A DNA stretch of 64,000 bases. Source: a virus. Taxonomy: Duplodnaviria > Heunggongvirae > Uroviricota > Caudoviricetes. The stretch lies in the IMG/VR virus record IMGVR_UViG_3300029571_000006; one strand, written 5' to 3'. The notes beneath the pieces were generated by a model. That model saw nothing but the letters and a program-made list of their open reading frames with translations. It was not told where the DNA came from and did no database searches. Each line of letters begins with the position of its first letter. Position 1 is the first letter of the stretch. This document shows, piece after piece, positions 1 to 64,000 of the stretch. A program made the translations under genes and the position numbers.

Positions 1-1805
1 ATATAGTTCTTATCAGTAATTCCTTCGATCACACCAAATCGTGATTGCAGGCATTTTGCAAACTTATATGTAGTCGATTCGATTGGCGTACCATACAGTG
101 AATAGTCAATATTCTCAGCTGCTTTCCACTCAGCACACTTATCATTCATCTTCTGCATGATTGCTAATGCGAAAGGCTTCGCCTCATCGTCTGTATGGCT
201 CTTTCCTGTCATTGCTTTGACACATTCATATAAACCTGCGTATCCAAGTGACAATGTGGAGTATCCGCCGTACAGAAGCTTGTCAATGGTTTCTCCTTTC
301 TTTAATCTTGCAAGACCACCATTCTGCCAATGGATTGGAGATGCATCAGAAAGTGTTCCAAGCAATCTCTCATGTCGTAAGCGAAGTGCTCTATGGCAAA
401 GCTCAAGTCTTTCCTCAAAGATTGTCCAGAAGATTTCTTCTTTGCGTTTCTGATACTGCTCGTCATCGATGTATGTGATTCCTTCCATCTGCTTCACAGC
501 CGACAACCCTACGTCAGGAAGATTGATTGTAACAACACCCTGATTAAATCTGCCGTAGTATTTTGGATTTCCGCCCTCATCAAGATACGGTGTAAGGAAA
601 CTTCTGCATCCCATGCAAGGATAACAATGTCCATCTCCGTTTACATCAACCTTATTCTGGAGCATCATTTTCTCTGAGATATAATCAGGAACTAATCTCT
701 TTACAGAGCATTCAGCACAAAGCTTTGTCAGATACCAGTATTTACTATCCTCATGAATATTATCTTCCTCAAGAACGTAAATCAGCTTCGGAAATGCCGG
801 AGTAATCCATGCTCCATTTTCATTTTTTACACCCTGAATTCTCTGACGAACAACCTCTTCAATAATCATTGCGAGGTCTTCTTTGGTGCGTTCGTCTTTA
901 GCTTCGCCGAGATACATGAATACAGTAATAAATGGTGTCTGACCATTTGTGGTCATCAGAGTGAGTACCTGATACTGGATTGTCTGTACGCCACGCTTAA
1001 TCTCGTCTCTCAGTCTCTTTTCAACGATGCTATCAATGCTATTGATGTCACCGTTACAAGCGGAAATCTCTTCTTCAACATCTTTCCGTATTTTCTGTCT
1101 ACTTACATCAACGAATGGTGCAAGATGTGTAAGAGAAATACTCTGACCACCATACTGATTGGATGCAATCTGCGCAACAGCTTGTGTTGTTACATTACAA
1201 GCTGTAGAAAAGCTGTGTGGTTTTTCAATCAGCGTATCCGATATTACCGTTCCATTTTGTAGCATATCTTCGATGTTTACCAAACAGCAGTTTGGCATTC
1301 TCTGAACAAAGTAATCGGAATCATGAAAATGAATCAGTCCTTTTTCGTGTGCATTCAAAATATCTTTTGGGAGTAATGTATTATTTGTGATTTCCCTGCT
1401 GACTTCTCCTGCCATATAGTCCCTCTGCGTAGATAAGATAGTAGGATTCTTATTGGAATTTTCCTGAATCACTTCCTCATTTACTCCATCTACGATTGTA
1501 AGTATCTTTCTTTCAATACTGCTTCCATTTCTGTTGATCTCATGCTGATATCTGTATCTAACATATGCTTTAGCAATATCGAAAGCCTGTTCTTTCATAA
1601 GCTCTGTTTCGATATCATCCTGTATCTCTTCTACCGAAATTGCACGTTTTCTTTTACGATATCTTGAGTCGAGACGATTTGTGATAACGGTAGCAAGGGA
1701 GTTATCCCTTGCACCGTTTGTTACTTCTGCAATAGCCTTGCTAATAGCTGTATGTATTTTTGTTTTTGTATACTGGTCTTCACGACCATCTCTTTTCATT
1801 ACGAT
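1..1805 (-). CDS. nrdD: Anaerobic ribonucleoside-triphosphate reductase NrdD, N-terminal ~600 codons. The C-terminus with the glycyl-radical region lies beyond the window start.
   Basis: Minus-strand frame is open from RBS GGAGGT + ATG (~1805) to coordinate 1, so it is absent from the track. Translation starts MIVMKRDGREDQYTKTKIHTAISKA (ATP-cone-like) and contains NGDGHCYPCMGCRSFLTPY and GGYSTLSLGYAGLYE stretches typical of class III RNR. Confidence 0.75.
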   Translation of the reverse strand, partial: MVMKRDGREDQYTKTKIHTAISKAIAEVTNGARDNSLATVITNRLDSRYRKRKRAISVEEIQDDIETELMKEQAFDIAKAYVRYRYQHEINRNGSSIERKILTIVDGVNEEVIQENSNKNPTILSTQRDYMAGEVSREITNNTLLPKDILNAHEKGLIHFHDSDYFVQRMPNCCLVNIEDMLQNGTVISDTLIEKPHSFSTACNVTTQAVAQIASNQYGGQSISLTHLAPFVDVSRQKIRKDVEEEISACNGDINSIDSIVEKRLRDEIKRGVQTIQYQVLTLMTTNGQTPFITVFMYLGEAKDERTKEDLAMIIEEVVRQRIQGVKNENGAWITPAFPKLIYVLEEDNIHEDSKYWYLTKLCAECSVKRLVPDYISEKMMLQNKVDVNGDGHCYPCMGCRSFLTPYLDEGGNPKYYGRFNQGVVTINLPDVGLSAVKQMEGITYIDDEQYQKRKEEIFWTIFEERLELCHRALRLRHERLLGTLSDASPIHWQNGGLARLKKGETIDKLLYGGYSTLSLGYAGLYECVKAMTGKSHTDDEAKPFALAIMQKMNDKCAEWKAAENIDYSLYGTPIESTTYKFAKCLQSRFGVIEGITDKNY

Positions 1806-1819
1806 CATCTAGTTACCTC

Positions 1820-2650
1820 CTAATCAAGCAAATCTGCCATAGCCGCTGTTTCGCTACGCTCTGTTTTGAGAAGCTTCACATATCCGAATCTTGGATGACC
1901 TTTTAACTTGTCTACAGCAACCATCAGACCACTATTCTGTCTGAATACTTCCGCATCACACTGTTTAAAGTCTCCATTGATCCATAATGAGGAACCCTCT
2001 CCGACACGACCGAGAAGCAACTGTATATGTTCTTTAGTCATGTTCTCTGCCTCAGAGCAAATGATGATGGAATTCTTTATGTCACGACCTCTGATAAATC
2101 CAAGATGTACAATCTCAATCTTCCCATGACCAATCATCAGCTCAAGACCATCAACTCCGCCAAGGTGGTCGGCTAACGGCATAGCGAATGGAAGTAACTT
2201 TTCATTGTAAGAGCCTGGAAGATGACCGATAGGCTTTGAGTTTTTAACTTCGATGTTATTTCTAACGTACACAATCTTCTCAAATTTATCATGTTCCAAC
2301 AAATCGATTGCCGCAGAACACATCAGAAAGTCTTTACCTGTTCCAAATTTTCCTGCAATGATTTTTACAGTAGTATCCTCGTCGTAGAGCATATCGATGG
2401 CAAGCTCCTGCTGAGGGTTTCTTGCTTTAACCTTTCCGGCAAATCTGGTATCGATTGCCTTATATGGAATTTTCTCTACTCTATGTCCATCACACTTGAA
2501 CATTCCAATATTATTTCCATTCTCATCGGATGCAATAAGATATTCGTTCTTTAAGCATCCGAAAGTGTTTTCTGATTCAGGGTTGAAGAGGTCATTAACC
2601 TCTTCTCCTGTGACTACGAGTTCCTTGAATCCAAGATATTCATTATCCAT
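1820..2650 (-). CDS. phoH: PhoH-like ATPase
   Basis: P-loop GKFGTGKDF and PhoH-type C-terminal region (LWINGDFKQCD). RBS GGAGG before the internal ATG (MDNEYLG...). Confidence 0.7.
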   Translation of the reverse strand: MDNEYLGFKELVVTGEEVNDLFNPESENTFGCLKNEYLIASDENGNNIGMFKCDGHRVEKIPYKAIDTRFAGKVKARNPQQELAIDMLYDEDTTVKIIAGKFGTGKDFLMCSAAIDLLEHDKFEKIVYVRNNIEVKNSKPIGHLPGSYNEKLLPFAMPLADHLGGVDGLELMIGHGKIEIVHLGFIRGRDIKNSIIICSEAENMTKEHIQLLLGRVGEGSSLWINGDFKQCDAEVFRQNSGLMVAVDKLKGHPRFGYVKLLKTERSETAAMADLLD

Positions 2651-2661
2651 ATGTTTGCCTC

Positions 2662-3303
2662 CTACACAATCTCGTCTAATTCGCAATCCACACCTAAAAT
2701 GTGGTCACAGAATCCTTTCTCCTTTGCCTCATCTGCGAATAGATACCATTCAACACGTAATTTGCTATCGTATTCTTCGCTTGTCACATTGCTACGAGCA
2801 ATTACATACTGCTTGATTCTCTGCTCCACGCGTTTCTGGAACTCCATCTGATCCTGAGCCTTAGCACCAGAATTCCAAATGAGATTTGAACCATCATGCA
2901 TAAGGAATTTTGCATTCTGTGCTGCATATCTCTTATGACCAGCAAGTCCGATAAGAAATCCCATGCTGTACTGATAACCAAGATTGATTGTGTAAACAGG
3001 TGTCTTGCTTGCAAGGATCGTATCGATCAGCTCGAAGCCTGCATCGACATCCCCCCCATTGGATGCTACATACAGAAGAATTGGTTTGCGTTCATCAGTA
3101 GGAATACCTTTATCCTCTGCGTTGTACTGCATGATATGTTTTGTAATATCTCCAATAGAGAACTGATCTATATTTGCTGTTAAGAACAGCTTTCTCTGTT
3201 TGAGGTCTCTGAGGTAGAAGATATCATCCACCATTCCCATTTTTACAAGTGCCTCATCGATATCGATGTCAATGTCGTAATAACCTTTTTCTTTACTCTG
3301 CAT
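2662..3303 (-). CDS. ClpP-like serine protease (S14 family)
   Basis: YVASNGGDVDAGFELIDTI and QYSMGFLIGLAG match the ClpP Ser/His region pattern. Confidence 0.55.
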   Translation of the reverse strand: MQSKEKGYYDIDIDIDEALVKMGMVDDIFYLRDLKQRKLFLTANIDQFSIGDITKHIMQYNAEDKGIPTDERKPILLYVASNGGDVDAGFELIDTILASKTPVYTINLGYQYSMGFLIGLAGHKRYAAQNAKFLMHDGSNLIWNSGAKAQDQMEFQKRVEQRIKQYVIARSNVTSEEYDSKLRVEWYLFADEAKEKGFCDHILGVDCELDEIV

Positions 3304-3829
3304 ATTCTTTCTCCTTTAACCAGTCAGTAACTCGATTGTTTAGTTCCTTTAAATCCCCAGTATTATAAATACAGTAATCTGGAGTTATATCATTAAGAGC
3401 AGTCTCTGACGGATGTGTTTGCTGTTTTTCCGTAAGCTGACTAACAAAGTCAGGTCTGACAACTCTCAAATGAACTGCGTTGAATCCTCTTTCTTTTAAC
3501 CTGTTGAACTCGTTCGGGAACCTTGTGTCTGGAATAATTACATAGTCCCATCGTCCATCAAATAAATTGAGAATATCTGATACGAAATCCACCCAGTAGT
3601 CCGGGTTCTTGGCTCTTACAACGTCTGTACCAACATACTGAAGCAAAGAGCGTCCTTTCTCATCTTTTCTTCCATCCCACTCGAAGAATGTTTTACATAT
3701 GTATTTCAACAAATCTGCGTAGTGGGTTATCAAAACTGTGTACCCATCTTCCCGGAGCTGCTTCTGCAGCATTTGAGCTACCGTATCTTTACCATTCCTT
3801 GCATGTCCAGAAATAGCGATAACTTTCAT
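3293..3829 (-). CDS. Deoxynucleoside monophosphate kinase (T4 gp1-like)
   Basis: N-terminal P-loop ISGHARNGKDT. Size and pattern resemble phage dNMP kinases. Confidence 0.5.
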   Translation of the reverse strand: MKVIAISGHARNGKDTVAQMLQKQLREDGYTVLITHYADLLKYICKTFFEWDGRKDEKGRSLLQYVGTDVVRAKNPDYWVDFVSDILNLFDGRWDYVIIPDTRFPNEFNRLKERGFNAVHLRVVRPDFVSQLTEKQQTHPSETALNDITPDYCIYNTGDLKELNNRVTDWLKEKEYAE

Positions 3830-4257
3830 TCCTTAGCCTCCTCCTCTTCTTTGTGTAAGACAATATTTGAATATTTTTGAAAACAATCAATCGCTTCCCT
3901 GACTTTGATTTCTCTATCTGGAGTGCGCCATCGTTTCTCATCGCCATAGTAAATCTCTCTGACGTTGCACCACGCCATAACAACTGGCTTGTTTGGATTC
4001 TTGACCGTATGAGAACATATAAGCACGATTGCCTGTTTACCGGATTTAGTGAAGTCGTCTACCATTCTTTGAAGTGCCAATCTCTGACCGATTGGAATCT
4101 CTGAATCTCCATACTTCACCTCGAAAATTATGTATTTTGAGTCTTTGTACTCAATCACACCGTCTATATCTGTTGGATACATACCGCCATCTACAGCGCA
4201 TCCCTTGAAGTCTATAAGCTGTTTCATCTTGCGCTTGTTATGGATTCTGCTTTCCAT
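3826..4257 (-). CDS. VRR-NUC domain nuclease
   Basis: PTDIDGVIEY...YIIFEVKYGDSEIPIGQRLALQRM fits the VRR-NUC PD..(D/E)VK pattern. ATG after RBS GAGAGGTGAG (the track start is a GTG). Confidence 0.4.
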   Translation of the reverse strand: MESRIHNKRKMKQLIDFKGCAVDGGMYPTDIDGVIEYKDSKYIIFEVKYGDSEIPIGQRLALQRMVDDFTKSGKQAIVLICSHTVKNPNKPVVMAWCNVREIYYGDEKRWRTPDREIKVREAIDCFQKYSNIVLHKEEEEAKE

Positions 4258-4270
4258 TGAACTCACCTCT

Positions 4271-4807
4271 CTATTCGTTAGAAAGCAAGTATTTCTGATT
4301 CAATCCACAACAGTTGAATTCCTCACAAATACCGCCACGGTATTGGCAATTCGGAACGAGAAGTTCTTTAAATTCTGGATTAACCTTGATGACCTCATCG
4401 CAAATCATTTGAACAATTTCTCTCGTTTCTTTTGAAGCCTGCATACACAGACGTTTATGCGCAATCGTAATCAGTTCTTCTGCATTCATATACCAGCACA
4501 TTGTCACCAGAGCATCCTGTCTTGCAGCTCCTCTCTCATATTTCTTCTGTCTGTCATCTCTCTGAGTAGATACAAACGGTGTTGCATGAACATGTCGTAC
4601 AAGATGTACGGATACCCAGTATGGAATATCTGTCAGTCTAAAGCAGAACTGCAATGTTCTAATTGGAGAATGATTTGCTTTAAGAAGTCTCGTCTTCCAT
4701 GCATCCGTAGGAGCCTTAACAGGTTTCTTCCATACAGTGACTAATGTACATGTCTGGCATAAATTCCAGTCTTCTTCTGTTGGGTGCTTTAAAATCTCTA
4801 CTTTCAT
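4271..4807 (-). CDS. ThyX-like (flavin-dependent thymidylate synthase-like), divergent
   Basis: VRHVHATPFVSTQRD aligns to the ThyX RHR-x7-S-x-R signature but has V in place of the third R. A YMNAEEL...HKR motif lies downstream. Nucleotide-metabolism neighbourhood. Confidence 0.35.
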   Translation of the reverse strand: MKVEILKHPTEEDWNLCQTCTLVTVWKKPVKAPTDAWKTRLLKANHSPIRTLQFCFRLTDIPYWVSVHLVRHVHATPFVSTQRDDRQKKYERGAARQDALVTMCWYMNAEELITIAHKRLCMQASKETREIVQMICDEVIKVNPEFKELLVPNCQYRGGICEEFNCCGLNQKYLLSNE

Positions 4808-4819
4808 TTCCTACTCCTT

Positions 4820-4842
4820 GTAAATTATTTTATTAGCATGAT
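4820..4842. promoter_or_regulatory. 23-bp AT-rich motif GTAAATTATTTTATTAGCATGAT (copy 1), just upstream of the ThyX-like gene RBS
   Basis: Read in gene direction: ATCATGCTAATAAAATAATTTAC, with TAAAAT as -10-like and TTAAAT 17 nt upstream. Confidence 0.4.
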
Positions 4843-4851
4843 AATGCGTAT

Positions 4852-5505
4852 TTAATTTTCGTATGGGCTTTCCAATGAGTAATCCCATATGCTGTATTCA
4901 CCATCAAATCCATTTCGGAAGTAATTATGACCACATCGTCCTGCAAAATATGTATATTCCTTTGGAAGAACTCTGCCGACTTCTGTCTCCCCATTCTTCT
5001 CACTATTCCATCTCCATAAAACGTCAGACGCTAAATTGAGTAAGCTGTCATCTACTGTCGTATTCTCATTGAATGCGAATTGATTTTTCGCTCTGATTAC
5101 TTCTGAAATACTCAAGCCATGATTGTCAGCTCTGTTCAAGATTGTCCACGCCACACATGCCTGCTCTGTCTTACTTTCGACGCCTCTACATTCGTTATAT
5201 AATACCTTGGCTATATCAATTACATCTTGCTCTGTATAATATATCGTAATATATGGTTCTTCCTCTGTTTCAACAGTCACTTCTTCTGGCTCATCTACTT
5301 CTACTGTTTCTGTTACTGTATCTTGTGGCTCCACACTCTTTTCTACTGTCTCAATCACCAGAGGTTGTACAGATGCGTTTGGAGTATCTGCTTTTACAAC
5401 CTCTTCTTCTGAACTTGATACTGAAATTCCGAACATCAAGGTTATTGCTATGATTGCTGACGCAGAAACAACACGAATTATTCTTTTTCTTAATGTATTC
5501 TTCAA
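4852..5505 (-). CDS. SleB/CwlJ-type cell-wall hydrolase with N-terminal TM/signal anchor and acidic linker
   Basis: LYNECRGVES...ACVAWTILNR matches the Hydrolase_2 (SleB) motif. The N-terminus is hydrophobic. Confidence 0.6.
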   Translation of the reverse strand: MKNTLRKRIIRVVSASAIIAITLMFGISVSSSEEEVVKADTPNASVQPLVIETVEKSVEPQDTVTETVEVDEPEEVTVETEEEPYITIYYTEQDVIDIAKVLYNECRGVESKTEQACVAWTILNRADNHGLSISEVIRAKNQFAFNENTTVDDSLLNLASDVLWRWNSEKNGETEVGRVLPKEYTYFAGRCGHNYFRNGFDGEYSIWDYSLESPYEN

Positions 5506-5729
5506 TGCATAACTCCTTTATGTCTTCTGCAATACGCCTTGATCTTTTTAACACACTTATCACAAACTCTTACGTCGTAGTTTCTCTCATACCTTACCAC
5601 ATCACCTAGGTCTTCAGCACAAATGAACCCGCATCCTTTATTGTCCGAGCATCTAAGCGTAATTCCATCAGACATATCGACTTTCTTATCACAGATGTCA
5701 CATACTTCTATTACTGCCACACCTATCAC
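5502..5729 (-). CDS. Small Cys-rich protein (zinc-ribbon-like)
   Basis: CDICDKK...CGFIC...CDKC pairs. Tight coupling to neighbouring genes. Confidence 0.3.
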   Translation of the reverse strand: MIGVAVIEVCDICDKKVDMSDGITLRCSDNKGCGFICAEDLGDVVRYERNYDVRVCDKCVKKIKAYCRRHKGVMH

Positions 5730-5748
5730 TTCCTTACTTTTGGATTTA

Positions 5749-5961
5749 TTATGTATTATCGATTACAGGAGAAATCTTACAACTATCTACAAGTTCTTCC
5801 ATGCAATCACAACACAGGTCTAATTCTATTGTTGACCCGTCATATTTTGTTCCATACCCACATTTTGTATGGATTGAAAATTCTTCCTGTCTGTCCCAGA
5901 AGTCCATTTCTTTTCCGCATTTGTTGCAATATACTTTTTTAGCCATCTTCATCACCTCCAA
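5749..5961 (-). CDS. Small Cys-rich zinc-ribbon protein
   Basis: CNKCGK...CGYG...CCDC motifs. Confidence 0.3.
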   Translation of the reverse strand: MEVMKMAKKVYCNKCGKEMDFWDRQEEFSIHTKCGYGTKYDGSTIELDLCCDCMEELVDSCKISPVIDNT

Positions 5962-6120
5962 TCCGTATATAAAACTATTATTTTATATCCTAATTAGACA
6001 TGCAAACATGCCAGAGCCAGCATATAATAGTGAAGACAAACCAACCATTCGCACTGAAATAATGCGATCCGGTCAATTCTCCGACAACCATTAACATCCA
6101 TAACAACATCTGTACCACCT

Positions 6121-6540
6121 CTATTCTTTAATTGTGAACTCATCAAGGAAATTCGTCAGTGCTGTATCAGATGTCTTCGTGGTCATTTCTTCCACATTTT
6201 GTGTGCTCATGTATTTAACTAACGACTGACCATATATGTATACGACCACATCATCCGCTCCACAAGCTCCATCGAGTAGCATACTGTTAAATTCCATTCC
6301 TCGTATCTTTTCCTCAAAGTTCCTATTGATGGTAAATGTGTAAATGTGGCTGTTGTTATTTTTGCACTTTATCCGTCCGAGCCTTACATTTATTGTCCAG
6401 TCATTTCCTAACGATTTAATTTCGTTGAGGAATTCAGCTTCTCTGTCACGACTCTCGAATAAGATTGCACCAATATAATTTTCGTATTTAGCACACTCCG
6501 CAAGTAATTTACTGAGTGTAGCATCTGTTAATATCTCCAT
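6121..6540 (-). CDS. Hypothetical protein
   Basis: 139-codon ORF packed between neighbours on the same strand. Confidence 0.4.
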   Translation of the reverse strand: MEILTDATLSKLLAECAKYENYIGAILFESRDREAEFLNEIKSLGNDWTINVRLGRIKCKNNNSHIYTFTINRNFEEKIRGMEFNSMLLDGACGADDVVVYIYGQSLVKYMSTQNVEEMTTKTSDTALTNFLDEFTIKE

Positions 6541-6549
6541 GCGTGCCTC

Positions 6550-9500
6550 CTAATAAAGTATCTTTTCAAACCTTGTCAGTCTGAAATATTGACCATTTCT
6601 TTCCCATCCTTTGCAGTAGATGATGTCGCCTTTCTGTATTGGGTCTACATTGTATACACTATTTACAACTGTAAATCTGCTCTCAACTCCGCTTCCGATA
6701 GACTTTGTAATGATTGAATATCCGAACTGTTTATTGTCTTTCCGTCGTACAAGCTCGTATACATCAGAGACATACAGCTTTTTCCTGTCTTCTTCTCTAC
6801 CTGATACGTATCCAACATATCCCATGACTTCTGCAAAGTTTCTGACCTTGACTACAATACTAAGGTCATCCATATGTAACTCTTTGACTGCATCTTCCGC
6901 CTCATGCATAATAGACATCACATCAAGCAGTGTATAGCTTTTTGCAATTCCTCCGCTCTTTGTAACACCTACCGCATACTTCTTAACAATGCTTTCGAGT
7001 GGCGTTCCGTCTACTCTTTCCTTTTTAATCTGCTTGGCTTGTCCTTTCTTGAACATGTCATAAAACAGCTCTGTTATTTTCAGCAGTTCTCTCTGATTGC
7101 CAAATTCAGAGAAGAAATCAATTTTGATGAGTATGTCAAGCTGATTCGTCTTCAAGGATGAGTTTGTATTCAGATCACAAAGTAAATCCATGAAGCTTCT
7201 GTATTTCTTTCTATGAGCCATCTCAAACATTTCTTCTGCCAGACCGGAACTCATATATTTAATAGAGCTTAATCCTTTTGCAATAACTTTCTTTTCACTA
7301 TCAAAGAAATACTCACTCTTGGATAATCCCCATTTTGGCATCGTAACCTGTATGCCAATCTTATGTGCATAAGCTGTACCGTTACGGATATCATCCTCAT
7401 TCGCTGCATTATTCAGGAATGATGTGATGAACTCAAGCGGATGGTAATATCTATAGTAAGCACACAGGTATCCAAGTAAGCAGTATGCTATTGAATGGTT
7501 GTACCCGAACTGATAAGAAGCACTGTCCTCAATAATCTGTAGAAACTCTTTCGCTTCCGATTCAGCAACTGCTCTTGGCTGTGGAGACTTCTCACAGTAC
7601 CCCTCTAATATAGATGGCATTGCCGCACCCAGTCTGTCTTTCTGCTTTCTACCGATTGCTCGCCTGATATTATCAGCCTCACTTCCTGATAGACCGCAAA
7701 TCTGCTGCAGGAATTTGATTGTATCCTCTTGGTAAATCAGATATCCAAGATTATCTTTCAGTAGCTCATCAATGATTTCTGATGGGTTGCTATGAGGGTT
7801 CCTCGCAAGTAGTGCATCTCTATATGATGCACCAGATGGTCTGATACATGCCGTTACAATCGACATATCAAAGATACTTTTTGGAGTGAATTTCTTTAAG
7901 CTCTCAAATGCGAATGCCCCCTCAAACTGGAATATTCCTGACGGATTCTTAATCATATCAGCCCATACCTCTTGATCGTCCCAGTCAATTTCATGTGTCT
8001 TTGGATATGGTCTATTAAGGTATCTACATGTGTCTCTGATTACCTGTACAGTTTTTAAAATAAGAAAGTCGTATTTCGCAAGACCTGTATAATCATGGAT
8101 ATTCTCCATATCCAGCATCAGACACATCTCTCCGTCTTTCTCGAATATTCCAAAATTATCATCCAATGTGATCGGGCTAATTACCATTCCTGCCGGATGT
8201 ACTGACTGTGATATCTTCGTATCAAGCAATCCGTCAAAATAGTAGAACAGTTCCTTATGTTTCGCTTTAGCTTTTTCTGGATTAGATGCATACTCTTCTT
8301 TGATTTTGGCTATTGCTGGCAGAGACCACGGATTACTGCCACCATTCGGATGTGACTTATTCCATTTCTGTGCTAAGAATCTTCCCACCTCATCGATAAC
8401 ACCTTTATCCTGTAACGTTCCGAATGAGGCAACTCTCGCTGTCTTATCTGCTCCGAACCTCTGAATGATATATTGGAAAATGGCTGGTCTGTCAGACTCA
8501 ACACAGTCAATATCAATATCACCGATTTCTTCTCTATCTTCATTACAGAATCTGGAGAATACTGTATGCCATGTTTCCGGGTTCAGATCAATTACGTCTG
8601 TTACATATGCTACTCTCGACCCGCCAACTGAACCTCTCGCTGTACCGATTGCCATTCCATGCTCTTTGCACCATGAAATCAGTTCTGACATTGACAGCAT
8701 GAATCCATCCATTTTAAGCTTTCTAAATACTCGAAGTTCCTCTTCGATTGCTTCCCTAAATGCAGCCTCTTGACTTCTAGGTATTACGCCTGATTCGAGT
8801 TTCTCTTCAAGCTTTTTATAAACCGTCTCTGTAAACTTCTGAGAGTCAGCTTCTCGTGACCCATACAGAATTGGATACTTGATTGACGTATCAAGCTCAA
8901 TATCTTCTGTTAAATCATATAACTGATGAGTATTTCTTATCGCCTGCATATACTCATCTTCCGGTAATGCACCCTGTACTCTGAACATCTCTACAAGCTC
9001 ATCATATGTCTTGTATGTTAAATCAAACGCATCCTCATCCCCATACGATTTGCCTTTGGCAGCCATCAGTGCTGCTCTACATTCAGCTTTATACTTTGTA
9101 GAGCTATGCGTATCTGTTCCTGCGATCAGCGGTGTACCGGTCAGTCTTGACAGTGATAGAAGCCTCTTATTGAATGCTATCTGATCCGGATGGTTATGTG
9201 CTTGTACTTCAAAGAAGTCATATTTTCTGGCAAGTTCCATATATCTTGGGTGATCTTGTGGTAACTTATTTAATGGAGATGCCAAGCAAGCGCTTGTTGA
9301 AATGATGTTGTCCGATATATTCAGAAACTCATCGAATGAAATTCTATTAGTGTAGTACGAATGCTCCTTATCACATGATTTTGTAATCAACTCATTCAGT
9401 TCTAATACACCAGCCATATTTCTTGCCATCAGAACGGTATGATAGTTATCTCTCACCTTTGGTTCTAACTGCTCTGTTAAGTATATTTCTACTGAATGTA

Positions 9501-9699
9501 TGTATCTCAGCCCTGCTTTCTTACATGCAGCCCACTTCTCAGTCCAGTTCATCGGCTTACCATGTTCTGAAATAGATAATGCTTTCTGACCATTCTTTAC
9601 AGCCAGATCAACATACTCTTGATATTTTGTACAACTATCCAAGAGACTCAGCTCTGTATGACAGTGGTACATTTCATAATAATCTTCTCTTGTGTCCAA
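6550..9699 (-). CDS. dnaE: DNA polymerase III alpha subunit (DnaE-type, N-terminal PHP domain)
   Basis: PHP motifs (YHCHTELSLLDS, ISEHG), PolIII alpha core motif GDIDIDCVESDRPAIFQYIIQRFG...ASFGT. 1049 aa. Confidence 0.8.
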   Translation of the reverse strand: MDTREDYYEMYHCHTELSLLDSCTKYQEYVDLAVKNGQKALSISEHGKPMNWTEKWAACKKAGLRYIHSVEIYLTEQLEPKVRDNYHTVLMARNMAGVLELNELITKSCDKEHSYYTNRISFDEFLNISDNIISTSACLASPLNKLPQDHPRYMELARKYDFFEVQAHNHPDQIAFNKRLLSLSRLTGTPLIAGTDTHSSTKYKAECRAALMAAKGKSYGDEDAFDLTYKTYDELVEMFRVQGALPEDEYMQAIRNTHQLYDLTEDIELDTSIKYPILYGSREADSQKFTETVYKKLEEKLESGVIPRSQEAAFREAIEEELRVFRKLKMDGFMLSMSELISWCKEHGMAIGTARGSVGGSRVAYVTDVIDLNPETWHTVFSRFCNEDREEIGDIDIDCVESDRPAIFQYIIQRFGADKTARVASFGTLQDKGVIDEVGRFLAQKWNKSHPNGGSNPWSLPAIAKIKEEYASNPEKAKAKHKELFYYFDGLLDTKISQSVHPAGMVISPITLDDNFGIFEKDGEMCLMLDMENIHDYTGLAKYDFLILKTVQVIRDTCRYLNRPYPKTHEIDWDDQEVWADMIKNPSGIFQFEGAFAFESLKKFTPKSIFDMSIVTACIRPSGASYRDALLARNPHSNPSEIIDELLKDNLGYLIYQEDTIKFLQQICGLSGSEADNIRRAIGRKQKDRLGAAMPSILEGYCEKSPQPRAVAESEAKEFLQIIEDSASYQFGYNHSIAYCLLGYLCAYYRYYHPLEFITSFLNNAANEDDIRNGTAYAHKIGIQVTMPKWGLSKSEYFFDSEKKVIAKGLSSIKYMSSGLAEEMFEMAHRKKYRSFMDLLCDLNTNSSLKTNQLDILIKIDFFSEFGNQRELLKITELFYDMFKKGQAKQIKKERVDGTPLESIVKKYAVGVTKSGGIAKSYTLLDVMSIMHEAEDAVKELHMDDLSIVVKVRNFAEVMGYVGYVSGREEDRKKLYVSDVYELVRRKDNKQFGYSIITKSIGSGVESRFTVVNSVYNVDPIQKGDIIYCKGWERNGQYFRLTRFEKILY

Positions 9700-9704
9700 A
9701 TCCT

Positions 9705-10145
9705 TTATCCCTCCTTTACTGCGAATCCTTGGAGGAATGCATCTAACTTCGTATCATCTACTTCCGGCTCAATTAAAACATCAGCCGTAATCTCAGAATG
9801 ATTCATTCCGCTCTCTAAACTCTTTACTACAATCTGATTTATCCGTTCTGCTAAATCAATTAACATTCCGCTTGTATATGGATCATGCGTACTTGTGTAC
9901 TTTTTAATGACATCAAGTACAATGCTCTCTAATGGTCTTGGATTTCCACTGTCAAACTTCATTGGTATTTGAAATAATGCCAAAAGTTTTGATATATCTA
10001 TGAGTTCAATATCGTCATATACAGTGCATCTTGCATTTCTATCTCCCTTTCTCGCGTGCGTTGCACCGATATATCCAGGACGTCTGTAAAATCCACCATC
10101 ATTCGTGCTACTTGAAGCGTAACCTATGTTCGTATACCGAATCAT
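9705..10145 (-). CDS. Hypothetical protein
   Basis: 146-codon ORF, slight overlap with the primase 3' end. Confidence 0.3.
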   Translation of the reverse strand: MIRYTNIGYASSSTNDGGFYRRPGYIGATHARKGDRNARCTVYDDIELIDISKLLALFQIPMKFDSGNPRPLESIVLDVIKKYTSTHDPYTSGMLIDLAERINQIVVKSLESGMNHSEITADVLIEPEVDDTKLDAFLQGFAVKEG

Positions 10146-11109
10146 ATATATTCACCCCCTTATCTACTGGAGAATCTTTCTCTTCTAATAAATTGTCTTT
10201 GTCCCACACATACTCAACATTCACATACTGTTTTAATTTGTTGATGTTATGATCTTTCTTGATATTTACTTCCTTATCTAATGCGAATACGACACGCACT
10301 CCTAGCTTTGCGAGTAGTTTCATCTGCGCCGGATTCAAATGGCTTGTCAGTAATGCCCCGGTGTTATGTATTCCCCATGAATCTGCAATGAGAACTGACT
10401 TACATCCCTCAAATAAAATGATTTCCTTCTTTTCTAAGATGTATTTCATGTTTTCGTATAATCCATAAATCACACTCATCTCTCCCCATCCGGAAAGATA
10501 TGTATACTTTCGCATTCCTTTCTCTTTCCATTCTGGATCTAAGATTCTTCCACCAATATTCACAATATTTCCATCAATGTCGTGTATTGGATACACAAGT
10601 CTATTTGAGAAACTGTCGTAATACACCTGGAACTTATCAAGAGATTCTCTTGAAATCCCCTCTGCTTCCCATACTTGCAGCTTATCTTCTCTTTTTTCAT
10701 ACTTGACCATGCAATCATCTGGAAATTTCTTAATTTTCGACTCCTTACGTCGCGTCTGTTTCTTCATATACTTTCTGCAAGCCATCGTTGCAGCCATTCT
10801 TCTTCTAGGGACAAATTCTGCTCCATCACACCCTGCATATTTCTTTAAAATATCTACAGCTTTACTCGAATCGCATTGATAATAGAACTTCGTGAATGTG
10901 AATACGTTTCCTCCAATTCCACTTGAGAAGCAATAGAAACTATTGCTCTCTCTGCGGACTGAAAACGACGGTGTTTTCTCTTCGGAAAATGGGCTAAGAC
11001 CCCAGTATTCTCCATTCTTTTCTTCGAGTTCTACAAATTGTGATATGTATTCAACGATATCGATTGAATCAATGAGTTCTTCTAAGTCCACACCGACGTC
11101 TCCTTTCAT
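10108..11109 (-). CDS. dnaG: DNA primase (DnaG-like: CHC2 zinc finger + TOPRIM)
   Basis: CHC2 finger region SPFSEEKTPSFSV...FYCFSSGIGGNVFTF and TOPRIM-like LFEGCKSVLIADSWG. The true start may be the GTG after RBS AAAGGAG (VDLEEL...). Confidence 0.7.
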   Translation of the reverse strand: MKGDVGVDLEELIDSIDIVEYISQFVELEEKNGEYWGLSPFSEEKTPSFSVRRESNSFYCFSSGIGGNVFTFTKFYYQCDSSKAVDILKKYAGCDGAEFVPRRRMAATMACRKYMKKQTRRKESKIKKFPDDCMVKYEKREDKLQVWEAEGISRESLDKFQVYYDSFSNRLVYPIHDIDGNIVNIGGRILDPEWKEKGMRKYTYLSGWGEMSVIYGLYENMKYILEKKEIILFEGCKSVLIADSWGIHNTGALLTSHLNPAQMKLLAKLGVRVVFALDKEVNIKKDHNINKLKQYVNVEYVWDKDNLLEEKDSPVDKGVNIYDSVYEHRLRFK

Positions 11110-11132
11110 GTAAATTATTTTATTAGCTTGAT
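11110..11132. promoter_or_regulatory. 23-bp AT-rich motif copy 2 (1 mismatch), between dnaB and the primase gene
   Basis: gtaaattattttattagcttgat. Confidence 0.4.
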
Positions 11133-11135
11133 GCT

Positions 11136-12467
11136 TTAATAAGGGGTGCTTGGTATATGCTGTTTAGCCTGTTCATATGAAATTAAGTTTCCATTGAACT
11201 GTAAATCTATGTATTCACCGGATGCATGTTGCATACCGTTTCGATTAAGGATAACCCTTAGCTTTTTATTGCCACATTCTGCACCATCAGCTTCAACTTC
11301 TTCCGCTGTCTTATCCTGTATAATTGCAATCGTACTTGCATTTCGTCCAATCTTAGCTGAATCTGCAACTTTACCTGTCGTAGTCGCTTGCGCGGCTCCT
11401 ATTCCACAGATACCCATATCTCCACAAATTTTGTTTTTGACCATATCCACGAAACGTCCAAGTTCCTGATAGCTGTCAAAAGCATCACCGTCCCCTGAAC
11501 CTTTAAAATAATCCACAATCAAAACATCAAGTCCCATCGTATGTTGAACTCTCTTCACAGCAGTGAAGATTGTCTGCTGATCGAACATTGGTATGTATAA
11601 ATGTGTGAATTTTCTTGTTTTCAACCATTTTCTAGCCTCGTCAATTCTTGCTGCTTCTTCTTCGTTGTAATTTCCGGACGTAAGTCTTTTGTATTCGACT
11701 TTTGCTATGTGAGCTAATATTCTGGCTGTGAACATTCTCGTGTTTAACTCACTGTCCAGATATAGAACAGCAAGATTTTTCTTCATAAGGTCAACAGCGC
11801 AATTCAAAAGCATCATTGACTTTCCTTGCTTTGCTTCTGCTGCAAAAATGAATAATTCTCCTGGCTCAATCGTTGCGTATTCATTCAGTGCTGGAAACTT
11901 AAACTGAATTCCGGCATACCCATCTCCCTGCCGTGATTGAATCTCATCCCAGCAGTCATCAACAACGTCTTTGAACATTGGTACATCATTTGCTGTTGAA
12001 AATTCTGTCATCACATCATCAATAATGGAATATATCTTTTCTTCCACGTTGGTTTCAGCCCTGTTGTAGCACAACGCCTGACACTCTTTTAATCTTTGGA
12101 ATGTGTCTCTTCTGAATGCTGCGTCCATAACATTGTCCACAAGCATCTTATATTCTTCCGGTGTGTGTCTCGCAAGAACATCGCTCATCTCCATCAGCTC
12201 ATTCAACTTTTCTACAGATAATTCATCTGCGTACTTCCTCGTCGCTTCTGATGCATTAAGGCTTTCGATGATATTGTATGGGTCAACTGTCGTAATACCT
12301 CTACTAACAAGGTCTCCTATAGCTGTGTACACACATCTGTTTTCTTTATTTGTAAAATGATTGGGTAATAAATATTCGGAATAGAATATGAAATCCGGTT
12401 TATGTATCAATGATGCAATAATACCGGCTTCACTCTCAAGACTATTGATATCGTCTACGCTAGTCAT
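11136..12467 (-). CDS. dnaB: Replicative DNA helicase (DnaB-like)
   Basis: Walker A FIFAAEAKQGKSMMLLN, RecA-like C-terminal domain, DnaB-type N-terminal region. Confidence 0.7.
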   Translation of the reverse strand: MTSVDDINSLESEAGIIASLIHKPDFIFYSEYLLPNHFTNKENRCVYTAIGDLVSRGITTVDPYNIIESLNASEATRKYADELSVEKLNELMEMSDVLARHTPEEYKMLVDNVMDAAFRRDTFQRLKECQALCYNRAETNVEEKIYSIIDDVMTEFSTANDVPMFKDVVDDCWDEIQSRQGDGYAGIQFKFPALNEYATIEPGELFIFAAEAKQGKSMMLLNCAVDLMKKNLAVLYLDSELNTRMFTARILAHIAKVEYKRLTSGNYNEEEAARIDEARKWLKTRKFTHLYIPMFDQQTIFTAVKRVQHTMGLDVLIVDYFKGSGDGDAFDSYQELGRFVDMVKNKICGDMGICGIGAAQATTTGKVADSAKIGRNASTIAIIQDKTAEEVEADGAECGNKKLRVILNRNGMQHASGEYIDLQFNGNLISYEQAKQHIPSTPY

Positions 12468-13273
12468 GATCTAGTCCTCCTCTCGGCTCGTGCTTCTCTA
12501 TCGTAGCAGCAATGATTGCTCAATCCGCAAAGATAGTAGCATGAGAAAAATTCCCGATTAGGATAGAATTCATCTGCGCCTGATATTTCTTCGACTTTAC
12601 TCTGCGCCCATGATAAGGCTTCGTGATATGCGTCTTCGTTAAACGGTTCTTCGATAAACACTCCTGTCCTAAAACAGTTAAAACATAATAATTTCGGCAA
12701 TCTACCATACTTCTGACGTACTGCTTCTGCATATATGTACAGCTGTCGTAGCATCGAATCAAGTTCCTTATCTTTTAATGTAGGTTTTTCTCTCTTACTC
12801 CTCTGCTTTAAGTCTCTTGATTTGTTGTCTACGATAACCAGATCTCCATCTTCCTCTCCCAAGTAATCAATTCTTCCGGTAAAGTTAAGTCCGCCGATCT
12901 TAAAATCTATCTTCTCCTCAACCGAAATCATTTTGAATCTCATAGGTTCTAAAGATTTGATAAACTCTATACCTGACTGAAAATACTTCTGAACCGTTGC
13001 TGACTTTGGTCTGCCAGTCCCCTTAGTACGCTCTTTGAATTGCGTGAGAAACATTATCAGTATTTCTTCTTTAGAATTTTCACCTCTATAATATTTCTCA
13101 AGCAAGTCATGCATGAACAGTCCATAAGCTGCGTAGAATTTATCTTCTTTTTTTAATTTTGGAGTATGTATATATGTCAGGAACCACCTGTAAGGACAGT
13201 CGTCAAATATTTCAAGTCTGCTATAGCTCCAGGTCATCGCCTCAATTAAAGGTCGATAACTTATTTCTCCCAT
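12464..13273 (-). CDS. Cas4/RecB-like PD-(D/E)XK exonuclease with Fe-S cysteine cluster
   Basis: N-terminal Cys (DDCPYRW), GRIDYL...DLVIVDNKS core, QLYIYA, and a C-terminal CYYLCGLSNHCC cluster typical of Cas4-type nucleases. RBS GAGGTGA. Confidence 0.6.
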   Translation of the reverse strand: MGEISYRPLIEAMTWSYSRLEIFDDCPYRWFLTYIHTPKLKKEDKFYAAYGLFMHDLLEKYYRGENSKEEILIMFLTQFKERTKGTGRPKSATVQKYFQSGIEFIKSLEPMRFKMISVEEKIDFKIGGLNFTGRIDYLGEEDGDLVIVDNKSRDLKQRSKREKPTLKDKELDSMLRQLYIYAEAVRQKYGRLPKLLCFNCFRTGVFIEEPFNEDAYHEALSWAQSKVEEISGADEFYPNREFFSCYYLCGLSNHCCYDREARAERRTRS

Positions 13274-13282
13274 CTTTCACCT

Positions 13283-13672
13283 CTAAAATGGAAGCTGTGA
13301 GTCATCAATCTCGCCACTATCTACAGATTTCTGTGGTTCTGTGCTATACCCGGAATTTCCACTTCCACCGCTATTGATTTCTGCCTGTGTCTCAAAGCTG
13401 AAAATCTTGAAATTGGTATATGTCTTCCCTGTCTCTTTGCTGTAGTTGTTTGTGACATCAACATCTCCGAGCTTAATTCTGTCTTTTTCTTTCAGAGACA
13501 GAGCTTTTCTAGCTGCAGCAGTTCCAATGAAATCTACAAACCCGGAAAAATCTGTGTCGTATTCTCCTGTCTGCTTATTCTTTCTGCTGATAGAAATTCT
13601 TGCTTTTGTTCGAGTGTCTGATGCACTTTCTACTGTCCAAATTGTTGCATAGCTTCCTGTTCTAAATCCCAT
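13283..13672 (-). CDS. ssb: Single-stranded DNA-binding protein
   Basis: OB-fold-like N-terminal region, Gly/Ser-rich tail and acidic C-terminus IDDSQLPF (canonical SSB DDDIPF-type tail). Confidence 0.7.
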   Translation of the reverse strand: MGFRTGSYATIWTVESASDTRTKARISISRKNKQTGEYDTDFSGFVDFIGTAAARKALSLKEKDRIKLGDVDVTNNYSKETGKTYTNFKIFSFETQAEINSGGSGNSGYSTEPQKSVDSGEIDDSQLPF

Positions 13673-13698
13673 GTGTGGTTCCGCCTTTCTTATATGTA

Positions 13699-14391
13699 TT
13701 ATTTTGTAATGAATTTCTCATTGAATTTTGCGAGCAAGTCTGCTGCTAATGCAGGCTCTTTAATTGCGAGATAGTTTCCACTCTTAACATATCTCTTAAC
13801 AAATGTTTTTACTTCATCTGATTTTCCAGGATTATCCGCAAGGAATGTTCTTACTTGAGCATCGAACTGAGAAATAATCTCCTCTGCAATCGCTCTATCT
13901 TCTGAAGACTCCGCTTCTTTCTGCTTGCTTCTGTATGCATCTACATCCGAATCAGCCTGTGCGATCTGGAAATAATTGCAAAGGAAGTATCTTGTGCAAT
14001 ATGTAAGACCTGATCCAAGTGCTTGTGACGGGTCACCCTGCGATCCTGTGACAAACCACGGAACCTCGATATAGTCCTCTGGGTCTTCGTCGTTTACCCA
14101 TTTGAAAATCATGTCGGCAGTTACAAGCATCTCCGTTGTCTTTGCTTCATATGCCTCTCCTGTTTTTGTAAATTTCGTTGTTGAAGATACGGACTGTTCT
14201 ACATTTGCGGTTCCTGGAACAATCTGTGGAATCAGCGATACGCCATACTTCTTCATACCTGCTGTAATCTTAGCCAAAATTGTTGTGATATCCGCATAGC
14301 TGTAATTGTATCCACGTTTTTCCTTTGCTACTACATCAGAAATTGCACGAATTTTTGCAAGTTTCTGAATCAGATTTAATGTTTCTGCCAT
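13699..14391 (-). CDS. ERF-family single-strand annealing protein (recombinase)
   Basis: N-terminal pattern LIQKLAKIRAIS...GYNYSYADITTILAKI resembles ERF proteins. Sits in an SSB/exonuclease recombination module. Confidence 0.45.
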   Translation of the reverse strand: MAETLNLIQKLAKIRAISDVVAKEKRGYNYSYADITTILAKITAGMKKYGVSLIPQIVPGTANVEQSVSSTTKFTKTGEAYEAKTTEMLVTADMIFKWVNDEDPEDYIEVPWFVTGSQGDPSQALGSGLTYCTRYFLCNYFQIAQADSDVDAYRSKQKEAESSEDRAIAEEIISQFDAQVRTFLADNPGKSDEVKTFVKRYVKSGNYLAIKEPALAADLLAKFNEKFITK

Positions 14392-14403
14392 AGTTCCTCC
14401 TTG

Positions 14404-14682
14404 TTATACCTCAATAAGCGCACTGAAATTTTTAATGATCTGTTCATTCTTTAATCTTGTATCATCAAGACCATTTCTGGTTCTTGCCAGTTCTGTCTGA
14501 TACTCCTCAATTTCCTTGATTTTCTCACTGATATTCTCATTGATTTCTTTGAGATTATTGATTGTGCCTGTTACAACAGCTACAGCACTATCGTATCTTT
14601 CAACAAACTGTTTGAGTTCCTCATTCTTTTTCTGGAGTACATCGATCTCTACTGTCTCCTTTCCTACATTGCGTCTTCGCAT
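14404..14682 (-). CDS. Hypothetical coiled-coil protein
   Basis: ATG after RBS GGAGGGAG (MRRRNVG...). The upstream part of the track ORF overlaps the HD gene. Confidence 0.3.
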   Translation of the reverse strand: MRRRNVGKETVEIDVLQKKNEELKQFVERYDSAVAVVTGTINNLKEINENISEKIKEIEEYQTELARTRNGLDDTRLKNEQIIKNFSALIEV

Positions 14683-14684
14683 CC

Positions 14685-15263
14685 TTATTCTCCCTCCCTG
14701 ATATATGTAGCACTTTCGTCTGCGACATGTAAAAGCCATGCAAACCAACATTTTTCATATGCCCGTCCAACATCTTTATTGCCGTCCCATACGCTCATAT
14801 GGCAGTTAATAGCCACTGCCTCCGTCGGTGTCAGCTTAATGAAGTTCTGAGCGAGGAACACTGATTTACTTCCGTGACCGCCATAGCAGAATTTTTCTTT
14901 GATTGTAAATGCATCGTAGCTTTCCCACTGATTTGTTTCGCTATTCTTTCGATTTCGCTTTTCAGTAGCATAAAAATTTACTTTGCATAAATCATGAAGC
15001 AGTGCTGCAATAATCACAGATTCCTCTGGCACACTTACTTCCGGATAAGCCTTCAAAAGTCTCTGAGCTTCATCGTAAACATTCAACGAATGCTCACATA
15101 AACCTCCGATGTATGAACCGTGGTACGCATGTGATGCTGGAGCATTGAAAAAATCAGATTCTTCAAGCCACTTAAGCAATTCATCAATACCATCTCTGCT
15201 TACCGAGTTGAGAAGTTCCACTACTCTGTCATGGTTTGCAATTCTCTTTGCTTCTGTAATCAT
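14685..15263 (-). CDS. HD-domain phosphohydrolase
   Basis: HAYHGSY...HSL...LLHDLCK motif (H...HD). Confidence 0.6.
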   Translation of the reverse strand: MITEAKRIANHDRVVELLNSVSRDGIDELLKWLEESDFFNAPASHAYHGSYIGGLCEHSLNVYDEAQRLLKAYPEVSVPEESVIIAALLHDLCKVNFYATEKRNRKNSETNQWESYDAFTIKEKFCYGGHGSKSVFLAQNFIKLTPTEAVAINCHMSVWDGNKDVGRAYEKCWFAWLLHVADESATYIREGE

Positions 15264-15306
15264 TTGTTATCTCCTTTCAGTTTTATTGTGGGCTGTTACA
15301 CCCTAG

Positions 15307-15378
15307 CAGGGGTAGTTGGATTTGAACCAACGAATTTAGCAGTCAAAGTGCTATGCCTTACCGCTTGGCGATACCCCC
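15307..15378 (-). tRNA. tRNA-Gln (anticodon UUG)
   Basis: Cloverleaf by eye: acceptor GGGGGTA/TACCCCT, D-arm GCCAAGCGGTAAGGC, anticodon arm TAGCA-CTTTGAC-TGCTA (UUG), T-arm GTTGG-TTCAAAT-CCAAC, discriminator G. Close to E. coli tRNA-Gln. Confidence 0.7.
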
Positions 15379-15383
15379 ATACT

Positions 15384-15406
15384 GTAAATTATTTTATTAG
15401 CATGAT
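15384..15406. promoter_or_regulatory. 23-bp AT-rich motif copy 3 (identical to copy 1), directly upstream of the tRNA-Gln 5' end
   Basis: In gene direction the TAAAAT lies ~12 nt before tRNA position 1; TTCAAT is 17 nt upstream. Confidence 0.4.
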
Positions 15407-15468
15407 ATATGTAATTGAAAGCCCACTCTGTAGCAGGCGATCAATATGGCTATTAGCCTAATATGAAC

Positions 15469-16425
15469 TTATAAAAACCATGCAAGTTTCCATCTTTCAT
15501 AGTCTTCTTCATAATCTCTTACAAGCTGTCTATGTTTCGCTTCTATTGTGTTTCTTCCGCTATCCAGCTTGTATGTCTTCCCCTCCATCTGCTGAGATAC
15601 GATTGCATTAAAATCTGGAGGTACTCCAATGGTTTCTTGCTCGTACATTCTGTAGAAAACTCCAGAAATCCATACTCTAAAGTAACTCAATTTCATCGGC
15701 GTGTTGTCGCTTTTATTCTTCGATCTTCTCGATAGCTCAACTCTCAATGCCTTTATTGTTAAGGCGGATCTTATTCCTCGAATCAATGTATCACCGGCTG
15801 CTCTTTCCTTTCGTATCTCATGTGAATAATTTGGATGTAGGAATGCAAAGCTATCTAATTCAACACAATTATGAAAAGCCTCCAACCCTTCTGGATAGAT
15901 AGGAACAACCGTATATTTCTTATCGTATTTTACCGTGAGAGTTTTAAAATCAACATCTGAGCATTTTACATTTAAGATGTCCTCCTCATCCATTCCAGCG
16001 TATGCCAACCAATAATAACATCTATATATATTATCAGTCGCCTGTCTCTCCGCCGGTTCGCATATTGCATTCAAATAATTCTGCAGATGCTTCGGATTTG
16101 CTATCGTTTGCTGTTTTACTTTATCAAGCCCAACAGTCTTAATCTCTAGCATTCCTGGACTTGCTCCGTCAATCCCCATCTCTATGCACCATTTTACATA
16201 CTCTTTTAATAGAATGAGTTTTGACCACTTGCTTCTTGCTCTAAATCCTGCAAGCTGATTTACCATCGGTTGAAGCTCTTCTGCAGATCTCGTGCATAAA
16301 TCTGCTCCCCATCCTTCTTCAAATTGCTCTGTGCTATTGAATATTGACTCACATAATTTCAATTTGTACGGTGTCGAAGCAACCGTTTCTCTCATAAATC
16401 GATGTTTCACTTCTTCATTATACAT
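15469..16425 (-). CDS. Hypothetical protein (318 aa)
   Basis: Long ORF 9 bp downstream of the MazF-like gene. No motif I can name with confidence. Confidence 0.4.
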   Translation of the reverse strand: MYNEEVKHRFMRETVASTPYKLKLCESIFNSTEQFEEGWGADLCTRSAEELQPMVNQLAGFRARSKWSKLILLKEYVKWCIEMGIDGASPGMLEIKTVGLDKVKQQTIANPKHLQNYLNAICEPAERQATDNIYRCYYWLAYAGMDEEDILNVKCSDVDFKTLTVKYDKKYTVVPIYPEGLEAFHNCVELDSFAFLHPNYSHEIRKERAAGDTLIRGIRSALTIKALRVELSRRSKNKSDNTPMKLSYFRVWISGVFYRMYEQETIGVPPDFNAIVSQQMEGKTYKLDSGRNTIEAKHRQLVRDYEEDYERWKLAWFL

Positions 16426-16434
16426 CTGCTCCTC

Positions 16435-16863
16435 CTAATTAGCTATTGCATTTAATGCTAACGCTTTCTGCCAAACACTCATCAGTAAGTCGGGATCTAT
16501 GAATGATATTGCTGATGAAGATAATATATTTCCAACTGCAACCTGTGCCATATATTCTTCCGGTAATGTTGTAATATATTCTCCCAATTTGTACTTTGAC
16601 ATACATTCTGGATTTTCACATAATACCATACTGTCCTTACGGAGTCCGACCTCCTTTGGTATGAATACATGCGTTGGTTGTGTTGTTTTCTTCAATGCAC
16701 TTGTCAGTGGTAATACAATTAAGTTAGGACTATGCTGATTTCCCACATTATTTTGGAATACTAAGCCAGGTCTATAACCCTTTTGTTCGTTTCCATTTCC
16801 ATTGAAATATACGAGGTATATGTCTCCTATCTTTGGATTTCTGATGTTGTTACTGTTCTTCAA
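16435..16863 (-). CDS. MazF/EndoA (PemK)-family endoribonuclease toxin
   Basis: GDIYLVYF...GNEQKGYRPGLVFQNNVGNQHSPNLIVLPLTSALKKTTQPTHVFIP aligns closely with B. subtilis EndoA/MazF. TTG start after RBS AAAGGAG. Confidence 0.8.
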   Translation of the reverse strand: MKNSNNIRNPKIGDIYLVYFNGNGNEQKGYRPGLVFQNNVGNQHSPNLIVLPLTSALKKTTQPTHVFIPKEVGLRKDSMVLCENPECMSKYKLGEYITTLPEEYMAQVAVGNILSSSAISFIDPDLLMSVWQKALALNAIAN

Positions 16864-16912
16864 AGGCTGCCACTCCTTTCACTGTAATTTGTTTCTGTTG
16901 TTTTACAGTTAA

Positions 16913-16941
16913 AGAATAGCATACTCTCCCCAATATGTCAA
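16913..16941 (-). promoter_or_regulatory. Sigma-A-like promoter upstream of the MazF-like gene (TTGACA-N17-TATTCT) abutting an AT-rich motif copy
   Basis: Minus-strand reading GTAAATTATTTTTTTAGCTTGACATATTGGGGAGAGTATGCTATTCT. Weak -10. Confidence 0.3.
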
Positions 16942-16959
16942 GCTAAAAAAATAATTTAC
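16937..16959. promoter_or_regulatory. 23-bp AT-rich motif copy 4, inverted orientation, upstream of the MazF-like promoter
   Basis: Plus strand gtcaagctaaaaaaataatttac = reverse orientation of the motif. Confidence 0.3.
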
Positions 16960-17321
16960 TTGTTAAAAATCTCAGCAACAACTGTATATGTATGATTATC
17001 AATGTCATTTGATATATTACCGCATACAATTTCCATTAAAATTCCATACTCAAGTTCTTCTATGTACGCATATTTCACTTTTTCGATGACTATATATTGC
17101 CCTTTATCTGGCGAATCGCACCTACTGTGTATGAAAATTTTATTCGGATTAAATAATACATCAAGCTGCTCGAATATCATACTACATCTGAGTGTGTAAT
17201 TGTTAATATTGCTCTGATAATTACTTGAAAAAATATACTTATTATACCTTTCTTTTGAAAGGTAATCTTTTAATTCAACAATCGAAACTTTTTTATGATT
17301 ATTCCCGATTTTCCCATTCAT
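16956..17321 (-). CDS. Hypothetical protein
   Basis: 121-codon ORF. Confidence 0.35.
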   Translation of the reverse strand: MNGKIGNNHKKVSIVELKDYLSKERYNKYIFSSNYQSNINNYTLRCSMIFEQLDVLFNPNKIFIHSRCDSPDKGQYIVIEKVKYAYIEELEYGILMEIVCGNISNDIDNHTYTVVAEIFNK

Positions 17322-17486
17322 TTGCAGTATTCCTCCATTGACTTTTTAGCAGTGGTGTGGCATACTACAATCAGAATATGTGTTCTATAGTGGGCATGTA
17401 TTCATGATCGTAGTGGCTGATTCATGTCGCTCCACTACCGATTCAGAAGCCGTGTGAAAGTGGTTGTTTGCGCGGTCTGATGTTAA

Positions 17487-17524
17487 GTAGCTGTGTTTCG
17501 TGGTTGTTTCACAGCTACTTTTTT
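17487..17524 (+). terminator. Rho-independent terminator on the plus strand (GTAGCTGTG...CACAGCTAC + TTTTTT)
   Basis: 9-bp perfect stem followed by a T6 run. Implies a plus-strand transcript in an otherwise minus-strand region. Confidence 0.45.
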
Positions 17525-17572
17525 ATTGAGAAATGTTCGGTCGTCACACGAACATTCGTTCGGTTTATTGTA

Positions 17573-17601
17573 ATTTTATCATGTATCTTATTGACTGTCA
17601 A
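17573..17601 (-). promoter_or_regulatory. Consensus-like promoter TTGACA-N17-TAAAAT reading toward gene 16956..17321
   Basis: Minus strand TTGACAGTCAATAAGATACATGATAAAAT. The palindrome AATGTTCG-N9-CGAACATT lies immediately downstream of the -10. Confidence 0.45.
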
Positions 17602-17625
17602 TGCATATTTGGCAGCTGGAAGAAA

Positions 17626-18267
17626 TTACCAGAGTTGTCTAATATTGGGATTCCATTTCTTATTTCTTGGTGGGATATTGTGCTCCCAATATAGTTGTCC
17701 ACGACATAAATCATCGTAATACTCGTTCTCCTGCGAACTCGCAATACTGTGACCAGGAACAAACATCATTCGTATCTCCGGATAATACGTTTGGATATTC
17801 TTTTCTATGTGTTTGCATGTTCGGATGGTTTGATCAGTTTTTTCTACGCTTCCAGCAAGAGGATATGCCTTGGAAAACATTCTTGGAATTTTGCCTTTTT
17901 TTGATAAAAGAAGATGATATGCTTTTCCCCATGATGCATATATCGTAGAAATTTCCCACTCAAACTTTGCATCATCCTGGAAGAGCTTTTTCCAACAAAC
18001 GCCATATACATCTTCCAATTCCGTAGAAATCGAGTCCAACGTCTGCCATCTCGTATCCTCGTTTTTTAACAATGATTTAACAAACAGTTCTTCCTCATGT
18101 GTTGCATTTATCTTCTTATTGATTTCTTCCGCATCATTTTCTTTCTTCTGAGCAATCTCTACGTTTGTCTTCTCATCAATATATTTATATCCCCAGTAAA
18201 TTCCACCGACTAAAACGATCACAATACCCCACATAATACCTCCTATGCGGAGGCTTCGACTATACAA
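17626..18267 (-). CDS. Hypothetical membrane-anchored protein
   Basis: N-terminal hydrophobic segment (MWGIVIVLVGGIYWGY). Probable internal start. Confidence 0.35.
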   Translation of the reverse strand: MYSRSLRIGGIMWGIVIVLVGGIYWGYKYIDEKTNVEIAQKKENDAEEINKKINATHEEELFVKSLLKNEDTRWQTLDSISTELEDVYGVCWKKLFQDDAKFEWEISTIYASWGKAYHLLLSKKGKIPRMFSKAYPLAGSVEKTDQTIRTCKHIEKNIQTYYPEIRMMFVPGHSIASSQENEYYDDLCRGQLYWEHNIPPRNKKWNPNIRQLW

Positions 18268-18473
18268 TCTTTTGCGTTATCTATTTGTTCGACAGCCTCC
18301 TCTAATCTCTCTATTGCATCTTCCATTTTCTGACATCTCTCACTATCAAGAAGATTTTCCGGCATATTATCCAAGCAATCCTGCTCTGAATCTAATGCCA
18401 TCTGCACCATCCCGGATGCCTGATCCAGCAGACCTGTTGCATTTTTTAACAGTTCTCGCCTTTTATTATTCAC
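18243..18473 (-). CDS. Hypothetical acidic protein
   Basis: 76-codon ORF. Confidence 0.3.
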   Translation of the reverse strand: MNNKRRELLKNATGLLDQASGMVQMALDSEQDCLDNMPENLLDSERCQKMEDAIERLEEAVEQIDNAKDCIVEASA

Positions 18474-18487
18474 GCAGATACCTCCGC

Positions 18488-18856
18488 CTACATCGCTTTA
18501 TCCCATACACTTGGGAACACGAATTTCACGCACATCGCTTCTCTTTCTTTTGACTTTTCAAATCCAAACTCTATGGCTCTCTCCACGAGCTGATGGAATT
18601 GATGTTCTTTGGATTCGATGGTCAAATCTTCGCACTCAACAGTAATGCAGATTGTCATCTTAATATCATCGATATCAACATCAATAGAATCACCATCAAA
18701 CTCTTTTAAAATCCCGTCGATTGCATCACAATACTCATGCAAAATATCAAGTTTTTCCTGATCGACTTTCCATAATGGTTTGAACTGATTGCTTCCTTCT
18801 TCCACAACCATATTTACCACATCAAAACATTTAATTACTCTTCCCATTGCAATCAT
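18488..18856 (-). CDS. Hypothetical protein
   Basis: 122-codon ORF. Confidence 0.3.
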   Translation of the reverse strand: MIAMGRVIKCFDVVNMVVEEGSNQFKPLWKVDQEKLDILHEYCDAIDGILKEFDGDSIDVDIDDIKMTICITVECEDLTIESKEHQFHQLVERAIEFGFEKSKEREAMCVKFVFPSVWDKAM

Positions 18857-19238
18857 CTCCTCGCTTCTTTCTTAATTTGTGAAACGTGAAGTTGAGCTGA
18901 ACTGTACCATTTGTTTTTGGATATGCCTCAAAATTTGTTGCCAGCATTGCAACAGTTCTGAAAAGCTCACTATCATAGTAGTCGATTTTCTTTCCAACTA
19001 CACTGATATATCCCATATTCTTTGATGGTTTAAACAGCTCATATTTTACCTTTACGTTTCTTCCTTGTGTTATATTGCGTAAAGCCAGATAGCTATAAAG
19101 CATCTGACTAATACGTTCTTTGTCTACACATGAATCATTACGACACAGTTCATCCGCTGTATCCATAATCCATTGTCTATCAGACTGATTTAAAAAACTC
19201 ATATCAACCTGAAGTCCTATTGTATCCATGTAGCACAC
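18831..19238 (-). CDS. Hypothetical protein
   Basis: 135-codon ORF. Confidence 0.3.
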   Translation of the reverse strand: MCYMDTIGLQVDMSFLNQSDRQWIMDTADELCRNDSCVDKERISQMLYSYLALRNITQGRNVKVKYELFKPSKNMGYISVVGKKIDYYDSELFRTVAMLATNFEAYPKTNGTVQLNFTFHKLRKKRGDDCNGKSN

Positions 19239-19260
19239 CTCCTATTTTATCATTAAAACA

Positions 19261-20458
19261 TTAGCGCTGCAATCCAGCCAATGTCTTTACACACGCTGAA
19301 AATATCTCAGCAGCTTCCTCAACTTCAACCGGAGTATTCATTGACGAAAATGAGATTCTCACAGAATCCCTAGCCTCATCATCGGAAAGCCCCATAGATG
19401 TCAACACCCGACTTGGATCGGATTTATGACTGTGACAGGCGGAGCCAGCCGAAATACATACGCCCTTTGCGTCAAGCATAAGCAGCAGAGTCTCACTGTC
19501 AATATCCTCTATTCTTAGATTCAATGTCTTCCCAACATCTCCTACAGAAGCCCCATTCACATGTACTCTTTCATCAATGCCATACTCTTTAAGACCGGAT
19601 ATTACATTTTCATAAAACAATCTCTTGAGTAAAGAAACCGTGACCCTTTGAGCACCGAAGTCTGAACATATTATGTCACAAGCTTTTCCTAAGCCAACGA
19701 TACTTGCGACATTTTCAGTACCTCCACGGAGACCGAACTCTTGGTTTGACCCACCATATATCAGTGACCTCGCCATTGACTTATCCCTGACATATATCGC
19801 ACCGATTCCTTTTGGAGCATATATTTTATGACCCGAAATTGTAGCATAGTCACATCCTATTAAATTCGTATCAATCGCATGACACCCGGCAGCTTGTACG
19901 CAATCGGTATGAAATAAGATTCCACGCTCTTTACACATTTCCCCGATATGGTTGATTGGATTTACAGCCCCTGTTTCATTATTTACATACATCACAGATA
20001 CGAGACCAATGCTTTCATCTGTGTTAAGTAGTTCTTCTAAGTGCTTAACATCTATAGTTCCGTCCTGCTTTGTATGTATAAAGTGTGTATAAAAGTCGTC
20101 TTTTATATTCACTTTTCCTATTGGTGCGAACATATGTGTTGCAGCCTCGTACACAGAATCATGTTCAATCTGAGAAATTACCACATGTTTCTTGCCAGCC
20201 TTTTCAAGCATACATTTCATGCCATATGAAAACACCATATTGTTTCCTTCACTTCCTCCGGACGTAAACACAATCTGCTCCGGAGAAGCGTTAAATAACT
20301 GAGCAACCTGCTCTCTCGCTTTCTGTATTGCTTTTGCAGATTCCCGTCCAATTCTATAAACAGCCCCGGCATTCCCATATCCACCCTTTAAGTATGGCAT
20401 CATAGCATTAAGCACATCCGGGTGAATCGGAGTCGTTGCTGAGTTATCTAAGTATATC
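19261..20458 (-). CDS. Cysteine desulfurase (class V aminotransferase, NifS/IscS-like)
   Basis: PLP-enzyme pattern incl. SGHKIYAPKGIGAIYV (Lys in SGHK) and a C-terminal active-site Cys region. RBS AAGGAGG before MIYLDNSATTP. Confidence 0.7.
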
Positions 20459-20470
20459 ATAAATTCCTCC

Positions 20471-20941
20471 TTATAATACGGAAAGGTATCCATATTTATT
20501 TGTACTAACCTGCACGTAATCAATTACAGGAGCATCCACATGATTGTAAGACAACCTCCATACTTTAGATGTATCTATTGATCTGATATAACCAGCTCCG
20601 GCAAAACCACATCTAAAATCACAGCTTTCTCGTCCTCTGTACACACATTCTCCCCACAGCATAGTCAGGTTCTGCTGACAGAATTGAACAACTCGTGGGT
20701 CAAACATCAAATCAAAGTCATTTGGATAGTCTGGATTTTCATATCCAATACTTTTACAGAATTCGTTTAATTCATCCGGTGCAATGAACCATCTATCGAA
20801 TATGATGGCTATCTTTGTGGTATCATTGTCTGGAACTTCGCCCGTACCATTACATGCAGGACATTTTGTTATACCTCTGATTCCGGCACCAAGACTAATC
20901 ATTCCTTTTCCTTCACATTTCTTGCACTTCATATGTATCAC
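20471..20941 (-). CDS. Hypothetical protein with DnaJ-type CxxCxGxG zinc-finger repeats
   Basis: CKKCEGKG and CPACNGTGEV repeats. Confidence 0.35.
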   Translation of the reverse strand: MIHMKCKKCEGKGMISLGAGIRGITKCPACNGTGEVPDNDTTKIAIIFDRWFIAPDELNEFCKSIGYENPDYPNDFDLMFDPRVVQFCQQNLTMLWGECVYRGRESCDFRCGFAGAGYIRSIDTSKVWRLSYNHVDAPVIDYVQVSTNKYGYLSVL

Positions 20942-21292
20942 CTACTCATCAAACTCAATTTTTCCTAATTCGCCATAAGAAAAATCCTCATAATATTCTT
21001 TGAATGTTTCAATAACGTTCCAATCGTTCGTAACGGCTGTTTCAATAATTCCTTCTGGTTGATCTCCAAAGAAGAAATAATATGATGCACCACCAAACCA
21101 ATTCCCGAGACGCAGATATTTTCCTTTTTCTTCTTCAAACGATCTTATATATCTACAATCAATTCCTGTATGCTTAGCATAATACATTGCGTAATCATAC
21201 TGTTCTTTCGTTAAAACTCTACCTGTTGGGCGCAACTCTAAGAAAGCCCACACTTTTTCTTTTGCCTTATCTTTTGCTTCTGACCATTTCAT
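20942..21292 (-). CDS. Hypothetical protein
   Basis: 116-codon ORF. Confidence 0.3.
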   Translation of the reverse strand: MKWSEAKDKAKEKVWAFLELRPTGRVLTKEQYDYAMYYAKHTGIDCRYIRSFEEEKGKYLRLGNWFGGASYYFFFGDQPEGIIETAVTNDWNVIETFKEYYEDFSYGELGKIEFDE

Positions 21293-21294
21293 TG

Positions 21295-22134
21295 CTATAC
21301 CTCCAATAAAATAAGCTCATCGATATACAGTCTTCCTTCTCCCTTGAATATTGGGATCTCTTTGTCGATAACCCACGCATTCTCTGATTCACTAGAATCT
21401 CTTAATTCGCATGTTTCTGTCCTGTCTGCAGAAATACTCACGATACGACGATTCTTAACACAGCAACTTCCTCTCTTTTGATGGGAAGGTAAATCGTTCC
21501 AGTTGATTTCCTTTTGCGTCATCAACATATCCTGAATCTGATTACATGTTTTGTGCTGTAATTCTTTGTGACTAAAGTAAGCCTGTCCAAGCATCTGTAT
21601 AGAATTTCTACTCGCATCGAGCTGTCTCCAGTAGATATTGTTCGTTACTTCTTCCTTTGGAATATTAAAAACTCTGGCATCAAACATAGCACCTTTGTTA
21701 ATCGCTTTTGCGTAAATTCCAAACTGCTTCGTGATTTCGTCTCCCGAACCACTATTTGCATACTTAACAGCGTACCTCTTCATCTTGCGATTAAATTCAA
21801 GTGTTGCCATACTCGCTACAATACTGCACATTTTCTGTACTTTGTAATCGAACCATGCATCGGATTCAAGCCTCTTATAATCAGTTAAAACCAATGTAAT
21901 TTCATCTGATTGTGTATATCCAAGCACACAGCCTTGAATATTCTCACACAGATATTTCATCGTATCCTGCATAGCAGACATTAAAACTTCGTCAAATGGC
22001 TTTTGAAAACCTTTTGTAAATGTGTGAAACGCCCGACCATCAACTCTGATGATTACGGGCGTTCTTCTCATTAACATATTTTTTGACACTGCTTCATATT
22101 TCTTCATTCGTTTTGCAAGTGCTGATGTATCCAT
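21295..22134 (-). CDS. Thg1-like protein (tRNA-His guanylyltransferase family, 3'-5' nucleotide addition)
   Basis: VIIRVDGRAFHTFT and SDEITLVL match the Thg1/TLP family signature. RBS AAAGGAGG. Confidence 0.55.
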   Translation of the reverse strand: MDTSALAKRMKKYEAVSKNMLMRRTPVIIRVDGRAFHTFTKGFQKPFDEVLMSAMQDTMKYLCENIQGCVLGYTQSDEITLVLTDYKRLESDAWFDYKVQKMCSIVASMATLEFNRKMKRYAVKYANSGSGDEITKQFGIYAKAINKGAMFDARVFNIPKEEVTNNIYWRQLDASRNSIQMLGQAYFSHKELQHKTCNQIQDMLMTQKEINWNDLPSHQKRGSCCVKNRRIVSISADRTETCELRDSSESENAWVIDKEIPIFKGEGRLYIDELILLEV

Positions 22135-22155
22135 AATGTTCCTCCTTTTGAATTT

Positions 22156-23170
22156 TTAAATGTTTTCACATTTTATGCCTGAGATTCCCTGTATTCCATT
22201 AACTCGAACATATCTTTCACCTTCCCACCAGTCGTTAAGAAATTCTACATCGTACATATTGTATGGACTTGCGACTTCGTTTATACGTTCATAGTTCTTT
22301 CCATCCCGTGAAATTTCTATTGACACAATTACATCTTCCGTGCAATGACACTCCCAATATTTTTTGATATATTTAGATACAACATCATATCCTGTCTGCT
22401 TGTTATTCAGCACTTCCGTCTGTGGATTGACCGCATATTCAAACGATGGCATTAACTGGAGTTTGAATAGGTTCTTTTCATGCATAGAATCGATTCTTTC
22501 CTTTGTACGCTTGTCATCAATCTCTCCAGTTCTGATATATCTATCCAGAACATCATATGTAAAGCCAAGATTGTCCTCATCTGTATGACCGCACAGCCCA
22601 TCTGTAGGAACTTTGTCCACAAGTTCTGCTGGAAGATTAAGCTCTCTACCGAGAGCCTTAACTTCTGTGACTGTCAGTTTTGACAGAGGACTGAAATCAC
22701 CTGCTCCATCACCATATCTGGTTGCATATCCTACCCAGTCTTCTGAAAGATTACATGTATTTGCGACTCTGCCTCCGACCGTCTGAGAAACCGCATAGAG
22801 TGTTGCCATTCTAATTCTTGCCGGAAGATTTACAGATGTCTGTACAGACCAGTGGTCTCCGAGCTGCGGTTTAATTTCATGCTTTAATGCTCTAATTGCG
22901 CTATGAATATTGATTGTACAATACTCAATTCCAAGATGATTAACCAGTTTGTATGATGCGTCAATGTCAACCTGCTCACCATTTGGCATAAGCACACCGA
23001 ACACTCTGTCCTTACCAAGAGCCTCTACGCATAATGCAGCTACTACACTTGAATCTTTCCCACCAGAAATTCCAACCACAGCACAGCAATCATTACCGTT
23101 TTCGTTAAACCAATTTCTGATCCACTGAACCACTTCATTCTTTACTTCTTTAGCATCAAACTCACTCATG
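22156..23170 (-). CDS. nadE: NH3-dependent NAD+ synthetase NadE-like (PP-loop ATP pyrophosphatase) with C-terminal extension
   Basis: PP-loop VGISGGKDSSV, ARIRMATLY, GYATRYGDGAGDFSPLSKL...DGLCGHTDEDNLGFTY. Confidence 0.65.
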
Positions 23171-23569
23171 TTTAACATCTCCATTCTCAATCTTTTCTAT
23201 TAGTGTAAGTAATTCATTGTATATTTGGATCAATCCGCCTCTGTCATCAATATAAACATTTGCATATATTTTTCTACCAGAAAAAGCGACAGAAGAATCA
23301 CAATTAACCCCTTTGTACTTAATGTTATTGTCTTTGAGATATTGTTCAATCATTTCGTATTTGTCTTCGCCATTACCGGTAAATATAATCACCTCTGAAT
23401 ACTTCTCCCATCTATGCAAAAGACTGATAACATTTTCATACGTTCTTCCCTTTTTATGAAAGTCATAAATTGTATCATCAAAATCCACGCAGAAGATAAG
23501 CTTGCCGTATTTTTTAAATTCTTCTTCTAATCTATTGTATGAATTATTTGACTGAAGATAAAAATCCAT
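23162..23569 (-). CDS. HAD-superfamily phosphatase-like protein
   Basis: DxDxT motif (CVDFDDTIY). RBS GGAGGA before MDFYLQ. Confidence 0.4.
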   Translation of the reverse strand: MDFYLQSNNSYNRLEEEFKKYGKLIFCVDFDDTIYDFHKKGRTYENVISLLHRWEKYSEVIIFTGNGEDKYEMIEQYLKDNNIKYKGVNCDSSVAFSGRKIYANVYIDDRGGLIQIYNELLTLIEKIENGDVKHE

Positions 23570-23570
23570 A

Positions 23571-25031
23571 TTATTTTCCTCCATACATCCTTTCTCTAAT
23601 ATCCAGGAATGAGTCTTCTCTGACAAATGCTCCGTCTTTGAATACCGTTGTGAGTAAACTATCATCGCTCATTTCCATCAACTGATCTTGACATTTAAGC
23701 TGTCCATCTTCCTCGTAAACTCTGCAGCATCCCTTGTGTGATTTCTTCAAGTGACTTGTATCTGTTTTTGGATCTTTATAAATCATCACTTTTTCGCCAT
23801 TGATGATGCCATATGTTGCTTTCATTGCGATTCCAAATGTATCTCTTGTAGCCACAATGAGTTTTCCGTCCTCTGCAATCGCAGTAAAGCAGAAAGCACC
23901 AACGCCATATGCGATATTGTTCGCCGCAAACCCTCGTTTTTCTAACTCTCTCCAGATAGTATCTACATTTGATAATGTGCATCCATCTCCGTAGATAATA
24001 CCGATGTGTGGATCGAGCACTTTATACCCCTTACTGTTTGTGGTTCCTCCGAAAATCTCCCATAACTTTTCAACAGTTTTCACAGAAATATCCACAATGT
24101 CTCCGCTATCTGGTCTTACTAACAGCTTACCATGATGATTCATAATTTCTTCCTTGCATTGTGGAAGGATATTATTTATCATATTCCAGTAATCGTAGGT
24201 GTCGGATACCATACTAAATGATGTATTTGGATATAATTCAGTGAGTAATCTTTTGACAAAGGTAATTTCATCTCCATCTACAGAGAAGTTTGCACCCATA
24301 ACGCTATGCTCTGTCGATACAGCTCCAATGCCAATGCCTTCTTCTCTGCAATTTGCATTGTAATATTTGTCAATATAAGAAATTGCCGGAATCGTAGAAG
24401 TCTTATCGAATGATAAAAGCCATGATGCCGAGCATCTTACTGCCTCATCCATACAGGACATTCCTCGCATTCCAAAATCAGCGCAAGCAAGTTTACCACT
24501 CATTCCGTCTGTTGTATTATCGTACCAGTAGTCAGCAATATTTCGATACATATTACCAATCGTTGCATGACAGCATGGTTTCCAAAGTTCTACCTGTAAA
24601 ATACATTCAATCCACTGAACAAGCCATGCAAAGTCCTCATGTGTATTTGTGATTTCAATACATGGAATTCCCATTGTAACCATCGTTCCTTCTGGAAGCG
24701 CTCTGATTTCTAATGGTAAATATCCCAATCTGTGCAGTTGCACAATTTTATCAATATCATAATTACCATCGCCGATTTGAATATTCATTGTTTCTTTATA
24801 CTGACTTACCACATCTTCTTCCGTCTTACCAAAGAAATTATCATTGAAATATCCGATAAGATACTCTTTGATAAATGCCTGAAGACCAAAGAATACCATT
24901 TTATCCTGTTGCCTCAACATAGATCTTCTAGGAACCCAATATGACACGAGCTTCGTCAATCCTTTTGGATACATTCTGTCGTGACACTGTTTGTATGTAT
25001 CAGATAATAATAAAGCCATTACATCATTCAT
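23571..25031 (-). CDS. Nicotinamide phosphoribosyltransferase family protein (NAMPT/NadV-like; could be a Namat-type variant)
   Basis: N-terminal LLSDTYKQCH (NAMPT DSYK motif). 486 aa, type II PRTase pattern throughout. Confidence 0.75.
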   Translation of the reverse strand: MNDVMALLLSDTYKQCHDRMYPKGLTKLVSYWVPRRSMLRQQDKMVFFGLQAFIKEYLIGYFNDNFFGKTEEDVVSQYKETMNIQIGDGNYDIDKIVQLHRLGYLPLEIRALPEGTMVTMGIPCIEITNTHEDFAWLVQWIECILQVELWKPCCHATIGNMYRNIADYWYDNTTDGMSGKLACADFGMRGMSCMDEAVRCSASWLLSFDKTSTIPAISYIDKYYNANCREEGIGIGAVSTEHSVMGANFSVDGDEITFVKRLLTELYPNTSFSMVSDTYDYWNMINNILPQCKEEIMNHHGKLLVRPDSGDIVDISVKTVEKLWEIFGGTTNSKGYKVLDPHIGIIYGDGCTLSNVDTIWRELEKRGFAANNIAYGVGAFCFTAIAEDGKLIVATRDTFGIAMKATYGIINGEKVMIYKDPKTDTSHLKKSHKGCCRVYEEDGQLKCQDQLMEMSDDSLLTTVFKDGAFVREDSFLDIRERMYGGK

Positions 25032-25033
25032 TT

Positions 25034-25858
25034 CTACACCTCCAAAACCGTTATCTTCTCATGCTCTCCAGCAAATAAACTGCCTGTTGTAAATAATCTC
25101 TCTACTGTATTATCTTCGAGCGACCTTATCAATGTACCTTTTTCTCTGTCGAGTATTGAGTTTTCTGTATGTGTTGCATACGCATAAATTGTCTTAGCTC
25201 CAATACGTTTTAATTCTTTTGCACTGTAATATAGTGATCCGCCGTATGCAATGATGTCATCAATCATAAGTACTGTCTGACCGCCAAGTCCCATACCATT
25301 TGTTCTTACATCCAAACCAAGGATTTTGCCCGTATCCCAGTCACGTTTCTTTTCTCCATAGCAATATGGCATTCCCTGCAATAATCCTGAATACCTTTTA
25401 GCCGCACCCTCGTCCGGGAAATATAAGATAATTGGATTTTCTCCTATTTGTTTCAAAACTTCCTTAATATATCTTTCCGGTGTATATACAAGCACATTAT
25501 TCAGCAGTGCAGCTCCTACATTACTGTGAACATCAAGAATTCTGACAACATCAAACCGTAACCAGTTAATTGCATCTGCAAATCCCCGAAGCGTGAACAC
25601 CTCTCTTTGATTATGAATACGATCCATTCTTGCATTTGGAAGATACAGTAGATTAAGATAAATTTCCTGTATACACGGCATATTTCTGAGATGTCTAGTC
25701 ACATAGATGAGTGTAGATAGCTCCTCTTCCATTTCAAATTTCCAAGTAATCTCATGCGTATTTCTCCACTCCATCTTCGGGAGATTTTCAAGAACAATTC
25801 TCTGTGTTCCATCTGGGAAATGCTCTACCTTTACTTCTGTCCCATCTAAAATAATCAT
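25034..25858 (-). CDS. Ribose-phosphate pyrophosphokinase family protein (Prs-like; could be an ADP-ribose pyrophosphokinase Adps-type variant)
   Basis: FPDGTQRIVLENLP, VLMIDDIIAYGGSL (PRPP-binding loop) and GAKTIYAYATH. Confidence 0.65.
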   Translation of the reverse strand: MIILDGTEVKVEHFPDGTQRIVLENLPKMEWRNTHEITWKFEMEEELSTLIYVTRHLRNMPCIQEIYLNLLYLPNARMDRIHNQREVFTLRGFADAINWLRFDVVRILDVHSNVGAALLNNVLVYTPERYIKEVLKQIGENPIILYFPDEGAAKRYSGLLQGMPYCYGEKKRDWDTGKILGLDVRTNGMGLGGQTVLMIDDIIAYGGSLYYSAKELKRIGAKTIYAYATHTENSILDREKGTLIRSLEDNTVERLFTTGSLFAGEHEKITVLEV

Positions 25859-25861
25859 TCT

Positions 25862-26407
25862 TTACTCTCCTATCACATTTATCTGACAGCTTTTCATCAC
25901 TTCTAATGCGGCTGTATGTTTATCTGGAGTTGATCCTGCGCAGCAGCTTGCGTCCACAGTAACCTCCACATCTGGGTATGGGTACAAAGTTTTAATAATC
26001 AGTGCATTTGTAATCACACAAATATCTGTATCTAACCCACATAACTCAATGACTCTCGTGCCATCACCTTCAACATATACATACTTATCTAAGATATGTT
26101 GCCAAGAAAAATATCCAAAAGTATCTTTATCTACAACCTCATATGTGCCAGGAATTGTTTCCAGACCAATCTGCCACCCAGTTGTTCCCTTAACGCAATG
26201 TTTAATTGGTAACTTCTTCCCTTCTGCAGATGAAAAATATGTCTCATCTAAGTGAGTATCTCTTGTAAATACAACCGCATCACCCTGCCGGATATATCTC
26301 TCGATCTTTTCCTTTACTTTTGGAAGAATCGCTTTCGCCTCATTGCTTCCTAAAGCACCATCAATAAAATCGTTCTGAACATCTACAACGATCAAAATTC
26401 TATTCAT
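25862..26407 (-). CDS. Isochorismatase-family hydrolase (nicotinamidase PncA-like)
   Basis: ILIVVDVQNDF, conserved Lys and Cys (ELCGLDTDICV). Confidence 0.55.
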   Translation of the reverse strand: MNRILIVVDVQNDFIDGALGSNEAKAILPKVKEKIERYIRQGDAVVFTRDTHLDETYFSSAEGKKLPIKHCVKGTTGWQIGLETIPGTYEVVDKDTFGYFSWQHILDKYVYVEGDGTRVIELCGLDTDICVITNALIIKTLYPYPDVEVTVDASCCAGSTPDKHTAALEVMKSCQINVIGE

Positions 26408-26412
26408 TTATC

Positions 26413-26739
26413 TTATTCTCCTTCTCTTAATTCTCCATTTTCATCAAAGCAACTATCATGTATCTTCGGAACTGTTACAATCAGAACTCCATCGTCTAAC
26501 TTAATTGAGACTTCATTATCTGTATCACACTCATATAACAGCTCTCCGGATTCATCAATAATAGATATGGTATCTATATCTTCTGTGAAATTTCGACGCC
26601 GCTTTGGAATTGTAATATGTACTGGTACAGGCTCTGATTCCTCGCCATTATTCTCGATATCGCTGCCCGTAGGCGTGCATCCCATCATGCCAAATATGAC
26701 CATCAGTGACAGCATAAAGGCATAAAACCACTTTTTCAT
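26413..26739 (-). CDS. Putative lipoprotein
   Basis: Signal peptide with lipobox-like MMGCTPTG. Confidence 0.4.
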   Translation of the reverse strand: MKKWFYAFMLSLMVIFGMMGCTPTGSDIENNGEESEPVPVHITIPKRRRNFTEDIDTISIIDESGELLYECDTDNEVSIKLDDGVLIVTVPKIHDSCFDENGELREGE

Positions 26740-26963
26740 CCACTGTCTCCTTTCTCATATTCATCAAGTTTTGCATCAGCAATTTCCTGCTGCACTTTAG
26801 AAGCGTGTAATCTGTTCTCTTTGCACCAATCGCGATTGCCATGATTTCTGCAAGACGGATCTACAGCTCTTGCTCCTGTGTATTGCTTTCTCTTTTCTTT
26901 TCCATGCTTGATTGCTTTATCTAGTGACATTTCAACCACCTCCTTATGATGAATTTTTGCCAC
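26736..26963 (-). CDS. Hypothetical basic protein
   Basis: 75-codon ORF, coupled. Confidence 0.3.
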   Translation of the reverse strand: MAKIHHKEVVEMSLDKAIKHGKEKRKQYTGARAVDPSCRNHGNRDWCKENRLHASKVQQEIADAKLDEYEKGDSG

Positions 26964-27051
26964 AGACTTAGTTTAATTCCAAAAAATTCTTCCAAAAATT
27001 TATCTGGATATTGTTTGTAATAATCTGTATATAAATTAACCATAGCCACAC

Positions 27052-27867
27052 CTACCCCGCAAAATTCTCGACTTCTACTATGTTACTGTCCATCAGATAA
27101 TTCCTTGTTCTTCCTCCAAGATTCAATTCCTTATACGCAGCTTCGATTTCCTCGGAAGTGATTCCGATGTAATCCAGCGTCTGTGCGGGCGAAGAATGAT
27201 TCAGCATCTTCTGCAAAAGCAAAAGCTTTCTGCTATCATTGTTCGACATCACCATCTGGTGATAGCAAAATGTTTTCCGTAAACTATGTGTAGCAATCCT
27301 TATGTTCAGGTGCAAATCGACCGCAATTCCTTTTAAAATCCGGTCTATTGACTGTTTTGATAATGGCTGATTCGTTGATTTCCCCCTATTGGATTCGCTA
27401 CGAAATAGATAATCACTCAACGTAACGCCTGGCGTATTCTCAAGATATAAAGTTACCGCCTCTATAACGGCGGTATTGATTGTGATATATCTATTCTTTT
27501 TTCTTTTCCTTGTATTTCTTGTTTTCTTTTCAAATACTGGGAAGTTATCACGAAATGTGAAATTATCATTGATAAGATTTGAGAATCTCAGCATCCTTAA
27601 ATCGCTGACTCGAAGTCCAAAGTTGATGCCGACTATGAATAGCATGTTATCTCTGTATCTTTTATTAGAAATGAGAAATTCAGAAATTGCATAGATATCA
27701 TCCAGACTTTTAATTGGCTCCGCAGCATGTTCCGGTGCTAATTCGCAATGGGTTTCCTCTTTCGCAGGAGCAATTAAACCGGCTGCGGACTTAACCTTAC
27801 TTCTCTGTAGTGCCTGTAAATCAATTACCTTATTTTTAGCATCTGCAATATTTACAATTTCACCCAA
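27052..27867 (-). CDS. Tyrosine recombinase / phage integrase family protein
   Basis: Box I GLRVSDL, HxLRxT (ATHSLRKTFCY), C-terminal LNHSSPAQTLDYIGITSEE with the catalytic Tyr. TTG start after GGAGGTG. Confidence 0.7.
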   Translation of the reverse strand: MGEIVNIADAKNKVIDLQALQRSKVKSAAGLIAPAKEETHCELAPEHAAEPIKSLDDIYAISEFLISNKRYRDNMLFIVGINFGLRVSDLRMLRFSNLINDNFTFRDNFPVFEKKTRNTRKRKKNRYITINTAVIEAVTLYLENTPGVTLSDYLFRSESNRGKSTNQPLSKQSIDRILKGIAVDLHLNIRIATHSLRKTFCYHQMVMSNNDSRKLLLLQKMLNHSSPAQTLDYIGITSEEIEAAYKELNLGGRTRNYLMDSNIVEVENFAG

Positions 27868-27879
27868 AGCTTACACCTC

Positions 27880-28908
27880 CTAAATTAGTCCTCTTACAAC
27901 TCTTTCGTTTACGTCCATCACAAATTCCTGTATTGCCTTATAGTCTGGCTTTTCAGGAAGATCTGTATTTTCTTTTGCATACTTCATCTTCTTTTCGTAG
28001 TCATCGACCATTTCAAAGAACTCCGGTATTGGCTGTCTATTACCATCAAGGTATTCACCATTTCTGATTGACATCAGCAGTTCATGTTCTTTCTCTCTGA
28101 ATGTTACAATCTCTTTTCTCTCAAGAATATCAAGGCACATCATATAGAGCCTGATTAGATGCATCATATGCTTTCCTAATTTGTTATGCTCTATCGCATT
28201 CTTATTTCTTTTCCCTACCTTGGCGTAGTCCTTCACCACATTATGCATTTCAGACCACATTGATTTATAATCCCGAAGTGGATATCTTGTTAAATGCACA
28301 TCCATATAAATTTCGGAATCCATATCTTCCCTATCCGACTTATCGATATACAACTTGATCGCGTCATCCGGATATTCAAAATATCTTTCTTTGAAGTCTG
28401 CACCCACGTTACGTATACTGTTTAATATGTGTTGCTCCCGCTGCGCTTGACCGACAAGCCTTGCTGCTTTATTATCAAGTCTTCTAAGCTGAGCCGTAGC
28501 ATATCCACCGAAAGCCTGTGCCGCTTTCTTTGAAAGGAACAAATCCTTATTATGTAATAATTCCTGTCCTACAGGAGACAGAAATAAATAATGCTCAGGC
28601 TTTAACCCAAGCATCTCAATCGTATTTGGATTGCAATTACAAAGCAAACTTATTAACTTATTGAACGCATACACTGTAGTATCCGTTTTCTCATCAACAA
28701 ACTGCTCGTAATGTTGATTTGTAAGAATTTCTTCCTTACTATTCAGAGCGCATCCTCTTACATCAAGGTCAGATGTCTCGTTATTTGTTCCATATGCATG
28801 ACTTCCTCCAAGTCCGATAAGGATGATTCTGTTTCCGAGGTGATCGTTATTTCTAAGGAAATTGTATTCCTCCGACGAGACCATATTTTTAATTGTTTGC
28901 AAATCCAT
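27880..28908 (-). CDS. Nucleotidyltransferase (minimal Pol-beta-fold NTase) with helical C-terminal domain
   Basis: ILIGLGGSHAYGTNNETSDLDVRG = GS...SDxD NTase signature. RBS GGAGGAG before MDLQTIKN. Confidence 0.5.
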   Translation of the reverse strand: MDLQTIKNMVSSEEYNFLRNNDHLGNRIILIGLGGSHAYGTNNETSDLDVRGCALNSKEEILTNQHYEQFVDEKTDTTVYAFNKLISLLCNCNPNTIEMLGLKPEHYLFLSPVGQELLHNKDLFLSKKAAQAFGGYATAQLRRLDNKAARLVGQAQREQHILNSIRNVGADFKERYFEYPDDAIKLYIDKSDREDMDSEIYMDVHLTRYPLRDYKSMWSEMHNVVKDYAKVGKRNKNAIEHNKLGKHMMHLIRLYMMCLDILERKEIVTFREKEHELLMSIRNGEYLDGNRQPIPEFFEMVDDYEKKMKYAKENTDLPEKPDYKAIQEFVMDVNERVVRGLI

Positions 28909-28910
28909 CT

Positions 28911-29154
28911 TACTCCTCCATAATGAATTCATGGATGCTACTCATATAATTCTGAACTTCTTCATCAGAGCATTTCTCAAAGCTTAAACTCAACGGCTTT
29001 GTCAGGTCTAAGCTGAAAATCCCCATAATTGATTTAGCATCAATGATATATCTTCCAGATTGCAGGAACACATCTCCGTCTACTCTGGATGTTTATTTAC
29101 GAACTCCTTAACTTTGTCAATAGAATTTAACATTACTTTACACATGATAATCAT
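28911..29154 (-). pseudogene. HPr-like phosphocarrier-domain gene interrupted by a -1 frameshift near 29080 and lacking the HARPA histidine motif
   Basis: Frame a: MIIMCKVMLNSIDKVKEFVNKHPE*. Frame b: VDGDVFLQSGRYIIDAKSIMGIFSLDLTKPLSLSFEKCSDEEVQNYMSSIHEFIMEE* (KSIMG-type HPr core). Confidence 0.3.
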
Positions 29155-29174
29155 CTCCTCTTCTTTATAATAAA

Positions 29175-29330
29175 GCGGGTGTGGATTCGCACCACACATA
29201 GCCCCTCACTCCCTTCTACCAAATCAGACCCAGTATCGTCAGCTATTTCGCTGTCTAAGATACCGACGGAATTGAACCGCTAGGGGAACCTATCTGTCAT
29301 TAGCGTCTACCTATTCCGCCACCGCATTAT
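29175..29330 (-). other. tRNA-like / degenerate tRNA region. A tRNA-Leu-type D-arm and two T-arm-like hairpins; no clean cloverleaf.
   Basis: Minus strand: AATGCGGTGGCGGAATAGGTAGACGC (Leu-type D-arm), GCGGTTCAATTCCGTC and GTGTGGTGCGAATCCACACCCGC (T-arm-like). Confidence 0.25.
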
Positions 29331-29331
29331 A

Positions 29332-29532
29332 TCAATCGACTATAATTTTATGACCGTCTATTTCAGTTATCTCGTGTACAAAATAATACATTGGACACGG
29401 GAGCTTTGAGAAGATTTCCTCCTCAAACTTCCTTTTTACATCTTCTTCATTATTTGCGACCATTAAGCAAGTCTCATTATCGCAATCATCCATATAATTT
29501 ATTTTATACAACTTCATAGATAAACCCTCCAC
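29332..29532 (-). CDS. Hypothetical small protein
   Basis: 66-codon ORF. Confidence 0.3.
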   Translation of the reverse strand: MEGLSMKLYKINYMDDCDNETCLMVANNEEDVKRKFEEEIFSKLPCPMYYFVHEITEIDGHKIIVD

Positions 29533-29534
29533 TG

Positions 29535-29732
29535 TTAAGCTTTACTTAATTGATAGCATGAGCAAAAGAATCTCGGTAAAGACTCTACACTCCAATCAAA
29601 CATTACTTTATCTTTTGCCTCGCATACATAATAATCTGGAAGTCCAGAGCACTTTGGAGTCCGAAGAGTTTTATGTATGCAATATTTACACCTTTTGTGT
29701 CTTTTTCTATATCTAACTACCTTTTCATCCAT
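29535..29732 (-). CDS. Hypothetical small Cys-rich basic protein
   Basis: 65-codon ORF, CKYC...CSG...C...CSC. Confidence 0.3.
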   Translation of the reverse strand: MDEKVVRYRKRHKRCKYCIHKTLRTPKCSGLPDYYVCEAKDKVMFDWSVESLPRFFCSCYQLSKA

Positions 29733-29761
29733 AATAACTATCAGCCTTTCTTAAATATAAA

Positions 29762-30089
29762 TGGAGCTGAGGGGAGTCGAACCCCTGTCCAAAAATATTA
29801 CTCACTATGAATCTTTACGCTGTTTTGGAATCATGTACTGATTTCTATCCACCACTCTGTTCTTAACTGTCTCAACCAATACAGGTGTTCATTTACAGAG
29901 AACCGTATACAAATTATGCTTGTTTTTGAACCTCAGTATCTACCAGCAATATCTCAATACATTTTGGTGTAGCAACTTAGGCTACTGCTAACATCTGTCT
30001 GTTTGCGTTTGTGTTTAATAGTTGATGATTAAGTCATCACTCTAGCGAATTCATAACTTTCATACCCCTGTCGAAACCTTTACAGCCCC
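29762..30089 (-). ncRNA. ssrA: tmRNA (SsrA), phage-encoded
   Basis: 5' GGGGCTGTAAAGGTTTCGACAGGGG and 3' GGACAGGGGTTCGACTCCCCTCAGCTCCA match tmRNA tRNA-like ends. Acceptor GGGGCTG/CAGCTCC includes the G3-U identity pair. Tag-like reading frame ...GCAAACAGACAGATGTTAGCAGTAGCCTAA (…ANRQMLAVA*). Similar to the B. subtilis tmRNA ends. Confidence 0.75.
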
Positions 30090-30368
30090 CGAAAATCCAT
30101 CCAGCTATCGCCCTGTTTACTGGTGGTAGGAGGCTCGTTTCCTCCTATGTCTGGTCACGCGGTTACGTCGCTTCTGCAGGCTCCAAACTATTCTCCCGTA
30201 ACCCGGATACCGATATCACCTAAGTCGGAAGGGTTCTCTCCTCAAAAACTACCCAAGACTTTGGAGTGTTGCTCGTTATCAACGCACTTATCTGTTTTCA
30301 TGCACTGAATAAATCATATACCGAGCAAAGTCTTCTACAATAGGTGTTACAGATACCGCCTATTGTCT

Positions 30369-30408
30369 GCTGTAGAAAATCAACAGGGCAGATGTGACTC
30401 CACCCTGT
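30369..30408 (-). terminator. Rho-independent terminator after gene 30421..30771
   Basis: Minus-strand hairpin ACAGGG-N14-CCCTGT followed by TGATTTTCT. Confidence 0.45.
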
Positions 30409-30420
30409 CAAACATCAATT

Positions 30421-30771
30421 TTATAAACCAAGTTCCTGAATGACAGGTAAAACCTCGTCTTTTAATTCAGGATAGAACTTGTTGAGCGTCTCTCTCGCAT
30501 TTAATGGTTTGTCTGGCTTTGTATATCTTGCACATTCCCAGTCCACTACCATTTGGACAAAATCACTATGTGTCTTTGCCTTAATAGAATGATGTCTGGA
30601 ATGATTCCTATGCCAGTTATGCACTGATTTATAATCAAAAATCATATACAGAAACACCTTATCCAAATCATGAAGGATTCCTCTCAGGGTGTTATGTCCA
30701 AGCAGTTCTTTCTCTACTCTTCTGAATGCTTTTCTGTGCTTAACCGTATAGATAATTTTGTCTTTCTGCAT
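30421..30771 (-). CDS. Hypothetical protein (His-rich)
   Basis: 116-codon ORF. Confidence 0.4.
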   Translation of the reverse strand: MQKDKIIYTVKHRKAFRRVEKELLGHNTLRGILHDLDKVFLYMIFDYKSVHNWHRNHSRHHSIKAKTHSDFVQMVVDWECARYTKPDKPLNARETLNKFYPELKDEVLPVIQELGL

Positions 30772-30965
30772 CTTTAACTCCTCATATTAAAATCATTCTA
30801 TCTCACTATCGTTAATCATCCCAATCACCTCTAAATGGATTCATCGGACATGTATCACAATTACACACAAGTTCGCCGTGCTCGTCTACGGAGTAATCAT
30901 CTCCGTAGCCTCCGCACTCATAGCAATAGTCAAGCTCATCTTCGTCCATATCGATATTACCTCCG

Positions 30966-31285
30966 TCAGAATTTTAAAACCCTGACAGCGAGATCATACT
31001 CTTTAGCCAGGTCTATCATTGATTTTGTTCCTCTACTTTCTCCGTCCCAAAATGCTACCAAAGCATCGGCGTTTTGAGCCATCTCTTTATTTCTTATATA
31101 TCCAGCCGCTTTACCATACCGCTCCCAGTCTGCCGGGAAGTATGCAACATGGAAACCCATTTCTTTCGCATACTTCTCTCCAAGCCTGTCTGCTCCTCTT
31201 GCGGTTCCGCATACTATGGATATTTCATCACTGATATTCTGCAACAGACGATTCATATTTGCTTTTAACATTTCGTAGTTCGCAA
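30966..31285 (-). CDS. SLOG/DUF2493-like Rossmann-fold protein (YpsA/DprA-related)
   Basis: MFRVIIAGSRSF...SIVCGTARGADRLGEKYA...ADALVAFWDGESRGT pattern. Likely internal start. Confidence 0.4.
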
Positions 31286-31332
31286 ATGATCGGCTACCTG
31301 CAATTATTACTCTGAACATATTATCACCGGAA

Positions 31333-32079
31333 TTACTTTCCTCGCTGTCTCCTTGCCTCTTCGAGAATCTGACGAGCATTTCTTTCTCTCTCAGATGCCT
31401 CAAGTCTTCGATCAGCCGCCTGTGCGCTTGAATCATATGCGATTCGACTACCATCGGCGCGTTCTCTCGTCTTTCTTGCGCCCTCACGAACCCTCTCAAG
31501 CATCCTATCACTCTCGTTGTTCATGCTTAAAGAATCCATGCTCTGATGAAGTTCAATAATCTGACTATCGGCTTCCATCTGGAAAACTACCTGCTCTTTT
31601 TCTTCTTTTAGCTTCTGCAGTTCCTCAGCTGCTTGCTGCATAATCTCTTTCTGATGAGCTTCAACCTCTTTCATCTCATCCACAGTATCTTTTAAAACAT
31701 TGATTTTGCTTTCGAGCGTTGATTTCTTCCGTGCATACTGCATTGCCTCATCTTCTCGATCGCTGTCAATACAAGCATTCATATCGTTTGTAACTTTCAT
31801 AATTTCCTTCCGTGTCTTATGCAGATCATTTTCTGCAGCAGATCTTTTGCCGGAAATTTCAGCAAAACTTGCAGATGCCCTATTGTAAAAATCTTCTTTT
31901 TCTCTAATTGCGGCGTTGTAGTAATCTCTCGCTCCTTCTGGAGTCTGAGCGTCCTGGCGCATCACCTCGTCAGTTCTGCCTTTCATTTTCACACGAAGCT
32001 GTTTTCCAAAGACAGTTCCAAAGAGTATAATCACTGCAAGCACAATTACTACAATCACAATAAACATAAAGTTCGTCAT
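31333..32079 (-). CDS. Membrane-anchored coiled-coil protein (PspA/IM30-like?)
   Basis: N-terminal TM (FMFIVIVVIVLAVIILFG) followed by ~200 aa of heptad-like charged coiled coil. RBS TAGGAGGA. Confidence 0.35.
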   Translation of the reverse strand: MTNFMFIVIVVIVLAVIILFGTVFGKQLRVKMKGRTDEVMRQDAQTPEGARDYYNAAIREKEDFYNRASASFAEISGKRSAAENDLHKTRKEIMKVTNDMNACIDSDREDEAMQYARKKSTLESKINVLKDTVDEMKEVEAHQKEIMQQAAEELQKLKEEKEQVVFQMEADSQIIELHQSMDSLSMNNESDRMLERVREGARKTRERADGSRIAYDSSAQAADRRLEASERERNARQILEEARRQRGK

Positions 32080-32088
32080 GATGTCCTC

Positions 32089-32670
32089 CTACTCTGCGTC
32101 AATTCCGTACTGTCTGCAAAGAGCTGCAAGACCTCCGTTATATCCGCTACCAACTGCTTTAAATTTCCATTCACCGTTGTGTCGGTAAATCTCTGCAACA
32201 ACGATGGCTGTTTCTGTAGAGAAGTCTTCGCTCAGGTCAAATCTCATCAGTTCTTCTCCTGTGTCTGCGTCAACAACTCTTACGTATGCGTTTTCTACCA
32301 TTCCAAAATTCTGGAGTCTGCTTTCTGCATCGTAAATTGTTACAGTTACAGCGATTGATTCGTAATCATCCGGAACCTTGTCAAGTTTGATGTTGATTAC
32401 CTCATCATCTCCCTCTCCTTCGCCTGTTCGATTGTCGCCCATGTGAACTACGCTCTTTGAATTGTGTGCCAGATTTCCATAGAATACAAAGTCTCCATCC
32501 GATCCGACTTTACCATTTTCTTTTGTCATAAACACGGATGCATCTAGGTCAAAATCAGATTCTCCGTCGTAGTGATTGATGTCCCACCCAAGACCTACAA
32601 ATATATTCTTTAAAGAAGGGCGACCTTTCGTAAGGTCTACCCTCTGCCCTTTACTTAATAATACTGACAT
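32089..32670 (-). CDS. TerD-domain protein (tellurium-resistance TerD/TerE/TerZ family) paralogue 1
   Basis: KGQRVDLTKG, GLGWD, DLDASVF, GDNRTGEGEGDDE(V/T)I, EWKF(K/N)A(V/I)G motifs. Confidence 0.8.
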   Translation of the reverse strand: MSVLLSKGQRVDLTKGRPSLKNIFVGLGWDINHYDGESDFDLDASVFMTKENGKVGSDGDFVFYGNLAHNSKSVVHMGDNRTGEGEGDDEVINIKLDKVPDDYESIAVTVTIYDAESRLQNFGMVENAYVRVVDADTGEELMRFDLSEDFSTETAIVVAEIYRHNGEWKFKAVGSGYNGGLAALCRQYGIDAE

Positions 32671-32681
32671 GTGAATCCTCC

Positions 32682-33254
32682 TTATTTATATCTGTTTGCC
32701 AATTCACTGATACTTGTGTCGTTTGTTCCCTGTCCGATTGCATTGAACTTCCACTCTCCGTCTTTCTTATACACTTCTGCAAATACCATAGCAGTTTTTC
32801 CTGCATAATTTTCAGAGAGATTATATTTGCAAATTTCCTTTCTACTTGCGTCATCCACAAGTCTAATAAATGCGTTCTTAATCAGACCAAAGTCCTGTTT
32901 TCTGGATGTACAAGCATAGATATTAACAACGAATACAATCTTTTCGACATCGGATGGCATCTTTTCAAGATTTACTGTAATCTGTTCATCATCACCATCT
33001 CCGTCTCCGGTAAGGTTGTCTCCATGATGATATACACATCCGTCTTCAGCTGATCTGTCTCCGTAATATACAACACCCTTATACTTATTACCTTTACCCA
33101 GGATAATTGCAGACGCATCACAGTCAATGTTTGGCTTATGACCGAACACACCCTGTTTTGCTGCATCCCAGCCGAGACCTACAACCACCTTTTTAAGCCC
33201 TTCTACTTCTTTTGACAGATTGATTTTCTGCCCCTTTACTAAACTTACTGACAT
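32682..33254 (-). CDS. TerD-domain protein paralogue 2
   Basis: Same TerD motifs (KGQKINLSK, GLGWD, GDNLTGDGDGDDEQI, EWKFNAIG). Confidence 0.8.
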   Translation of the reverse strand: MSVSLVKGQKINLSKEVEGLKKVVVGLGWDAAKQGVFGHKPNIDCDASAIILGKGNKYKGVVYYGDRSAEDGCVYHHGDNLTGDGDGDDEQITVNLEKMPSDVEKIVFVVNIYACTSRKQDFGLIKNAFIRLVDDASRKEICKYNLSENYAGKTAMVFAEVYKKDGEWKFNAIGQGTNDTSISELANRYK

Positions 33255-33271
33255 ATGCCAACCCTTCTTTC

Positions 33272-33850
33272 TTATAAATTCAGTCCAAAGTTTCTACCGA
33301 CTGCTGCTAATCCTCCAGTAAATCCAGATCCAACAGCATTGAATTTCCATTCTCCATTTCTGCTGTACAGCTCTCCGGCAACTACGCCTGTCTCCAGTGA
33401 GAAGTCCTCATTCAAATCGTATCTGAAAAGCTCCTCATTTGTATCTGCATCGTATGCACGGATGTATGAATTATCAACCATACCAAAGTTTTGCAGCCTG
33501 TTTTCTGCATCGTAAATTGTTGCAGCGAAACTGATTTTGGAGATATTTGCCGGAATCTTTTCTAACTCGACCGTCATGGTTTCATCATCGCCGCTTCCTT
33601 CTCCTGTTCTGTTATCTCCTGAGTATGTAAGTGCTCCGCTCGGATGCTGTGGCTGTCCGTAGAATACGAAATCCTGCTCTCCTGTGACCTTGCCAGACTC
33701 ATCAGTGAAGAACGCCGACACATCAAGATCGAATTCTTCGTCTCCGTCATATCTGTTTGTGTCCCAGCCAAGAGCAAACACAACCCTCTTCAGCCCAGCA
33801 TTTCCTTTTGTAAGATCAATCTTCTGACCTTTCACTAAACTAATTGACAT
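33272..33850 (-). CDS. TerD-domain protein paralogue 3
   Basis: Same TerD motifs (KGQKIDLTKG, LGWD, GDNRTGEGSGDDETM, EWKFNAVG). Confidence 0.8.
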   Translation of the reverse strand: MSISLVKGQKIDLTKGNAGLKRVVFALGWDTNRYDGDEEFDLDVSAFFTDESGKVTGEQDFVFYGQPQHPSGALTYSGDNRTGEGSGDDETMTVELEKIPANISKISFAATIYDAENRLQNFGMVDNSYIRAYDADTNEELFRYDLNEDFSLETGVVAGELYSRNGEWKFNAVGSGFTGGLAAVGRNFGLNL

Positions 33851-33863
33851 GTTACAAACCTCC

Positions 33864-36455
33864 TTATTTTCTATTATCTACAGCCTTTCTTATAAGATCG
33901 ACTGGGATAACCATAAACGCAAGTGCGATAATTACAAGCCAATGATTTAAGTCAAGCGCTGTTGCCTTAATCAACGTTCCTGCGAAATCACACAGAATTA
34001 CTGTCATCGCACAGATTCCAACTGCAATATATGAGAACAGCTTATTCTTTCCTATACCTTTAAACAGATTCATATGTTCTGTACGGATATTGAATCCGTT
34101 GAATACAGCCATGAAACATAAGAGCGCAAATCTCGCCGTCATAGCCTCCACATCAGTTGCGAACATATTTGATACTGGACTGAATGTGATGATTCCGTAT
34201 AAGGCGATAAACGTAGCTGTACTGATTGCTATACGTTTCTTAGCTCCTCGAATAAATAATCCAGAACCCTTTTTAATAGGTCGCTCAGACATATATTCTT
34301 CCTTCGGCGGCTCACCTCCAAAAGACAGCGAGTTAAGTGAATCCATAATGATATTCACAATCAGAATTTGTACCGAAGCCAGCAGAGCACCGGTTGCAAC
34401 CATAGGATAAATCACACTCAAGATAAGCAATGCGATGTTGATTGGTAACTGGAACTCAAGAAACATCATGATGTTGTGCATGAATGTTCTTCCAAGTTCC
34501 ACAGCTTTTACAACACTTGCAAAGTTATCATCAGTCAGAACAATATCAGATGCCTCTTTTGCTACATCAGACCCGCCCTGCATACCGAATCCTACATCTG
34601 CTCTTTTTAATGCCGGTGAATCATTCACACCGTCTCCGGTCATCGCAACAGACTTTCCAATTTCCTGAGCAAGAGTTACCAGTCTCAGTTTTGTATTAGG
34701 TGAACATCTTGAAATAACTCTCAGTTTTGGAATGATACTTTTTACTTCGTCATCAGACATCGCTTCAAAGTCATCATTTGTAATAGCCAGATCTCCAGCC
34801 ATATAAATTCCACATTCTTCTGCCACGGCTTTTGCTGTCTCAAGGCAATCTCCGGTAATCTCGATTACCTGAATACCTGCTTTATGAGCCATAGCCACTG
34901 CATTTGGAACTTCCTCTCTTACCGGGTCAACAACTCCGATAATTCCTAACAATGTCATGTTATTTGGAAGCTCATTCTCAACAAGTTCTTCCTTTGATTG
35001 CGTAAGAGCAATACATCTCATTGACTTCGTTGTCATCTCTTTAATGTTCTCAAGCAGTCTAATCTTATCGCTGTCTGTAAATGTCTGAATTCCATCTCCG
35101 AGAGCTGTCGTACAGTGCTCAATGAGTTTTTCTGGAGCACCTTTATAATAGGTAACTTCGTTTGAACAACTTACTGCGGAATATTTATTAGAACTATTGA
35201 AGACCTGTTTCGCTTTGACCTGTAAGTCATTCACGATTTTTCCATACTCTTCAGAATCCGTCAGAGTTAATACCGCACGGTCAATGGAATTGCCTCCAGT
35301 AATTTCTCCGTTGCCGTCGAATACTGCGCTATTATTGATACAGATATTATTGACCATAGCTTTCCATAATTCAGACGATTCATCAACTTCATCTACAAAT
35401 GCATCGATGATTTTCTTTGGGGTCATGACTCCGGTTGTAAGCGTACCAGTCTTATCCGTACAAATAATATCCACATAAGCAAGCTCTGGAATTTTGCCTG
35501 GATTCTTCGCCAGAATATTGAACGTCTCCATCGTCCGAACATTTTGCTTTGTTACGAGCTTTACAATCAGTGGAAGCCCCTCCGGAACTGCTGCTACAAT
35601 AATTGTTAATGCGACAGAGAAATTCTGTGCGATTTTCTGGATCACATCTAAAATATTTCCTCCGAAATAGTTGCTGAACCCAACACTCATGATGCCTGTC
35701 ATTGTCAAAACTGCAAATGTTACCACAGCTGCGACGGTTCCCCATTTTGAAATAAAGTCACTTAAATTATCGAGTGCGATATCAAGAGCTGTTTTCGGAG
35801 ATTCCAATGTCTGCATCTTAACCATCGTATCCCCGTTGACTGTATTTACGCCTACATCTGTGACAATCATCTTGCCCTCGCCTGACATAACCGTAGTTCC
35901 TGCAAACAAGCAATTCGGGTTTGTGTATGCAGATGTTGATGTAGTTTTTGCGTGTATGTATCCTTGAATCGGTGTCTTCTTACACTCTTTTGTCTCTCCA
36001 TTGATTGCTGCATTATTCACTGAGATTTTTCCATCTACAATATAACCATCAGCGAAAATCTCCTGTCCCATACCTACACATACTAAATCTCCAACAACCA
36101 ACTCATCCTTGTTGATTGTCTGAACTTTCCCATCACGAATTACATCGCAGTACCTGACCGAAGTCTTTGCTCGCAACTCTGCTGCTGACTTCTGAACACC
36201 AAGTCCAGTCTTTACAGCAATCACTGTCACGATTGCAAGTACCACAAGAATCATGATTGGATCAGAAAGTTCCATCACTCCCATGAATCCGAGGAATAAC
36301 TGCAGAACAGCAATGGCAATCAAAATCATTGTGATTTTTTCACTCAATGCCTCTTTTGCAAAGTCATACCACTTCTTCATCTTCGGTTCTGGAAGTTTAT
36401 TACTGCCATGCATTTCCCTGCTTCGCAGAACCTCACTACTACTTAATCCATTCAT
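33864..36455 (-). CDS. P-type cation-transporting ATPase (Ca2+-type, P2 family)
   Basis: DKTGTLT phosphorylation motif, TGDGVNDSPALKRADVGFGM hinge motif, ten predicted TM segments. Start MNGLSS after RBS GAAAGGAG (the track start lies inside a terminator hairpin). Confidence 0.8.
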   Translation of the reverse strand: MNGLSSSEVLRSREMHGSNKLPEPKMKKWYDFAKEALSEKITMILIAIAVLQLFLGFMGVMELSDPIMILVVLAIVTVIAVKTGLGVQKSAAELRAKTSVRYCDVIRDGKVQTINKDELVVGDLVCVGMGQEIFADGYIVDGKISVNNAAINGETKECKKTPIQGYIHAKTTSTSAYTNPNCLFAGTTVMSGEGKMIVTDVGVNTVNGDTMVKMQTLESPKTALDIALDNLSDFISKWGTVAAVVTFAVLTMTGIMSVGFSNYFGGNILDVIQKIAQNFSVALTIIVAAVPEGLPLIVKLVTKQNVRTMETFNILAKNPGKIPELAYVDIICTDKTGTLTTGVMTPKKIIDAFVDEVDESSELWKAMVNNICINNSAVFDGNGEITGGNSIDRAVLTLTDSEEYGKIVNDLQVKAKQVFNSSNKYSAVSCSNEVTYYKGAPEKLIEHCTTALGDGIQTFTDSDKIRLLENIKEMTTKSMRCIALTQSKEELVENELPNNMTLLGIIGVVDPVREEVPNAVAMAHKAGIQVIEITGDCLETAKAVAEECGIYMAGDLAITNDDFEAMSDDEVKSIIPKLRVISRCSPNTKLRLVTLAQEIGKSVAMTGDGVNDSPALKRADVGFGMQGGSDVAKEASDIVLTDDNFASVVKAVELGRTFMHNIMMFLEFQLPINIALLILSVIYPMVATGALLASVQILIVNIIMDSLNSLSFGGEPPKEEYMSERPIKKGSGLFIRGAKKRIAISTATFIALYGIITFSPVSNMFATDVEAMTARFALLCFMAVFNGFNIRTEHMNLFKGIGKNKLFSYIAVGICAMTVILCDFAGTLIKATALDLNHWLVIIALAFMVIPVDLIRKAVDNRK

Positions 36456-36480
36456 TTCTTTACTCCTTTCGTTTGTTTTG

Positions 36481-36520
36481 TATATATAAATAGCGAGTTG
36501 CATTGCTGCAAGCTCGCTAT
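36481..36520 (-). terminator. Rho-independent terminator between gene 36529..37041 and the ATPase gene
   Basis: Minus-strand near-perfect 14-bp stem ATAGCGAGCTTGCA.../...TGCAACTCGCTAT followed by TTTATATAT. Confidence 0.5.
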
Positions 36521-36528
36521 GTTTCGTG

Positions 36529-37041
36529 TTAGAATCTCTGTCTCAAAAACTGATTTTCCAACCCTGCTGCTGAATGATCCATCATATGTCTTAAACCATA
36601 CATATGATCTGCATAATCATAACCCATCCATCTCCATCTAGCTGCATCTATGTAGTCTGGATAGTCCGGCTTTTCCTGATATATTCTAAGTAATTCATGT
36701 ATAAATTTTCCGAATTCTGTTTGTGTCATGCTTTGTATTGCAATATCATCTGGCACACAAACTACTCTCGTTGTGTTATCTCTAACAGTATCAGACACAT
36801 TTTTTAAAAGCCTATCCATATAATCCAGTGTATACTCTCCAGCTGGATATCTTATTGCAAGGAGCCGATTATGGATTGTAATACAGTCAATCATATTTCC
36901 TTCGACCGATCCGGCGCAGCGATTATACTTGTCCACGATAGTCATCAGAGACATACAATCAACATATCTTGCTCCTAACTTTTTTTGCGCAAATTCGCAC
37001 AATTCTTTTTTAAGCCTATCAACTGCATCCATCAGAATCAC
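36529..37041 (-). CDS. Hypothetical protein
   Basis: 170-codon ORF. Confidence 0.4.
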   Translation of the reverse strand: MILMDAVDRLKKELCEFAQKKLGARYVDCMSLMTIVDKYNRCAGSVEGNMIDCITIHNRLLAIRYPAGEYTLDYMDRLLKNVSDTVRDNTTRVVCVPDDIAIQSMTQTEFGKFIHELLRIYQEKPDYPDYIDAARWRWMGYDYADHMYGLRHMMDHSAAGLENQFLRQRF

Positions 37042-37366
37042 CTTCTTTGCACTTAATCAGGTCTCCCTCCCAGAACAACCATTCCGGACTCTCTTTCAGG
37101 CTAACCAGACCATTGTCTTCAACATGCGCTGTAAATACTTGTCCATCGCACTGATTGATGAATTCTTTGTATCTATCGTGCATAGACTCGTAATTTTTAC
37201 CAGACTTCACACGTTTTACATTGACCACGACTTTCATACCGTCTTCGATTAAGTCACCATCGTTTTTGCTTGCAAGCATTGTCAAATAGGCATCTACATA
37301 CTCTTTTGGGATACCTTTTGCTTTAGCTTCTTTAGCAAACTTCCTTCGTTTTTCACGATTTAACAT
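37019..37366 (-). CDS. Hypothetical protein
   Basis: 115-codon ORF. Confidence 0.35.
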   Translation of the reverse strand: MLNREKRRKFAKEAKAKGIPKEYVDAYLTMLASKNDGDLIEDGMKVVVNVKRVKSGKNYESMHDRYKEFINQCDGQVFTAHVEDNGLVSLKESPEWLFWEGDLIKCKEGDSDGCS

Positions 37367-37377
37367 AACCTCACCTC

Positions 37378-38004
37378 CTAATGTTCATTAAAAACAACCT
37401 GCTCTCCGGACTTTAAAGACCAACATCCTCCGTCTGTAATCGCACATTCTGTACAATTACCAGCACATTCTCTAGCATCCTCTCTTGCGGTCGTAGTACC
37501 ATCACGATACCTCACATGAGCCTCCGGAAGATTGAATGGATTTTGCATTTCTAAGCCAGCCCACCCGCTTAAAATCAGATGCAAATTGCTCGGCACTGGA
37601 TATGAAAGTAGTATTTTATTTACTATTTCAAACTTCTTTGTAAAGCACAGAATCTCACAATGAGGATTCCTCTTTGCAATTTCAAGCATATGTATTAAAT
37701 AATATTCATCCGGTATATCGCCGGATACGTGGAATCTAAAAAATCGAGACATCATAATTGACGCCTCGACCTCTCTCCAATATACATCTGGTTTGTTTTT
37801 TAATAAATCATAGTTGTGTTGATACGCTTCTCTCACTGTCTTTCTAAGTCTTTCAAGTTTCTTTGCATAACACTTCCTACTGCACTCACAATCGCTTCTG
37901 CATGTCGCCCCGGCAGGAAGTGATACACTCGGTATCTTTCCGAGCTTTGAATTTCCACTACTGATTTTAACTTCCATATCACACCACTCTCTCAAAATTG
38001 TCAT
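37378..38004 (-). CDS. Hypothetical Cys-rich protein
   Basis: CRSDCECSRKC and CAGNCTECAITDGGC clusters. Confidence 0.4.
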   Translation of the reverse strand: MTILREWCDMEVKISSGNSKLGKIPSVSLPAGATCRSDCECSRKCYAKKLERLRKTVREAYQHNYDLLKNKPDVYWREVEASIMMSRFFRFHVSGDIPDEYYLIHMLEIAKRNPHCEILCFTKKFEIVNKILLSYPVPSNLHLILSGWAGLEMQNPFNLPEAHVRYRDGTTTAREDARECAGNCTECAITDGGCWSLKSGEQVVFNEH

Positions 38005-38743
38005 ACAGCATTACAAATTTACCCATGATAAGTCTGTCATCGTGGTAATGTCCAAAGTACCATCTGGTAAACTCTGTGCTCTCCATGATCTCATCAAAGT
38101 AATTTGTCAGCACATCGTGCTTGTACATTCCATGAGAAAACATAGCTGCGATTTGCTGTGGGCAGCAATGTGATATAATGTAATCAACCTTATTATCGTT
38201 TTCTTTCAGTGTTTCTTTACCGAAATTCATTTCTTCCTCTGTCGGAAGTTCTCTTTCCCACCATGATACCCCTTTTACACGGAACATCTTTCTCTGTCTA
38301 TCCCATTCATTTGCAACCTTCACAAAGTCATCCCATGTTGCGTAATCATCTGGATCAAGAATGCCATCATCTACATCGTGACTGCTTGCTCCTCCAAACG
38401 CGAAAAATTTCTTTCCACAGAATTCAAATACATATCCTCGTAACAAATGGTATACATTGTCTCGAATTCTCTGAGCTTTACCACCATGAAAATCAACCGT
38501 CTCAAACTCATCGCTGTACAGCCTATCAAAATTCTCATGGTTGCCGGAGACAAATACAACAGTAGGTTTGATTTCTGAAAGTCTATCTAACCCTCGTGTC
38601 TCGTATCCGTTTGTATCATTCCAGATTCCGAAGTCACCGCAAACTATGATGAAATCGTCCTCGGTTAATTCACGGAGAATGCTAAATTGCCTTAGTTTTA
38701 TCCACTCTCCGTGGCAATCTCCTGTTATGTATACGCCCATTAT
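37979..38743 (-). CDS. Calcineurin-like metallophosphoesterase (Ser/Thr phosphatase-like)
   Basis: GDCHG, CGDFG, GNHEN motifs. RBS GAAAGGAG before MGVYITGDCHG. Confidence 0.6.
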   Translation of the reverse strand: MMGVYITGDCHGEWIKLRQFSILRELTEDDFIIVCGDFGIWNDTNGYETRGLDRLSEIKPTVVFVSGNHENFDRLYSDEFETVDFHGGKAQRIRDNVYHLLRGYVFEFCGKKFFAFGGASSHDVDDGILDPDDYATWDDFVKVANEWDRQRKMFRVKGVSWWERELPTEEEMNFGKETLKENDNKVDYIISHCCPQQIAAMFSHGMYKHDVLTNYFDEIMESTEFTRWYFGHYHDDRLIMGKFVMLYDNFERVV

Positions 38744-38915
38744 TGACCATCTCCTTTCTACATCTAGGGAACGGACAATCATCGCAGTTTCCATACTGGC
38801 ATTTAAACTCTGGATGATCTGCTATTGCCATTACAACAGCAACCAGAGATGCTGTCACTACAGCCGCAACTACGACTCCAAAACATGCCTCTAGCATATC
38901 AAAACCTCCTATTTA

Positions 38916-39394
38916 ATATCGGCTCCCTGATTTGAACAGCAACTTATTCAAATATAAATATCAGAAAACGCAAATGCGTCACGCAACTTAGTTGCACCTT
39001 TATCGTCGCCGATCACGACTATTATGACCAGCGTCAATGTGTGTTTTCACCAATTTTACACTTACCATATGTGTCATTAAAACCCAAATATCATTTGAGG
39101 AAGAAGTAGCGTTTGTTGTGATTGACATATTATCATTTTATGTACGCTATAATTTTTGTGTTATATGGATATGGAGCTATCGTGTTATGATGAAGAATGC
39201 TTTGCGAAGTGCTTGTCGAACTTGATAATTTTCGCTAGAAAATTTAATATTCTTCTTTTAGATTTATAATCAATGATTCAAATAATCATCTGTTATAAGA
39301 TTTGACCTTCATCGCTGAAAGCCAACAGTTATGTACTGTCAGACACTGATATTACACTCTCCTAAATTACTGTCCAAATCAGAGAGCCGATAGC
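38916..39394. repeat. 479-bp ORF-free segment bounded by 23-bp imperfect terminal inverted repeats (TATCGGCTCYCTGATTTGRACAG). MITE-like or long-range pairing element.
   Basis: Left arm 38916-38940 atatcggctccctgatttgaacagc. Right arm 39369-39394 is its reverse complement with 2 mismatches. Interior is AT-rich with TTGACA...TATAAT. Confidence 0.4.
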
Positions 39395-39397
39395 TCC

Positions 39398-40033
39398 CTA
39401 CTCTGTTACTTCCTGCATACTCAGGAATGTATTCATTACATCCTCGAATGAATCATTCACATCGAACACAGGTGTATACTCTACCTCAGTATTAACTTTT
39501 GCCGTATCAATTTCTGATGAAATCTTATCAGCTTCAGAGATAATTTCCTTCATTGTTTTCTTGGCAGAATCTCTGTCATACGCCTCTTCACTTGTCACTT
39601 TCACATCGTATTTATAATCCACTGGATCTCCTGCGACATTAAATTTGTGACCAATCTCTGTTTCGATACGATTACATGGCTTGAATCTCATCATCAGTGC
39701 AATGGAACCATTGAGCTTCTGTCTATATTTATTAACAGCTGTCGCTGCATCAATATCCAAATCAATGCTTTTCTTAGCCTTATTGATTGCAATGCTGAGC
39801 TTCTCTTTCTCTCCAATGAGAAATCTCATAGCCCGGATCACATCGTCGTTCTGGAAGAATTCTTCCTCCGTCTTAACTTCTTCTCTAAAATCATCAGCGT
39901 CTGGATTTACCTTGTTACAAAGATGCTCTCTTGTCTGAGTAAGGCAATGGTCTCTAACCTGAATACTTATTGCAGCGGCACCAAATACTCTGTCAAGAAA
40001 ATTCTGGTATCTAAATGCTTCTTTTAAATTCAT
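39398..40033 (-). CDS. Hypothetical protein
   Basis: 211-codon ORF. Confidence 0.4.
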   Translation of the reverse strand: MNLKEAFRYQNFLDRVFGAAAISIQVRDHCLTQTREHLCNKVNPDADDFREEVKTEEEFFQNDDVIRAMRFLIGEKEKLSIAINKAKKSIDLDIDAATAVNKYRQKLNGSIALMMRFKPCNRIETEIGHKFNVAGDPVDYKYDVKVTSEEAYDRDSAKKTMKEIISEADKISSEIDTAKVNTEVEYTPVFDVNDSFEDVMNTFLSMQEVTE

Positions 40034-40045
40034 AGCGTCCTCCTT

Positions 40046-40258
40046 TTATAATTTTACCCCGTCATGTGGGATATTGAATTTCTTTACAAACATATCGAAT
40101 TCTTCATCAGGCATCTGTGATAAGTTATCCCTGCACGCATCAACTGAAAGAATTCCATAATCTGCATAACCGAAGAACTCCTGTATTTCTTCATTGGATG
40201 CATGATTCATAATATAATCTATCATCATTTCTTCAATATCCATATGAATCCTCCTCAA
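40046..40258 (-). CDS. Hypothetical small protein
   Basis: 70-codon ORF. Confidence 0.3.
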   Translation of the reverse strand: MRRIHMDIEEMMIDYIMNHASNEEIQEFFGYADYGILSVDACRDNLSQMPDEEFDMFVKKFNIPHDGVKL

Positions 40259-40584
40259 CTGAATTCTTCTTCAATAGCGGCAATCAACGGATCATAATAC
40301 TTATGCTCCGCTTCGATTCTTGCCTCTACCGCTTCCGCATAGTTGTCAAAACATCCTAAATGCATTTTCTTATAATTAACAGTAATGTATGCCTGGTATA
40401 TATTTCTCTTTGGATCAAGCCACACTCCTGTTCTTCCGGTCTTATTGTTCTTCGCAATATTCCCGTTCTTAATTCGATTAACCTGTGTATGATATTTACG
40501 CATAATCTCATAATGCTTTGCAAACCTCATCCTTGCCGCATCAGCTTTCGACATTCTTCCTGCGCTTGTCATAATTTCATTCAT
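40255..40584 (-). CDS. AP2-domain DNA-binding protein
   Basis: GVWLDPKRNIYQAYITVNYKKMHLGCFDNYAEAVEARIEAEHKYY fits the AP2/ERF-like domain pattern (as found in phage HNH-associated proteins). Confidence 0.4.
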   Translation of the reverse strand: MNEIMTSAGRMSKADAARMRFAKHYEIMRKYHTQVNRIKNGNIAKNNKTGRTGVWLDPKRNIYQAYITVNYKKMHLGCFDNYAEAVEARIEAEHKYYDPLIAAIEEEFS

Positions 40585-40713
40585 ATGTATCGCCTTTCTG
40601 CATCTTGTTTACTCTGTCAATACTCACAAGACACATTGTTACCACGCCGGACATAAGTCCAGCGCAGAAACACACTATTCCAACAATCAGAGTTGTCATT
40701 GCATCATCATCTC

Positions 40714-42930
40714 CTATTCGTCTTTGAATTTCTTACCGGAGTCTGATTCGTAAAACATATCTCGCAATGTGCAGATATTTCTCGGAACACTATCTAAATC
40801 CTCTACATCATGAAGTGTTTTAACCCATGCGTAGAACTGATTTGCAAGAGGTGTTACCAATGCCGCTGTTCTTTTCGGGTCAATATATCCTTTCTTAATG
40901 GCTTCATGCGAAATTGATCTCATGAATTTCCAGAAATTGTAGTACGCCAGTTTCAGCTTAACCATGTATCCGTTTGAATCTTCAATAACGAATCCCTCGA
41001 TGCGTCTTCCGTCATACTTGTAATCTTCATCCATTACCATATTGTACCAATCAAAGAAGTCCTGCCATGTTTCAATCTCATATCCCAATTCTTTATGAGG
41101 AATGTTGAGAGATTCAGCAACAGTACACATCTCCTCAAAACTAAGCTTCTGGAATTTCATATCATTTGATACGATATCCAGCAGAAATACTCTGCTCTCC
41201 GGATACTTAATAATGTGAGGGTCTCTTTCCATGTCTACATTTTCAAATACAAATGATACGTCATGCTCTTTACAATAAGCATTGATCTTATCAAGAGTAT
41301 CGTCACCAAGCTGTGTATGAAGTGCTTCAGCAAACCATTCAGCATATGACCCTTCCGGATTTGACTTAGTAGTCACAAACAGTTTTCCTGTTTCTGGATT
41401 ATTGGATACGATTCCAAGATATCCATTCTCCTTGACGTATGCCCTCACAGGGAATGCCAACTTATCCTGCAGCTTGTCTAATTCTGTCTCTGGTCTTTCG
41501 TTGATGTTAAAGAACTTATCATAAGCTCTGGCAACAATTTTCTGTTTTGGAATATCGATGTATAATCCTCTTGCCTTTGTTGTCTGCTCGTCCCAGATTT
41601 TGTCATAAAACGCTGTTTTGGTGAAGTTAAATGATGAGATATCTCCATACTGCTTTTCCTTGATGTACTTATTTCTTCTAAGCTCAAGAATCCACTCTCC
41701 GACGGAATCCGCACCAGCAGACACCTCTTCCGGTTCTCTAAATACTGTATTCTTTACCTCTACCGTATTGAAAGTACCGTCGTTATCGAGGATAACAGCT
41801 CTCAGGCTTCCACCAAACTCAACTCTTCCTTCAAGATTGAAGGCATGATTGTTGACTTTTACCGGAAGTCCTTTTGTATTTCTATGACCATGAATCTGAT
41901 AACAATTTTCATCCATCTTATCCTCGAATGTTGCATCTACCTGCTCAGCATCGTTGTATCTTCCAACACCCTTAATCATCTGACTGGTAGATACCATTGT
42001 GAGATTATCTGGAATCATACTTAACCCAGCATGTGTGGCAAGGACTGTCTTACCTCTGAATTCGTAATAAGCGCACTGACCCATCCGTCTGTAAAGCTTC
42101 CTGATTGACTTCTTATCAATACCGGCTGCTTCGATTTCTGCTTTTGTATGGAATTCAAACTCTTTAGATGCCGTCACTTTATCATGCGCCCAGTCCCATA
42201 ACCACCGCTCATGATTACCCTCAAGAAGCAGCACATTCGGCTTATCATATGTTGAAAGCAAGAATTTCAAGACATCAGCGTTTTCAATTCCTCGATCTGT
42301 GTAATCACCACAGAAGATGTAGAATTCATCATCTTTAAAACCGCCATTCGCTTCAAAATATGTATTCAATGCTGTATTACATCCATGAATATCTCCAATA
42401 TGATGGATACGTTTGTACTGATCCAGATTGAATTTCTTCATAAACACAGCGTTTAACTCATCTGGCTGAATAACCTTAATGCCTGACGGAATTTTCTGTG
42501 TCTCGAACCTTGCATACATCTTATCGATTACTTCTTCCGGCACTCTTTTCAGTTCCTGTCGTCCTCGATTTCTTTCCTTTGTTACCTCGATTGGAACAGT
42601 CGTCATATCAACGCAGTAGATTCGGTATCTGTACTCATCGCACATCTTCTTATATCTATTCATTTCAGATGTTTTAGAGTTAGTAGCATCAATCACAGTA
42701 AACTCGCCATTCTTCATTCTTGTCTCCAAGATATTGAACAGTGTTTTCCACACAATATTATCATTTGCCTGACTGATTGCGTGTGTTCCGTCCGGCATCA
42801 TCTGCGGACTTGAGCACATCATTCTAATATTATCTGCTGATAATGCATACTGTTTTAATCCGTTCTGCTCAATCCATGTGGATTTCCCACATCCTGCGCT
42901 TCCTCTTAATAACAGTAAAACTCTCATGTT
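40714..42930 (-). CDS. Pnkp-like RNA repair enzyme: polynucleotide 5'-kinase + metallophosphoesterase (3'-phosphatase) + nucleotidyltransferase/ligase domain
   Basis: P-loop LLLRGSAGCGKST, phosphoesterase GDIHGC...GDYTDRG...GNHE, ligase motif I KENGYLGIV. RBS GAGAGGTG before MRVLLLL. Confidence 0.6.
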   Translation of the reverse strand, partial: NMRVLLLLRGSAGCGKSTWIEQNGLKQYALSADNIRMMCSSPQMMPDGTHAISQANDNIVWKTLFNILETRMKNGEFTVIDATNSKTSEMNRYKKMCDEYRYRIYCVDMTTVPIEVTKERNRGRQELKRVPEEVIDKMYARFETQKIPSGIKVIQPDELNAVFMKKFNLDQYKRIHHIGDIHGCNTALNTYFEANGGFKDDEFYIFCGDYTDRGIENADVLKFLLSTYDKPNVLLLEGNHERWLWDWAHDKVTASKEFEFHTKAEIEAAGIDKKSIRKLYRRMGQCAYYEFRGKTVLATHAGLSMIPDNLTMVSTSQMIKGVGRYNDAEQVDATFEDKMDENCYQIHGHRNTKGLPVKVNNHAFNLEGRVEFGGSLRAVILDNDGTFNTVEVKNTVFREPEEVSAGADSVGEWILELRRNKYIKEKQYGDISSFNFTKTAFYDKIWDEQTTKARGLYIDIPKQKIVARAYDKFFNINERPETELDKLQDKLAFPVRAYVKENGYLGIVSNNPETGKLFVTTKSNPEGSYAEWFAEALHTQLGDDTLDKINAYCKEHDVSFVFENVDMERDPHIIKYPESRVFLLDIVSNDMKFQKLSFEEMCTVAESLNIPHKELGYEIETWQDFFDWYNMVMDEDYKYDGRRIEGFVIEDSNGYMVKLKLAYYNFWKFMRSISHEAIKKGYIDPKRTAALVTPLANQFYAWVKTLHDVEDLDSVPRNICTLRDMFYESDSGKKFKDE

Positions 42931-43336
42931 TTCACCTCTCATATATTTCTTAGTTGGTTGCATAAGTAACTCCACTCCAGACCTCACTCATTGCCTTTAC
43001 GCATGACGATATTGCAACCACAATAATGCCTCAAGTGCATTACCGATAGTCTTTTCAGTATACTTATAGGAGCAGGGGTGTTAGTGTTTCCCGTCTCAGT
43101 CTACCAAGGTATTTACGAAGCCAGAAAAGGAATAATCGCTCCGTCCGTTGAGGCTACGCCTTACGCATCGCTGAAAAGCTCATCGTTTCGCTTCGATGGT
43201 GCAACTTCCACCTAACCTCTATTTCTTTTACGCCCAAATATATAAACAAATATATGCCAACCACAACATACTTGTTTATATATCCACCTTGGAACCCGAC
43301 CGCTACTCACAGCCGTGATATGTTATCTCAACCGGG

Positions 43337-43510
43337 CGATTTCTCATGCTATCCGAAACAATTTTCTTGCTTCTTTCTTCAATCTTTTAAGGAAAGATTC
43401 CTCTGTATATCTTCCAGCCGGAATATTTCTTAAAGCCTCCTCGCATACAGGGCAGACCATCATTCCTTCAGGTATCACTTCATTGCAGAAAATACATGTA
43501 TTATCTTTGC
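43337..43510 (-). CDS. Small zinc-ribbon protein (57 aa, below the track threshold)
   Basis: MSKDNTCIFCNEVIPEGMMVCPVCEEALRNIP... with two CxxC pairs. Modest RBS. Confidence 0.3.
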
Positions 43511-43515
43511 TCATC

Positions 43516-43731
43516 CTATCTATCCTCTTTCAACTTACTCAGATATTCACATCCAAGCTTATAAAATTCCCTGTGCATAGCCATGTCTTCATCTGTGACA
43601 TCTCCGAGTCGATCAGTTTCTTTCTTAATCATCTTGTTCTGCCTCACAAGCTGTATTGTATTTTGCGTAACTCTAATTATCTGAGTCGCAACTAATACAG
43701 TTGTCATTACAATCAGGTATTTTTCCGCCAT
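43516..43731 (-). CDS. Small membrane protein
   Basis: TM segment LIVMTTVLVATQII. RBS GGAAAGGAAG. Confidence 0.35.
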   Translation of the reverse strand: MAEKYLIVMTTVLVATQIIRVTQNTIQLVRQNKMIKKETDRLGDVTDEDMAMHREFYKLGCEYLSKLKEDR

Positions 43732-43946
43732 TTCATAACACTTCCTTTCCTGTTTAAACTGTAATCTAAAGTACGGTAGCCCGTGTAATCACGCCCAGTA
43801 GATCTTTGATCTTCAGGTTCCTCCTCTTATGGAGGTATTGATTATCAGTGGGTTATGTATATCCTGAAATTATTTCTGGGTTTACGGCGTGCTCAGCATC
43901 TCGTGCTGCCGCGTCTTCCAGCTGCTTGGTGACGGTTATTTTCCTC

Positions 43947-44003
43947 ATCAAGTTGTCACTTCCGCCGACGGCAAGAAGCACTGCAAAGCAGTAATATCAT
44001 TAC
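43947..44003. repeat. Conserved structured element copy A (34-nt box ATCAAGTTGTCACTTCCGCCGACGGCAAGAAGCA + covarying hairpin + TAATATCATTAC)
   Basis: Identical or near-identical box at 51142, 51402 and 53277. Hairpin sequence differs but the stem is preserved. Confidence 0.6.
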
Positions 44004-44006
44004 GGT

Positions 44007-44306
44007 TTAAAACATAATATCTTCTTTCGTGACTTGATCTTTGGACTTCTTATTTGAGTATTCTACCCATGAAATCCATTTGTGATTTTCCGTGACATCT
44101 CCAGTCACATCGTATACTTTCCCTCCAATTCTTGTTCCGAAACAATTATTTTTTGGATCATACATGATTGCTGCGTTGTTCCGAATAAATCTTCTGAATA
44201 AAATAGAAGCAAACCAGTAGCTGTTTCGACCAGAAAATGATTCAATCACGCCATGATTTGCTCCTCCAGAGGTAATCCGATATATAAATTTCATTGCATC
44301 ATTCAT
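44007..44306 (-). CDS. Hypothetical protein
   Basis: 99-codon ORF. Confidence 0.4.
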   Translation of the reverse strand: MNDAMKFIYRITSGGANHGVIESFSGRNSYWFASILFRRFIRNNAAIMYDPKNNCFGTRIGGKVYDVTGDVTENHKWISWVEYSNKKSKDQVTKEDIMF

Positions 44307-44394
44307 AAATCCACCTCTCTTTAGTTATCGGCTACTAATACTTGCGATTTCTTGAGGAAAATTTTCTATATATAGTAGCCGATATTCTTTTTAA

Positions 44395-45267
44395 TTATTT
44401 ACCGTTCGCATCTACAACCGTTGCATCTGCTCCCTGTACCGTAACCCATCCATGCTTCAGACGAGCTTCTGCCTCTGTCATCTGAATAAGTTCCGGTGTA
44501 AGGCTTGCTGATTTTAACTGATTCGCCTCAGCCTCTGCTTTTGCGGCAGTCACTTTGATATCGGCTTCATTCTGCGCCTTAATAAGTGCTGTCTCAGCCT
44601 GTACTTTTGCAGTCTCCTGTTCAACCTGTGCCTGCTGTTTCTGTTGTAATGCCGTTACCCTGTTGTCAATCGACTCTTTCAGCTTATCATCTGGATGAAC
44701 ATCAATAATACTTGCATCTAATACCTGAATGCCATATTCCTTTTCAAATGCATTATTCAAATATTCTGTAATCTTATTGTTGATTTCACTACGATTGCCG
44801 GAATAGATATCCATCATTGAATAGTCTGTTGTAATCTCAGACACCTTTGACTTCAGAACAGTTTTTACTCTGCTATTTACAATAGCCTCTCCGTCCATAC
44901 CTTTGAACTTCTTATATGTATCCACGAGTGTATCCGGATTGAATCTGTAAGACATCTGGAAACTAATTGCGAGCATAGCATCATCAGATGTTGACACTTT
45001 GAATGAATCGTCTCCTTCGCTACCCTCACGACTATCTTTACTCAGGATAATCTGCTCATTACTGATCGTGAAATTCTTTACTTTCTTAGTCGGAGATACT
45101 ATGTTCCAGCCTGTGCTGAGAGTCTCACCGGATACGCCGCCGTTAATGTTGTACACAACACCCTCATATCCCACCGGAATCTTTTCAACGCACATAATTA
45201 CTCCTACAACCACCGTAATCATAACGATAGCTGTAACAATAGCTCCGATTAAACCTTTTTTCTTCAT
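44395..45267 (-). CDS. SPFH/Band-7 (stomatin/prohibitin/HflK-like) membrane protein
   Basis: N-terminal TM, SPFH core (ISFQMSYRFNP...), C-terminal coiled coil. Confidence 0.6.
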   Translation of the reverse strand: MKKKGLIGAIVTAIVMITVVVGVIMCVEKIPVGYEGVVYNINGGVSGETLSTGWNIVSPTKKVKNFTISNEQIILSKDSREGSEGDDSFKVSTSDDAMLAISFQMSYRFNPDTLVDTYKKFKGMDGEAIVNSRVKTVLKSKVSEITTDYSMMDIYSGNRSEINNKITEYLNNAFEKEYGIQVLDASIIDVHPDDKLKESIDNRVTALQQKQQAQVEQETAKVQAETALIKAQNEADIKVTAAKAEAEANQLKSASLTPELIQMTEAEARLKHGWVTVQGADATVVDANGK

Positions 45268-45433
45268 TCTTCTTTCTCCTTTGACTCTGATTCTTTTTCC
45301 TCATAATTGATAATATTAAAAATTCTCTTCATCATTTTCAGGAGAATACCTCCTAAAGGAATAAAGATGAAGGAAATCGCAAGCCATAAACAAAAGGCAG
45401 CAACAATTATCAAAAACCAAAATACTGGATTCA

Positions 45434-45673
45434 TTAGCTTCTACCTCCGTTTTCATTATCCTTTGCATCGAAACCGAATTCGTTGAAAATACCACCATAA
45501 GGCTGGTCTGCATTTATCGTCTTCTCAACTCGATCAAGTCTCTTTTTAATTTCGTTGAATCTTGGGTATGACAAATCGTCTTGCTCATCCAAATACTTCC
45601 ACCCTAATACACATATGACCACCGCAACACATACAATAAATGTACAGATAACAATGCCAATCATAGACACCAC
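45434..45673 (-). CDS. Small membrane protein
   Basis: TM segment IGIVICTFIVCVAVVICVLGW. Confidence 0.35.
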   Translation of the reverse strand: MVSMIGIVICTFIVCVAVVICVLGWKYLDEQDDLSYPRFNEIKKRLDRVEKTINADQPYGGIFNEFGFDAKDNENGGRS

Positions 45674-45778
45674 CTCCTCTTACTCTTCTGCTTTATGATG
45701 TTTTCTACTGCTTTTACATATTCCTCATTATTTGGAGACTTAATTTTAACGACTCTATCAGCGTAATCCTTTCTCCCT

Positions 45779-46237
45779 TTATGATTTATCTGCACGATTC
45801 ATCGCCTTTCCGATTAACTCTAAACCATGTTTGATGCGATCTGCATATTCCTCATCATCTTCAAGGTACTGATATAAAGCATCCTCGTCTTCTTCTCCAT
45901 GTAAGTGACATTCATGAATCCAACTTGTGCCACTCATCTGCATTGGAGGAAATTTCTTTTCATCCGGATGAGTAAACGACTGCCAATAATCATTCTCCCA
46001 ACCGTTAGTGTCTACATCTCCCTCTTCGTATCCTAAATCCTGCAGCACATTAGATACCACATATGGATTGATTGGTGGCATATTGGAGAAATCAACACCA
46101 TAATCATACCGGCTACCGTCAGATTCATTCGGATTGAACTTTGTCACTTCGTTGATTGCCACAAGAATCATATCCATTAAATCTGACTTCTCATCATCGC
46201 TAAGATGATATAGCGACTTTTGCTTATGCAATAACAT
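45779..46237 (-). CDS. Hypothetical acidic protein
   Basis: 152-codon ORF. Confidence 0.35.
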   Translation of the reverse strand: MLLHKQKSLYHLSDDEKSDLMDMILVAINEVTKFNPNESDGSRYDYGVDFSNMPPINPYVVSNVLQDLGYEEGDVDTNGWENDYWQSFTHPDEKKFPPMQMSGTSWIHECHLHGEEDEDALYQYLEDDEEYADRIKHGLELIGKAMNRADKS

Positions 46238-46249
46238 GCAATTTACCTC

Positions 46250-47536
46250 CTAACTGTAGCTCACTTCTGTTTTATCTGTTCTGATTCCGACAAATACCGG
46301 GAACTGTAAACTCTCAAGCCCTGTAACTTTGTCCTGAGATATTTCTTTGTATTTCACTTCACAAAGCAATCCTTCCATATCATCACGGTTATTCCAGAAC
46401 TGTTCTCTCTGTTCGTCCGTGAAGCCAGATCCTACTTTTACCTCATTTTCTTTGTACTTCAGAACAAACGCTCCCAATGTACCGGATAATCTACCAGTCC
46501 CTTCTTCACAACGGATAATCGGCAAATCCATCGTATAGAATCTCTTTACTTTCAGAATTCCCTTATGCCTTGTTCTTCGATATGGAACATCTGTGTTAAT
46601 CATCAATCCTTCCTTGTCCTCTCGAACCATCTGTTCTAATAGCTCTTCGATTTTGGACTGATCTGTACCATGATACAGAACTGGTAGAACATTTACAGCA
46701 CCGTCTGTGTCTGCAACTCTCTCTGCAAACTGATTGAGAATATCCCTACGATATCTGTACGTAACTTGTGGCTTTAATGCATCGAAGTCTTTTACCGGAA
46801 TCATGTCAAAAATCGTATAGCAAATCACCGTTTTATTAACATTATCGGAGTTCAGTATTCCAGTAGAAACTCTGAATGCTTCATTGTCACTCAGGTCTCC
46901 TTTATCTTTCAGTGTCAATTCTCCGTCTGCAACAAACCCTGCGACTCTCAACCACGACAATGCATCAGTTATATGTTCCAGTCCTTTATATGGCATACCA
47001 CTTCTTGCAAGCAGCTGCCCTTCATACAGAGTTGCTCTTGCTCCATTAAGCTTTTGTGTAAGCCAGAATTCCGTTCCTTCTTTCAACGGATACTTCTCAA
47101 CGGTATAAGCTTGCTGCACTTCCCATTCCGGGATAAGATTCGGAATAATCTTATTGATTGTCTTAGCCGCAATTCCGAGACGAACTTTCTTTGAAAGCAA
47201 CTGTATATACAACTCTCTCTCATCCATTTCCGGATACTTCACATTTAGAAGCATCTTTACCTGTCTTAATGTTGCATCATCCATACCTCTGAGCCTCGAC
47301 AAATGCTCACAACATTCAAAAATGTCATTAAAAAAGATAAGCTTTTGACCGTCGAAATTTTCTTCAGCCATCAGCTTATCTGTTGATTTTTTCGATATAT
47401 TGTATGTAAGCATTGGGTTAAGTGCAAAATATAGAAATCTTTTAAAGTATGTATCATCGCGATGTGCTTTAATGAGCTCACACTTTGCATTTGCACCGGC
47501 AATGGATTGCAACTTGTAGATATCTTTATAACCCAT
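46250..47536 (-). CDS. ATP-dependent DNA ligase
   Basis: Motif I KLNGARATLY (KxNGxR), motif III FVADGELT, motif IV EGLMINT, motif V LKVKRF. Confidence 0.6.
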   Translation of the reverse strand: MGYKDIYKLQSIAGANAKCELIKAHRDDTYFKRFLYFALNPMLTYNISKKSTDKLMAEENFDGQKLIFFNDIFECCEHLSRLRGMDDATLRQVKMLLNVKYPEMDERELYIQLLSKKVRLGIAAKTINKIIPNLIPEWEVQQAYTVEKYPLKEGTEFWLTQKLNGARATLYEGQLLARSGMPYKGLEHITDALSWLRVAGFVADGELTLKDKGDLSDNEAFRVSTGILNSDNVNKTVICYTIFDMIPVKDFDALKPQVTYRYRRDILNQFAERVADTDGAVNVLPVLYHGTDQSKIEELLEQMVREDKEGLMINTDVPYRRTRHKGILKVKRFYTMDLPIIRCEEGTGRLSGTLGAFVLKYKENEVKVGSGFTDEQREQFWNNRDDMEGLLCEVKYKEISQDKVTGLESLQFPVFVGIRTDKTEVSYS

Positions 47537-47547
47537 CTTTTACCACC

Positions 47548-48669
47548 TTAAACATTGTAATGAATATTTCTTGATACCTTTCTATTGATTACAAGGCATT
47601 CCACTCCTGCGTCTTTTAATGCAGTTTCCATAGCCTTTTCATCCTCACTGTCTCCAAAATAATACTCAACTTTAATCGCATCAGCAGGTATTACATGTGC
47701 GAACTTTCCTGTATCATAGACTGCATTGCAAGGATTGAACGTAATGTCTACATTGTTTCGACCTTTATTATCGTACATATACACATTTTTATCACCATCG
47801 TCACCAAACATATCCATACTGATATCCTTCGCTTTGAAGCTGACTCCATTCTTAAATCTCAGCATAAGGTTATATGACTGCTGCTCTGTGTTTACGATAT
47901 TCAGATCCTTAATCGCATCACAGAATGTCAATCCGGTATTCAGCTCAGTTGCGATAGCGCGCAAGCAGTCATAGTTTAAGCTGATTTTATTTGAGAAAGA
48001 AATAACATTATCAATTTCTTTCTGGTATTCTTGCTGCAATTTATCTGTCAGATATTCTCGGATCTCATTTGCAGACGGATACTCAAATCTAAAATGATAA
48101 TGGAACCGCCCCGGTCTGTTAATCAGATACTCATTCAGTTTATACAGCTCATTGCAAGTCACGACAAACAGTTTCTTGCCTGACGATAACCCGTCAAATA
48201 AAGATAATAGATTTGTTTGTGGCGACGCTTCTCCTGCTTTTGACTTAACTTCTCCGAATGTTTTATCGAATTCATCAAACAGAACCATGACTTCCTGTTC
48301 GATGTCTTCTATATAAGAAGCAATACCAGGAATATATCTGTCAACCACAATCATTGGAATTCCTCTTTCAATCGCAGCATTTGACAGCATCTTTGCAAAC
48401 AGAGATTTCCCGATTCCTTTGTCTCCGCTAAGGATGACTCCGAGATTTCTATCCTGCCTTTCAAACATATTCATTACTTTGTTTACTTTTTCTGTATGCA
48501 CACCATAAACTTTTGGCTCCTTGATTTCCATATCATTATATTTCTCCAAAAAGAAGCCTCTGATTTCTGAAAATCTTACGACATATGACTGAGCAGGTAA
48601 CTTTTCAAACACTTGCATTGTGTCATCAAAAATATCGTATGTGTTGTCGCCACGGTTAATTGCTTTCAT
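47548..48669 (-). CDS. AAA+ ATPase
   Basis: Walker A GVILSGDKGIGKS, Walker B VMVLFDEFDK, sensor-2-like NRPGRFHYHF. Confidence 0.6.
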   Translation of the reverse strand: MKAINRGDNTYDIFDDTMQVFEKLPAQSYVVRFSEIRGFFLEKYNDMEIKEPKVYGVHTEKVNKVMNMFERQDRNLGVILSGDKGIGKSLFAKMLSNAAIERGIPMIVVDRYIPGIASYIEDIEQEVMVLFDEFDKTFGEVKSKAGEASPQTNLLSLFDGLSSGKKLFVVTCNELYKLNEYLINRPGRFHYHFRFEYPSANEIREYLTDKLQQEYQKEIDNVISFSNKISLNYDCLRAIATELNTGLTFCDAIKDLNIVNTEQQSYNLMLRFKNGVSFKAKDISMDMFGDDGDKNVYMYDNKGRNNVDITFNPCNAVYDTGKFAHVIPADAIKVEYYFGDSEDEKAMETALKDAGVECLVINRKVSRNIHYNV

Positions 48670-48993
48670 TGTATTAAATTCCTCCTTTTTTTATTTTACT
48701 CACAATCCGTATGCGTAATCTCTGGTTCTCTAATGTCGAACCAAAGAGATTAGCATATGCAGGTTATTCGTATGCCATCGTAAAAACTTTTGCTGTTTTC
48801 AAAATTTGATCTTTAACGTAGTTAAATGATCTTATTTTGGAAACGTAAAAGTTTTGAGATGCAAGAACCATTGTCGAACTCTCGCTGACAGCAGGAGTGA
48901 TTGCAAATATGTATCGCTGTCGTATTAAATACTTTCGCTAAAAACAATCCATTTTCATTGTGAGTATACTAATGCATTATGTGCAGTAATACC

Positions 48994-49404
48994 TTATCCC
49001 CAAAGTAGTTCATCAAGAGCTTTGTCTATAGTATCAAAAATTCCATCAACGTATTCATATTTTGCCGTCTCTGGATTCATTTCTGATATAATATCCTCTC
49101 CATCATTCTTTAATTGATGTACTATTGCCCCTTCAAAATCATTCTTCTTGATTTCTACTCTGATACCATACATTGCATAATCAGAAAATGTCAGAACAAA
49201 CAAATCCTGACCATTCTCTATATGTTTCCTTACAACTTTTCTTACATTATTATATAAAGCTCTCGGGTGTCGTAAAAGCATCGAATTTTCTGGAAATACC
49301 ATTTTAGGAGCATATTGATATACATATCCGTTTTCAGATATGACTTTCTCAAACAGTGATTCCACATCCGCCCCTTCTTGTCCAGAAACTATAATAAGTT
49401 TCAT
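48994..49404 (-). CDS. Hypothetical protein
   Basis: 136-codon ORF. Confidence 0.35.
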   Translation of the reverse strand: MKLIIVSGQEGADVESLFEKVISENGYVYQYAPKMVFPENSMLLRHPRALYNNVRKVVRKHIENGQDLFVLTFSDYAMYGIRVEIKKNDFEGAIVHQLKNDGEDIISEMNPETAKYEYVDGIFDTIDKALDELLWG

Positions 49405-49413
49405 ACCTTTCTC

Positions 49414-49722
49414 CTAACTATTGATCTTAATTCCACTTAAGAAATCATCAAGCTCGGCTCCATCAATTTCATCTTCAGGAACAGGTTCTACCATATCGAT
49501 TGATATTGATATCGCTCCCATAGTATAGCCAAGCAATCTCTGTCCTTCAATGCCAGTAATCATGAATTCATCACCGCACATATTACGCATAAAGTCAGTA
49601 AAACTGTACTTACACGGAATATTTCCATCCTCATCAACACCAAACTCTGCTTCCATGTCCTCCCACGATCGGATTCTAACAACGTCTCCGACCTTTGGAT
49701 TGAAGTTACTCCTGTCCATCAT
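49414..49722 (-). CDS. Hypothetical protein
   Basis: 102-codon ORF. Confidence 0.35.
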   Translation of the reverse strand: MMDRSNFNPKVGDVVRIRSWEDMEAEFGVDEDGNIPCKYSFTDFMRNMCGDEFMITGIEGQRLLGYTMGAISISIDMVEPVPEDEIDGAELDDFLSGIKINS

Positions 49723-50269
49723 TATCTCCTTTCCACCTCAGTATCTCGCTTAATGTTCTCGGCATGTAGTTCATGTACTCTACCATACATCCAACATTAA
49801 ACATCCTCATTGGAATATCCTGAAGCTGTCTTAATTCTTTCTCAATATTCAGACAGTAATTGTACTGACTTGATGTATGAACATGACCATACAGGTGTAT
49901 TGTATTCCTGTGCTGTCCATTCCAAAATGGTATCGGATAATGAGATAGTATAACCTTCTCATCTCCGTCTTTAATTTCTGCATACTCGCAGATTCTGTCA
50001 AAATTTCTTGCAACTTTTGGAGAAATATGGTCATGATTTCCTTTTACCAGAACTTTATGCCCCTTTAAACATCCGAGAATAAAGGCTGTTTTATCTTCTT
50101 TGTACCAGCTAAAATCTCCTAGGATATATACTATATCGTCACTACCGACAGTCTCATTCCACAGCTGGATCAACGCTTTATCCATTTCCTCCACTGAGCC
50201 AAACGGTCTATTATCATACCGGATGATATTCTTGTGACCAAAATGCATATCTGCTATATAAAAATTCAT
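49706..50269 (-). CDS. Calcineurin-like metallophosphoesterase
   Basis: DMHFGH, GDFS, GNHDH, GHVH motifs. Confidence 0.6.
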   Translation of the reverse strand: MNFYIADMHFGHKNIIRYDNRPFGSVEEMDKALIQLWNETVGSDDIVYILGDFSWYKEDKTAFILGCLKGHKVLVKGNHDHISPKVARNFDRICEYAEIKDGDEKVILSHYPIPFWNGQHRNTIHLYGHVHTSSQYNYCLNIEKELRQLQDIPMRMFNVGCMVEYMNYMPRTLSEILRWKGDNDGQE

Positions 50270-50466
50270 TACTTTTCCCTTTCTTTAGTGTGATGAAGAC
50301 AATTTCCACAAATATAAGCCTTATCAATACTAAATGTTTTATACTTATCAGATTCTTTGTTCATGCAAACACATGCTGTATGTATTCGCATGTCTTCTTC
50401 GGACAGAAAGTCTCTTTTATCCAAATAAATACATCTCATGCTTTTACTCCGGCAGGCACTTAACAA
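50269..50466 (-). CDS. Hypothetical small Cys-rich protein
   Basis: 65-codon ORF. Confidence 0.25.
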   Translation of the reverse strand: MLSACRSKSMRCIYLDKRDFLSEEDMRIHTACVCMNKESDKYKTFSIDKAYICGNCLHHTKEREK

Positions 50467-50902
50467 CTCTTTTTGTATGCCCTATCGTCTTCAACTTAGA
50501 CCGCGTGATCTTCTCAATCTTTGTGACTTTGACTTCTACGTCACCAAAAATCGTTCTGACTATTGCATGAGACCCAATTTTAAGATTCTCTGAGCCTTCT
50601 GTATCGTCTACCATCTTCCAGCGATATTCCTTGTCAACACCAGGATGCACTCCATAAACCAATGTGACCTGCCTTGTATTTGTCTGCTTAACGCATACAA
50701 CCTTGGCTTTATTTTCAATAAGGACAAGATATCCGATATATCCGTCTTTAAGTACCATATTTTCATCAACTACAATATCCCTGTCAAGACGATGGTTTGT
50801 CCGGTAGAACTCTCTGCAAGCCTCCATTTTGTCTTCGTTTGGTCTTGAATGGCTAAATCTATTTGGGACTTTTATCAAATTGATGCTAGTGTTAAAATGC
50901 AT
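50444..50902 (-). CDS. Hypothetical protein
   Basis: 152-codon ORF. Confidence 0.35.
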   Translation of the reverse strand: MHFNTSINLIKVPNRFSHSRPNEDKMEACREFYRTNHRLDRDIVVDENMVLKDGYIGYLVLIENKAKVVCVKQTNTRQVTLVYGVHPGVDKEYRWKMVDDTEGSENLKIGSHAIVRTIFGDVEVKVTKIEKITRSKLKTIGHTKRVVKCLPE

Positions 50903-51141
50903 ATTCTTCCTCCTTAAATTTGTTTAAATGTACAATCTAATATGTATAGATGAGCTTATCCAGGATCTAATTTATGTATGCCGGTGCTGCGATGATTTGG
51001 ATTTCAAGAGTCCTTGATTCTATGTTTCATTGAATTTCAATTAGTTATCCTGTTGACAGTTTGTATTTGTTATGTTATGAGGTTCCTGATGAGTTTGTAC
51101 TCAGCTCCTCCTCTGGCGCTCTCGGGTAGGTTCTCTGCCCT

Positions 51142-51200
51142 ATCAAGTTGTCACTTCCGCCGACGGCAAGAAGCATATCCAATGGATATAATTTCATTGT
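51142..51200. repeat. Conserved structured element copy B
   Basis: Box identical to copy A over 34 nt. Hairpin TATCCA-A-TGGATA, then TAATTTCATTGT. Confidence 0.6.
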
Positions 51201-51401
51201 ACATTTATGATTTGCTATGCAATCTAGTGCATGTTTACCTGTATATCGCTTCCTGAAAGTTCTTTCTGGAGCTAACTTTCTGGATTTGATTCTGGTATAA
51301 GTTCCTGATTATCAATATTGCTTTTTCTTGAGTCTTCAGTTCCTGGATGGTGATCCGGAAGGAGGCACCCGTCGTCTGCAGGATGGTATGTTTCTTTCCT
51401 G

Positions 51402-51460
51402 ATCGAGTTGTTACTTTCGCTGACAGCAAAAAGCACTGTAAAACAGTAATTTCATTGCAT
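51402..51460. repeat. Conserved structured element copy C (diverged, with compensatory changes)
   Basis: ATCGAGTTGTTACTTTCGCTGACAGCAAAAAGCA: the internal palindrome GCCG-A-CGGC becomes GCTG-A-CAGC. Hairpin CTGT-AAA-ACAG, then TAATTTCATTGCAT. Confidence 0.6.
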
Positions 51461-51477
51461 AGCTTATTATTTGTCAC

Positions 51478-51873
51478 TTAGTGGTTCTGTACGAATTTCC
51501 CATCTTCTGTAATCCACATTACTCTAATGATAATGTCTCCGTTTTGATCCATTTTCTCTAACATGACTACATCTTCTATATCCCAGTTTATCGGGTATGC
51601 TCCAGGATATTCGATTGCACACTCTATTGGAGTTGATGAATCGGTCTCTATCCAATCTCTGTCTAAATTGAACGATCCAGGAATGGTATCAACTTTCATG
51701 TGCTTGATTCCGTATTTATCCAGCATCGCACACACTTCTTTGATATATTCATTCTCATACAGCATCTCCTCAAGTTTTGGAACGGTTATATCGAACATGC
51801 ATTTTGCGATTTCATTATCTTTAACTCTATTACCAATCCACATTGACAAGATTTTCTTTCGTTCTTCCATCAT
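51478..51873 (-). CDS. Hypothetical protein immediately downstream of the RT
   Basis: 131-codon ORF. Confidence 0.4.
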   Translation of the reverse strand: MMEERKKILSMWIGNRVKDNEIAKCMFDITVPKLEEMLYENEYIKEVCAMLDKYGIKHMKVDTIPGSFNLDRDWIETDSSTPIECAIEYPGAYPINWDIEDVVMLEKMDQNGDIIIRVMWITEDGKFVQNH

Positions 51874-51917
51874 TTGCTACCTTTTAAAACCTTTCTATAC
51901 CTTTGAAGACCTACAGC

Positions 51918-53057
51918 CTAAGCTGTGAGGTCTTCTTTAATTGATTTCACGATATCCACACCAAATTTCTCGCTGAGATGTTTAACGATTCCGTCAATCT
52001 TTTCTCCCTCAACCATCCGGTAATAGTTTCTATACCCGTCCATCGTTTGAATATCACTTTTATCCCAGGCGATTCCATTCTTTCTATCCATAGCATACGA
52101 TGAAAGCATTGCCTGGAATTGTCTTTTCTTTTTGTGACCTATCGTGATTTCATTATCTTTGTTGAGCATCAATCCAAGATTCCAGTTCTGACCCGCTGAC
52201 GATCCATATCTCGTCTTCTCTTTCTTGATTGTAAACGGCGCTCCGAAATCATTCAGTATTGATACGATTACATTCTGGATTTCCATAAAGCTAAACCCAT
52301 ATTTAGATGAAATCTGGAAATCATCAGCATATCTTGTATATACAAACCTCTGGTGATTGTATTCTCTGAGTGTTCTTGCAACTTCAAAATCAACCGGAAT
52401 CATCATAATGTTTGTAATGGTTGGAGACAACGGAGTTCCCTGTGGAAGTCCCCCATCCAAGAATCCAAGCTCAAGAGCCTTTGCAAGTGCTTCTTTTCCT
52501 TTGTCATCTTTCATTACTTCCGAGAATGGGAACACCATCGAAAACATATGCAGCACCCATTCCATTGTTGTGCTTCCAAAGAAATTGGATAAGTCTAACT
52601 TCTCAAACCACTTACTTTCATTCGCCTGATGCCTTTTCAAAAGATCTAACGTACTTCTACCTTGTATATATGCGAATGCTGATGTGTGATAAAGCGCTTT
52701 GAAATCAACCTCAAATATATTTTTCAGAGTGCGTAATGCTTCTTTGAGTTCCGGTTCCGGAGCGTCAATCTTTCTAAGTCCGCCACTCTTTTTCGGAATA
52801 TGGAACTCATAGTACCATTCATGCCGTGGCTTCTCTCTTAAATATTCTGTTCTTTCGTTGAACCATTCGAGTTTTGCAATAAGCTTGTCAATATCAACAA
52901 GCTGAAGAAATCGATCACTAACTTCTTCAACCTCATACGTCCTTGTATTCGTTAAATTTGCATTTATTAACTGTGCGCCAGAACCAGATCCAAATAGGAA
53001 CTCTTCCAGAGTCATCTGGTGGTATGATGGTGGCTGTTTTACTGTTATGTAATACAT
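51918..53057 (-). CDS. Retron-type reverse transcriptase
   Basis: YYEFHIPKKSGGLRKIDAPEPELKEALRTL (retron RT motif 1/2 with LK), SAFAY...GRS, DLSNFF, GLPQGTPLSPTITNIMM, YTRYADDFQISS, KEKT...NLGLML. Aligns motif-by-motif with retron Ec86 RT. ATG after RBS AAAGGAG (the track start is a TTG). Confidence 0.7.
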   Translation of the reverse strand: MYYITVKQPPSYHQMTLEEFLFGSGSGAQLINANLTNTRTYEVEEVSDRFLQLVDIDKLIAKLEWFNERTEYLREKPRHEWYYEFHIPKKSGGLRKIDAPEPELKEALRTLKNIFEVDFKALYHTSAFAYIQGRSTLDLLKRHQANESKWFEKLDLSNFFGSTTMEWVLHMFSMVFPFSEVMKDDKGKEALAKALELGFLDGGLPQGTPLSPTITNIMMIPVDFEVARTLREYNHQRFVYTRYADDFQISSKYGFSFMEIQNVIVSILNDFGAPFTIKKEKTRYGSSAGQNWNLGLMLNKDNEITIGHKKKRQFQAMLSSYAMDRKNGIAWDKSDIQTMDGYRNYYRMVEGEKIDGIVKHLSEKFGVDIVKSIKEDLTA

Positions 53058-53276
53058 ATTTTCTCCTTTCAAGAACTGCAATCTAATGTATGTCTTAGTT
53101 GTATCCGTGCTGCATGATCCTGATCTTGATCATGTCTCTGCTTGGTATAATCCATTGATTATCATGTACTTATGACCTATCTGTTCCGGGATTCATCCTC
53201 TTCGGAACCTTTGCTGGAATTTCATGAAACTCTCGCATCCTCCGTTGCCTTCTATCCCGGCGGGGTTGCATTCCCT

Positions 53277-53337
53277 ATCAAGTTGCTACTTCCGCCAACG
53301 GCTGAAAGCTATCTCAAAGAGATAAATATCATTGCAT
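53277..53337. repeat. Conserved structured element copy D, inside the 300-bp ORF-free leader of the RT gene
   Basis: ATCAAGTTGCTACTTCCGCCAACGGCTGAAAGC + hairpin TATCTC-AAA-GAGATA + AATATCATTGCAT. Confidence 0.6.
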
Positions 53338-53343
53338 GTTCTT

Positions 53344-53370
53344 TATAAAAACCGCCACGCAACGTGGCGG
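53344..53370 (-). terminator. Rho-independent terminator ending the E1/JAB operon, upstream of the RT leader
   Basis: Minus-strand stem CCGCCACG-TTG-CGTGGCGG followed by TTTTT. Confidence 0.55.
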
Positions 53371-53384
53371 TTCATTCACTTCTA

Positions 53385-53582
53385 CTACACATTCTTGCTA
53401 ATCTTATCGACATATGCTTGGAAGCTACGAATCAGTTCTGTATCTTCTATATAAAATGGATCAGAGTTATACTCGTCGTGAAAGAAGTTATACATTAGCT
53501 GACCGAATCTCATGTCTGGTACTCTTTTCCACGCAGTCGATAAAATTTCGCAGAATAGGTCGATTCTTTGCTTATCCCTCAT
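53385..53582 (-). CDS. Hypothetical small protein (last gene of the operon)
   Basis: 65-codon ORF, 3-bp spacing to the upstream gene. Confidence 0.35.
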   Translation of the reverse strand: MRDKQRIDLFCEILSTAWKRVPDMRFGQLMYNFFHDEYNSDPFYIEDTELIRSFQAYVDKISKNV

Positions 53583-53584
53583 GG

Positions 53585-54256
53585 CTAAAACGCCAACAGG
53601 TCAAATTTGAACCCGTCCATAATAATCATTTTCTTGATTCCATCGCCTTTTACGAAATTGATGTAGTTGTTCACACCGAGAGCTGAAATCAATCTTACTG
53701 TTGTCGCTACACCAAGTGTAACACCACAAGCGGATATTGGTGTCTCATCCTTAGCTTCATCATGTGAGAACTGCATCGAGTTCAATAAATCTTCCTTCAT
53801 TTTGGAATCAGACCAGTCAGCTGCATAATGCTGCGCACTTTCAAGCAATGTTCGGAAATCAAATACCGCTTTTACATATGGACTGTCAAAATGTTTTTCA
53901 ACAATCTCTCTTCTCAGTTCAATGCTGTCTACACACAGGAAGATATATCCCGACATCAGCTTTCCCTGCCATCCTTCCGGTTTGATTTCAATCTGATCAG
54001 AAATTTCTGGATTGATATCTGTCAGAATATCTTTTAATGCTTCGACCTTGAGTTTACCAACATCGTTCTGGTCGAACATCTGATTTACAATGTTATGTGG
54101 TTCAACTTTATCGAAATCCCATAAAGTCATCTTTGTTACACCACATCTTGCAAGGTTCTCTGCTACTGTAGAACCGACAGATCCACATCCTACAATGTGG
54201 ATTCTTGCCTGATCTTTTTCTGGCTGGAAAAATTCATAACTCTTACTTAAATCCAT
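53585..54256 (-). CDS. E1-like (ThiF/MoeB/HesA-family) adenylyltransferase domain protein
   Basis: Rossmann motif IVGCGSVGSTVAENLARCGV followed by LWDFDKVEPHNIVNQ (E1 nucleotide-binding signature). RBS GTAGGAGGA. Confidence 0.6.
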   Translation of the reverse strand: MDLSKSYEFFQPEKDQARIHIVGCGSVGSTVAENLARCGVTKMTLWDFDKVEPHNIVNQMFDQNDVGKLKVEALKDILTDINPEISDQIEIKPEGWQGKLMSGYIFLCVDSIELRREIVEKHFDSPYVKAVFDFRTLLESAQHYAADWSDSKMKEDLLNSMQFSHDEAKDETPISACGVTLGVATTVRLISALGVNNYINFVKGDGIKKMIIMDGFKFDLLAF

Positions 54257-54265
54257 AATATCCTC

Positions 54266-54745
54266 CTACACGTTGTAAATTCCTCTGCTTCCGTTTTGTG
54301 GTACAGTAAATAACTCTGCGATAGACATTTCTTCATTTCCCACTTCATATCTATCGTCTGGATCTTCTTCTACGAATGGCTCCGGCTCTTCTTCGTCATC
54401 GTAGTCTTCTTCATCTTCATCGCAATCGTCAAATACTTCCTCATAATCAGCCCACTCAAGCACCTCATCCTTTAAATCATCAAAATCACTTTCGTCTGCT
54501 TCTGAAAAATCTCCATCATCATCTCTAATATAATAAGATGCTCCTGTCGGAATATCTTCCAAGGATTCTAAAAGATCACTCCAATCACTTGCATCTCTCG
54601 CCATATCGACAAGCCGCTCGTTAAAATAGTCATCTAATTCATCCTGTGAATATACTTCGCTACAAACCGAACACTCATAGTCGTAGCAGAAGCTTCTCAA
54701 TTCACTCCATGTTGTCACATTCTGAATGAATTCATCTCTGGTCAT
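54266..54745 (-). CDS. Highly acidic hypothetical protein with N-terminal CxxC pair
   Basis: 159 codons, D/E-rich (DDCDEDEEDYDDEEEPEP). Confidence 0.4.
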   Translation of the reverse strand: MTRDEFIQNVTTWSELRSFCYDYECSVCSEVYSQDELDDYFNERLVDMARDASDWSDLLESLEDIPTGASYYIRDDDGDFSEADESDFDDLKDEVLEWADYEEVFDDCDEDEEDYDDEEEPEPFVEEDPDDRYEVGNEEMSIAELFTVPQNGSRGIYNV

Positions 54746-54761
54746 TTATCTCATCTCCTTA

Positions 54762-55715
54762 TTATTCAAATCCGTATTTCTGTCTCCAATACTCATCCTG
54801 GAATTCACTGTATCCACCGTATACATCATCGTCGTCATCTAAATAGCCAGGGTATCCGTAATCTGACATGCTCATCTGTTTACAAGAAGATTTATTTCCT
54901 TTCTTACGTTTCCCCTTGCGCTTCTTGCCGCTTTTATTTCCCTGCACAAGGGGACTGGTTTTTCCCAGGCTAGAGTTCTCCTTTTTCGGTTCTTCCTTTT
55001 TCTGCGCTGAATATCCGCCGTAGCTTGGATATCCAGGATAAGAGTTTCCATAAGTTCTAGCCCCAGTGCCGTAATTGTATGTTTTTGTAACAACCAGTTC
55101 TTTTGCTTCCTCAAGGAATCCTGTCAAATCTCCGACTTCTTTGACGGCGACTGTAACATCTGCCGTTTCAAAAAGAATGTTCTCTCTCAGATCATATAAT
55201 TTTACTGTTTTCTCCCCTCGCTTGTTGTATATCATAAAGATATAAAACATATCGCTGTCCAGCTGGCTAAGAATTCCATCATAAAGATTCAAATCCACAC
55301 TTGATGGACTTGTTGACATATTTACATGCGAATGTCCCTGCATTCTAATGTTGTTGAATACGTCATCTTCCTGCTTCATCAACCACATCTCATACTCATT
55401 CTGATCTGTTGTTACGGTTGAACCTGTAACTTCCTGCGGATAAACCAATATATCCGAAATCAGATATGTATCTTTTTCTTCGCATCGTTCTGCAACACCA
55501 TGCCATGCAACTTCTTTATCAAATTCTCTAATAAGAGTCTGCATTTTCTGCCATGCCATTTCAGTAAAAAGGACTGTTGCTTTTCTATCAACAGTCCCTA
55601 ATGTCTTTGTGAAATTTATTTTTCCATCAGAAAACTTTCCAGTACGAAGAGTTTCATAAAATTCCTGTGTGTACTGGTTAAGGATTTCCTGTGGTAATGT
55701 TATCATTTTACTCAT
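54762..55715 (-). CDS. JAB/MPN+ (JAMM) metalloprotease-domain protein with Gly/Tyr/Lys-rich low-complexity C-terminus
   Basis: Upstream Glu (AWHGVAERCEE) plus GHSHVNMSTSPSSVD = E...HxH-x7-S-x2-D JAMM motif. RBS AAGGAG before MSKMITL. Confidence 0.6.
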   Translation of the reverse strand: MSKMITLPQEILNQYTQEFYETLRTGKFSDGKINFTKTLGTVDRKATVLFTEMAWQKMQTLIREFDKEVAWHGVAERCEEKDTYLISDILVYPQEVTGSTVTTDQNEYEMWLMKQEDDVFNNIRMQGHSHVNMSTSPSSVDLNLYDGILSQLDSDMFYIFMIYNKRGEKTVKLYDLRENILFETADVTVAVKEVGDLTGFLEEAKELVVTKTYNYGTGARTYGNSYPGYPSYGGYSAQKKEEPKKENSSLGKTSPLVQGNKSGKKRKGKRKKGNKSSCKQMSMSDYGYPGYLDDDDDVYGGYSEFQDEYWRQKYGFE

Positions 55716-55727
55716 ATTTCGCACTCC

Positions 55728-57317
55728 TTAGAATAAATCGTCTTCTTCAAGGAAATCATCCTCTGTTTCAGTTTCTTCTGTATCTACTGCTTCTGCACCT
55801 GTCTCTTCATCTGTTACAGTATCTGCGTTAGCAGTTGTCTCAGTTGATTCGGTCTGCTCAGATTCCTTAGCCTGCTCTGCCGCTTCCTGTTCTTTCATCC
55901 ACTTGATAGCCCCTCGCATATCAACGATGCTGCCATCTGGAAGCTCGATACATTTGTTATGTCTGTATCCATTTCTTCCACACATGCGTTCCATAAATAC
56001 TTCCATAACTGTACTGTCAGCAAAATTCAAGCTCTTACATGATGAGATACACTGCTCGATGGCTCCGATCGCATCATTATCAGCCAGTCTCTCATTCATC
56101 GTTCTTTCGTAATTTCCAAGACAGCTGTATCTGTCAATATGCGGGTTTGGAATATATGTTTCGTAGCTCTCGTTGTAATTATAATTCCGTAAGCCCTCCA
56201 CTCTTTCTCCAAGCCTGATACGGTATGCGCAGCAGAATCTTAATTTCAATACCTGGTCGATGAAGATCGCATACATCAGCTTCTCGACATCATCCTTTTC
56301 CATAGAATCTCCGATGTATCTATAGATATAGCTTCTTCTGTTATCTATAACTGTCTTTGCCATATCCTCATCAAAGTACATCAGATAATCTTTAACAACA
56401 AAAGTCATCTCTGATCCTCTGACACACTCAAGATCCAGTTTCTGATTGCACAGGAAGTATTCCATGATTTCGGAATCCTCTCCTTCCATCTGAGCAATCT
56501 TTGTCTTGAGACCTAGCAGTCTAATCTCAGCATCTCTCTTCCTGTTCAATGCGGTTGAGATACTATTGTTATATCCTCTAATCTGGTCTACGTAATCGCT
56601 GATATTTTCCTGTACAATCCTAACCTGTTGTTCTTCGTATGCGGTTTCAAACCCTTTCAACTGCTGTCTGATAAACATTCCTCTGAAATCATATCCAGAA
56701 GCAATCTTTGAAATTGCATTCATATACCGCTCTGGAGTTGTTTCTCTCAGAGACTGGATCAATTCCATTTCATCTTCCGTTACTCCAGCCTCCGGGTTAA
56801 AATACCAAGGTAAGAATGCAAATATTGAACACTGTAAATAGTGCATTCTACGAATATTGAGATTATCTACAAATATGACAACCTTTTTATTTGTAGGATT
56901 TACATAACACAAAGCATAAAAAGTTTTCTTGAAAAACTCTGTTACTTTGACAATTCGTTCATAACGAGAATTGTTTGTTGTGAACGCTTTTTCAATCAAT
57001 CTCAGACATGCAAGATTTCCCTGTGCATTTCCAGACAGATTATGAATGACGATAGACCCATCTTCATATTGTCTTGAATTATACATAGCGTCAAGAACAG
57101 CTCCATCCGGATTCCTTTCTACAGTTTCTTTATCGAATGATGTACCTCTAAAATACAAGGACACCGATTCCCCGTCTGAAATTCTTGGACTTACTAATGC
57201 TCTTAATGTTGAGATAAATGTAACATCATGGTTGAAGTTTTCTCCTCTGATATTCGCAAAGTATGTATTTGCTGTCTGTGTGACCAATGGTGTGGTTGTA
57301 ATAGTTGGTCTAAACAT
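55728..57317 (-). CDS. Hypothetical large protein (529 aa), first gene of the E1/JAB operon
   Basis: No family I can name. Acidic C-terminal tail. Contains NPHIDRYSCLGN, reminiscent of but not matching the UBC HPN...C motif. Confidence 0.4.
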   Translation of the reverse strand: MFRPTITTTPLVTQTANTYFANIRGENFNHDVTFISTLRALVSPRISDGESVSLYFRGTSFDKETVERNPDGAVLDAMYNSRQYEDGSIVIHNLSGNAQGNLACLRLIEKAFTTNNSRYERIVKVTEFFKKTFYALCYVNPTNKKVVIFVDNLNIRRMHYLQCSIFAFLPWYFNPEAGVTEDEMELIQSLRETTPERYMNAISKIASGYDFRGMFIRQQLKGFETAYEEQQVRIVQENISDYVDQIRGYNNSISTALNRKRDAEIRLLGLKTKIAQMEGEDSEIMEYFLCNQKLDLECVRGSEMTFVVKDYLMYFDEDMAKTVIDNRRSYIYRYIGDSMEKDDVEKLMYAIFIDQVLKLRFCCAYRIRLGERVEGLRNYNYNESYETYIPNPHIDRYSCLGNYERTMNERLADNDAIGAIEQCISSCKSLNFADSTVMEVFMERMCGRNGYRHNKCIELPDGSIVDMRGAIKWMKEQEAAEQAKESEQTESTETTANADTVTDEETGAEAVDTEETETEDDFLEEDDLF

Positions 57318-57344
57318 TTTGATTCCTCCTTTTCTAATGTTTAA

Positions 57345-57418
57345 TGGATCGTATCCGACTCGAACGGATGACCGGTCGGTTATGAGCCGACTGCTCTAAC
57401 CCACTGAGCTAACGATCC
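57345..57418 (-). tRNA. tRNA-Met (anticodon CAU; could also be initiator or lysidine-Ile type)
   Basis: GGATCGT-TA-GCTC-AGTGGGTTA-GAGC-A-GTCGG-CTCATAA-CCGAC-CGGTC-ATCCG-TTCGAGT-CGGAT-ACGATCC-A. Clean cloverleaf. Confidence 0.75.
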
Positions 57419-57514
57419 GTGTCGTGGATTTTCAGCATATTTGTACCGGCAATCCACAAGCCGACTGATTCTTACATCTTGGACAGCATCCTCATATCTC
57501 ATTTCTCTTTATGA

Positions 57515-57543
57515 GATAAAGGGAAACCGGGAGTTGAACCCGG
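57515..57543 (-). terminator. Rho-independent terminator after the RNase H gene
   Basis: Minus-strand stem CCGGG-TTCAACT-CCCGG followed by TTTCCCTTT. Confidence 0.45.
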
Positions 57544-57552
57544 TATCAGCGT

Positions 57553-58203
57553 TTAACGCACCTCATTCCCTATTTTGTTTTCCTTGCAGAAATTACTAAC
57601 CGCATACTTTGCAAGCTTGTCTACCATTTCGTTGTACTTTTCACCTGTATGAGCAGCTACTTTTTGAAACGATATTGCGATCTCATCCTGCCATTCCTTC
57701 ATTGACGTTGAGTATTTTAATGTCAAATCGTTATTTGCTTTCCATGCTCCGATAGCCCACATTTCAATACCGCTATAGTCATAGCAAATATTTACAGATT
57801 TACATCCGCTTCTGATTGCATATCTTACAGCACTCATAGCTGCGAGCATTTCCCCCGCAACATTCCTCAGCAACACACATTCCGGATTGTTTCCTGCCCC
57901 ATAATACTGTTCAATCGAACCGTCCTTTTTAATTACAACACAGCCGTATCCGTAAACATTTGTTGCCACATCAAAGCTTCCATCTACATAAATGGTAATG
58001 TCCGCCTCCTTGCTCTTATCGCTCTCTATGACAGGTTCGACATTTCCACTCAAGTAAATCTCAGCCTCTTTGCGGGTTGAGAATCCTTTGTATAAAGCGC
58101 CACTGAAGCCTTCAACCTGCGCCTTGCACTCATCCCATGTTTTATATATCCCTGGATTCTTTCCTTGTTTCACCGCATAAAAGTTGTTTTTCTTCTTTGC
58201 CAT
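57553..58203 (-). CDS. rnhA: Ribonuclease H1 with N-terminal hybrid-binding domain
   Basis: N-terminal FYAVKQGKNPGIYKTWDECKAQVEGFSGALYKGFSTRKEAEIYL (HBD). RNase H core ITIYVDGS...GYGCVV...E...D. Confidence 0.7.
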   Translation of the reverse strand: MAKKKNNFYAVKQGKNPGIYKTWDECKAQVEGFSGALYKGFSTRKEAEIYLSGNVEPVIESDKSKEADITIYVDGSFDVATNVYGYGCVVIKKDGSIEQYYGAGNNPECVLLRNVAGEMLAAMSAVRYAIRSGCKSVNICYDYSGIEMWAIGAWKANNDLTLKYSTSMKEWQDEIAISFQKVAAHTGEKYNEMVDKLAKYAVSNFCKENKIGNEVR

Positions 58204-58248
58204 CGTGACGCCTCCGTTATTTACTTTTAAAACCGGGGAGAATTAACT

Positions 58249-58305
58249 CCCCGGAAGCCGAGCATGAGTAAGCATACCGACGATAGTTCGTCGGCTTGAG
58301 TTATT
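58249..58305. repeat. 57-bp duplicated element, copy 1 (hairpin-containing; starts inside the stop codon of gene 58305..58532)
   Basis: cccggaagccgagcatgagtaagcataccgacgatagttcgtcggcttgagttattt, identical at 59088-59144. Contains the CCGACGA/TCGTCGG stem. An extra hairpin + T-tract (58225-58254) follows on the minus strand. Confidence 0.6.
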
Positions 58306-58532
58306 TACGCATTGTCAGCTTTTACTACATTCAGCAGGAAGCATTTGTCTTTGATTCCCATCTCCTCGAATGATTTGTCCATATCACCAGGCTGCAGTGT
58401 AGAACCATCCAGATGCATTGTTCCTCTTGTGTAGTCAATGTCGTTTTCCTCAAGAACTGATCTCAGTGTTACTGCCTCATCTACGATTACGCTATTTCTT
58501 TTTACGTTGTTTCCTACTGTAACTTTAATCAT
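58305..58532 (-). CDS. Small protein with possible beta-grasp/ubiquitin-like fold
   Basis: MIKVTVGNNVKRNSVIVDEAVTLRSVLEEN...HLDGSTLQPGDMDKSFEEMGIKDKCFLLNVV follows the ubiquitin-like hydrophobic pattern but has no C-terminal Gly-Gly. Confidence 0.3.
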   Translation of the reverse strand: MIKVTVGNNVKRNSVIVDEAVTLRSVLEENDIDYTRGTMHLDGSTLQPGDMDKSFEEMGIKDKCFLLNVVKADNA

Positions 58533-58627
58533 GGTTAAATCTCCTTTTCTTCTTATATAATATGTATTTGTTCCATATTCAGTTTTAAAAAGGCTACCGC
58601 TTAATTGCGGTAGCCAAAGTTGCTGGA

Positions 58628-59017
58628 TTAGGCAACTGTGATGCCATCCATGATAGCTGTTCTTTCCTTGTCAATAGAATCGATAACAGCCGGGATAGTT
58701 TTTTCCAGTTTTCCAAGGTTTGTCAGAGCTGCGCCCAGTTCATCAGCGATGAATCCTTTAATGTCATCTCCGTCATAGTTTGTTGTCATTGTGATGGTAG
58801 CCAGCTTCTCATCATCACGGGTTGCCTCGCCGAAGCTTGCTCCGTATGTATTGATCTTTCCAGCTCCTGTGCCAATTCTGAAGATTTCCTCTTTACCATC
58901 TTCGCCACCTTTAAGAACCAGTGCTTCCGGACGATACTTCTCAATCTTCTTGATGTCATCAAGTTTTACCTCAGATACTACTACGATTGCCTGTCCCATT
59001 GTTTTTACTTTTGCCAT
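58628..59017 (-). CDS. Hypothetical protein with strong RBS (likely abundant)
   Basis: RBS AAAAAAGGAGATAAG. 129 codons. Confidence 0.4.
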   Translation of the reverse strand: MAKVKTMGQAIVVVSEVKLDDIKKIEKYRPEALVLKGGEDGKEEIFRIGTGAGKINTYGASFGEATRDDEKLATITMTTNYDGDDIKGFIADELGAALTNLGKLEKTIPAVIDSIDKERTAIMDGITVA

Positions 59018-59087
59018 AATTCTTATCTCCTTTTTTCTCTGATATATTTACTCCGTTAGCGTTATCCGCTTACGCTTGGGTTGGCAT

Positions 59088-59144
59088 CCCGGAAGCCGAG
59101 CATGAGTAAGCATACCGACGATAGTTCGTCGGCTTGAGTTATTT
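59088..59144. repeat. 57-bp duplicated element, copy 2 (overlaps the stop codon of gene 59139..59753)
   Basis: Identical to 58249-58305. Confidence 0.6.
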
Positions 59145-59753
59145 TTTGTCTTTGTCATCAATTTCTGTTTCTGGATCATCTTCATCATCGAAAACCATAT
59201 CTTCATACGGATATTCAGTGAAATATTCCTCGCCTGTATCTACATCCTCAAGATACATCGGACGGTAAATTCCGATTCCCCATGTCTTATGCATATACTC
59301 AAGGAAGTGTTCTTTCAAATCATCAAGCACTTCATCTTTTATGTTGTAGCAACCTGTATCTGAAACAATATTCACGAATTCCATAACGGCTGCATCTAAA
59401 TCATCTTCCCTTTCATTTATGAGAACCTGATTGTCTTCGTCCTCATCATCGACATATACCGTGCCATCATCCTCAGCTTCGGTTACCGTTTCGATCGCTT
59501 TTATACTCAGATACTCTTCATAAATCCTGTCTGCTGTTCTCTTAGCATCCTTTTCATTGAGAATTTCTTCTCGATAAATCTCAATACCATCTGATTCGAC
59601 GATGATCTCCGGAGAACCGCTTATGCATGTTATCCACACCGCCATTCCGTAATCCGGATTTTCTGCAATCATATGCTGCGTTGTAAGGAGTTCGTCCTCA
59701 TTTTCTTCGCAATAATCCCACAGCTCAGAAGAGTCTATCGTTATGTCCTGCAT
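59139..59753 (-). CDS. Hypothetical acidic protein
   Basis: 204-codon ORF, D/E-rich. Confidence 0.4.
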   Translation of the reverse strand: MQDITIDSSELWDYCEENEDELLTTQHMIAENPDYGMAVWITCISGSPEIIVESDGIEIYREEILNEKDAKRTADRIYEEYLSIKAIETVTEAEDDGTVYVDDEDEDNQVLINEREDDLDAAVMEFVNIVSDTGCYNIKDEVLDDLKEHFLEYMHKTWGIGIYRPMYLEDVDTGEEYFTEYPYEDMVFDDEDDPETEIDDKDKK

Positions 59754-59756
59754 AAA

Positions 59757-60044
59757 CTATACCTCCCTGTAACATTTCTTCTTCAAAGCATCGCTGACTT
59801 TGAAATCCGGTTCGATATGTGCCGGAATATGTATTGGCGTTCCTGCTTTAATATTCCGTGCAACCTTCGCCTTTCTCTCTACATTTCGGAATTCTCCGAA
59901 ACCTCTGATGACCACATTATCGCCGTCTACCAATGCTTTTTCGATATTCTCGATAAACGAATTAACAACCGTATCGATTGTCCCTCTACTTACCATTGTG
60001 TCACTCGCAACTTTTGCGAGAAGTTCTTCCTTAATCACATCCAT
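59757..60044 (-). CDS. HU/IHF-family DNA-binding protein
   Basis: VIRGFGEFRNVERKAKVARNIKAGTPIHIPAHIEPDFK matches the HU beta-arm consensus. Confidence 0.7.
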   Translation of the reverse strand: MDVIKEELLAKVASDTMVSRGTIDTVVNSFIENIEKALVDGDNVVIRGFGEFRNVERKAKVARNIKAGTPIHIPAHIEPDFKVSDALKKKCYREV

Positions 60045-60640
60045 ACCTCCTGTTCGTATTCCCTGGATACTACGTAATCATACCGTTCTTCAATTCCGTC
60101 TACAGAATTATCTGTTGTACTGTAAACCATATATGATAAGACCACTGTTCCGTCTGTCACACCATCAATTCCCGCATATGATATGTAGTAATGATCTGGG
60201 TCTGTGTTTAGAATCATTCCGTCGCATGTTTCGGAATCAGTTACGATTCCCACGCATCTCTCTATGATTCTTTTCCCGTTGCGATGTTCTAATATATCAG
60301 CTGTCAAATCTCCGGAATCATAAAGCTCATAATCCGAATATCTTTTCTCGAAATCGTTGAGGAAGAATTCCTCAGCCTCTGTATAATCAACAGTGATTTC
60401 CTGTGTATCAACAATGTAAGTCTTTGCATTTGTCTGCACCGGATTATTTACAAAGTACATAAGGACTACTGCAATCCCAATCGCAGCCACAACCATAAAC
60501 ACCTTTTCTTGTAAAGAAATCTTACTGTCTCTCTTCATTTTCTCTGACATATTCCCATATCTCCTTAATCCCTGAATGTAGGGTAAAATATCAACTGAAC
60601 CTTTCTTGAATGCCTGCAACGATTCACGAAATTCCTGCAA
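60035..60640 (-). CDS. Hypothetical membrane protein
   Basis: TM segment VFMVVAAIGIAVVLMYFV. Confidence 0.35.
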   Translation of the reverse strand: MQEFRESLQAFKKGSVDILPYIQGLRRYGNMSEKMKRDSKISLQEKVFMVVAAIGIAVVLMYFVNNPVQTNAKTYIVDTQEITVDYTEAEEFFLNDFEKRYSDYELYDSGDLTADILEHRNGKRIIERCVGIVTDSETCDGMILNTDPDHYYISYAGIDGVTDGTVVLSYMVYSTTDNSVDGIEERYDYVVSREYEQEVWM

Positions 60641-60764
60641 GCGATATAGCTATCAAAGCGTTTGTCAACTACTACACCTGTTTCTCTTACTAAAAACCTA
60701 ACCGTCAATTCCATAGAAACACCTCCGTTTCCAAAGCTTATCGCCACCATAAATGGTGGCGGGA

Positions 60765-61355
60765 TTACCGATAATTACGGATACGATAAAGCGGACGAAC
60801 ACCAAGAGAACGAGAAGCGTTGTAGTAGTTCGCACCACCGCTGCCGACCACAAAAGCGAAGTGAGTCGCACTCCTAACACGCTTATTCTGTAACCAGTAA
60901 TACTGAAGACTGCCATTTAATCCAGCTAATGCTATTCTTCCTCGGCGTTTCTTCGTATACTCAAACTGTTCTACCCAGTCAGGCTCCTGCTCTCCGTATT
61001 CATTTTCCCCAAAGATTTCATATTCCGTAGGGATTCTGAGTAAATCTCCATTATCGAACGGAATCAAACTGAGCCTCATTGCAGCCGGAAATCTTTCCAG
61101 AATTTCCGTATTCAATTTCTGTCTGAGATACGATTCCTCATATCCGCCTTCATTGGTATCGCGTTCATTCATTGGGTATTCCTTTTTGAGGCAATCCACA
61201 AACATGAATACCATGTACGCATTATTTTGTGCATCAAATTCCTCTTTTACAGCTACTGCTTCAACTTCCTCACCATCTTCCAATGAAAAGCTGACGACAT
61301 CTCCAATCTCATAATGCCCTCCGGCTAACACCTCGGACGTTCTAAATACTTTCAT
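60765..61355 (-). CDS. Hypothetical protein
   Basis: 196-codon ORF. Confidence 0.4.
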   Translation of the reverse strand: MKVFRTSEVLAGGHYEIGDVVSFSLEDGEEVEAVAVKEEFDAQNNAYMVFMFVDCLKKEYPMNERDTNEGGYEESYLRQKLNTEILERFPAAMRLSLIPFDNGDLLRIPTEYEIFGENEYGEQEPDWVEQFEYTKKRRGRIALAGLNGSLQYYWLQNKRVRSATHFAFVVGSGGANYYNASRSLGVRPLYRIRNYR

Positions 61356-61364
61356 AAATGCCTC

Positions 61365-61646
61365 CTATACTATGCAACAGTCTTTCGAGAACAAAAGAAT
61401 CAATCCGAGTGGAACCGTGATGAACAACGGAGTCCCGTCTAAGTCCCCCCGAACCTGAGCATGACTTGCTGCAATGAAAATCAAAATACTCATAAGTAAC
61501 ATTCCAATTCCCAATAGCCTCTGCATAATCATTTTCTTTTGCCGTTCAACCTCGACTTCTCTCTTTTCCAGTTTCTTTTCCTGGCGATATTCGAGCCATT
61601 CTTCACGACTCATATCGTCATATTCCTCATATTCTACGTGATACAT
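61365..61646 (-). CDS. Small membrane protein
   Basis: Two hydrophobic segments. Confidence 0.3.
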   Translation of the reverse strand: MYHVEYEEYDDMSREEWLEYRQEKKLEKREVEVERQKKMIMQRLLGIGMLLMSILIFIAASHAQVRGDLDGTPLFITVPLGLILLFSKDCCIV

Positions 61647-61689
61647 CTTTAACTCCTATCCAATAATCCTTTTGATTTCAGCCACCATG

Positions 61690-62127
61690 CTATAACTCTG
61701 CTACAGCTGCATGACCGGAACCCCATCTAACAGATACCTTTAAACTGCTGGTACTTCCAATAATCCTCGTGCCATCAGAACAGTTTGCGAAATGCCTGCC
61801 GTTTTCCCTATCAGCCCGATAGTTTACAGAAATCCCACCACCTGCTTTCTTGACCATTTCCTCAACCCTGTGGCGAAATACCAAGAAACTCATACCGCCT
61901 TTACTTGCCTTGCGATTCCATAACCATCTCAAAGCCTTGTCAATATCCTCAGTTTCCATCTCGTCACCGAGAGATATTCCGTCATAGTCGCAGATAAATT
62001 CCTGCTCCTTTCCAAATCGTGAAATCATAGCCATATTTCCATCAGCCATGCTCACTCCTACCCAACAATTTCCCTCTGGACGGGTCATGTATACCCGCAT
62101 TTCTTCAAATGTCATAGATTTCCTCAC
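61690..62127 (-). CDS. Hypothetical protein
   Basis: 145-codon ORF. Confidence 0.35.
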   Translation of the reverse strand: MRKSMTFEEMRVYMTRPEGNCWVGVSMADGNMAMISRFGKEQEFICDYDGISLGDEMETEDIDKALRWLWNRKASKGGMSFLVFRHRVEEMVKKAGGGISVNYRADRENGRHFANCSDGTRIIGSTSSLKVSVRWGSGHAAVAEL

Positions 62128-62236
62128 TTTCCGCTTTTGCCATACGGCTTTCGCTATGTGTTTGTAATACCCACAGACCGCCGGATACCCGACGGTTTCG
62201 CCGTTCCCGGCTCATCAGTGTGGGAAATTCCGCAGA

Positions 62237-62986
62237 TTATTTGCGAACCTTTCGGAACTCAATCTTGTATGTTTCGCCCATCACGATACGATGACAAATC
62301 TCAGCCATGTACTGTCTCAGATACTTGTGATTTGCACAGGATACCGTCAGAGCCGCTCTGTTTTTCCGTGAAAATACAGACATCAGGAAGTTCACATCGT
62401 GTGATACCGCCTTATATTCCTCGCCAATCATAGCCTGGACTACAGCGTTGACGGTTTTCAGCAGGTTTGTCTTTGATGTCGGGTTTTTCCCCATATCAAT
62501 CTGCTTTGAAATATCCGCCATAGCGAAAGAGTCATTAACCTCTTTCGGATCAATACCCAAATCCTTGGCTTTCTGTGCAGTCAGCAGGAAGTTTAATTTC
62601 TCCACCTTATAAGCCCAGTTTTTATCCGCTCCGATACCGCCATCAACGGCTTTATGTAATTTCAGCAGGTCGATAGGTTTCTCAATATCCTCAATTACCC
62701 TAACCGGGATTTTCTCATCACCCTGTTTTGTGTCTTTTGCTCGGATAGTCGGGAATGTCAGCTGTTTCACAGCCTCAAGCATAGGATTTTCAGTTGCTTT
62801 GAGTGCATCAAAACACTCTTCACGAGCGATAGATGTATATTCATTCACTGTCTGCTCGATTTCATCGTTCAGCTTGGTTGATTCCTGGAAATTTCCTTCC
62901 TGAATGTTTTCATTGTATTGTTTGCATAATGCCTCAACAGCCTCACGCAATTCGGCTTTCGTTCTTTTTACTTTTGCTTCTGCCAT
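62237..62986 (-). CDS. Hypothetical protein
   Basis: 249-codon ORF. Confidence 0.4.
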   Translation of the reverse strand: MAEAKVKRTKAELREAVEALCKQYNENIQEGNFQESTKLNDEIEQTVNEYTSIAREECFDALKATENPMLEAVKQLTFPTIRAKDTKQGDEKIPVRVIEDIEKPIDLLKLHKAVDGGIGADKNWAYKVEKLNFLLTAQKAKDLGIDPKEVNDSFAMADISKQIDMGKNPTSKTNLLKTVNAVVQAMIGEEYKAVSHDVNFLMSVFSRKNRAALTVSCANHKYLRQYMAEICHRIVMGETYKIEFRKVRK

Positions 62987-64000
62987 AATGATTCTCCTCT
63001 CTGGATGCTCTTTTTAGTTTCAATGGGATAAGCCCATAAGAGAACGCCCGAAACCATGTGATATACACAACCTCGGACGCTCAATATAGGTTTATCAGAA
63101 CCACCGACATATCCGGCATCGTATGGACTTCTGCTGATACGCATTTGTCTGGAACTTTTCGCCAATGCCAGTGGTTCCGTTCAATATTCAGTTTTATTTC
63201 GCTATACTCTGTCTGTATCAAATTTCCTGCGATAGTCCGACATTTAATTCCTTGGAACATAGTCGATGTACCCTCGGGTACTGATACCATCACGATTGGA
63301 AATCCTCAATAGATTTTCAAGCTATCCCTCATGTTGACGCACTCAGGATAATGCGGCATATGTTTCACATCTAACTCTGCCTAACTCTGGGGATTTTCAC
63401 TATCTCGATACCATAAGCCTAACTCTCATGCACCAGCGACGCATCTGATAGCAGATGTACTCCCTCAAATCGGTCAAAGGAATCCACGATGACCGCAGAG
63501 TTTTGCTGATATTCTAAAGCCGTCAGTAGGTCAGCTCTGCCGAAACTCTTTGTATAGCGTCCTTTTGCCGGACTTCCCATATTGAACGCTTCAACTGATA
63601 TAGTTCACTTATTTCCTATCACGCAGGTAGCCCTCACGATACCTCATAAGAGATCCGATATATGCACTTATTACCTGCGAGTAGGTAGACCTCACAGTTG
63701 TATGGACATAAGCCCATAAAGAAAAGCCCCTCAATAGAGAGACTCTTCGTTAAGAACTTATTAGCAAGGATTTTCGTATCAATTAACCAACGGATTTACC
63801 TTTATAGAGCGCCCATGCTCATCCGTTCCGTATCTTGCATTATATGGCGGTTTGTATACTATGTCAGATTATATTTATATACCGCGCATCTGACATAGGC
63901 GAACTCTCTGGATTCTCAGCTTTTTCGCTCTGTCTTTTCGTGTTCCCACACTTACAACCGTAACCCACGGGGAAACCCTGTTGAGTGGTTGCCTGTTGTG

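What the first reader, a model, noticed from the sequence alone, without database searches (positions are those of the whole stretch)
43947..53337. Four-copy conserved structured element with covarying hairpin, three copies clustered around the retron RT
Copies sit at 43947, 51142, 51402 and 53277, all in the same orientation. Each has a 34-nt box (ATCAAGTTGTCACTTCCGCCGACGGCAAGAAGCA), then a short hairpin, then TAATWTCATTGCAT. The hairpin sequence differs in every copy but stays a perfect stem (CTGC/GCAG, TATCCA/TGGATA, CTGT/ACAG, TATCTC/GAGATA). Copy C shows a compensatory double change that preserves the internal palindrome (GCCG-A-CGGC to GCTG-A-CAGC). That is covariation typical of a functional RNA or DNA hairpin. 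Each copy is preceded by ~60 nt of unusually GC-rich sequence, beginning GTTCC(T/G)G in copies B, C and D. All copies are in ORF-free gaps. Candidates are a family of small ncRNAs (possibly trans templates for the RT), weak terminator/attenuators, or palindromic protein-binding sites.
Basis: seen in the sequence. Interest (0 to 1): 0.75.

Follow-up and report, generated by a model that had tools for sequence, protein, structure and literature searches.

The report
Phage retron with several template RNAs
The four repeats are the conserved front ends of four (probably five) retron-type non-coding RNAs that appear to share one reverse transcriptase in a common ~118-kb human-gut phage; retrons are normally described as one RNA with one enzyme in bacteria, so this layout is unusual.

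Summary
The four copies are real: an exact or near-exact 34-nt box, none expected by chance, and covariance-model hits of 58-69 bits.

On the minus strand, which is the sense of all neighbouring genes, each copy reads as follows:
- arm a1, then a conserved G and a 5-nt linker
- variable hairpin P1
- conserved hairpin P2 (most of the "34-nt box")
- CAACUYGAK
- a 180-215-nt middle that evolves fast, is GC-rich at its start, and is non-coding
- (U)AG, then arm a2, complementary to a1

This is the anatomy of a retron msr-msd RNA. Unit D ends 15 nt before the start codon of a retron-clade reverse transcriptase (RT).

a1/a2, P1 and P2 covary across 31 distinct metagenomic relatives: 94.8 % of cells are paired, against 35-46 % when the partners are slid. 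A fifth, divergent unit (E, 48697-48966) has two long hairpins. The multi-unit layout recurs in related gut-phage contigs.

Not shown here: msDNA synthesis and function. Against strict membership, the middles of A-D lack the canonical long msd hairpin, and the RT keeps only the H of NAXXH and the G of VTG.

Verdict: a new variant of a known kind, with about 0.7 confidence.

The parts
53073..53341 (-). Unit D, the RT-proximal retron-type ncRNA. Parts: a1 53331-53341 (GAACAUGCAAU); candidate branching G 53330; P1 53310-53324; P2 53288-53309; tail AGCAACUUGAU 53277-53287; variable middle 53083-53276; a2 53073-53082 (AUUGCAGUUC), preceded by UAG.
   Evidence: The MFE fold closes with a1/a2. The CM scores it 69.1 bits. 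RNAalifold on 12 D-type relatives recovers a1/a2, P1 and P2, with G-C to A-U changes in P2. a2 ends 15 nt before the RT ATG at 53057.
51214..51463 (-). Unit C. Parts: a1 51454-51463 (GCUAUGCAAU); G 51453; P1 51435-51447; P2 51413-51434; tail 51402-51412; middle 51224-51401; a2 51214-51223 (AUUGCAUAGC). It is followed 6 nt later by unit B, not by a gene.
   Evidence: (63.8 bits).
50925..51207 (-). Unit B. Parts: a1 51196-51207 (UAAAUGUACAAU); G 51195; P1 51175-51189; P2 51153-51174; tail 51142-51152; middle 50937-51141; a2 50925-50936 (AUUGUACAUUUA). SD and ATG of the 152-aa gene follow 22 nt later.
   Evidence: (67.7 bits).
43753..44011 (-). Unit A. Parts: a1 43999-44011 (UUUAAACCGUAAU); G 43998; P1 43980-43992; P2 43958-43979; tail 43947-43957; middle 43766-43946; a2 43753-43765 (AUUACAGUUUAAA). 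SD and ATG of a 71-aa gene follow 21 nt later.
   Evidence: (57.7 bits).
48697..48966 (-). Parts: a1 48957-48966 (UACUCACAAU); G 48956; P2-like hairpin 48879-48897; two long hairpins in the middle; a2 48697-48706 (AUUGUGAGUA), preceded by CGG. The AAA-ATPase gene follows.
   Evidence: It is only a weak profile hit. The fold is strong: z -4.8 for the whole unit and -6.6 for the middle. It is conserved in 8 relatives, with 12 compensatory pairs in the consensus structure, mostly in the two long hairpins.
51918..53057 (-). Retron-clade reverse transcriptase, 379 aa from the ATG at 53057. The mechanical ORF starts at a TTG at 53081. It has YADD. Region X reads LLKRH in place of NAXXH, and region Y reads NLG in place of VTG.
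   Evidence: Pfam RVT_1. PADLOC RT_II-A 9.4e-47. NCBIfam retron_St85_RT scores 170 bits, below its cutoff of 235. Nearest solved structures are retron Ec83 and Ec78 RTs, at 5.5e-22 and 1.7e-16, with alignment. No second RT was found in the window.
53345..53372 (-). Intrinsic-terminator-like hairpin (AACCGCCACG-UUG-CGUGGCGGUU followed by UUUUU), ending 3 nt before a1 of unit D.
   Evidence: Read directly. The simple scan did not list it. It is conserved with changed loop and stem in L012 and L027.
50444..50902 (-). 152-aa gene that follows unit B. The same family follows a unit in many relatives. It has a ParB/Srx-like N-terminal domain and a DUF5839-like C-terminal domain.
   Evidence: (pLDDT 88.9).
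51478..51873 (-). 131-aa gene between the RT and unit C. Function unknown.
   Evidence: No family hit. The model has pLDDT 74.8 and no significant fold match. The identical protein is indexed in 528 blocks of the metagenome assembly collection, and its cluster is seen on 253 contigs.

Best explanation
Each copy is the msr (5', non-templating) domain of a complete retron-type msr-msd non-coding RNA. The RNA is transcribed from the minus strand, in the same sense as the surrounding genes.

A unit of 250-283 nt folds so that its 5' arm (a1) pairs with its 3' arm (a2). This places a conserved G, just 3' of a1, opposite a conserved (A)G just 5' of a2. Inside the unit lie:
- a sequence-variable hairpin P1
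- the conserved hairpin P2
- a long variable middle

Inferred mechanism, by analogy with characterised retrons:
1. The phage retron RT (51918-53057) recognises the shared P1/P2/tail domain.
2. It primes from the 2'-OH of the G after a1.
3. It copies the variable middle, starting next to a2, into single-stranded DNA.

Because five units (D, C, B, E, A) carry the same kind of front end and only one RT is present in the window, one enzyme would make several different msDNAs. That would be a natural retron array.

Shown here: the repeats, the strand, the a1/a2-P1-P2 structure with covariation, the retron-clade RT next to unit D, and conservation of the multi-unit layout in related phages.

Inferred only: reverse transcription, the branching G, that the RT serves the distant units in trans, and any biological role. 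Inter-phage exclusion or counter-defence are guesses prompted by the neighbouring counter-defence-type genes.
For: **1. Anatomy.** MFE folds of all four units close with a1/a2 stems of 10-13 bp. The stem sequences differ between units: UAAAUGUACAAU/AUUGUACAUUUA, GCUAUGCAAU/AUUGCAUAGC and others.

**2. a1/a2 in relatives.**
- Pattern scans of viral, metagenome and genome collections gave more than 60 true relatives.
- 36 distinct a1/a2 pairs were found.
- Cognate arms score a median of 22. Non-cognate arms score 12, with a 95th percentile of 18.
- The base after a1 is G in 53 of 67 units. The two bases before a2 are AG in 47 of 67. This matches the "two opposing G residues" of the consensus I-A/II-A1 retron transcript (PMC7736814).

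**3. Covariation.**
- 94.8 % of cells are paired, against 35-46 % with partners slid by 1-3 columns.
- 23 of 29 pairs show changes on both sides.
- 0 of 500 shuffles reach the observed values.
- The RT-proximal units of L012 and L027 change the inner P2 pair from G-C to A-U.

**4. Strand.** The G.U closing pair of P2 is present in 31 of 31 sequences. Further U.G pairs in P1, P2 and a1/a2 exist only on the minus strand.

**5. RT linkage.**
- a2 of unit D ends 15 nt before the RT start codon.
- The same unit-then-RT arrangement holds in distant relatives: L021, L032, L038, L039, L051, L079, L085, L086, L097.
- The RT matches retron models and solved retron RTs.

**6. Selection.** Among close relatives, pi is 0.008-0.016 in the msr domain and about 0 at a2. 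In the middle it is 0.04-0.14, similar to third codon positions at 0.062-0.096. The middle shows no codon periodicity.

**7. Layout conserved.** The CM finds 125 units in 66 related loci, up to 4 per locus. The same D/C/B/A order appears in relatives at about 80 % identity.

**8. Unit C.** It is followed by another unit, not a gene. The units are therefore not merely 5' UTRs.

**9. Unit E.** It has the canonical double long hairpin, supported by compensatory changes.

**10. Feasibility.** Engineered tandem msr-msd arrays are used by a single retron RT (PMC10370050).
Against: - The middles of A-D do not fold into the single or double long hairpin that defines a canonical msd. MFE z-scores are -0.4 to -2.3, and the mean is -1.07 over 32 non-redundant units.
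- The RT keeps only the most conserved residue of each retron signature (LLKRH for NAXXH, NLG for VTG). It scores below the NCBIfam retron cutoff.
- Four of the five units are not contiguous with the RT. Most precede unrelated genes: a ParB/DUF5839-like protein, a 71-aa protein with a hydrophobic N-terminal stretch, and an AAA ATPase here, and a metallophosphoesterase in L086. This would also fit a general leader element.
- a1 of unit D begins 3 nt after a terminator-like hairpin, and no promoter-like site stands out. How a transcript containing a1 arises is unexplained.
- No known retron effector domain was recognised next to the RT.
- No Rfam family matches.
- There are no transcript or msDNA data.
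- In the covariation count, P1 arms were defined by folding each sequence and a2 by best pairing, so part of the pairing percentage is built in. The non-cognate control addresses a1/a2 only.
Confidence: 0.72

Rival explanations
1. The units are cis-acting leader RNAs that work without reverse transcription. Examples would be a processive-antitermination element (as with lambda nut or HK022 put RNAs) or an RNA processing or stability element. Such an element would be reused in front of several early or accessory genes, and the RT gene would be only one of the genes it controls.
For: - a2 is followed within 13-45 nt by an SD and start codon of many unrelated genes.
- Two adjacent hairpins on the sense strand, present in several copies in the early region, resemble nut/put sites (my own knowledge, not tested).
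- Unit D sits right after a terminator-like hairpin.
- The middles lack the canonical msd hairpin.
Against: - The a1/a2 closure with two opposing G residues is a retron hallmark and has no role in nut/put elements.
- Unit C is followed by another unit, not a gene.
- The RT-proximal position is conserved in all relatives that reach far enough.
- The msr domain is under much stronger constraint than needed for a simple hairpin.
Confidence: 0.13
2. P1 and the U-rich stretch after it are weak intrinsic terminators or attenuators for the upstream minus-strand genes. The rest of the conservation would be incidental.
For: P1 lies 10-35 nt after the stop codon of the upstream gene in A and C. On the minus strand it is followed by GCUUYUU.
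Against: - P1 stems are 5-9 bp and mostly A/U-rich. The terminator scan does not call them.
- Unit D already has a strong terminator just upstream.
- This reading does not explain P2, the tail, a1/a2 or the RT linkage.
Confidence: 0.05
3. The element acts at the DNA level. a1/a2 would be inverted repeats of an invertible or mobile segment, or the palindromes would be protein-binding sites.
For: - Inverted repeats of 10-13 bp flank each roughly 250-bp segment upstream of genes.
- A chimeric unit (5' part of A joined to the middle of B) in L095 shows recombination between copies.
- A TGATAATCA near-palindrome occurs in the middles of A, C and D.
Against: - Pairing tolerates G.U but rarely other mismatches, and only on one strand.
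- The arms differ in sequence between copies, unlike recombinase sites.
- None of the neighbouring ORFs scanned against Pfam, PHROGs or PADLOC matched a recombinase.
- TGATAATCA is not enriched in the window.
Confidence: 0.04
4. The GC-rich flank encodes small peptides, with the box acting as leader or RBS context.
For: Short open frames and SD-like AAGGAG-AUG strings occur after the box in some relatives.
Against: - Substitutions in the middles show no codon periodicity (0.12/0.11/0.09), against 0.011/0.004/0.065 in the RT.
- Frames are not conserved between copies.
Confidence: 0.02

Closest known systems
Bacterial retrons of RT clade 1 (types I-A / II-A; Ec83/Eco4, Ec78/Eco7, St85/Sen2)
   Same: - A retron-clade RT with YADD.
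- An ncRNA immediately upstream on the same strand.
- Complementary a1/a2 ends with two opposing G residues.
- Two short msr stem-loops.
- A variable region between msr and a2.
   Different: - It is carried by a large phage with its own replication genes, not by a bacterial defence island. No integrase, structural or lysis genes were examined, so the phage lifestyle is not established.
- There are four to five ncRNA units per RT, some kilobases away and in front of unrelated genes.
- The middles of A-D are long (180-215 nt), evolve fast and lack the long msd hairpin.
- The RT has an N-terminal extension of about 75 aa and non-canonical NAXXH and VTG motifs.
- No recognisable effector was found.
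Engineered retron arrays ('multitrons', PMC10370050)
   Same: Several msr-msd units in tandem or dispersed, served by a single RT. Each unit has the same msr and a different msd. Units C and B here are tandem, 6 nt apart.
   Different: Multitrons are synthetic constructs for multiplexed genome editing. Here the arrangement is natural and its purpose is unknown. Use of the units by the RT is not demonstrated.
Other RT-plus-ncRNA systems (DRT2/UG2, DGR template RNAs)
   Same: An RT gene preceded by a structured ncRNA that would serve as template.
   Different: - The RT matches retron models far better than Drt2 (35 bits) or Drt3a.
- There are no TR/VR-type near-identical repeats.
- The a1/a2 plus opposing-G anatomy is retron-specific.
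Phage antitermination RNAs (lambda nut, HK022 put), compared as a functional analogue only
   Same: Multi-copy, sense-strand hairpin elements at the start of early gene blocks. This is recalled knowledge, not a test.
   Different: Those elements have no long-range closing stem, no linked RT and no 200-nt variable insert. Membership was not tested.

Membership tests
Retron (msr-msd ncRNA + RT) | Complementary 5' and 3' ends (a1/a2) that close the ncRNA | tested here: met
   All five window units have them. There are 36 distinct covarying arm pairs in relatives, with cognate score 22 against non-cognate 12. All 12 a1/a2 pairs show double changes.
Retron (msr-msd ncRNA + RT) | Conserved branching G at the inner end of a1, opposed by a G at the inner end of a2 | tested here: met
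   The sequence feature is met. G follows a1 in 53 of 67 units and in 31 of 31 in alignment A3. AG precedes a2 in 47 of 67. The window units have UAG before a2, and unit E has CGG. The 2'-5' branch itself cannot be tested with these tools.
Retron (msr-msd ncRNA + RT) | [quoted passage not shown] | tested here: met
   P1 is 5-9 bp and variable. P2 is 8-9 bp and conserved. Both show compensatory changes and 100 % pairing.
Retron (msr-msd ncRNA + RT) | msd folding into a single or double long hairpin (stem 10-50 bp) | tested here: inconclusive
   Units A-D have z-scores of -0.4 to -2.3. The mean is -1.07 over 32 non-redundant units, and the longest uninterrupted helix is 6-15 bp. Only local hairpins with some covariation are seen. 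Unit E meets the feature, with two long hairpins, z -6.6 and 12 compensatory pairs in its consensus structure.
Retron (msr-msd ncRNA + RT) | ncRNA contiguous with, and on the same strand as, a retron-clade RT gene | tested here: met
   Met for unit D, where a2 ends 15 nt before the ATG, and for the RT-proximal unit of distant relatives. Units C, B, E and A lie 0.45 to 7.9 kb downstream of the RT gene, so for them use in trans is only inferred.
Retron (msr-msd ncRNA + RT) | RT signatures NAXXH (region X) and VTG (region Y) | tested here: inconclusive
   The alignment to retron Ec83 RT places LLKRH opposite NAKIH and NLG opposite VTG. The residues called most conserved (H and G; PMC7736814) are kept, and the others are not.
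Retron (msr-msd ncRNA + RT) | Curated family score (NCBIfam retron_St85_RT) | tested here: not met
   170 bits against a cutoff of 235. It is nevertheless the best family, and PADLOC retron RT models reach 9e-47.
Retron (msr-msd ncRNA + RT) | Production of msDNA (branched RNA-DNA) | not testable with these tools
   This needs expression of the RT with the units, followed by gel analysis or sequencing of RT-DNA.
Retron (msr-msd ncRNA + RT) | Associated effector gene or domain (tripartite system) | tested here: inconclusive
   The 131-aa neighbour has no family or fold match. The 152-aa protein is ParB/Srx-like plus DUF5839. Neither is a known retron effector.
Any Rfam family (including retron msr) | Covariance-model match | tested here: not met
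   No hit at gathering score in the window and none at E<=10 in 50900-53420 apart from chance snoRNA matches.
Diversity-generating retroelement | Template/variable repeat pair differing mainly at A positions | tested here: not met
   The only repeat family near the RT is the box itself. The flanks are unrelated between copies.
Intrinsic terminator | G+C-rich stem followed by a U run | tested here: not met
   The scan does not call P1. Its stems are 5-9 bp and mostly A/U.

The most novel reading that the evidence does not exclude
A widespread ~118-kb human-gut phage uses one retron RT with a battery of four to five msr-msd templates. Some are tandem and some are fused as leaders to accessory genes. 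Their template regions evolve at or above the synonymous rate. The phage would therefore make a changing set of single-stranded DNAs during infection. These might act as decoys or sensors in conflicts with host defences or rival phages, or might couple accessory-gene expression to RT activity. That would be a viral, multi-template use of retrons that has not been described.
Probability: 0.35. Interest if true: 0.85.

Novelty: new variant of a known kind. Interest (0 to 1): 0.7.

Why it matters
**Departure from the standard picture.** Retrons are described as bacterial anti-phage systems with one ncRNA per RT. Here the retron sits in a common gut phage that carries its own replication genes, and the ncRNA is multiplied four to five times. 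The RT-recognition domain stays conserved while the template regions diverge quickly.

**If the RT really uses all units:**
1. Retrons would have a role on the viral side of the conflict.
2. It would be a natural counterpart of engineered retron arrays. It would offer an RT and msr scaffold that tolerates long, unstructured and highly variable templates, which is useful for multiplexed DNA production or editing.
3. It would show that the canonical long msd hairpin is not obligatory.

**Annotation.** The result also explains recurrent 0.3-0.6-kb gene-free gaps in these phage genomes.

Tried and rejected
- **Plus-strand RNA.** Rejected. The U.G pairs become A x C mismatches on the plus strand. 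Single-sequence folds on either strand were not decisive.
- **Rfam.** No family matches.
- **Small ORFs or leader peptides in the GC-rich flank.** Rejected. There is no codon periodicity and frames are inconsistent.
- **A third helix between the CAACUYGAK tail and a downstream AUCARG.** RNAalifold suggested it for D-type units. It is not better than shuffles (13.9 against 13.0), and there is no covariation with the K position.
- **Targets of the variable middles.**
  - No significant match elsewhere in the window. The best is 17/18 nt at E 0.035.
  - No match for the A-D middles among 50,697 phage records.
  - blastn of the whole RT region against phage records also found nothing.
- **DGR.** No TR/VR repeats.
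- **Promoters inside or before the units.** No enrichment.
- **TGATAATCA near-palindrome as an operator.** It is not enriched, and the other exact copy examined (16993) lies inside a gene.
- **Effector identification.**
  - The 152-aa protein gives a ParB/Srx-like fold plus DUF5839.
  - The 131-aa protein gives nothing.
- **Literature.** Eight searches and several full-text look-ups found no description of a natural multi-ncRNA retron or a retron array in a phage. This covers only the held library.

Full report
**1. The observation**

The 34-nt box occurs exactly at 43947 and 51142. With a degenerate pattern it also occurs at 51402 and 53277. All four have one orientation, and no such match occurs in dinucleotide shuffles.

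The repeat finder reports these four as the only convincing direct-repeat family in 42-56 kb. The variable perfect hairpins and the GCCG-A-CGGC to GCTG-A-CAGC double change are in the sequence as described.

The 70 nt next to each box are 53-57 % G+C against 39 % for the window. That is the top 0.2-1.6 % of 70-nt windows.

The trailing motif is less uniform than stated. Mechanical ORFs overlap some copies but show no coding signature.

**2. Strand and true extent**

All credible genes in the region are on the minus strand. Read on that strand, each copy begins a larger unit with these parts in order:
- a 10-13-nt arm, a1
- a G
- a 5-nt linker
- hairpin P1, 5-9 bp, different in every unit
- hairpin P2, GCUUYU(N)GCY-GUY-RGCGRAAGU, directly stacked on P1
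- the tail NNCAACUYGAK
- a 180-215-nt variable middle
- (U)AG
- an arm a2, complementary to a1

Unconstrained MFE folds of the four 270-316-nt stretches all close with a1/a2.

The U.G and G.U pairs in P1, P2 and a1/a2 form only on the minus strand. These include an invariant G.U closing pair of P2.

**3. Relatives and covariation**

Degenerate pattern scans returned the element from IMG/VR contigs, metagenome contigs and a few MAG contigs. More than 60 true instances were found, with many different P1, a1/a2 and middle sequences.

For a1/a2:
- 36 distinct arm pairs were found.
- Cognate upstream and downstream regions give a median stem score of 22. Non-cognate combinations give 12, with a 95th percentile of 18.
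- The base after a1 is G in 53 of 67 units, and AG precedes a2 in 47 of 67.

On a gap-free padded alignment of 31 distinct units (A3), the count of structure pairs gives:
- 94.8 % of cells paired, against 35-46 % when the 3' partners are slid
- 23 of 29 pairs with changes on both sides
- 226 double-changed cells, against 72 in shuffles
- 0 of 500 shuffles reaching any measure

One caveat applies. P1 arms were defined by folding each sequence, and a2 was chosen by best pairing. Part of the percentage is therefore built in, and the non-cognate control covers a1/a2 only.

P2 is independent of that choice. It shows C-G to U-A and G-C to A-U exchanges, the latter in the RT-proximal units of L012 and L027.

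A covariance model of the 60-nt front end scores the four window copies at 57.7-69.1 bits on the minus strand, and nothing else above 13 bits.

**4. What it is**

The gene just downstream of unit D (51918-53057) is a reverse transcriptase of the retron clade:
- Pfam RVT_1
- PADLOC retron RT_II-A 9.4e-47 and many other retron types
- NCBIfam retron_St85_RT as best family, at 170 bits and below its cutoff of 235
- nearest solved structures are retron Ec83, Ec78 and St85-family RTs

Published descriptions define a retron ncRNA by four features (PMC8632793; PMC7736814):
- complementary 5' and 3' ends (a1/a2)
- a conserved branching G, with two opposing G residues in the I-A/II-A1 consensus
- one to three short msr stem-loops
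- an msd that forms a single or double long hairpin, with the RT gene following

The units meet the first three features. Unit D also has the canonical position, with a2 ending 15 nt before the RT ATG. The same unit-then-RT arrangement is found in RT homologues down to about 65 % DNA identity.

**5. Where it departs from a canonical retron**

(a) **Copy number.** One RT (no second one in the window) is accompanied by units D, C, B and A, plus a fifth divergent unit E at 48697-48966.
- E was found as a weak profile hit.
- It has its own a1/a2, a G after a1, GG before a2, a P2-like hairpin and two long hairpins (z -4.8 for the unit, -6.6 for the middle).
- Eight relatives support it with 12 compensatory pairs in the consensus structure, mostly in the two long hairpins.

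(b) **Position.**
- C and B are tandem, 6 nt apart, downstream of the RT and a 131-aa gene.
- In the window, B, E and A each end 13-45 nt before the SD and start of unrelated genes: a 152-aa ParB/Srx-plus-DUF5839 protein, an AAA ATPase and a 71-aa protein with a hydrophobic N-terminal stretch.
- In relatives, other units precede a metallophosphoesterase (L086) and other small proteins.

(c) **The middles of A-D.**
- They do not form a long hairpin. Z-scores are -0.4 to -2.3, with a mean of -1.07 over 32 non-redundant units.
- Local hairpins with compensatory changes do exist.

(d) **RT motifs.** The RT has LLKRH for NAXXH and NLG for VTG. It keeps only the residues said to be most conserved.

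(e) **Effector.** No known effector domain is recognisable.

**6. Evolutionary behaviour**

Eight close relatives span the D-RT-C-B region. Nucleotide diversity there is:
- 0.008-0.016 in the msr domains
- about 0 at a2
- 0.04-0.14 in the middles
- 0.062-0.096 at third codon positions of the neighbouring genes

The middles have no codon periodicity. The front end and closing arms are thus under strong purifying selection. The middle drifts at about the neutral rate or faster, yet keeps an unusual G+C content at its start.

The msr copies also homogenise or recombine:
- A and B share an identical box in the window.
- In L012 the A-like and D-like units share the ACU/AGU variant of P2.
- L095 carries a chimera of A's front end with B's middle.

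The CM finds 125 units in 66 related loci, up to four per locus. The D/C/B/A order is kept in relatives at about 80 % identity. An RT flanked by units is also seen in more distant contigs (L065, L086, L116).

**7. Context**

The window is the replication and accessory region of a large phage. It encodes:
- DNA polymerase, primase and DnaB helicase
- nicotinamide phosphoribosyltransferase and NAD synthetase
- a nucleotidyltransferase (PHROG phrog_388)
- a kinase-phosphatase-RNA ligase fusion
- a DNA ligase
- a tmRNA, two tRNAs and a RAGATH-16 RNA

Related contigs cluster near 115-119 kb and come from human-gut metagenomes. MAG and protein labels point to Eubacteriales, Lachnospiraceae and Eubacterium ramulus. 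No match exists in the INPHARED phage records.

**8. Mechanism proposed**

Shown:
- five sense-strand structured RNAs that share one kind of front end
- one of them in the canonical place before a retron-clade RT

Inferred:
- the RT binds the shared P1/P2/tail domain
- it primes on the 2'-OH of the G after a1
- it copies the middle from the a2 side, giving several distinct msDNAs

A single RT can use several msr-msd units placed in tandem. This has been demonstrated with engineered arrays (PMC10370050).

The purpose is unknown. The neighbourhood of NAD-salvage and RNA-repair (kinase-phosphatase-ligase) genes makes a role in phage-host or phage-phage conflict a reasonable guess, but nothing here tests it.

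The variable middles match nothing else in the window or, for A-D, in known phages. A guide or antisense function against a sequence present in these data is therefore not supported.

**9. Rivals**

- A reverse-transcription-independent leader (antitermination, processing or stability) remains possible. The units precede many genes and lack the msd hairpin. It does not explain the retron-specific a1/a2 and opposing-G geometry, the tandem C-B pair or the constant RT linkage.
- Terminator, DNA-level inverted repeat and small-ORF readings were each tested and found wanting.

**10. Verdict**

- The best explanation is a phage-borne retron with multiple msr-msd units.
- It is a new variant of a known kind, and no description was found in the searchable literature.
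- Confidence is about 0.7 that these are retron-type templates.
- The biological role is open.

Noticed in passing
window 48697-48966 (-): A fifth, divergent retron-like unit (E) lies before the AAA-ATPase and DNA-ligase genes. It has its own a1/a2 arms and two long hairpins supported by covariation in 8 relatives.
   Followed up: yes
window 29759-30089 (-): A phage-encoded tmRNA: Rfam 91 bits, and ARAGORN gives the tag peptide ANRQMLAVA.
   Followed up: no
window 63385-63457 (-): A RAGATH-16 RNA (Rfam RF03047, 88.9 bits, full length). This is a motif of unknown function in a class first found near self-cleaving ribozyme-associated genes.
   Followed up: no
window 15306-15378 (-) and 57345-57418 (-): tRNA-Gln(UUG) and tRNA-Met(CAU) genes in the phage.
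   Followed up: no
window 22156-25031, 27880-28932, 40714-42987 (-): A cluster of counter-defence-type functions: NAD synthetase with nicotinamide phosphoribosyltransferase, a nucleotidyltransferase (PHROG phrog_388), and a kinase-phosphatase-Rnl1 RNA ligase fusion. They suggest that this genome region deals with host defences.
   Followed up: partly
window 53345-53372 (-): A strong terminator-like hairpin ends 3 nt before a1 of unit D. It is conserved in L012 and L027 with changed loop and stem. How unit D and the RT are transcribed past it is unexplained.
   Followed up: partly
L095:489-546 and flanks: A chimeric unit joins the front end of unit A (a1, P1, P2) to the variable middle of unit B. 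This implies recombination between units at the conserved msr.
   Followed up: no
L037 (minus strand, after the unit at 2891-2951): In this relative the stretch after the unit reads like a tRNA gene rather than a protein gene. This was judged by eye and ARAGORN was not run on the locus.
   Followed up: no
window 43839-43847, 51306-51314, 53156-53164 (-): The near-palindrome TGATAATCA sits in the middle of units A, C and D, and in D-like units of relatives. It is not enriched in the window overall, and its meaning is unknown.
   Followed up: partly
window 50444-50902 (-): The 152-aa protein that follows unit B, here and in many relatives, is predicted with pLDDT 88.9. It has a ParB/sulfiredoxin-like N-terminal domain and a DUF5839-like beta-rich C-terminal domain.
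   Followed up: partly
window 43947-43980 vs 51142-51175; L012 units at 1830 and 10159: The units show concerted evolution. A and B share an identical 34-nt box in the window. In L012 the A-like and D-like units share a different P2 variant (ACU...AGU).
   Followed up: partly

Follow-up and report, generated by a model that had tools for sequence, protein, structure and literature searches.

Retrons are known as bacterial anti-phage systems in which one reverse transcriptase (RT) is combined with one non-coding RNA (ncRNA) and a toxic effector. An effector gene or domain is associated with about 75% of retrons (PMC8632793). In the part of Mestre et al. 2020 (PMC7736814) that concerns them, orphan retrons are stand-alone (msr-msd)-RT cassettes, for which effectors in trans or a different function are left open. 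That a single RT can work with several ncRNAs is known from engineered retron arrays (10.1101/2023.07.17.549397); in these multitrons, several ncRNAs are used with one RT in tandem or in trans, and each gives a different DNA. In type VI retrons, the template RNA and a downstream coding sequence are on one transcript (hybrid RNA), and the cDNA controls translation of the repressed coding sequence (10.1101/2025.10.22.683967). RTs annotated as retron-type are also borne by cultured phages, namely Staphylococcus jumbo phages, Pseudomonas Pf phages and Klebsiella phage 4LV2017. These RTs are 25-31% identical to the RT described here and, as far as we found, are known at the level of annotation, with no ncRNA described. 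Our literature search turned up neither a natural retron with several ncRNAs nor a functional study of a retron carried by a phage.

Here, we describe a locus in a 64-kb stretch of DNA, the whole of which is called the window. Its phage origin is confirmed by PHROG matches and by IMG/VR contigs of ~115 kb. Labels of metagenome-assembled genomes suggest Oscillospiraceae or Lachnospiraceae as hosts. We consider it fairly probable that the locus is a natural, retron-like retroelement with multiple templates, carried by a large gut phage (~115 kb) and consisting of a single RT and the four cognate ncRNAs that it serves (units A to D). The positions of the features are summarized in Table 1.

Table 1 Features of the RT locus and its surroundings, with positions in the window
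Feature	Position	Strand	Remarks
RNase H1-like gene	57553-58203	minus	216 aa; PHROG RNase H, 9.5e-23
529-aa protein	55728-57317	minus	
JAMM/MPN protein	54762-55724	minus	JAMM motif HSHVNMSTSPSSVD, read directly
Acidic 159-aa protein	54266-54745	minus	
ThiF/E1-like protein	53585-54256	minus	Pfam ThiF, 1.9e-24
65-aa protein	53385-53582	minus	
Intrinsic terminator of upstream operon	53346-53370	minus	CCGCCACG-TTG-CGTGGCGG, then TTTTT; read directly and folded
ncRNA unit D (RT leader)	53071-53343	minus	273 nt; covariance-model match, E 1e-20
Unit D a1	53331-53343	minus	
Unit D candidate branching G	53330	minus	
Unit D hairpin 1	53311-53323	minus	
Unit D hairpin 2	53288-53309	minus	
Unit D conserved tail	53273-53287	minus	AGCAACTTGATAGGG
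Unit D internal palindromic motif	53155-53164	minus	TGATAATCAA
Unit D conserved element	53083-53093	minus	ACATACATTAG
Unit D a2	53071-53082	minus	
Retron-clade RT	51918-53057	minus	379 aa; ATG start; YADD active site
131-aa ORF between RT and unit C	51478-51873	minus	No family match
ncRNA unit C	51214-51463	minus	250 nt; covariance model
Unit C a1; G; a2	51454-51463; 51453; 51214-51223	minus	GCTATGCAAT; G; ATTGCATAGC
ncRNA unit B	50926-51206	minus	281 nt; covariance model
Unit B a1; G; a2	51196-51206; 51195; 50926-50936	minus	AAATGTACAAT; G; ATTGTACATTT
152-aa protein directly after unit B	50444-50902	minus	N-terminal ParB/sulfiredoxin-like fold, beta-rich C-terminal domain; model pLDDT 87.7
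ncRNA unit A	43753-44011	minus	259 nt; 7 kb downstream of RT; covariance model
Unit A a1; G; a2	43999-44011; 43998; 43753-43765	minus	TTTAAACCGTAAT; G; ATTACAGTTTAAA

Clade of the reverse transcriptase

A preliminary description of this locus had reported Ec86-like motifs in the RT. We read YEFHIPKKSGGLRKIDAPEPELKEAL, LPQGTPLSP, YTRYADD and KEKTRY...NLGLML in the protein; thus, all of these motifs are present, and they can be aligned with the Ec86 RT, to which the phage enzyme is 25% identical. The maturase or endonuclease domain that the same description had found lacking is indeed absent: RVT_1 is the sole Pfam match, and no RNase H or effector domain was detected in the RT. The N-terminus has a family-specific extension of ~75 aa. 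An in-frame TTG is present at 53081, upstream of the ATG (53057).

Profile comparisons place this enzyme among the retron RTs. Of 65 PADLOC families matched, retron RT models were at the top, and RT_II-A matched with an E-value of 8.8e-47. Six NCBIfam families matched the RT, and no DGR model was among them. The best was retron_St85_RT (4.6e-50, 170 bits against a family cut-off of 235 bits), compared with 76 bits for group_II_RT_mat (cut-off, 300 bits), 35 bits for Drt2 (cut-off, 390 bits) and 21 bits for Drt3a; the RT is below the curated cut-off of every NCBIfam retron family. The nine closest solved structures are all retron RTs, and the Ec83 retron RT matched over its full length (5.5e-22). 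Foldseek also ranked retron RTs first when a low-confidence structural model of the RT (pLDDT 61) was used. Taken together, the best profiles and solved structures are those of the Ec86/St85 family (type II-A) and the type I retrons (Ec78 and Ec83). The section of PMC7736814 on RT signatures gives NAxxH in region X and VTG in region Y, of which the H and the G are the most conserved residues. In the phage RT, these read LLKRH and NLG, so that nothing but the H and the G remains of the signatures; across the RT family these two residues do not vary, and they align with those of Ec86. On these comparisons, the RT belongs to the retron clade, and the initial reading of the enzyme as a retron RT is supported.

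Four ncRNA units with conserved ends and variable centres

The RT gene is preceded by unit D. The structured leader proposed in the preliminary description was borne out, because the leader folds more stably than its shuffled versions (z = -4.9). The a1 and a2 arms form a 13-nt inverted repeat on which the minimum-energy fold closes, and a2 ends 13 nt upstream of the RT ATG with the ribosome-binding site (RBS) between them. As a positive control, retron Ec86 was read from the E. coli C genome. It has the same layout, namely a1-G...G-a2, 6 nt and then the RT ATG. Therefore, a search of the leader for a1/a2 repeats and a branching G, which had been proposed earlier, yielded both the repeats and a candidate G in the geometry of Ec86. 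The earlier claim that the leader has no ORF over 22 codons was not strictly correct: there are sense ORFs of 28 and 33 aa and an opposite-strand ORF of 58 aa. None of these ORFs is conserved, and no frame is consistently open across relatives. Three hairpins had been named in the leader; ATAATC-AATG-GATTAT is kept in orthologues but the other two are not. The structures that are truly conserved, the a1/a2 closing helix and two 5′ hairpins, were absent from that description.

The terminator that had been placed upstream of the leader is real. It consists of a hairpin and TTTTT, and its 3′ end is 2 nt before a1 of unit D. Relatives possess equivalent terminator hairpins, the stem sequences of which differ and covary. 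A consensus scan did not list this site, and a consensus search for promoters revealed no evident sigma-70-like promoter at the units. The abutment of a terminator on a1 of unit D, with no evident sigma-70-like promoter, is an observation that counts against a multi-template reading.

Unit D had been called one copy of a conserved element family, and additional template-like elements elsewhere had been guessed. Both ideas proved right: there are four copies on the same strand, the others being units A, B and C. Covariance models found exactly four units in the 64-kb window and no others, even with the filters off. Units C and B form a tandem pair in which C comes first, 7 nt upstream of B. Unit B is directly upstream of the RBS of the 152-aa protein gene, and a1 of unit A overlaps the stop codon of the upstream gene. 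Every unit has its own mutually complementary a1 and a2.

The conservation of the units was measured across relatives. An ungapped script for a1/a2 misplaced the bulged stems of the D class and those of relative L027; therefore, the final stems were taken from a hand-built alignment. Across the units, the a1/a2 helix is 81% paired without gaps, whereas slid controls are 27-44% paired. Compensatory changes were observed at 11 of the 13 pairs, and the number of double-change cells was 61, as compared with 25 in shuffles (0 of 500 shuffles reached 61). For the two 5′ hairpins, pairing reaches 90%, and double-change cells number 72, whereas shuffles give 25.5. A G directly after a1 and a G directly before a2 are both invariant in 19 of 19 distinct units, as a matter of position. 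Thus, the units share a 5′ module (the G after a1, the two hairpins and a conserved single-stranded tail) and a 3′ module (a pyrimidine-A repeat that finishes with AG and is immediately followed by a2). An Rfam scan of the whole window at gathering thresholds gave no match at the units and no intron, and an Rfam E-value scan of 50800-53500 (E <= 10) gave only chance-level snoRNA matches.

In contrast to the conserved ends, the central ~150 nt of the units cannot be aligned apart from the palindromic motif TGAWWATCAA. The distance from this motif to a2 is fixed at 71-77 or 82-91 nt, although the intervening sequence is unalignable. Folding of the presumed template parts is not more stable than that of shuffled sequence (mean z = -0.4 and -0.2), and therefore a long canonical msd hairpin is absent; structure in the central segments is limited to short local hairpins and a palindromic mini-hairpin of 5 bp. 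When the rest of the window was searched with the unit centres, none of them had a further copy, the best matches being at chance level (E 0.03-0.5). Stop codons occur in every frame of the units, and their open stretches are not longer than those of shuffles (median p about 0.35). Between very close relatives, the RT genes share 99% nucleotide identity but the unit centres only 70-87%. The substitutions in the centres are of all kinds and are not A-biased. These data are suggestive of faster-than-neutral evolution of the centres of units B and C, an effect inseparable from recombination mosaicism.

Among the close relatives examined (RT identity, 56-100%), each one carries between two and four units, in syntenic positions. 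A unit directly precedes the RT in every relative examined, including the most distant one, L013 (RT identity, 41%). In L013, one unit with a weak model match (E 0.5) and a clear a1/a2 is in the expected place, and no further units were seen in its 18 kb; repeats in L013 that were considered as extra units instead come from a family of paralogous genes for small proteins. All IMG/VR contigs with the exact tail motif bear the RT and belong to the phage group described here. More than 5,000 RT homologues (E <= 1e-20) were found in metagenomes.

Neighbouring genes and comparison with known retrons

Two small ORFs downstream of the RT gene were considered as effectors. The 131-aa ORF, one of those named in the preliminary description, is missing in the close relatives L004 and L005, in which unit C begins ~50 nt after the RT stop codon; it lies outside the conserved core, and an effector role is not supported. 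The model of the 152-aa protein matched the pNOB8 ParB-N domain in Foldseek (E 8e-5), and some of its homologues carry PF19157. It is 62-68% identical in close relatives and 27% identical in L012, and no homologue was detected in L027, L011, L033, L032 and L013. This ParB-N-like protein is a candidate partner and a putative effector. PADLOC effector models matched neither of these flanking small ORFs, and no known retron effector is encoded nearby. An NDT effector of the type II-A style was also considered; an NDT-like gene is present 7 kb from the RT in L027, and it has no homologue in the window.

The upstream neighbours (53385-57317) may be partners of the RT, as their linkage to it persists down to 41% RT identity. 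Their membership of PRTRC was rejected: PRTRC_ThiF scored 30 bits, its cut-off being 145 bits, and the neighbourhood resembles PRTRC in composition alone. The other neighbour proteins gave no NCBIfam match even at E <= 5. Farther upstream, the window encodes an RNase H1-like protein that is 61% identical to the product of the Cauli_VI+RNase_H gene of L027. In L027, the gene for this RNase H1 homologue immediately follows the RT and a unit. RNase H1 is required for retron termination (PMC8989520), and the phage protein possibly helps in cDNA maturation.

The locus resembles Ec86-type retrons in that an ncRNA closed by a1/a2, with a G after a1 and a G before a2, is directly upstream of the RT gene, a2 is a few nucleotides before the RT start, and the 5′ part contains two hairpins. 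However, it is carried by a large phage rather than as cargo of a bacterial defence island or prophage, and it has four ncRNAs instead of one. The units are 250-283 nt in length, as compared with 170 nt in Ec86, and have no long msd hairpin. NDT, ATPase and HNH effectors are absent, and the RT differs in the changes from VTG to NLG and from NAxxH to LLKRH and in its N-terminal extension. The combination of a retron RT and ncRNA without an associated effector gene is shared with the orphan retrons; as presented in the part of Mestre et al. noted above, these are bacterial and consist of an RT and one contiguous ncRNA gene, whereas the present system is viral and has several ncRNAs and a ThiF/JAMM neighbourhood. 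Multitrons are synthetic, whereas units C and B form such a tandem pair naturally. As in type VI retrons, units D, B and A end shortly before the RBS and start codon of the downstream gene. In contrast to type VI, the RT best matches the type II-A and type I clades, there is no pair of an HTH protein and a small toxin, and the downstream genes are not conserved.

Alternative explanations, proposed mechanism and significance

A different explanation concerns the boundary of the system: the RT and ncRNAs would be the nucleic-acid arm of a larger conserved phage system that also contains the ThiF/E1-like, JAMM/MPN, 529-aa, acidic and perhaps ParB-N-like proteins. This would be a new retron "type" with ubiquitin-like conjugation machinery as its partner module; it is compatible with the multi-template retroelement, and we regard it as rather unlikely. 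The order 529-aa protein, JAMM, (acidic), ThiF, unit and RT is kept down to 41% RT identity. The exception is L032, where the linkage survives a shuffle to 529-aa protein, JAMM, unit, RT, ThiF, unit and acidic. Furthermore, ThiF (95%) and the RT (86-90%) are far more conserved than their neighbours (50-70%), and a ParB-N fold after unit B together with ThiF recalls ParB-related and ThiF-related cassettes. However, every locus comes from one collinear phage lineage, and therefore shared ancestry can account for the synteny. In addition, no HMM of PRTRC or another cassette passes, no RT is annotated within 5 kb of a distant ThiF-like gene of Xanthomonas jumbo phages, and our literature search found no retron type with such partners. 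An explanation to which we give still less weight, and which we consider unlikely, is that only unit D, the one unit in the canonical position beside the RT, is reverse-transcribed. Units A to C would then be paralogous RNAs with the same RT-binding module but another function. They might titrate or recruit the RT or, like the type VI hybrid RNA, form structured 5′ leaders that control downstream genes; their positions, each before a further gene or unit, would allow a leader function, which counts against the multi-template reading. Units A and B end 21-23 nt before the downstream start codon, just upstream of the RBS, and a precedent exists for one transcript that carries both a retron template and the mRNA of an effector (10.1101/2025.10.22.683967). 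Nevertheless, what units A to C retain goes beyond the hairpins and includes every feature of importance for priming: an a1/a2 specific to each unit, the two junction Gs, the pyrimidine-A tract at the 3′ side and, at its fixed distance, the internal motif. Moreover, relatives differ in what lies downstream, which may be the 152-aa gene, RNase H, a 71-aa gene or no gene, and unit C precedes another unit rather than a gene.

It is very improbable, in our opinion, that the units are signals in RNA or DNA that have nothing to do with the RT, for example promoter-leader cassettes, RNase III processing sites or protein-binding palindromes, and that the presence of one beside the RT is coincidental. 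In favour of this view, the units all lie between genes, the internal motif is palindromic as DNA, the a1/a2 helix would lend itself well to processing, and a -10-like AT-rich stretch precedes several a1 arms. Such signals are hard to reconcile with the small number of sites (four in 64 kb), with the confinement of the exact tail motif and the constant unit before the RT described above, with the junction geometry, which equals that of Ec86, and with the absence of a promoter consensus match at the units. The idea that the RT functionally belongs to another system (DGR, DRT2-like, group II intron or Abi/UG) is scarcely credible. The size of the ncRNA upstream of the RT, ~270 nt, resembles that in DRT2, and the difference in variability between the unit centres and the RT gene could also be counted in its favour; this hypervariability, however, is explicable by the overall mosaicism of these phage genomes. 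The HMM scores favour retrons over group II introns, Drt2 and Drt3a. A DGR was rejected, given that the window has no second copy of a unit centre as a variable repeat, the substitutions lack an A bias and no DGR model matched. Likewise, a group II intron was rejected on its score far below the cut-off, on RVT_1 as the only Pfam match and on the absence of an Rfam intron, and DRT2/Neo-like gene synthesis on the low Drt2 score and the lack of a stop-free frame.

As for the multi-template retroelement, several observations given above count against it besides the terminator at unit D, namely the missing long msd hairpin, the VTG and NAxxH signatures that are kept only in part, RT scores lower than the NCBIfam retron cut-offs, and the lack of an Rfam match and of a known retron effector nearby. 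By analogy with retrons, the RT would recognise the shared hairpin module, prime from the 2′-OH of the G at the a1/a2 junction and copy the RNA 5′ of a2. It would probably stop at or near the palindromic mini-hairpin, 71-91 nt upstream of a2. Each unit might then yield one branched RNA-DNA of about 70-90 nt, or of up to ~190 nt on read-through, and the template may be trimmed by the RNase H1 of the phage itself or by that of the host. Template segments are completely different from one unit to another and from one related phage to the next, and the phage would therefore produce a few distinct single-stranded DNAs (ssDNAs).

Because counter-defence and repair genes abound in the region and a toxin-type effector is lacking, our guess is that the role is counter-defence or inter-phage competition, for example through decoy or sponge DNAs, rather than classical abortive infection. 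In a broader and tentative form, which we hold to be possible though doubtful, a widespread family of large gut phages would use an effector-less retron offensively or for regulation. Two to four dispersed templates would give different ssDNAs against host immunity (for example, decoys or sponges for ssDNA-based or retron-based defences), possibly together with the ThiF/JAMM module. On this view, the cDNAs might in addition recombine back into their own loci, and such recombination would account for template segments that vary so sharply and locally.

If the multi-template explanation is correct, this would be the first natural retron with several templates, and it would be on a virus rather than in a bacterial defence island. 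It would be a natural counterpart of the engineered multitron arrays. An RT that has been naturally selected for several ncRNAs in cis and in trans, with constant and variable parts clearly separated, could serve multiplexed genome editing, and it would offer a simple model of RT recognition in which a shared 5′ module and junction are set against a free central segment. Furthermore, a common human-gut phage lineage would keep a retron-like RT and several templates with no recognisable toxin, which would point to a function of retrons other than abortive infection, one that serves the virus in the arms race.

Reverse transcriptase and four RNA units

Judged by profile searches, the reverse transcriptase (RT) belongs to the retron clade. 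In PADLOC, retron RT_II-A (8.8e-47) was the best model and further retron RT models ranked next; its NCBIfam scores were 170 bits for retron St85-family RT, 76 for group II intron RT/maturase, 35 for Drt2 and 21 for Drt3a. Because the curated cut-off of the St85-family model is 235 bits, the RT is a divergent relative and not a member of that named family. The nine top matches in a sequence search of solved structures were all retron RTs; the match to the Ec83 retron RT spans the full RT length, and identity to the Ec86 RT is 25%. Thus, the preliminary description was right to call the enzyme retron-type and not group II, and to state that it lacks a maturase or endonuclease domain, as the single Pfam domain confirms. 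The family alignment retains the YADD active site. Region X is LLKRH (NAxxH in retrons) with an invariant H, and region Y is NLG (VTG in retrons) with an invariant G; according to Mestre et al., this H and G are the most conserved residues of both signatures (PMC7736814). RTs of this family share a conserved N-terminal extension (about 75 aa) that is absent from Ec86. The structural model was poor (pLDDT 61), and the Foldseek search with it, which placed retron RTs on top, carries little weight.

Positions of the RT, the putative ncRNA units and associated features
Feature	Position	Strand	Description
Unit A	43753-44011	-	a1 TTTAAACCGTAAT; a2 ATTACAGTTTAAA
Unit B	50926-51206	-	a1 AAATGTACAAT; a2 ATTGTACATTT
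152-aa gene	after unit B		conserved in close relatives; predicted N-terminal ParB/sulfiredoxin-like fold
Unit C	51214-51463	-	a1 GCTATGCAAT; a2 ATTGCATAGC
RT	51918-53057	-	379 aa; Pfam domain RVT_1 only
Unit D	53071-53343	-	a1 AAGAACATGCAAT; a2 ATTGCAGTTCTT
Intrinsic terminator	53346-53370	-	strong; ends operon upstream of unit D
RNase H1-like gene	57553-58203		

The leader of the RT had been proposed as a candidate msr/msd, set off from the upstream operon by a dedicated terminator. The terminator is present, and folding of the leader (unit D; 273 nt from terminator to RT RBS; z = -4.9 versus shuffled sequence) revealed closing inverted repeats, a1 (53331-53343) paired with a2 (53071-53082), and a candidate branching G. 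Reading from its 5′ end, unit D opens with a1 and the invariant G at 53330. Two hairpins come next, and after them a single-stranded tail that is conserved (RACAACTTGATnnGG); roughly 150 nt of variable sequence then lead to a conserved ACATACATTAG and a2. The RT start codon follows 13 nt after a2. As a positive control for this geometry, retron Ec86 was taken from the E. coli C chromosome. Its sequence runs TGCGCACCCTTA-G-CGAG ... CTGAC-G-TAAGGGTGCGCA, and the RT ATG comes 6 nt later. Both share one arrangement, with a G directly after a1, a G directly before a2 and the RT downstream; by sequence, the unit D leader is a retron-style ncRNA.

A repeat scan found the 5′ module in four copies, all on one strand. 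The template-like elements suspected elsewhere are thus three further complete units (A, B and C), each with its own a1/a2. The minimum-energy fold closes on a1/a2 in all four units, and units C and B form a tandem pair separated by 7 nt. Within the 64-kb window, a covariance model of the 5′ module matched exactly units A-D, and a broader second model with all filters off gave no additional unit at E <= 1.

Conservation and variation of the units

Between two and four units occur at each of twelve IMG/VR loci with RT identity of 66-100%; only L009 and L010, both truncated downstream, have just two. The RT is directly preceded by one unit and followed by one or two, and the untruncated loci except L011 have another 6-9 kb downstream. 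The pattern recurs in an ENA contig (L027; RT identity 69%) with three units and in three MAG-binned contigs (56-65%) with two apiece. In a fecal phage record with 41% RT identity (L013), a 273-nt layout like unit D precedes the RT; its a1/a2 and hairpin sequences are wholly different from those of the window, its covariance-model match is weak (E 0.5), and no further units were seen within its 18 kb. The exact tail motif occurs in only seven IMG/VR contigs, all from this phage group, with 2-3 copies each. The RT family has more than 5,000 proteins in gut metagenomes at E <= 1e-20, many on ~115-kb contigs.

For the a1/a2 helix, covariation was measured in an ungapped alignment of 19 distinct units. 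Pairing is 81% (slid registers, 27-44%), with compensatory changes in 11 of 13 pairs and 61 double-change cells versus 25 in shuffles; none of 500 shuffles reached 61. Both junction Gs, directly after a1 and directly before a2, are invariant in these units. The two 5′ hairpins are 90% paired (72 double-change cells versus 25.5). At the sequence level, the parts needed by a retron RT are exactly those conserved and covarying in the units.

Comparison of orthologous units shows conservation over ~75 nt at the 5′ end and ~25 nt at the 3′ end and an unalignable centre, except for a palindromic motif, (A)TTGAWWWTCAA(T), able to form a 5-bp mini-hairpin. The motif precedes a2 by 71-77 nt in classes A, C and D and by 82-91 nt in class B. 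Conservation of length without sequence fits a template with important ends and free content. Compared with the genome strand, the centres have more C and less T. They are no more structured than shuffles, with no msd hairpin; neither strand keeps an open frame consistently, and the centres have no matches elsewhere in the window. Between the relative loci L004 and L005, RT genes are 99%, centres 70-97% and ends 91-100% identical; for the units at 11190-11740 and 18604-18870, centre identity is 70-87%. Unit A has a sharply bounded divergent patch of ~115 nt without adenine bias. Because these phage genomes are mosaic overall, recombination may suffice for this divergence.

Neighbouring genes and phage genome

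The 131-aa ORF after the RT (51478..51873), raised earlier as a possible effector, is absent from close relatives and is therefore not a core component. The 152-aa protein has 27% identity in L012; no homologue was found in L027, L011, L033, L032 or L013. In L027, the homologue of the RNase H1-like gene comes right behind the RT and a unit; RNase H1 dependence of retron termination is stated in the abstract of PMC8989520. An upstream series (529-aa, JAMM/MPN, acidic and ThiF/E1-like proteins) is found with the RT in every relative. In L032, JAMM and ThiF flank the RT and one unit. Because the order is shuffled yet the genes stay together, the linkage survives rearrangement. This is suggestive of a functional tie between the RT and the series, although all loci come from one phage lineage.

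The conserved block around the RT and units (53385-59017, minus strand) encodes 129-aa and 75-aa proteins, RNase H1, tRNA-Met, the 529-aa protein, the JAMM/MPN protein (HxHx7Sx2D motif present), a very acidic 159-aa protein and the ThiF/E1-like protein; the ParB-N-fold protein after the units joins this composition. In composition it resembles ParB-related/ThiF-related cassettes, but no such cassette HMM passes against the neighbourhood proteins. By eye, the 75-aa protein is a candidate beta-grasp/ThiS-type fold. A perfect 57-nt direct repeat with an 8-bp GC-rich hairpin (58250-58306 and 59088-59144, 838 nt apart) brackets the conserved 129-aa and 75-aa genes. A ~100-aa protein family, single-copy in the window (49414-49722), has at least six tandem paralogues in relatives (L012 11165-17914; L013 9450-15300).

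The window covers the part of a large phage genome devoted to replication and auxiliary functions. Encoded here are DNA polymerase, primase, DnaB-like helicase, exonuclease and DNA ligase, together with PhoH, an NAD-salvage set, a Thg1-like enzyme, RNA ligase/kinase/phosphatase, tmRNA and tRNAs. A likely counter-defence/repair cluster (21295-25858 and 40714-42987) contains NAMPT, ribose-phosphate pyrophosphokinase and NAD synthetase for NAD salvage, a Thg1-like tRNA-His guanylyltransferase and a 757-aa kinase/phosphatase/RNA-ligase fusion. Other RNAs are a phage tmRNA (29759-30089, minus strand; Rfam 91 bits) whose tag peptide, ANRQMLAVA, is unusual, tRNA-Gln (15306-15378), tRNA-Met (57345-57418) and a full-length RAGATH-16 motif (63385-63457, minus strand; 88.9 bits, above the gathering score). 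The 25-nt AT-rich motif TGTAAATTATTTTATTAGCATGATA has direct copies at 4819-4843, 11109-11133 and 15383-15407, just upstream of minus-strand gene or tRNA starts, and two inverted copies near 16933-16962; it could serve as a promoter or regulatory box of the phage. The N-terminal half of a 318-aa protein (15469-16425, minus strand) matches a PHROG integrase family (2.8e-15), which hints at a temperate or recombinase-bearing phage.

Proposed mechanism and role

The sequences present a retron-clade RT with four cognate-looking RNAs of retron junction geometry. The RT would bind the hairpin module common to the units, prime on the 2′-OH of the junction G and copy the RNA upstream of a2. With an end point close to the palindromic mini-hairpin, copying would yield ~70-90 nt of DNA from each unit, and RNase H would trim the template. 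In engineered retron arrays, one RT serves several ncRNAs (10.1101/2023.07.17.549397). Misfits to the retron reading are the missing msd hairpin and known effector, the partial signature motifs, the sub-threshold RT score in retron families and the divergence of unit centres between L004 and L005. No promoter for the units is evident, and the terminator abuts a1 of unit D.

Retron-type RTs are already annotated in some cultured phages, and stand-alone retron cassettes are reported in bacteria (PMC7736814). Neither a natural retron with more than one ncRNA nor functional work on a phage-borne retron turned up in the literature searched; relative to it, several putative ncRNAs for one natural, phage-borne retron RT are new. 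No known retron effector was found near the RT. Because there is no toxin-like partner and counter-defence/repair genes surround the system, we favour, with low confidence, a role in producing decoy or sponge DNAs or in inter-phage competition.

Follow-up and report, generated by a model that had tools for sequence, protein, structure and literature searches.

The window analyzed here, a 64,000-nucleotide stretch of the caudoviral record IMGVR_UViG_3300029571_000006, carries on its minus strand a phage-encoded gene block that we read, with moderate confidence, as a Bil-like ubiquitin-like (Ubl) conjugation system, whose core is built like BilABCD (Ubl, E2, JAB, E1) and which most likely acts with a complex of retron-type reverse transcriptase (RT) and msDNA. 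This reading builds on gene content, order and conservation, on the catalytic residues of the E1 and of the JAMM protease, on an E2-like fold, and on a Ubl C terminus that is conserved and in some relatives extended or fused. An earlier sequence-only reading had described a tight five-gene operon ending at a clean terminator, and had suggested either a Ubl conjugation or a sulfur-carrier module. All five minus-strand ORFs are found where it placed them, separated by intergenic gaps of 12, 16, 9 and 2 nt, and a GC-rich hairpin with a T-run (ccgccacg-ttg-cgtggcgg-tttttt, ~53347-53372) lies 3' of the last, 65-aa ORF. The proposed boundary has to be redrawn: the 65-aa gene is an indel and the gene for an acidic protein moves or is absent in relatives, two upstream genes belong to the system, and a retron-type RT with noncoding RNAs (ncRNAs) directly downstream had been missed. 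The evidence supports conjugation, for which the missing components can be filled in, and does not support the sulfur-carrier alternative.

The ThiF/E1 identity proposed for the 223-aa product of 53585..54256 (minus strand) is borne out by Pfam (ThiF, 1.9e-24) and by invariant E1 residues, with a single ThiF adenylation domain spanning residues 16-206 and with GCGSVG, D46, D48, N54, K69, D109 and R114 unchanged in 21 homologs. In the N-x-x-R-Q motif an invariant Asn stands where Arg is usual, and an invariant Cys176 occupies the crossover-loop position. No other gene of the block is as well conserved as this minimal E1 (65-97% identity); its best NCBIfam matches, ThiF and the 6A-MBL Cap2 E1 region, all score under their cut-offs, and PADLOC relates it to CBASS E1-E2 models. 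Assignment to PRTRC systems was rejected (TIGR03736 scores 30 bits where 145 are required, and no other PRTRC model matches). The JAB/JAMM metalloprotease (54762..55715, minus strand), for which homolog alignments favor the start at ATG 55715 over the upstream GTG 55724, comprises an N-terminal protease of ~210 aa followed by a low-complexity tail, first Lys-rich and then Asp/Tyr-rich. Its motif, E68...H128-S-H130-x7-S138-x2-D141, follows the JAMM/MPN+ pattern E...HxH-x7-S-x2-D and is invariant, together with P137, across 23 homologs. Pfam Prok-JAB is matched weakly by 5 of the 23 members (best E 0.0083), and the JAB profile found no match among PDB sequences.

The E2-like fold that the sequence-only reading had proposed seeking in the 529-aa protein (p529; 55728..57317, minus strand) is indeed present. 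An N-terminal alpha/beta domain (aa 1-220) and a long coiled-coil helix (223-277) precede an E2/UBC-like domain (~283-450) and an acidic tail. The domain has the alpha-beta4-alpha3 arrangement of the E2/UBC superfold, its catalytic-type Cys lying in the loop that joins strand 4 to helix 2, and H393 and C399 are invariant, P390 and N391 nearly so. The p529 and p129 profiles gave nothing meaningful against PDB sequences, hhalign detected no similarity between p529 and E. aridi BilB, and the 150 matches listed in a p529 profile search were all full-length family members, with no distant relative in another context among them. Grouped at 50% identity, the family makes up about 2,300 clusters; it lies outside any Pfam family and is less conserved than the E1, with p529 identities of 33-74% where those of the E1 are 65-97%.

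The system extends upstream to a 75-aa ORF (58305..58532, minus strand; C terminus ...VVKADNA) and to p129, a 129-aa obligate partner (58628..59017, minus strand). The former had been flagged as beta-grasp-like and 4 kb away, a distance that applies to the E1 gene, the 529-aa gene lying only ~1 kb downstream. Because it immediately adjoins the 529-aa gene in relatives and its homologs match Ubl-like Pfam families, we assign this predicted beta-grasp-like protein as the cognate Ubl; the acidic protein, also put forward as a possible Ubl, has no family matches. Nine of the homologs' weak Pfam matches fall in Ubl-like families, members weakly matching ThiS (one homolog, 4.6e-4), DUF2604 (6 members), Cobl-Ubl and TUG-UBL1, as well as SAMP2 and PF1061 in the PDB. 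The E1 is accompanied by both Ubl and E2-like partners, whose absence would have spoken against conjugation. A Gly-Gly C terminus is absent and the conserved ending is Asn-Ala: of 120 Ubl homologs, 94 end in ...ADNA, of which 92 fit K-x-x-N-A and two carry R/N in place of the Lys, and 24 bear 1-8 extra residues past ...ADNA. The p129 gene lies directly upstream of the Ubl gene in all complete loci and is fused in frame behind it in L137/L138, L140 and L146, with ...KADNA on the Ubl side of the junction and A(Y/K/V)IK... on the other; p129 has no relatives in Pfam or the PDB. Taken singly, the window's 529-aa, JAB, acidic, 65-aa, 75-aa and 129-aa proteins match nothing in Pfam, NCBIfam, PHROGs or PADLOC.

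Other genes come and go around this core. The very acidic 159-aa protein (54266..54745, minus strand) exists as first described and aligns over a conserved N-terminal domain of ~100 aa with Cys19/Cys24 and Trp54, ahead of its acidic tail. As an accessory it is frequent, but its place varies: the gene follows JAB in 16 of the RT-anchored loci, follows the RT in at least 31 and was not seen in 19. The 65-aa ORF (53385..53582, minus strand) is an optional indel outside the system, present only in the closest relatives and not a conserved member since it is missing from the near-identical L008 (~100%), as well as from the otherwise near-identical L060, L062 and L063. In the window the Ubl gene is separated from the E2-like gene by a tRNA-Met (CAT; 57345..57418, minus strand; Rfam tRNA, 67 bits; ARAGORN) and by a gene for an RNase H1 with a hybrid-binding domain (57553..58203, minus strand; Cauli_VI 2.7e-21, RNase_H 6e-11). 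The phage encodes several tRNA-related genes. The RNase H1 gene holds the same place in close relatives and lies downstream of the RT in L004 and L005, and is probably not a core part because its position varies among loci. Searches of GenBank phages and plasmids (megablast, tblastn) recovered the module in a single record, the unannotated faecal phage contig MT835544.1, which is also the only GenBank phage record with p129, and in no plasmid. The E1 genes of the crAss-like cr128_1 and of Xanthomonas jumbo phages, and other phage RTs, lack p529, Ubl and p129, and were set aside as different systems.

Directly downstream, an RT gene follows ThiF in every locus examined. In the window it encodes a retron-type RT of 379 aa from ATG 53057 (51918..53057, minus strand; RVT_1 2.9e-20) with a YADD motif, whose best library matches are retron models: NCBIfam retron_St85_RT at 4.9e-50, with 170 bits against a curated cut-off of 235, and PADLOC RT_II-A at 9.4e-47. 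Between ThiF and RT lies a candidate retron ncRNA (53071..53343, minus strand; covariance model, 87.9 bits), in the order a1 (53343-53331), G 53330, two conserved msr hairpins, a variable msd, a2 (53082-53071), and then the RBS and start of the RT. It thus presents what would be expected of a retron ncRNA, namely a position beside the RT, a1/a2 inverted repeats around msr and msd, and a candidate priming G after a1, which is invariant in a 10-sequence alignment. Its fold has a z score of -4.2, and 9 of 22 pairs are compensatory. Covariation is strong: among 90 distinct copies, 99.1% of cells are paired, and in 14 of the 15 pairs both sides have changed. With the covariance model, the window yields four such ncRNAs and each related phage 2-5; the other three, all on the minus strand, are located at 51214..51463 (59.2 bits, also supported by sequence and fold, with its own 10-bp a1/a2 helix), at 50926..51206 (63.9 bits and sequence, with its own 11-bp helix), and at 43756..44008, ~8 kb downstream of the RT (62.9 bits, sequence and fold). 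An Rfam E-value scan of 50-61 kb returned tRNA only and no msr family, and msd matches elsewhere in the window yielded nothing beyond the shared msr.

We infer the chemistry, the roles of the cysteines and the target as follows. The 75-aa protein would serve as the tag, and JAB would cut after its conserved C-terminal Ala74, removing the short extension or, in those relatives that have the fusion, p129; JAB probably also reverses conjugates. The E1 would adenylate the exposed Ala carboxylate, possibly via Cys176, and the tag would then pass to Cys399 in the E2-like domain of p529, whose N-terminal domain and coiled coil may choose the target and dimerize the enzyme. Because a retron-type RT with 2-5 ncRNAs invariably follows the module, the latter most likely acts with the RT-msDNA complex, either as its effector or regulator or with RT-msDNA as target or platform.

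The Ubl module is probably, though not provably, coupled to a multi-template retron, a link based solely on gene order that is conserved in a single deep phage lineage. Among the loci with sufficient sequence, both p529-anchored and RT-anchored, none holds one module without the other, ThiF keeps its place beside the ncRNA and RT even where Bro-N genes part it from the other operon genes, and the arrangement is kept at 24% p529 identity in the 35-kb GenBank contig. These observations weigh against mere neighborhood, in which the Ubl system would tag host or phage proteins (e.g., to counter defence or to control the virion or replication), the retron would do something else, and adjacency would be inherited gene order. 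We nevertheless grant this independence an appreciable if minority chance, as all loci come from one lineage of collinear 60-140 kb gut phages, a terminator-like hairpin stands between ThiF/p65 and the ncRNA, 1-6 kb insertions separate ThiF from RT in some loci, additional ncRNA copies are remote from the Ubl genes, and other phage ThiF or RT genes exist without the partner module. At the opposite end, cascade and multi-template retron might form one machine, a retron type encoded by a virus and having a complete Ubl-E2-JAB-E1 set as its "effector", with conjugation controlled by or directed at RT-msDNA complexes, in the extreme case with Ubl placed on the RT or msDNA, and with the several ncRNAs supplying distinct msDNAs; we advance this version only tentatively.

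Were the module instead a sulfur carrier, the E1 would adenylate the beta-grasp protein for conversion to a thiocarboxylate that, with its sulfur drawn from a phage cysteine desulfurase, would serve to thiolate tRNA, DNA or a cofactor, and JAB would mature the carrier. The minimal ThiF/MoeB-type E1 with its ThiF matches, the ThiS match of one Ubl homolog, and the tRNA-related genes fit such a scheme, as does the desulfurase-type gene already pointed out, a class-V aminotransferase at 19261-20523 (Aminotran_5, 1e-69). We consider it very improbable, because the Ubl ends in Asn-Ala rather than Gly-Gly, one obligate partner carries an E2-like domain whose Cys is invariant, the conserved block lacks a rhodanese domain or a ThiG/MoaE/TtuA-type acceptor, and the desulfurase is 33 kb distant; the Ubl-p129 fusion, too, resembles ubiquitin precursors and not ThiS or MoaD. 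Prophage-borne anti-phage defence, a new retron type with a Ubl cascade effector that shields the lysogen against other phages and does not serve the cycle of the phage itself, is less improbable but still unlikely. The RT is closest to the defence retrons of type II-A/St85, Bil and CBASS Cap2/Cap3 are themselves defence systems, and the phages have an SPbeta-like look, with a YonO-type RNAP and YonV in relatives, an integrase-like match in the window and, among the contigs, some of 240-360 kb that may represent integrated prophages. Such cargo is, however, usually patchy, whereas this block occurs in every relative examined across very deep divergence and sits among replication and nucleic-acid genes, and PADLOC recognizes only its RT and E1.

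Demonstrations of Ubl conjugation in prokaryotes have so far come from bacterial anti-phage systems (Bil, CBASS Cap2), and here viruses appear, from their gene content, to carry a complete cascade, in a lineage that is abundant in gut metagenomes and represents a very common group of gut-bacterial viruses. Its departures, the minimal E1, the Asn-Ala tag terminus, the E2 embedded in a large protein and the precursor-style Ubl fusion, are open to direct testing. If the retron pairing is functional, it would link reverse-transcribed DNA to protein tagging and give retrons a role inside viruses and not against them. Our literature search found no prior description of a retron paired with ThiF, JAB or ubiquitin, or of a phage-encoded retron, and the text of the 13-type retron classification (Mestre 2020) does not mention ThiF, ubiquitin or JAB.

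The comparison with Bil and CBASS that had been called for gives a Bil-like gene order in a system that falls outside Bil in sequence, in E1 architecture and in the Ubl C terminus. BilABCD encodes Ubl, E2, JAB deubiquitinase and E1, and the same Ubl-p529-JAB-ThiF order recurs in all complete loci here, with RNase H and tRNA-Met inserted after the Ubl gene in the window. The present genes, however, are phage-encoded, whereas Bil resides in bacterial defence islands; the multidomain Bil E1 has inactive (IAD) and active adenylation domains and a mobile CYS domain, against a 223-aa single adenylation domain without IAD or CYS here; the Bil Ubl has a conserved reactive C-terminal glycine; and the phage system embeds its E2 domain in a longer protein with an extra N-terminal domain and a coiled coil, for which no sequence similarity to BilB was detected, adds the obligate, sometimes Ubl-fused p129, and always lies beside a retron. 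Of type II CBASS, with its Cap2 E1-E2 fusion and Cap3 JAB, the block matches only the Cap2 models, and these only through its E1 region: E1 and E2 are separate proteins, a free-standing Ubl would be conjugated instead of an enzyme's own C terminus, there is no effector, and neither a CD-NTase nor a fused E1-E2 appeared in family scans of the block genes or among Pfam labels of flanking genes in seven loci. With known retrons the locus shares an ncRNA immediately upstream of the RT with a1/a2, the conserved G, conserved msr hairpins and a variable msd, and its RT resembles those of type II-A/St85 most closely; it differs in the sub-threshold RT score, in a number of ncRNA units that ranges from 2 to 5 in each genome, with some of them kilobases away from the RT, and in forming a conserved block of a virus lineage with Ubl, E2, JAB and E1 neighbors. 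ThiF/MoeB-ThiS/MoaD pairs, and the dual systems TtuB/TtuC and SAMP/UbaA, offer the same minimal single-domain E1, crossover-loop Cys and small beta-grasp-like partner, and differ by their Gly-Gly terminus, their sulfur-acceptor enzymes and the lack of an E2-like protein. Finally, eukaryotic ubiquitin is made as fusion precursors (ubiquitin-ribosomal protein, polyubiquitin), in which a fused second protein is released by cleavage exactly at the C-terminal residue; the likeness lies in a Ubl translated in fusion with a second protein in four loci, the partner here being p129, the protease of the JAMM type, and the predicted cleavage site after Asn-Ala.

The five minus-strand ORFs that the sequence-only reading had grouped into one operon were all found as described, including the ATG at 55715 that it had chosen as the JAB start, which is the one preferred by homologue alignments. 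Spacing is indeed tight, with intergenic gaps of 12, 16, 9 and 2 nt, and the proposed terminator at the operon end is a GC-rich hairpin with a T-run directly after the 65-aa ORF (53385-53582, minus strand). Only the E1 protein is recognisable from sequence among the five: searches of Pfam, NCBIfam, PHROGs and PADLOC returned no matches for the 529-aa protein (p529, 55728-57317), the JAB protein, the acidic protein (159 aa, 54266-54745), the 65-aa protein, or the neighbouring 75-aa and 129-aa (p129) proteins (58305-58532 and 58628-59017, all minus strand), each taken alone. For p529 the word index lists 855 homologues, and no Pfam domain occurs in any of them; an exhaustive profile search extended the family to 2,301 clusters at 50% identity.

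The five-gene boundary itself did not survive comparison with related loci, since the 65-aa ORF is optional while p129, the 75-aa ORF and a reverse transcriptase (RT, 51918-53057, minus strand) share the conserved order. In 39 loci anchored on p529, taken from metagenomic contigs, from IMG/VR and, in one case, from a faecal phage contig in GenBank, the order p129, 75-aa ORF, p529, JAB, ThiF, RT is kept without exception and persists at 24-27% p529 identity. An RT-anchored search reached more than 574 viral contigs, of which 80 were fetched; p529, JAB and ThiF occur in 68/68 loci with at least 6 kb upstream, and 66 of them also have p129 with the 75-aa ORF, again in this order. The exceptions are L082, where p529 is partial and the two small ORFs were undetected, and L132, where a 6-kb insertion moves them beyond the fetched stretch. 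The 65-aa ORF is restricted to the closest relatives and represents an indel, as it is absent from a locus (L008) that is elsewhere about 100% identical. The acidic gene, depending on the locus, follows JAB, lies kilobases past the RT or is not seen. Between the 75-aa ORF and the p529 gene, the window and its close relatives carry genes for RNase H1 and tRNA-Met; in two other loci (L004/L005) the RNase H gene is located downstream of the RT. In L001/L003, several Bro-N/ORF6C (antirepressor-like) genes between the acidic gene and ThiF (11994-15926) split the operon, and ThiF still adjoins the non-coding RNA (ncRNA) and RT.

The E1 assignment (53585-54256, minus strand) is borne out by a Pfam ThiF match at 1.9e-24, the best named matches being ThiF and the E1 part of Cap2-type proteins, all under curated cut-offs. 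Invariant positions include GCGSVG, D46, D48, N54, K69, D109, R114 and Cys176, which is placed as the crossover-loop Cys is in ThiF/MoeB; where the N-x-x-R-Q motif usually has Arg, this family has an invariant Asn. The JAMM motif read in the JAB protein (54762-55715, minus strand) is likewise sound, with E68, H128-S-H130, P137-S138 and D141 invariant in 23 homologues, five of which reach Pfam Prok-JAB weakly (best 0.0083). In its low-complexity C-terminal tail (54762-55100, minus strand), a conserved patch rich in Lys/Arg (KGKRKK) precedes one rich in Asp/Tyr/Gly (DDxDDPYGxxGY), which suggests nucleic-acid or partner binding. ThiF-type E1 proteins are also encoded in other phage lineages, namely crAss-like cr128_1 (L041, 4531-6657), where the JAB profile hits the catalytic motif of a neighbouring "metalloprotease" gene (E 0.0056), and Xanthomonas phage PhiXhv-12 (L040, 3280-7530); p529, the 75-aa ORF, p129 and RT are all absent from both loci, which are thus separate phage E1-JAB modules.

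The size and secondary-structure pattern of the 75-aa protein fit a beta-grasp protein. In separate scans of 20 members, weak matches clustered in ubiquitin-like families (DUF2604 in six members, ThiS at 4.6e-4, Cobl-Ubl and TUG-UBL1), and the profile produced eight weak matches against PDB sequences, including SAMP2, PF1061 and two Ras-association chains, no single family or PDB match being significant alone. It would be the ubiquitin-like tag (Ubl) of the predicted Ubl-E2-JAB-E1 system. Its most telling feature is the C-terminus, where ...VVKADNA is conserved: ...ADNA is the terminal end in 94 of 120 homologues (92 with K-x-x-N-A, two with Arg or Asn for Lys), and 24 of the 120 bear 1-8 variable residues beyond it. 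In L137/L138, L140 and L146, the tag and p129 are fused in frame (L137 3708-4343, L140 3986-4681, L146 4060-4677), Ubl preceding p129 in a reversal of the usual gene order. The junction, ...KADNA|A(Y/K/V)IK(I/V)(A/V)G, coincides exactly with the beginning of free-standing p129 (MAKI...) and holds no start codon in L137 and L140, so that the fusion must be cut after Ala74. By this layout the fusion would behave like a ubiquitin precursor, linking p129 to the system. In the sublineage of L001, L002, L003 and L014 the Ubl ORF stops at ...VVKAD (TGA; L001 7149-7370), lacking Asn-Ala, which could reflect recoding, a sequencing variant or another processing rule.

Directly downstream of ThiF lies a non-coding stretch and then the RT, which matches retron models best (NCBIfam retron_St85_RT, 4.9e-50, scoring 170 bits, under the 235-bit cut-off; PADLOC RT_II-A, 9.4e-47). 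The stretch follows the classical retron layout: the repeat a1 is followed at once by a G that is invariant in 10/10 aligned copies, after which come a pair of conserved hairpins, a variable part, a repeat a2 complementary to a1, a ribosome-binding site and the RT start. RNAalifold recovered the a1/a2 helix and both hairpins, with compensatory changes at 9/22 pairs. A covariance model built on the 5' part, which is conserved, matched 103 times across 47 sources, with 2-5 matches in each phage, including four in the window (53271-53341, 51396-51464, 51136-51206 and 43941-44009), and a weak match in the most divergent locus falls exactly inside the ThiF-RT gap. Across 90 distinct copies 99.1% of cells hold standard pairs and 14/15 pairs have changed on both sides, in an alignment whose fitting to the model somewhat inflates pairing; 0/500 shuffles reach that level, and slid registers pair at only 36-51%. 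A perfect 8-nt a2 occurs within 120-500 nt in 51/75 copies versus 5/75 with shuffled a1. The four copies in the window each have a separate a1/a2 helix (9-12 bp) in a unit of 250-281 nt; three of these units are extra ones downstream of the RT (51214-51463, 50926-51206 and 43756-44008, minus strand), so that one RT apparently serves four templates. Together these patterns point to a retron-type RT with several template RNAs, an arrangement of which the literature searched gives no description; the text of the 13-type retron classification makes no mention of ThiF, ubiquitin or JAB. Within the otherwise variable msd part of the ncRNAs there is a recurrent short motif, nearly palindromic (TGATAATCAA and variants), for example at about 53170-53150 and also in L009, L011 and L024; it could mark where the RT stops or where a protein binds.

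The window is a segment of a large phage genome with all genes on the minus strand, also encoding a DNA polymerase, DnaB-type helicase, DNA ligase, RNA ligase/PNK, NAMPT and nucleotidyltransferase. Among 50,697 GenBank phage records the module is present in MT835544.1 only. Relatives were found in MAGs mostly binned with Clostridia (Ruminococcus, Oscillospiraceae, Lachnospiraceae), and Ruminococcus sp. AF12-5 is the annotated source of one Ubl homologue. Relatives L060-L063 carry a YonO-type single-chain RNA polymerase (PF05183) and YonV (1-2400) on the other strand some 8-10 kb upstream, in a region outside the window; this neighbourhood places them near the SPbeta group and points to SPbeta-like phages. 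The window further holds a tmRNA gene (29762-30089, minus strand; ARAGORN tag peptide ANRQMLAVA*), a tRNA-Gln (15306-15378) and a 757-aa kinase/phosphatase/RNA-ligase fusion of tRNA-repair type (40714-42987, minus strand; phrog_8238, 4e-226). A group of unusual metabolic and tRNA genes at 19261-25031 (minus strand), with a cysteine-desulfurase-type class-V aminotransferase, a Thg1-like 3'-5' polymerase (21295-22134), NAD synthase (22156-23190) and NAMPT (23571-25031), could have a role in NAD regeneration or tRNA repair.

Anatomy and conservation lend good support to a predicted Ubl-E2-JAB-E1 conjugation system. Of the two roles first proposed for these genes, conjugation is the one supported; sulfur carriage is a weak alternative, because the tag does not end in Gly-Gly and has an E2-like partner, the conserved block contains no acceptor enzymes and the desulfurase-type gene lies 33 kb off. 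Functional coupling of the putative conjugation module to the retron is plausible, given that anchoring on p529 or on the RT never turned up one of them alone and that ThiF stays with the ncRNA and RT when insertions split the operon. The adjacency may instead be inherited gene order, a real alternative since every locus comes from one lineage.

The predicted conjugation module invites comparison with BilABCD (Bil), the bacterial ubiquitin-like conjugation system, whose papers describe the operon order Ubl-E2-DUB-E1 and a DUB that pre-processes a Ubl bearing up to nine residues past the reactive glycine. The phage module has the same gene order, and its Ubl likewise combines a conserved terminus with a variable tail. 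Unlike Bil, it has no multidomain E1, no terminal Gly on the Ubl and no detectable BilB homology, so that it should not be filed as Bil although it would work like Bil.
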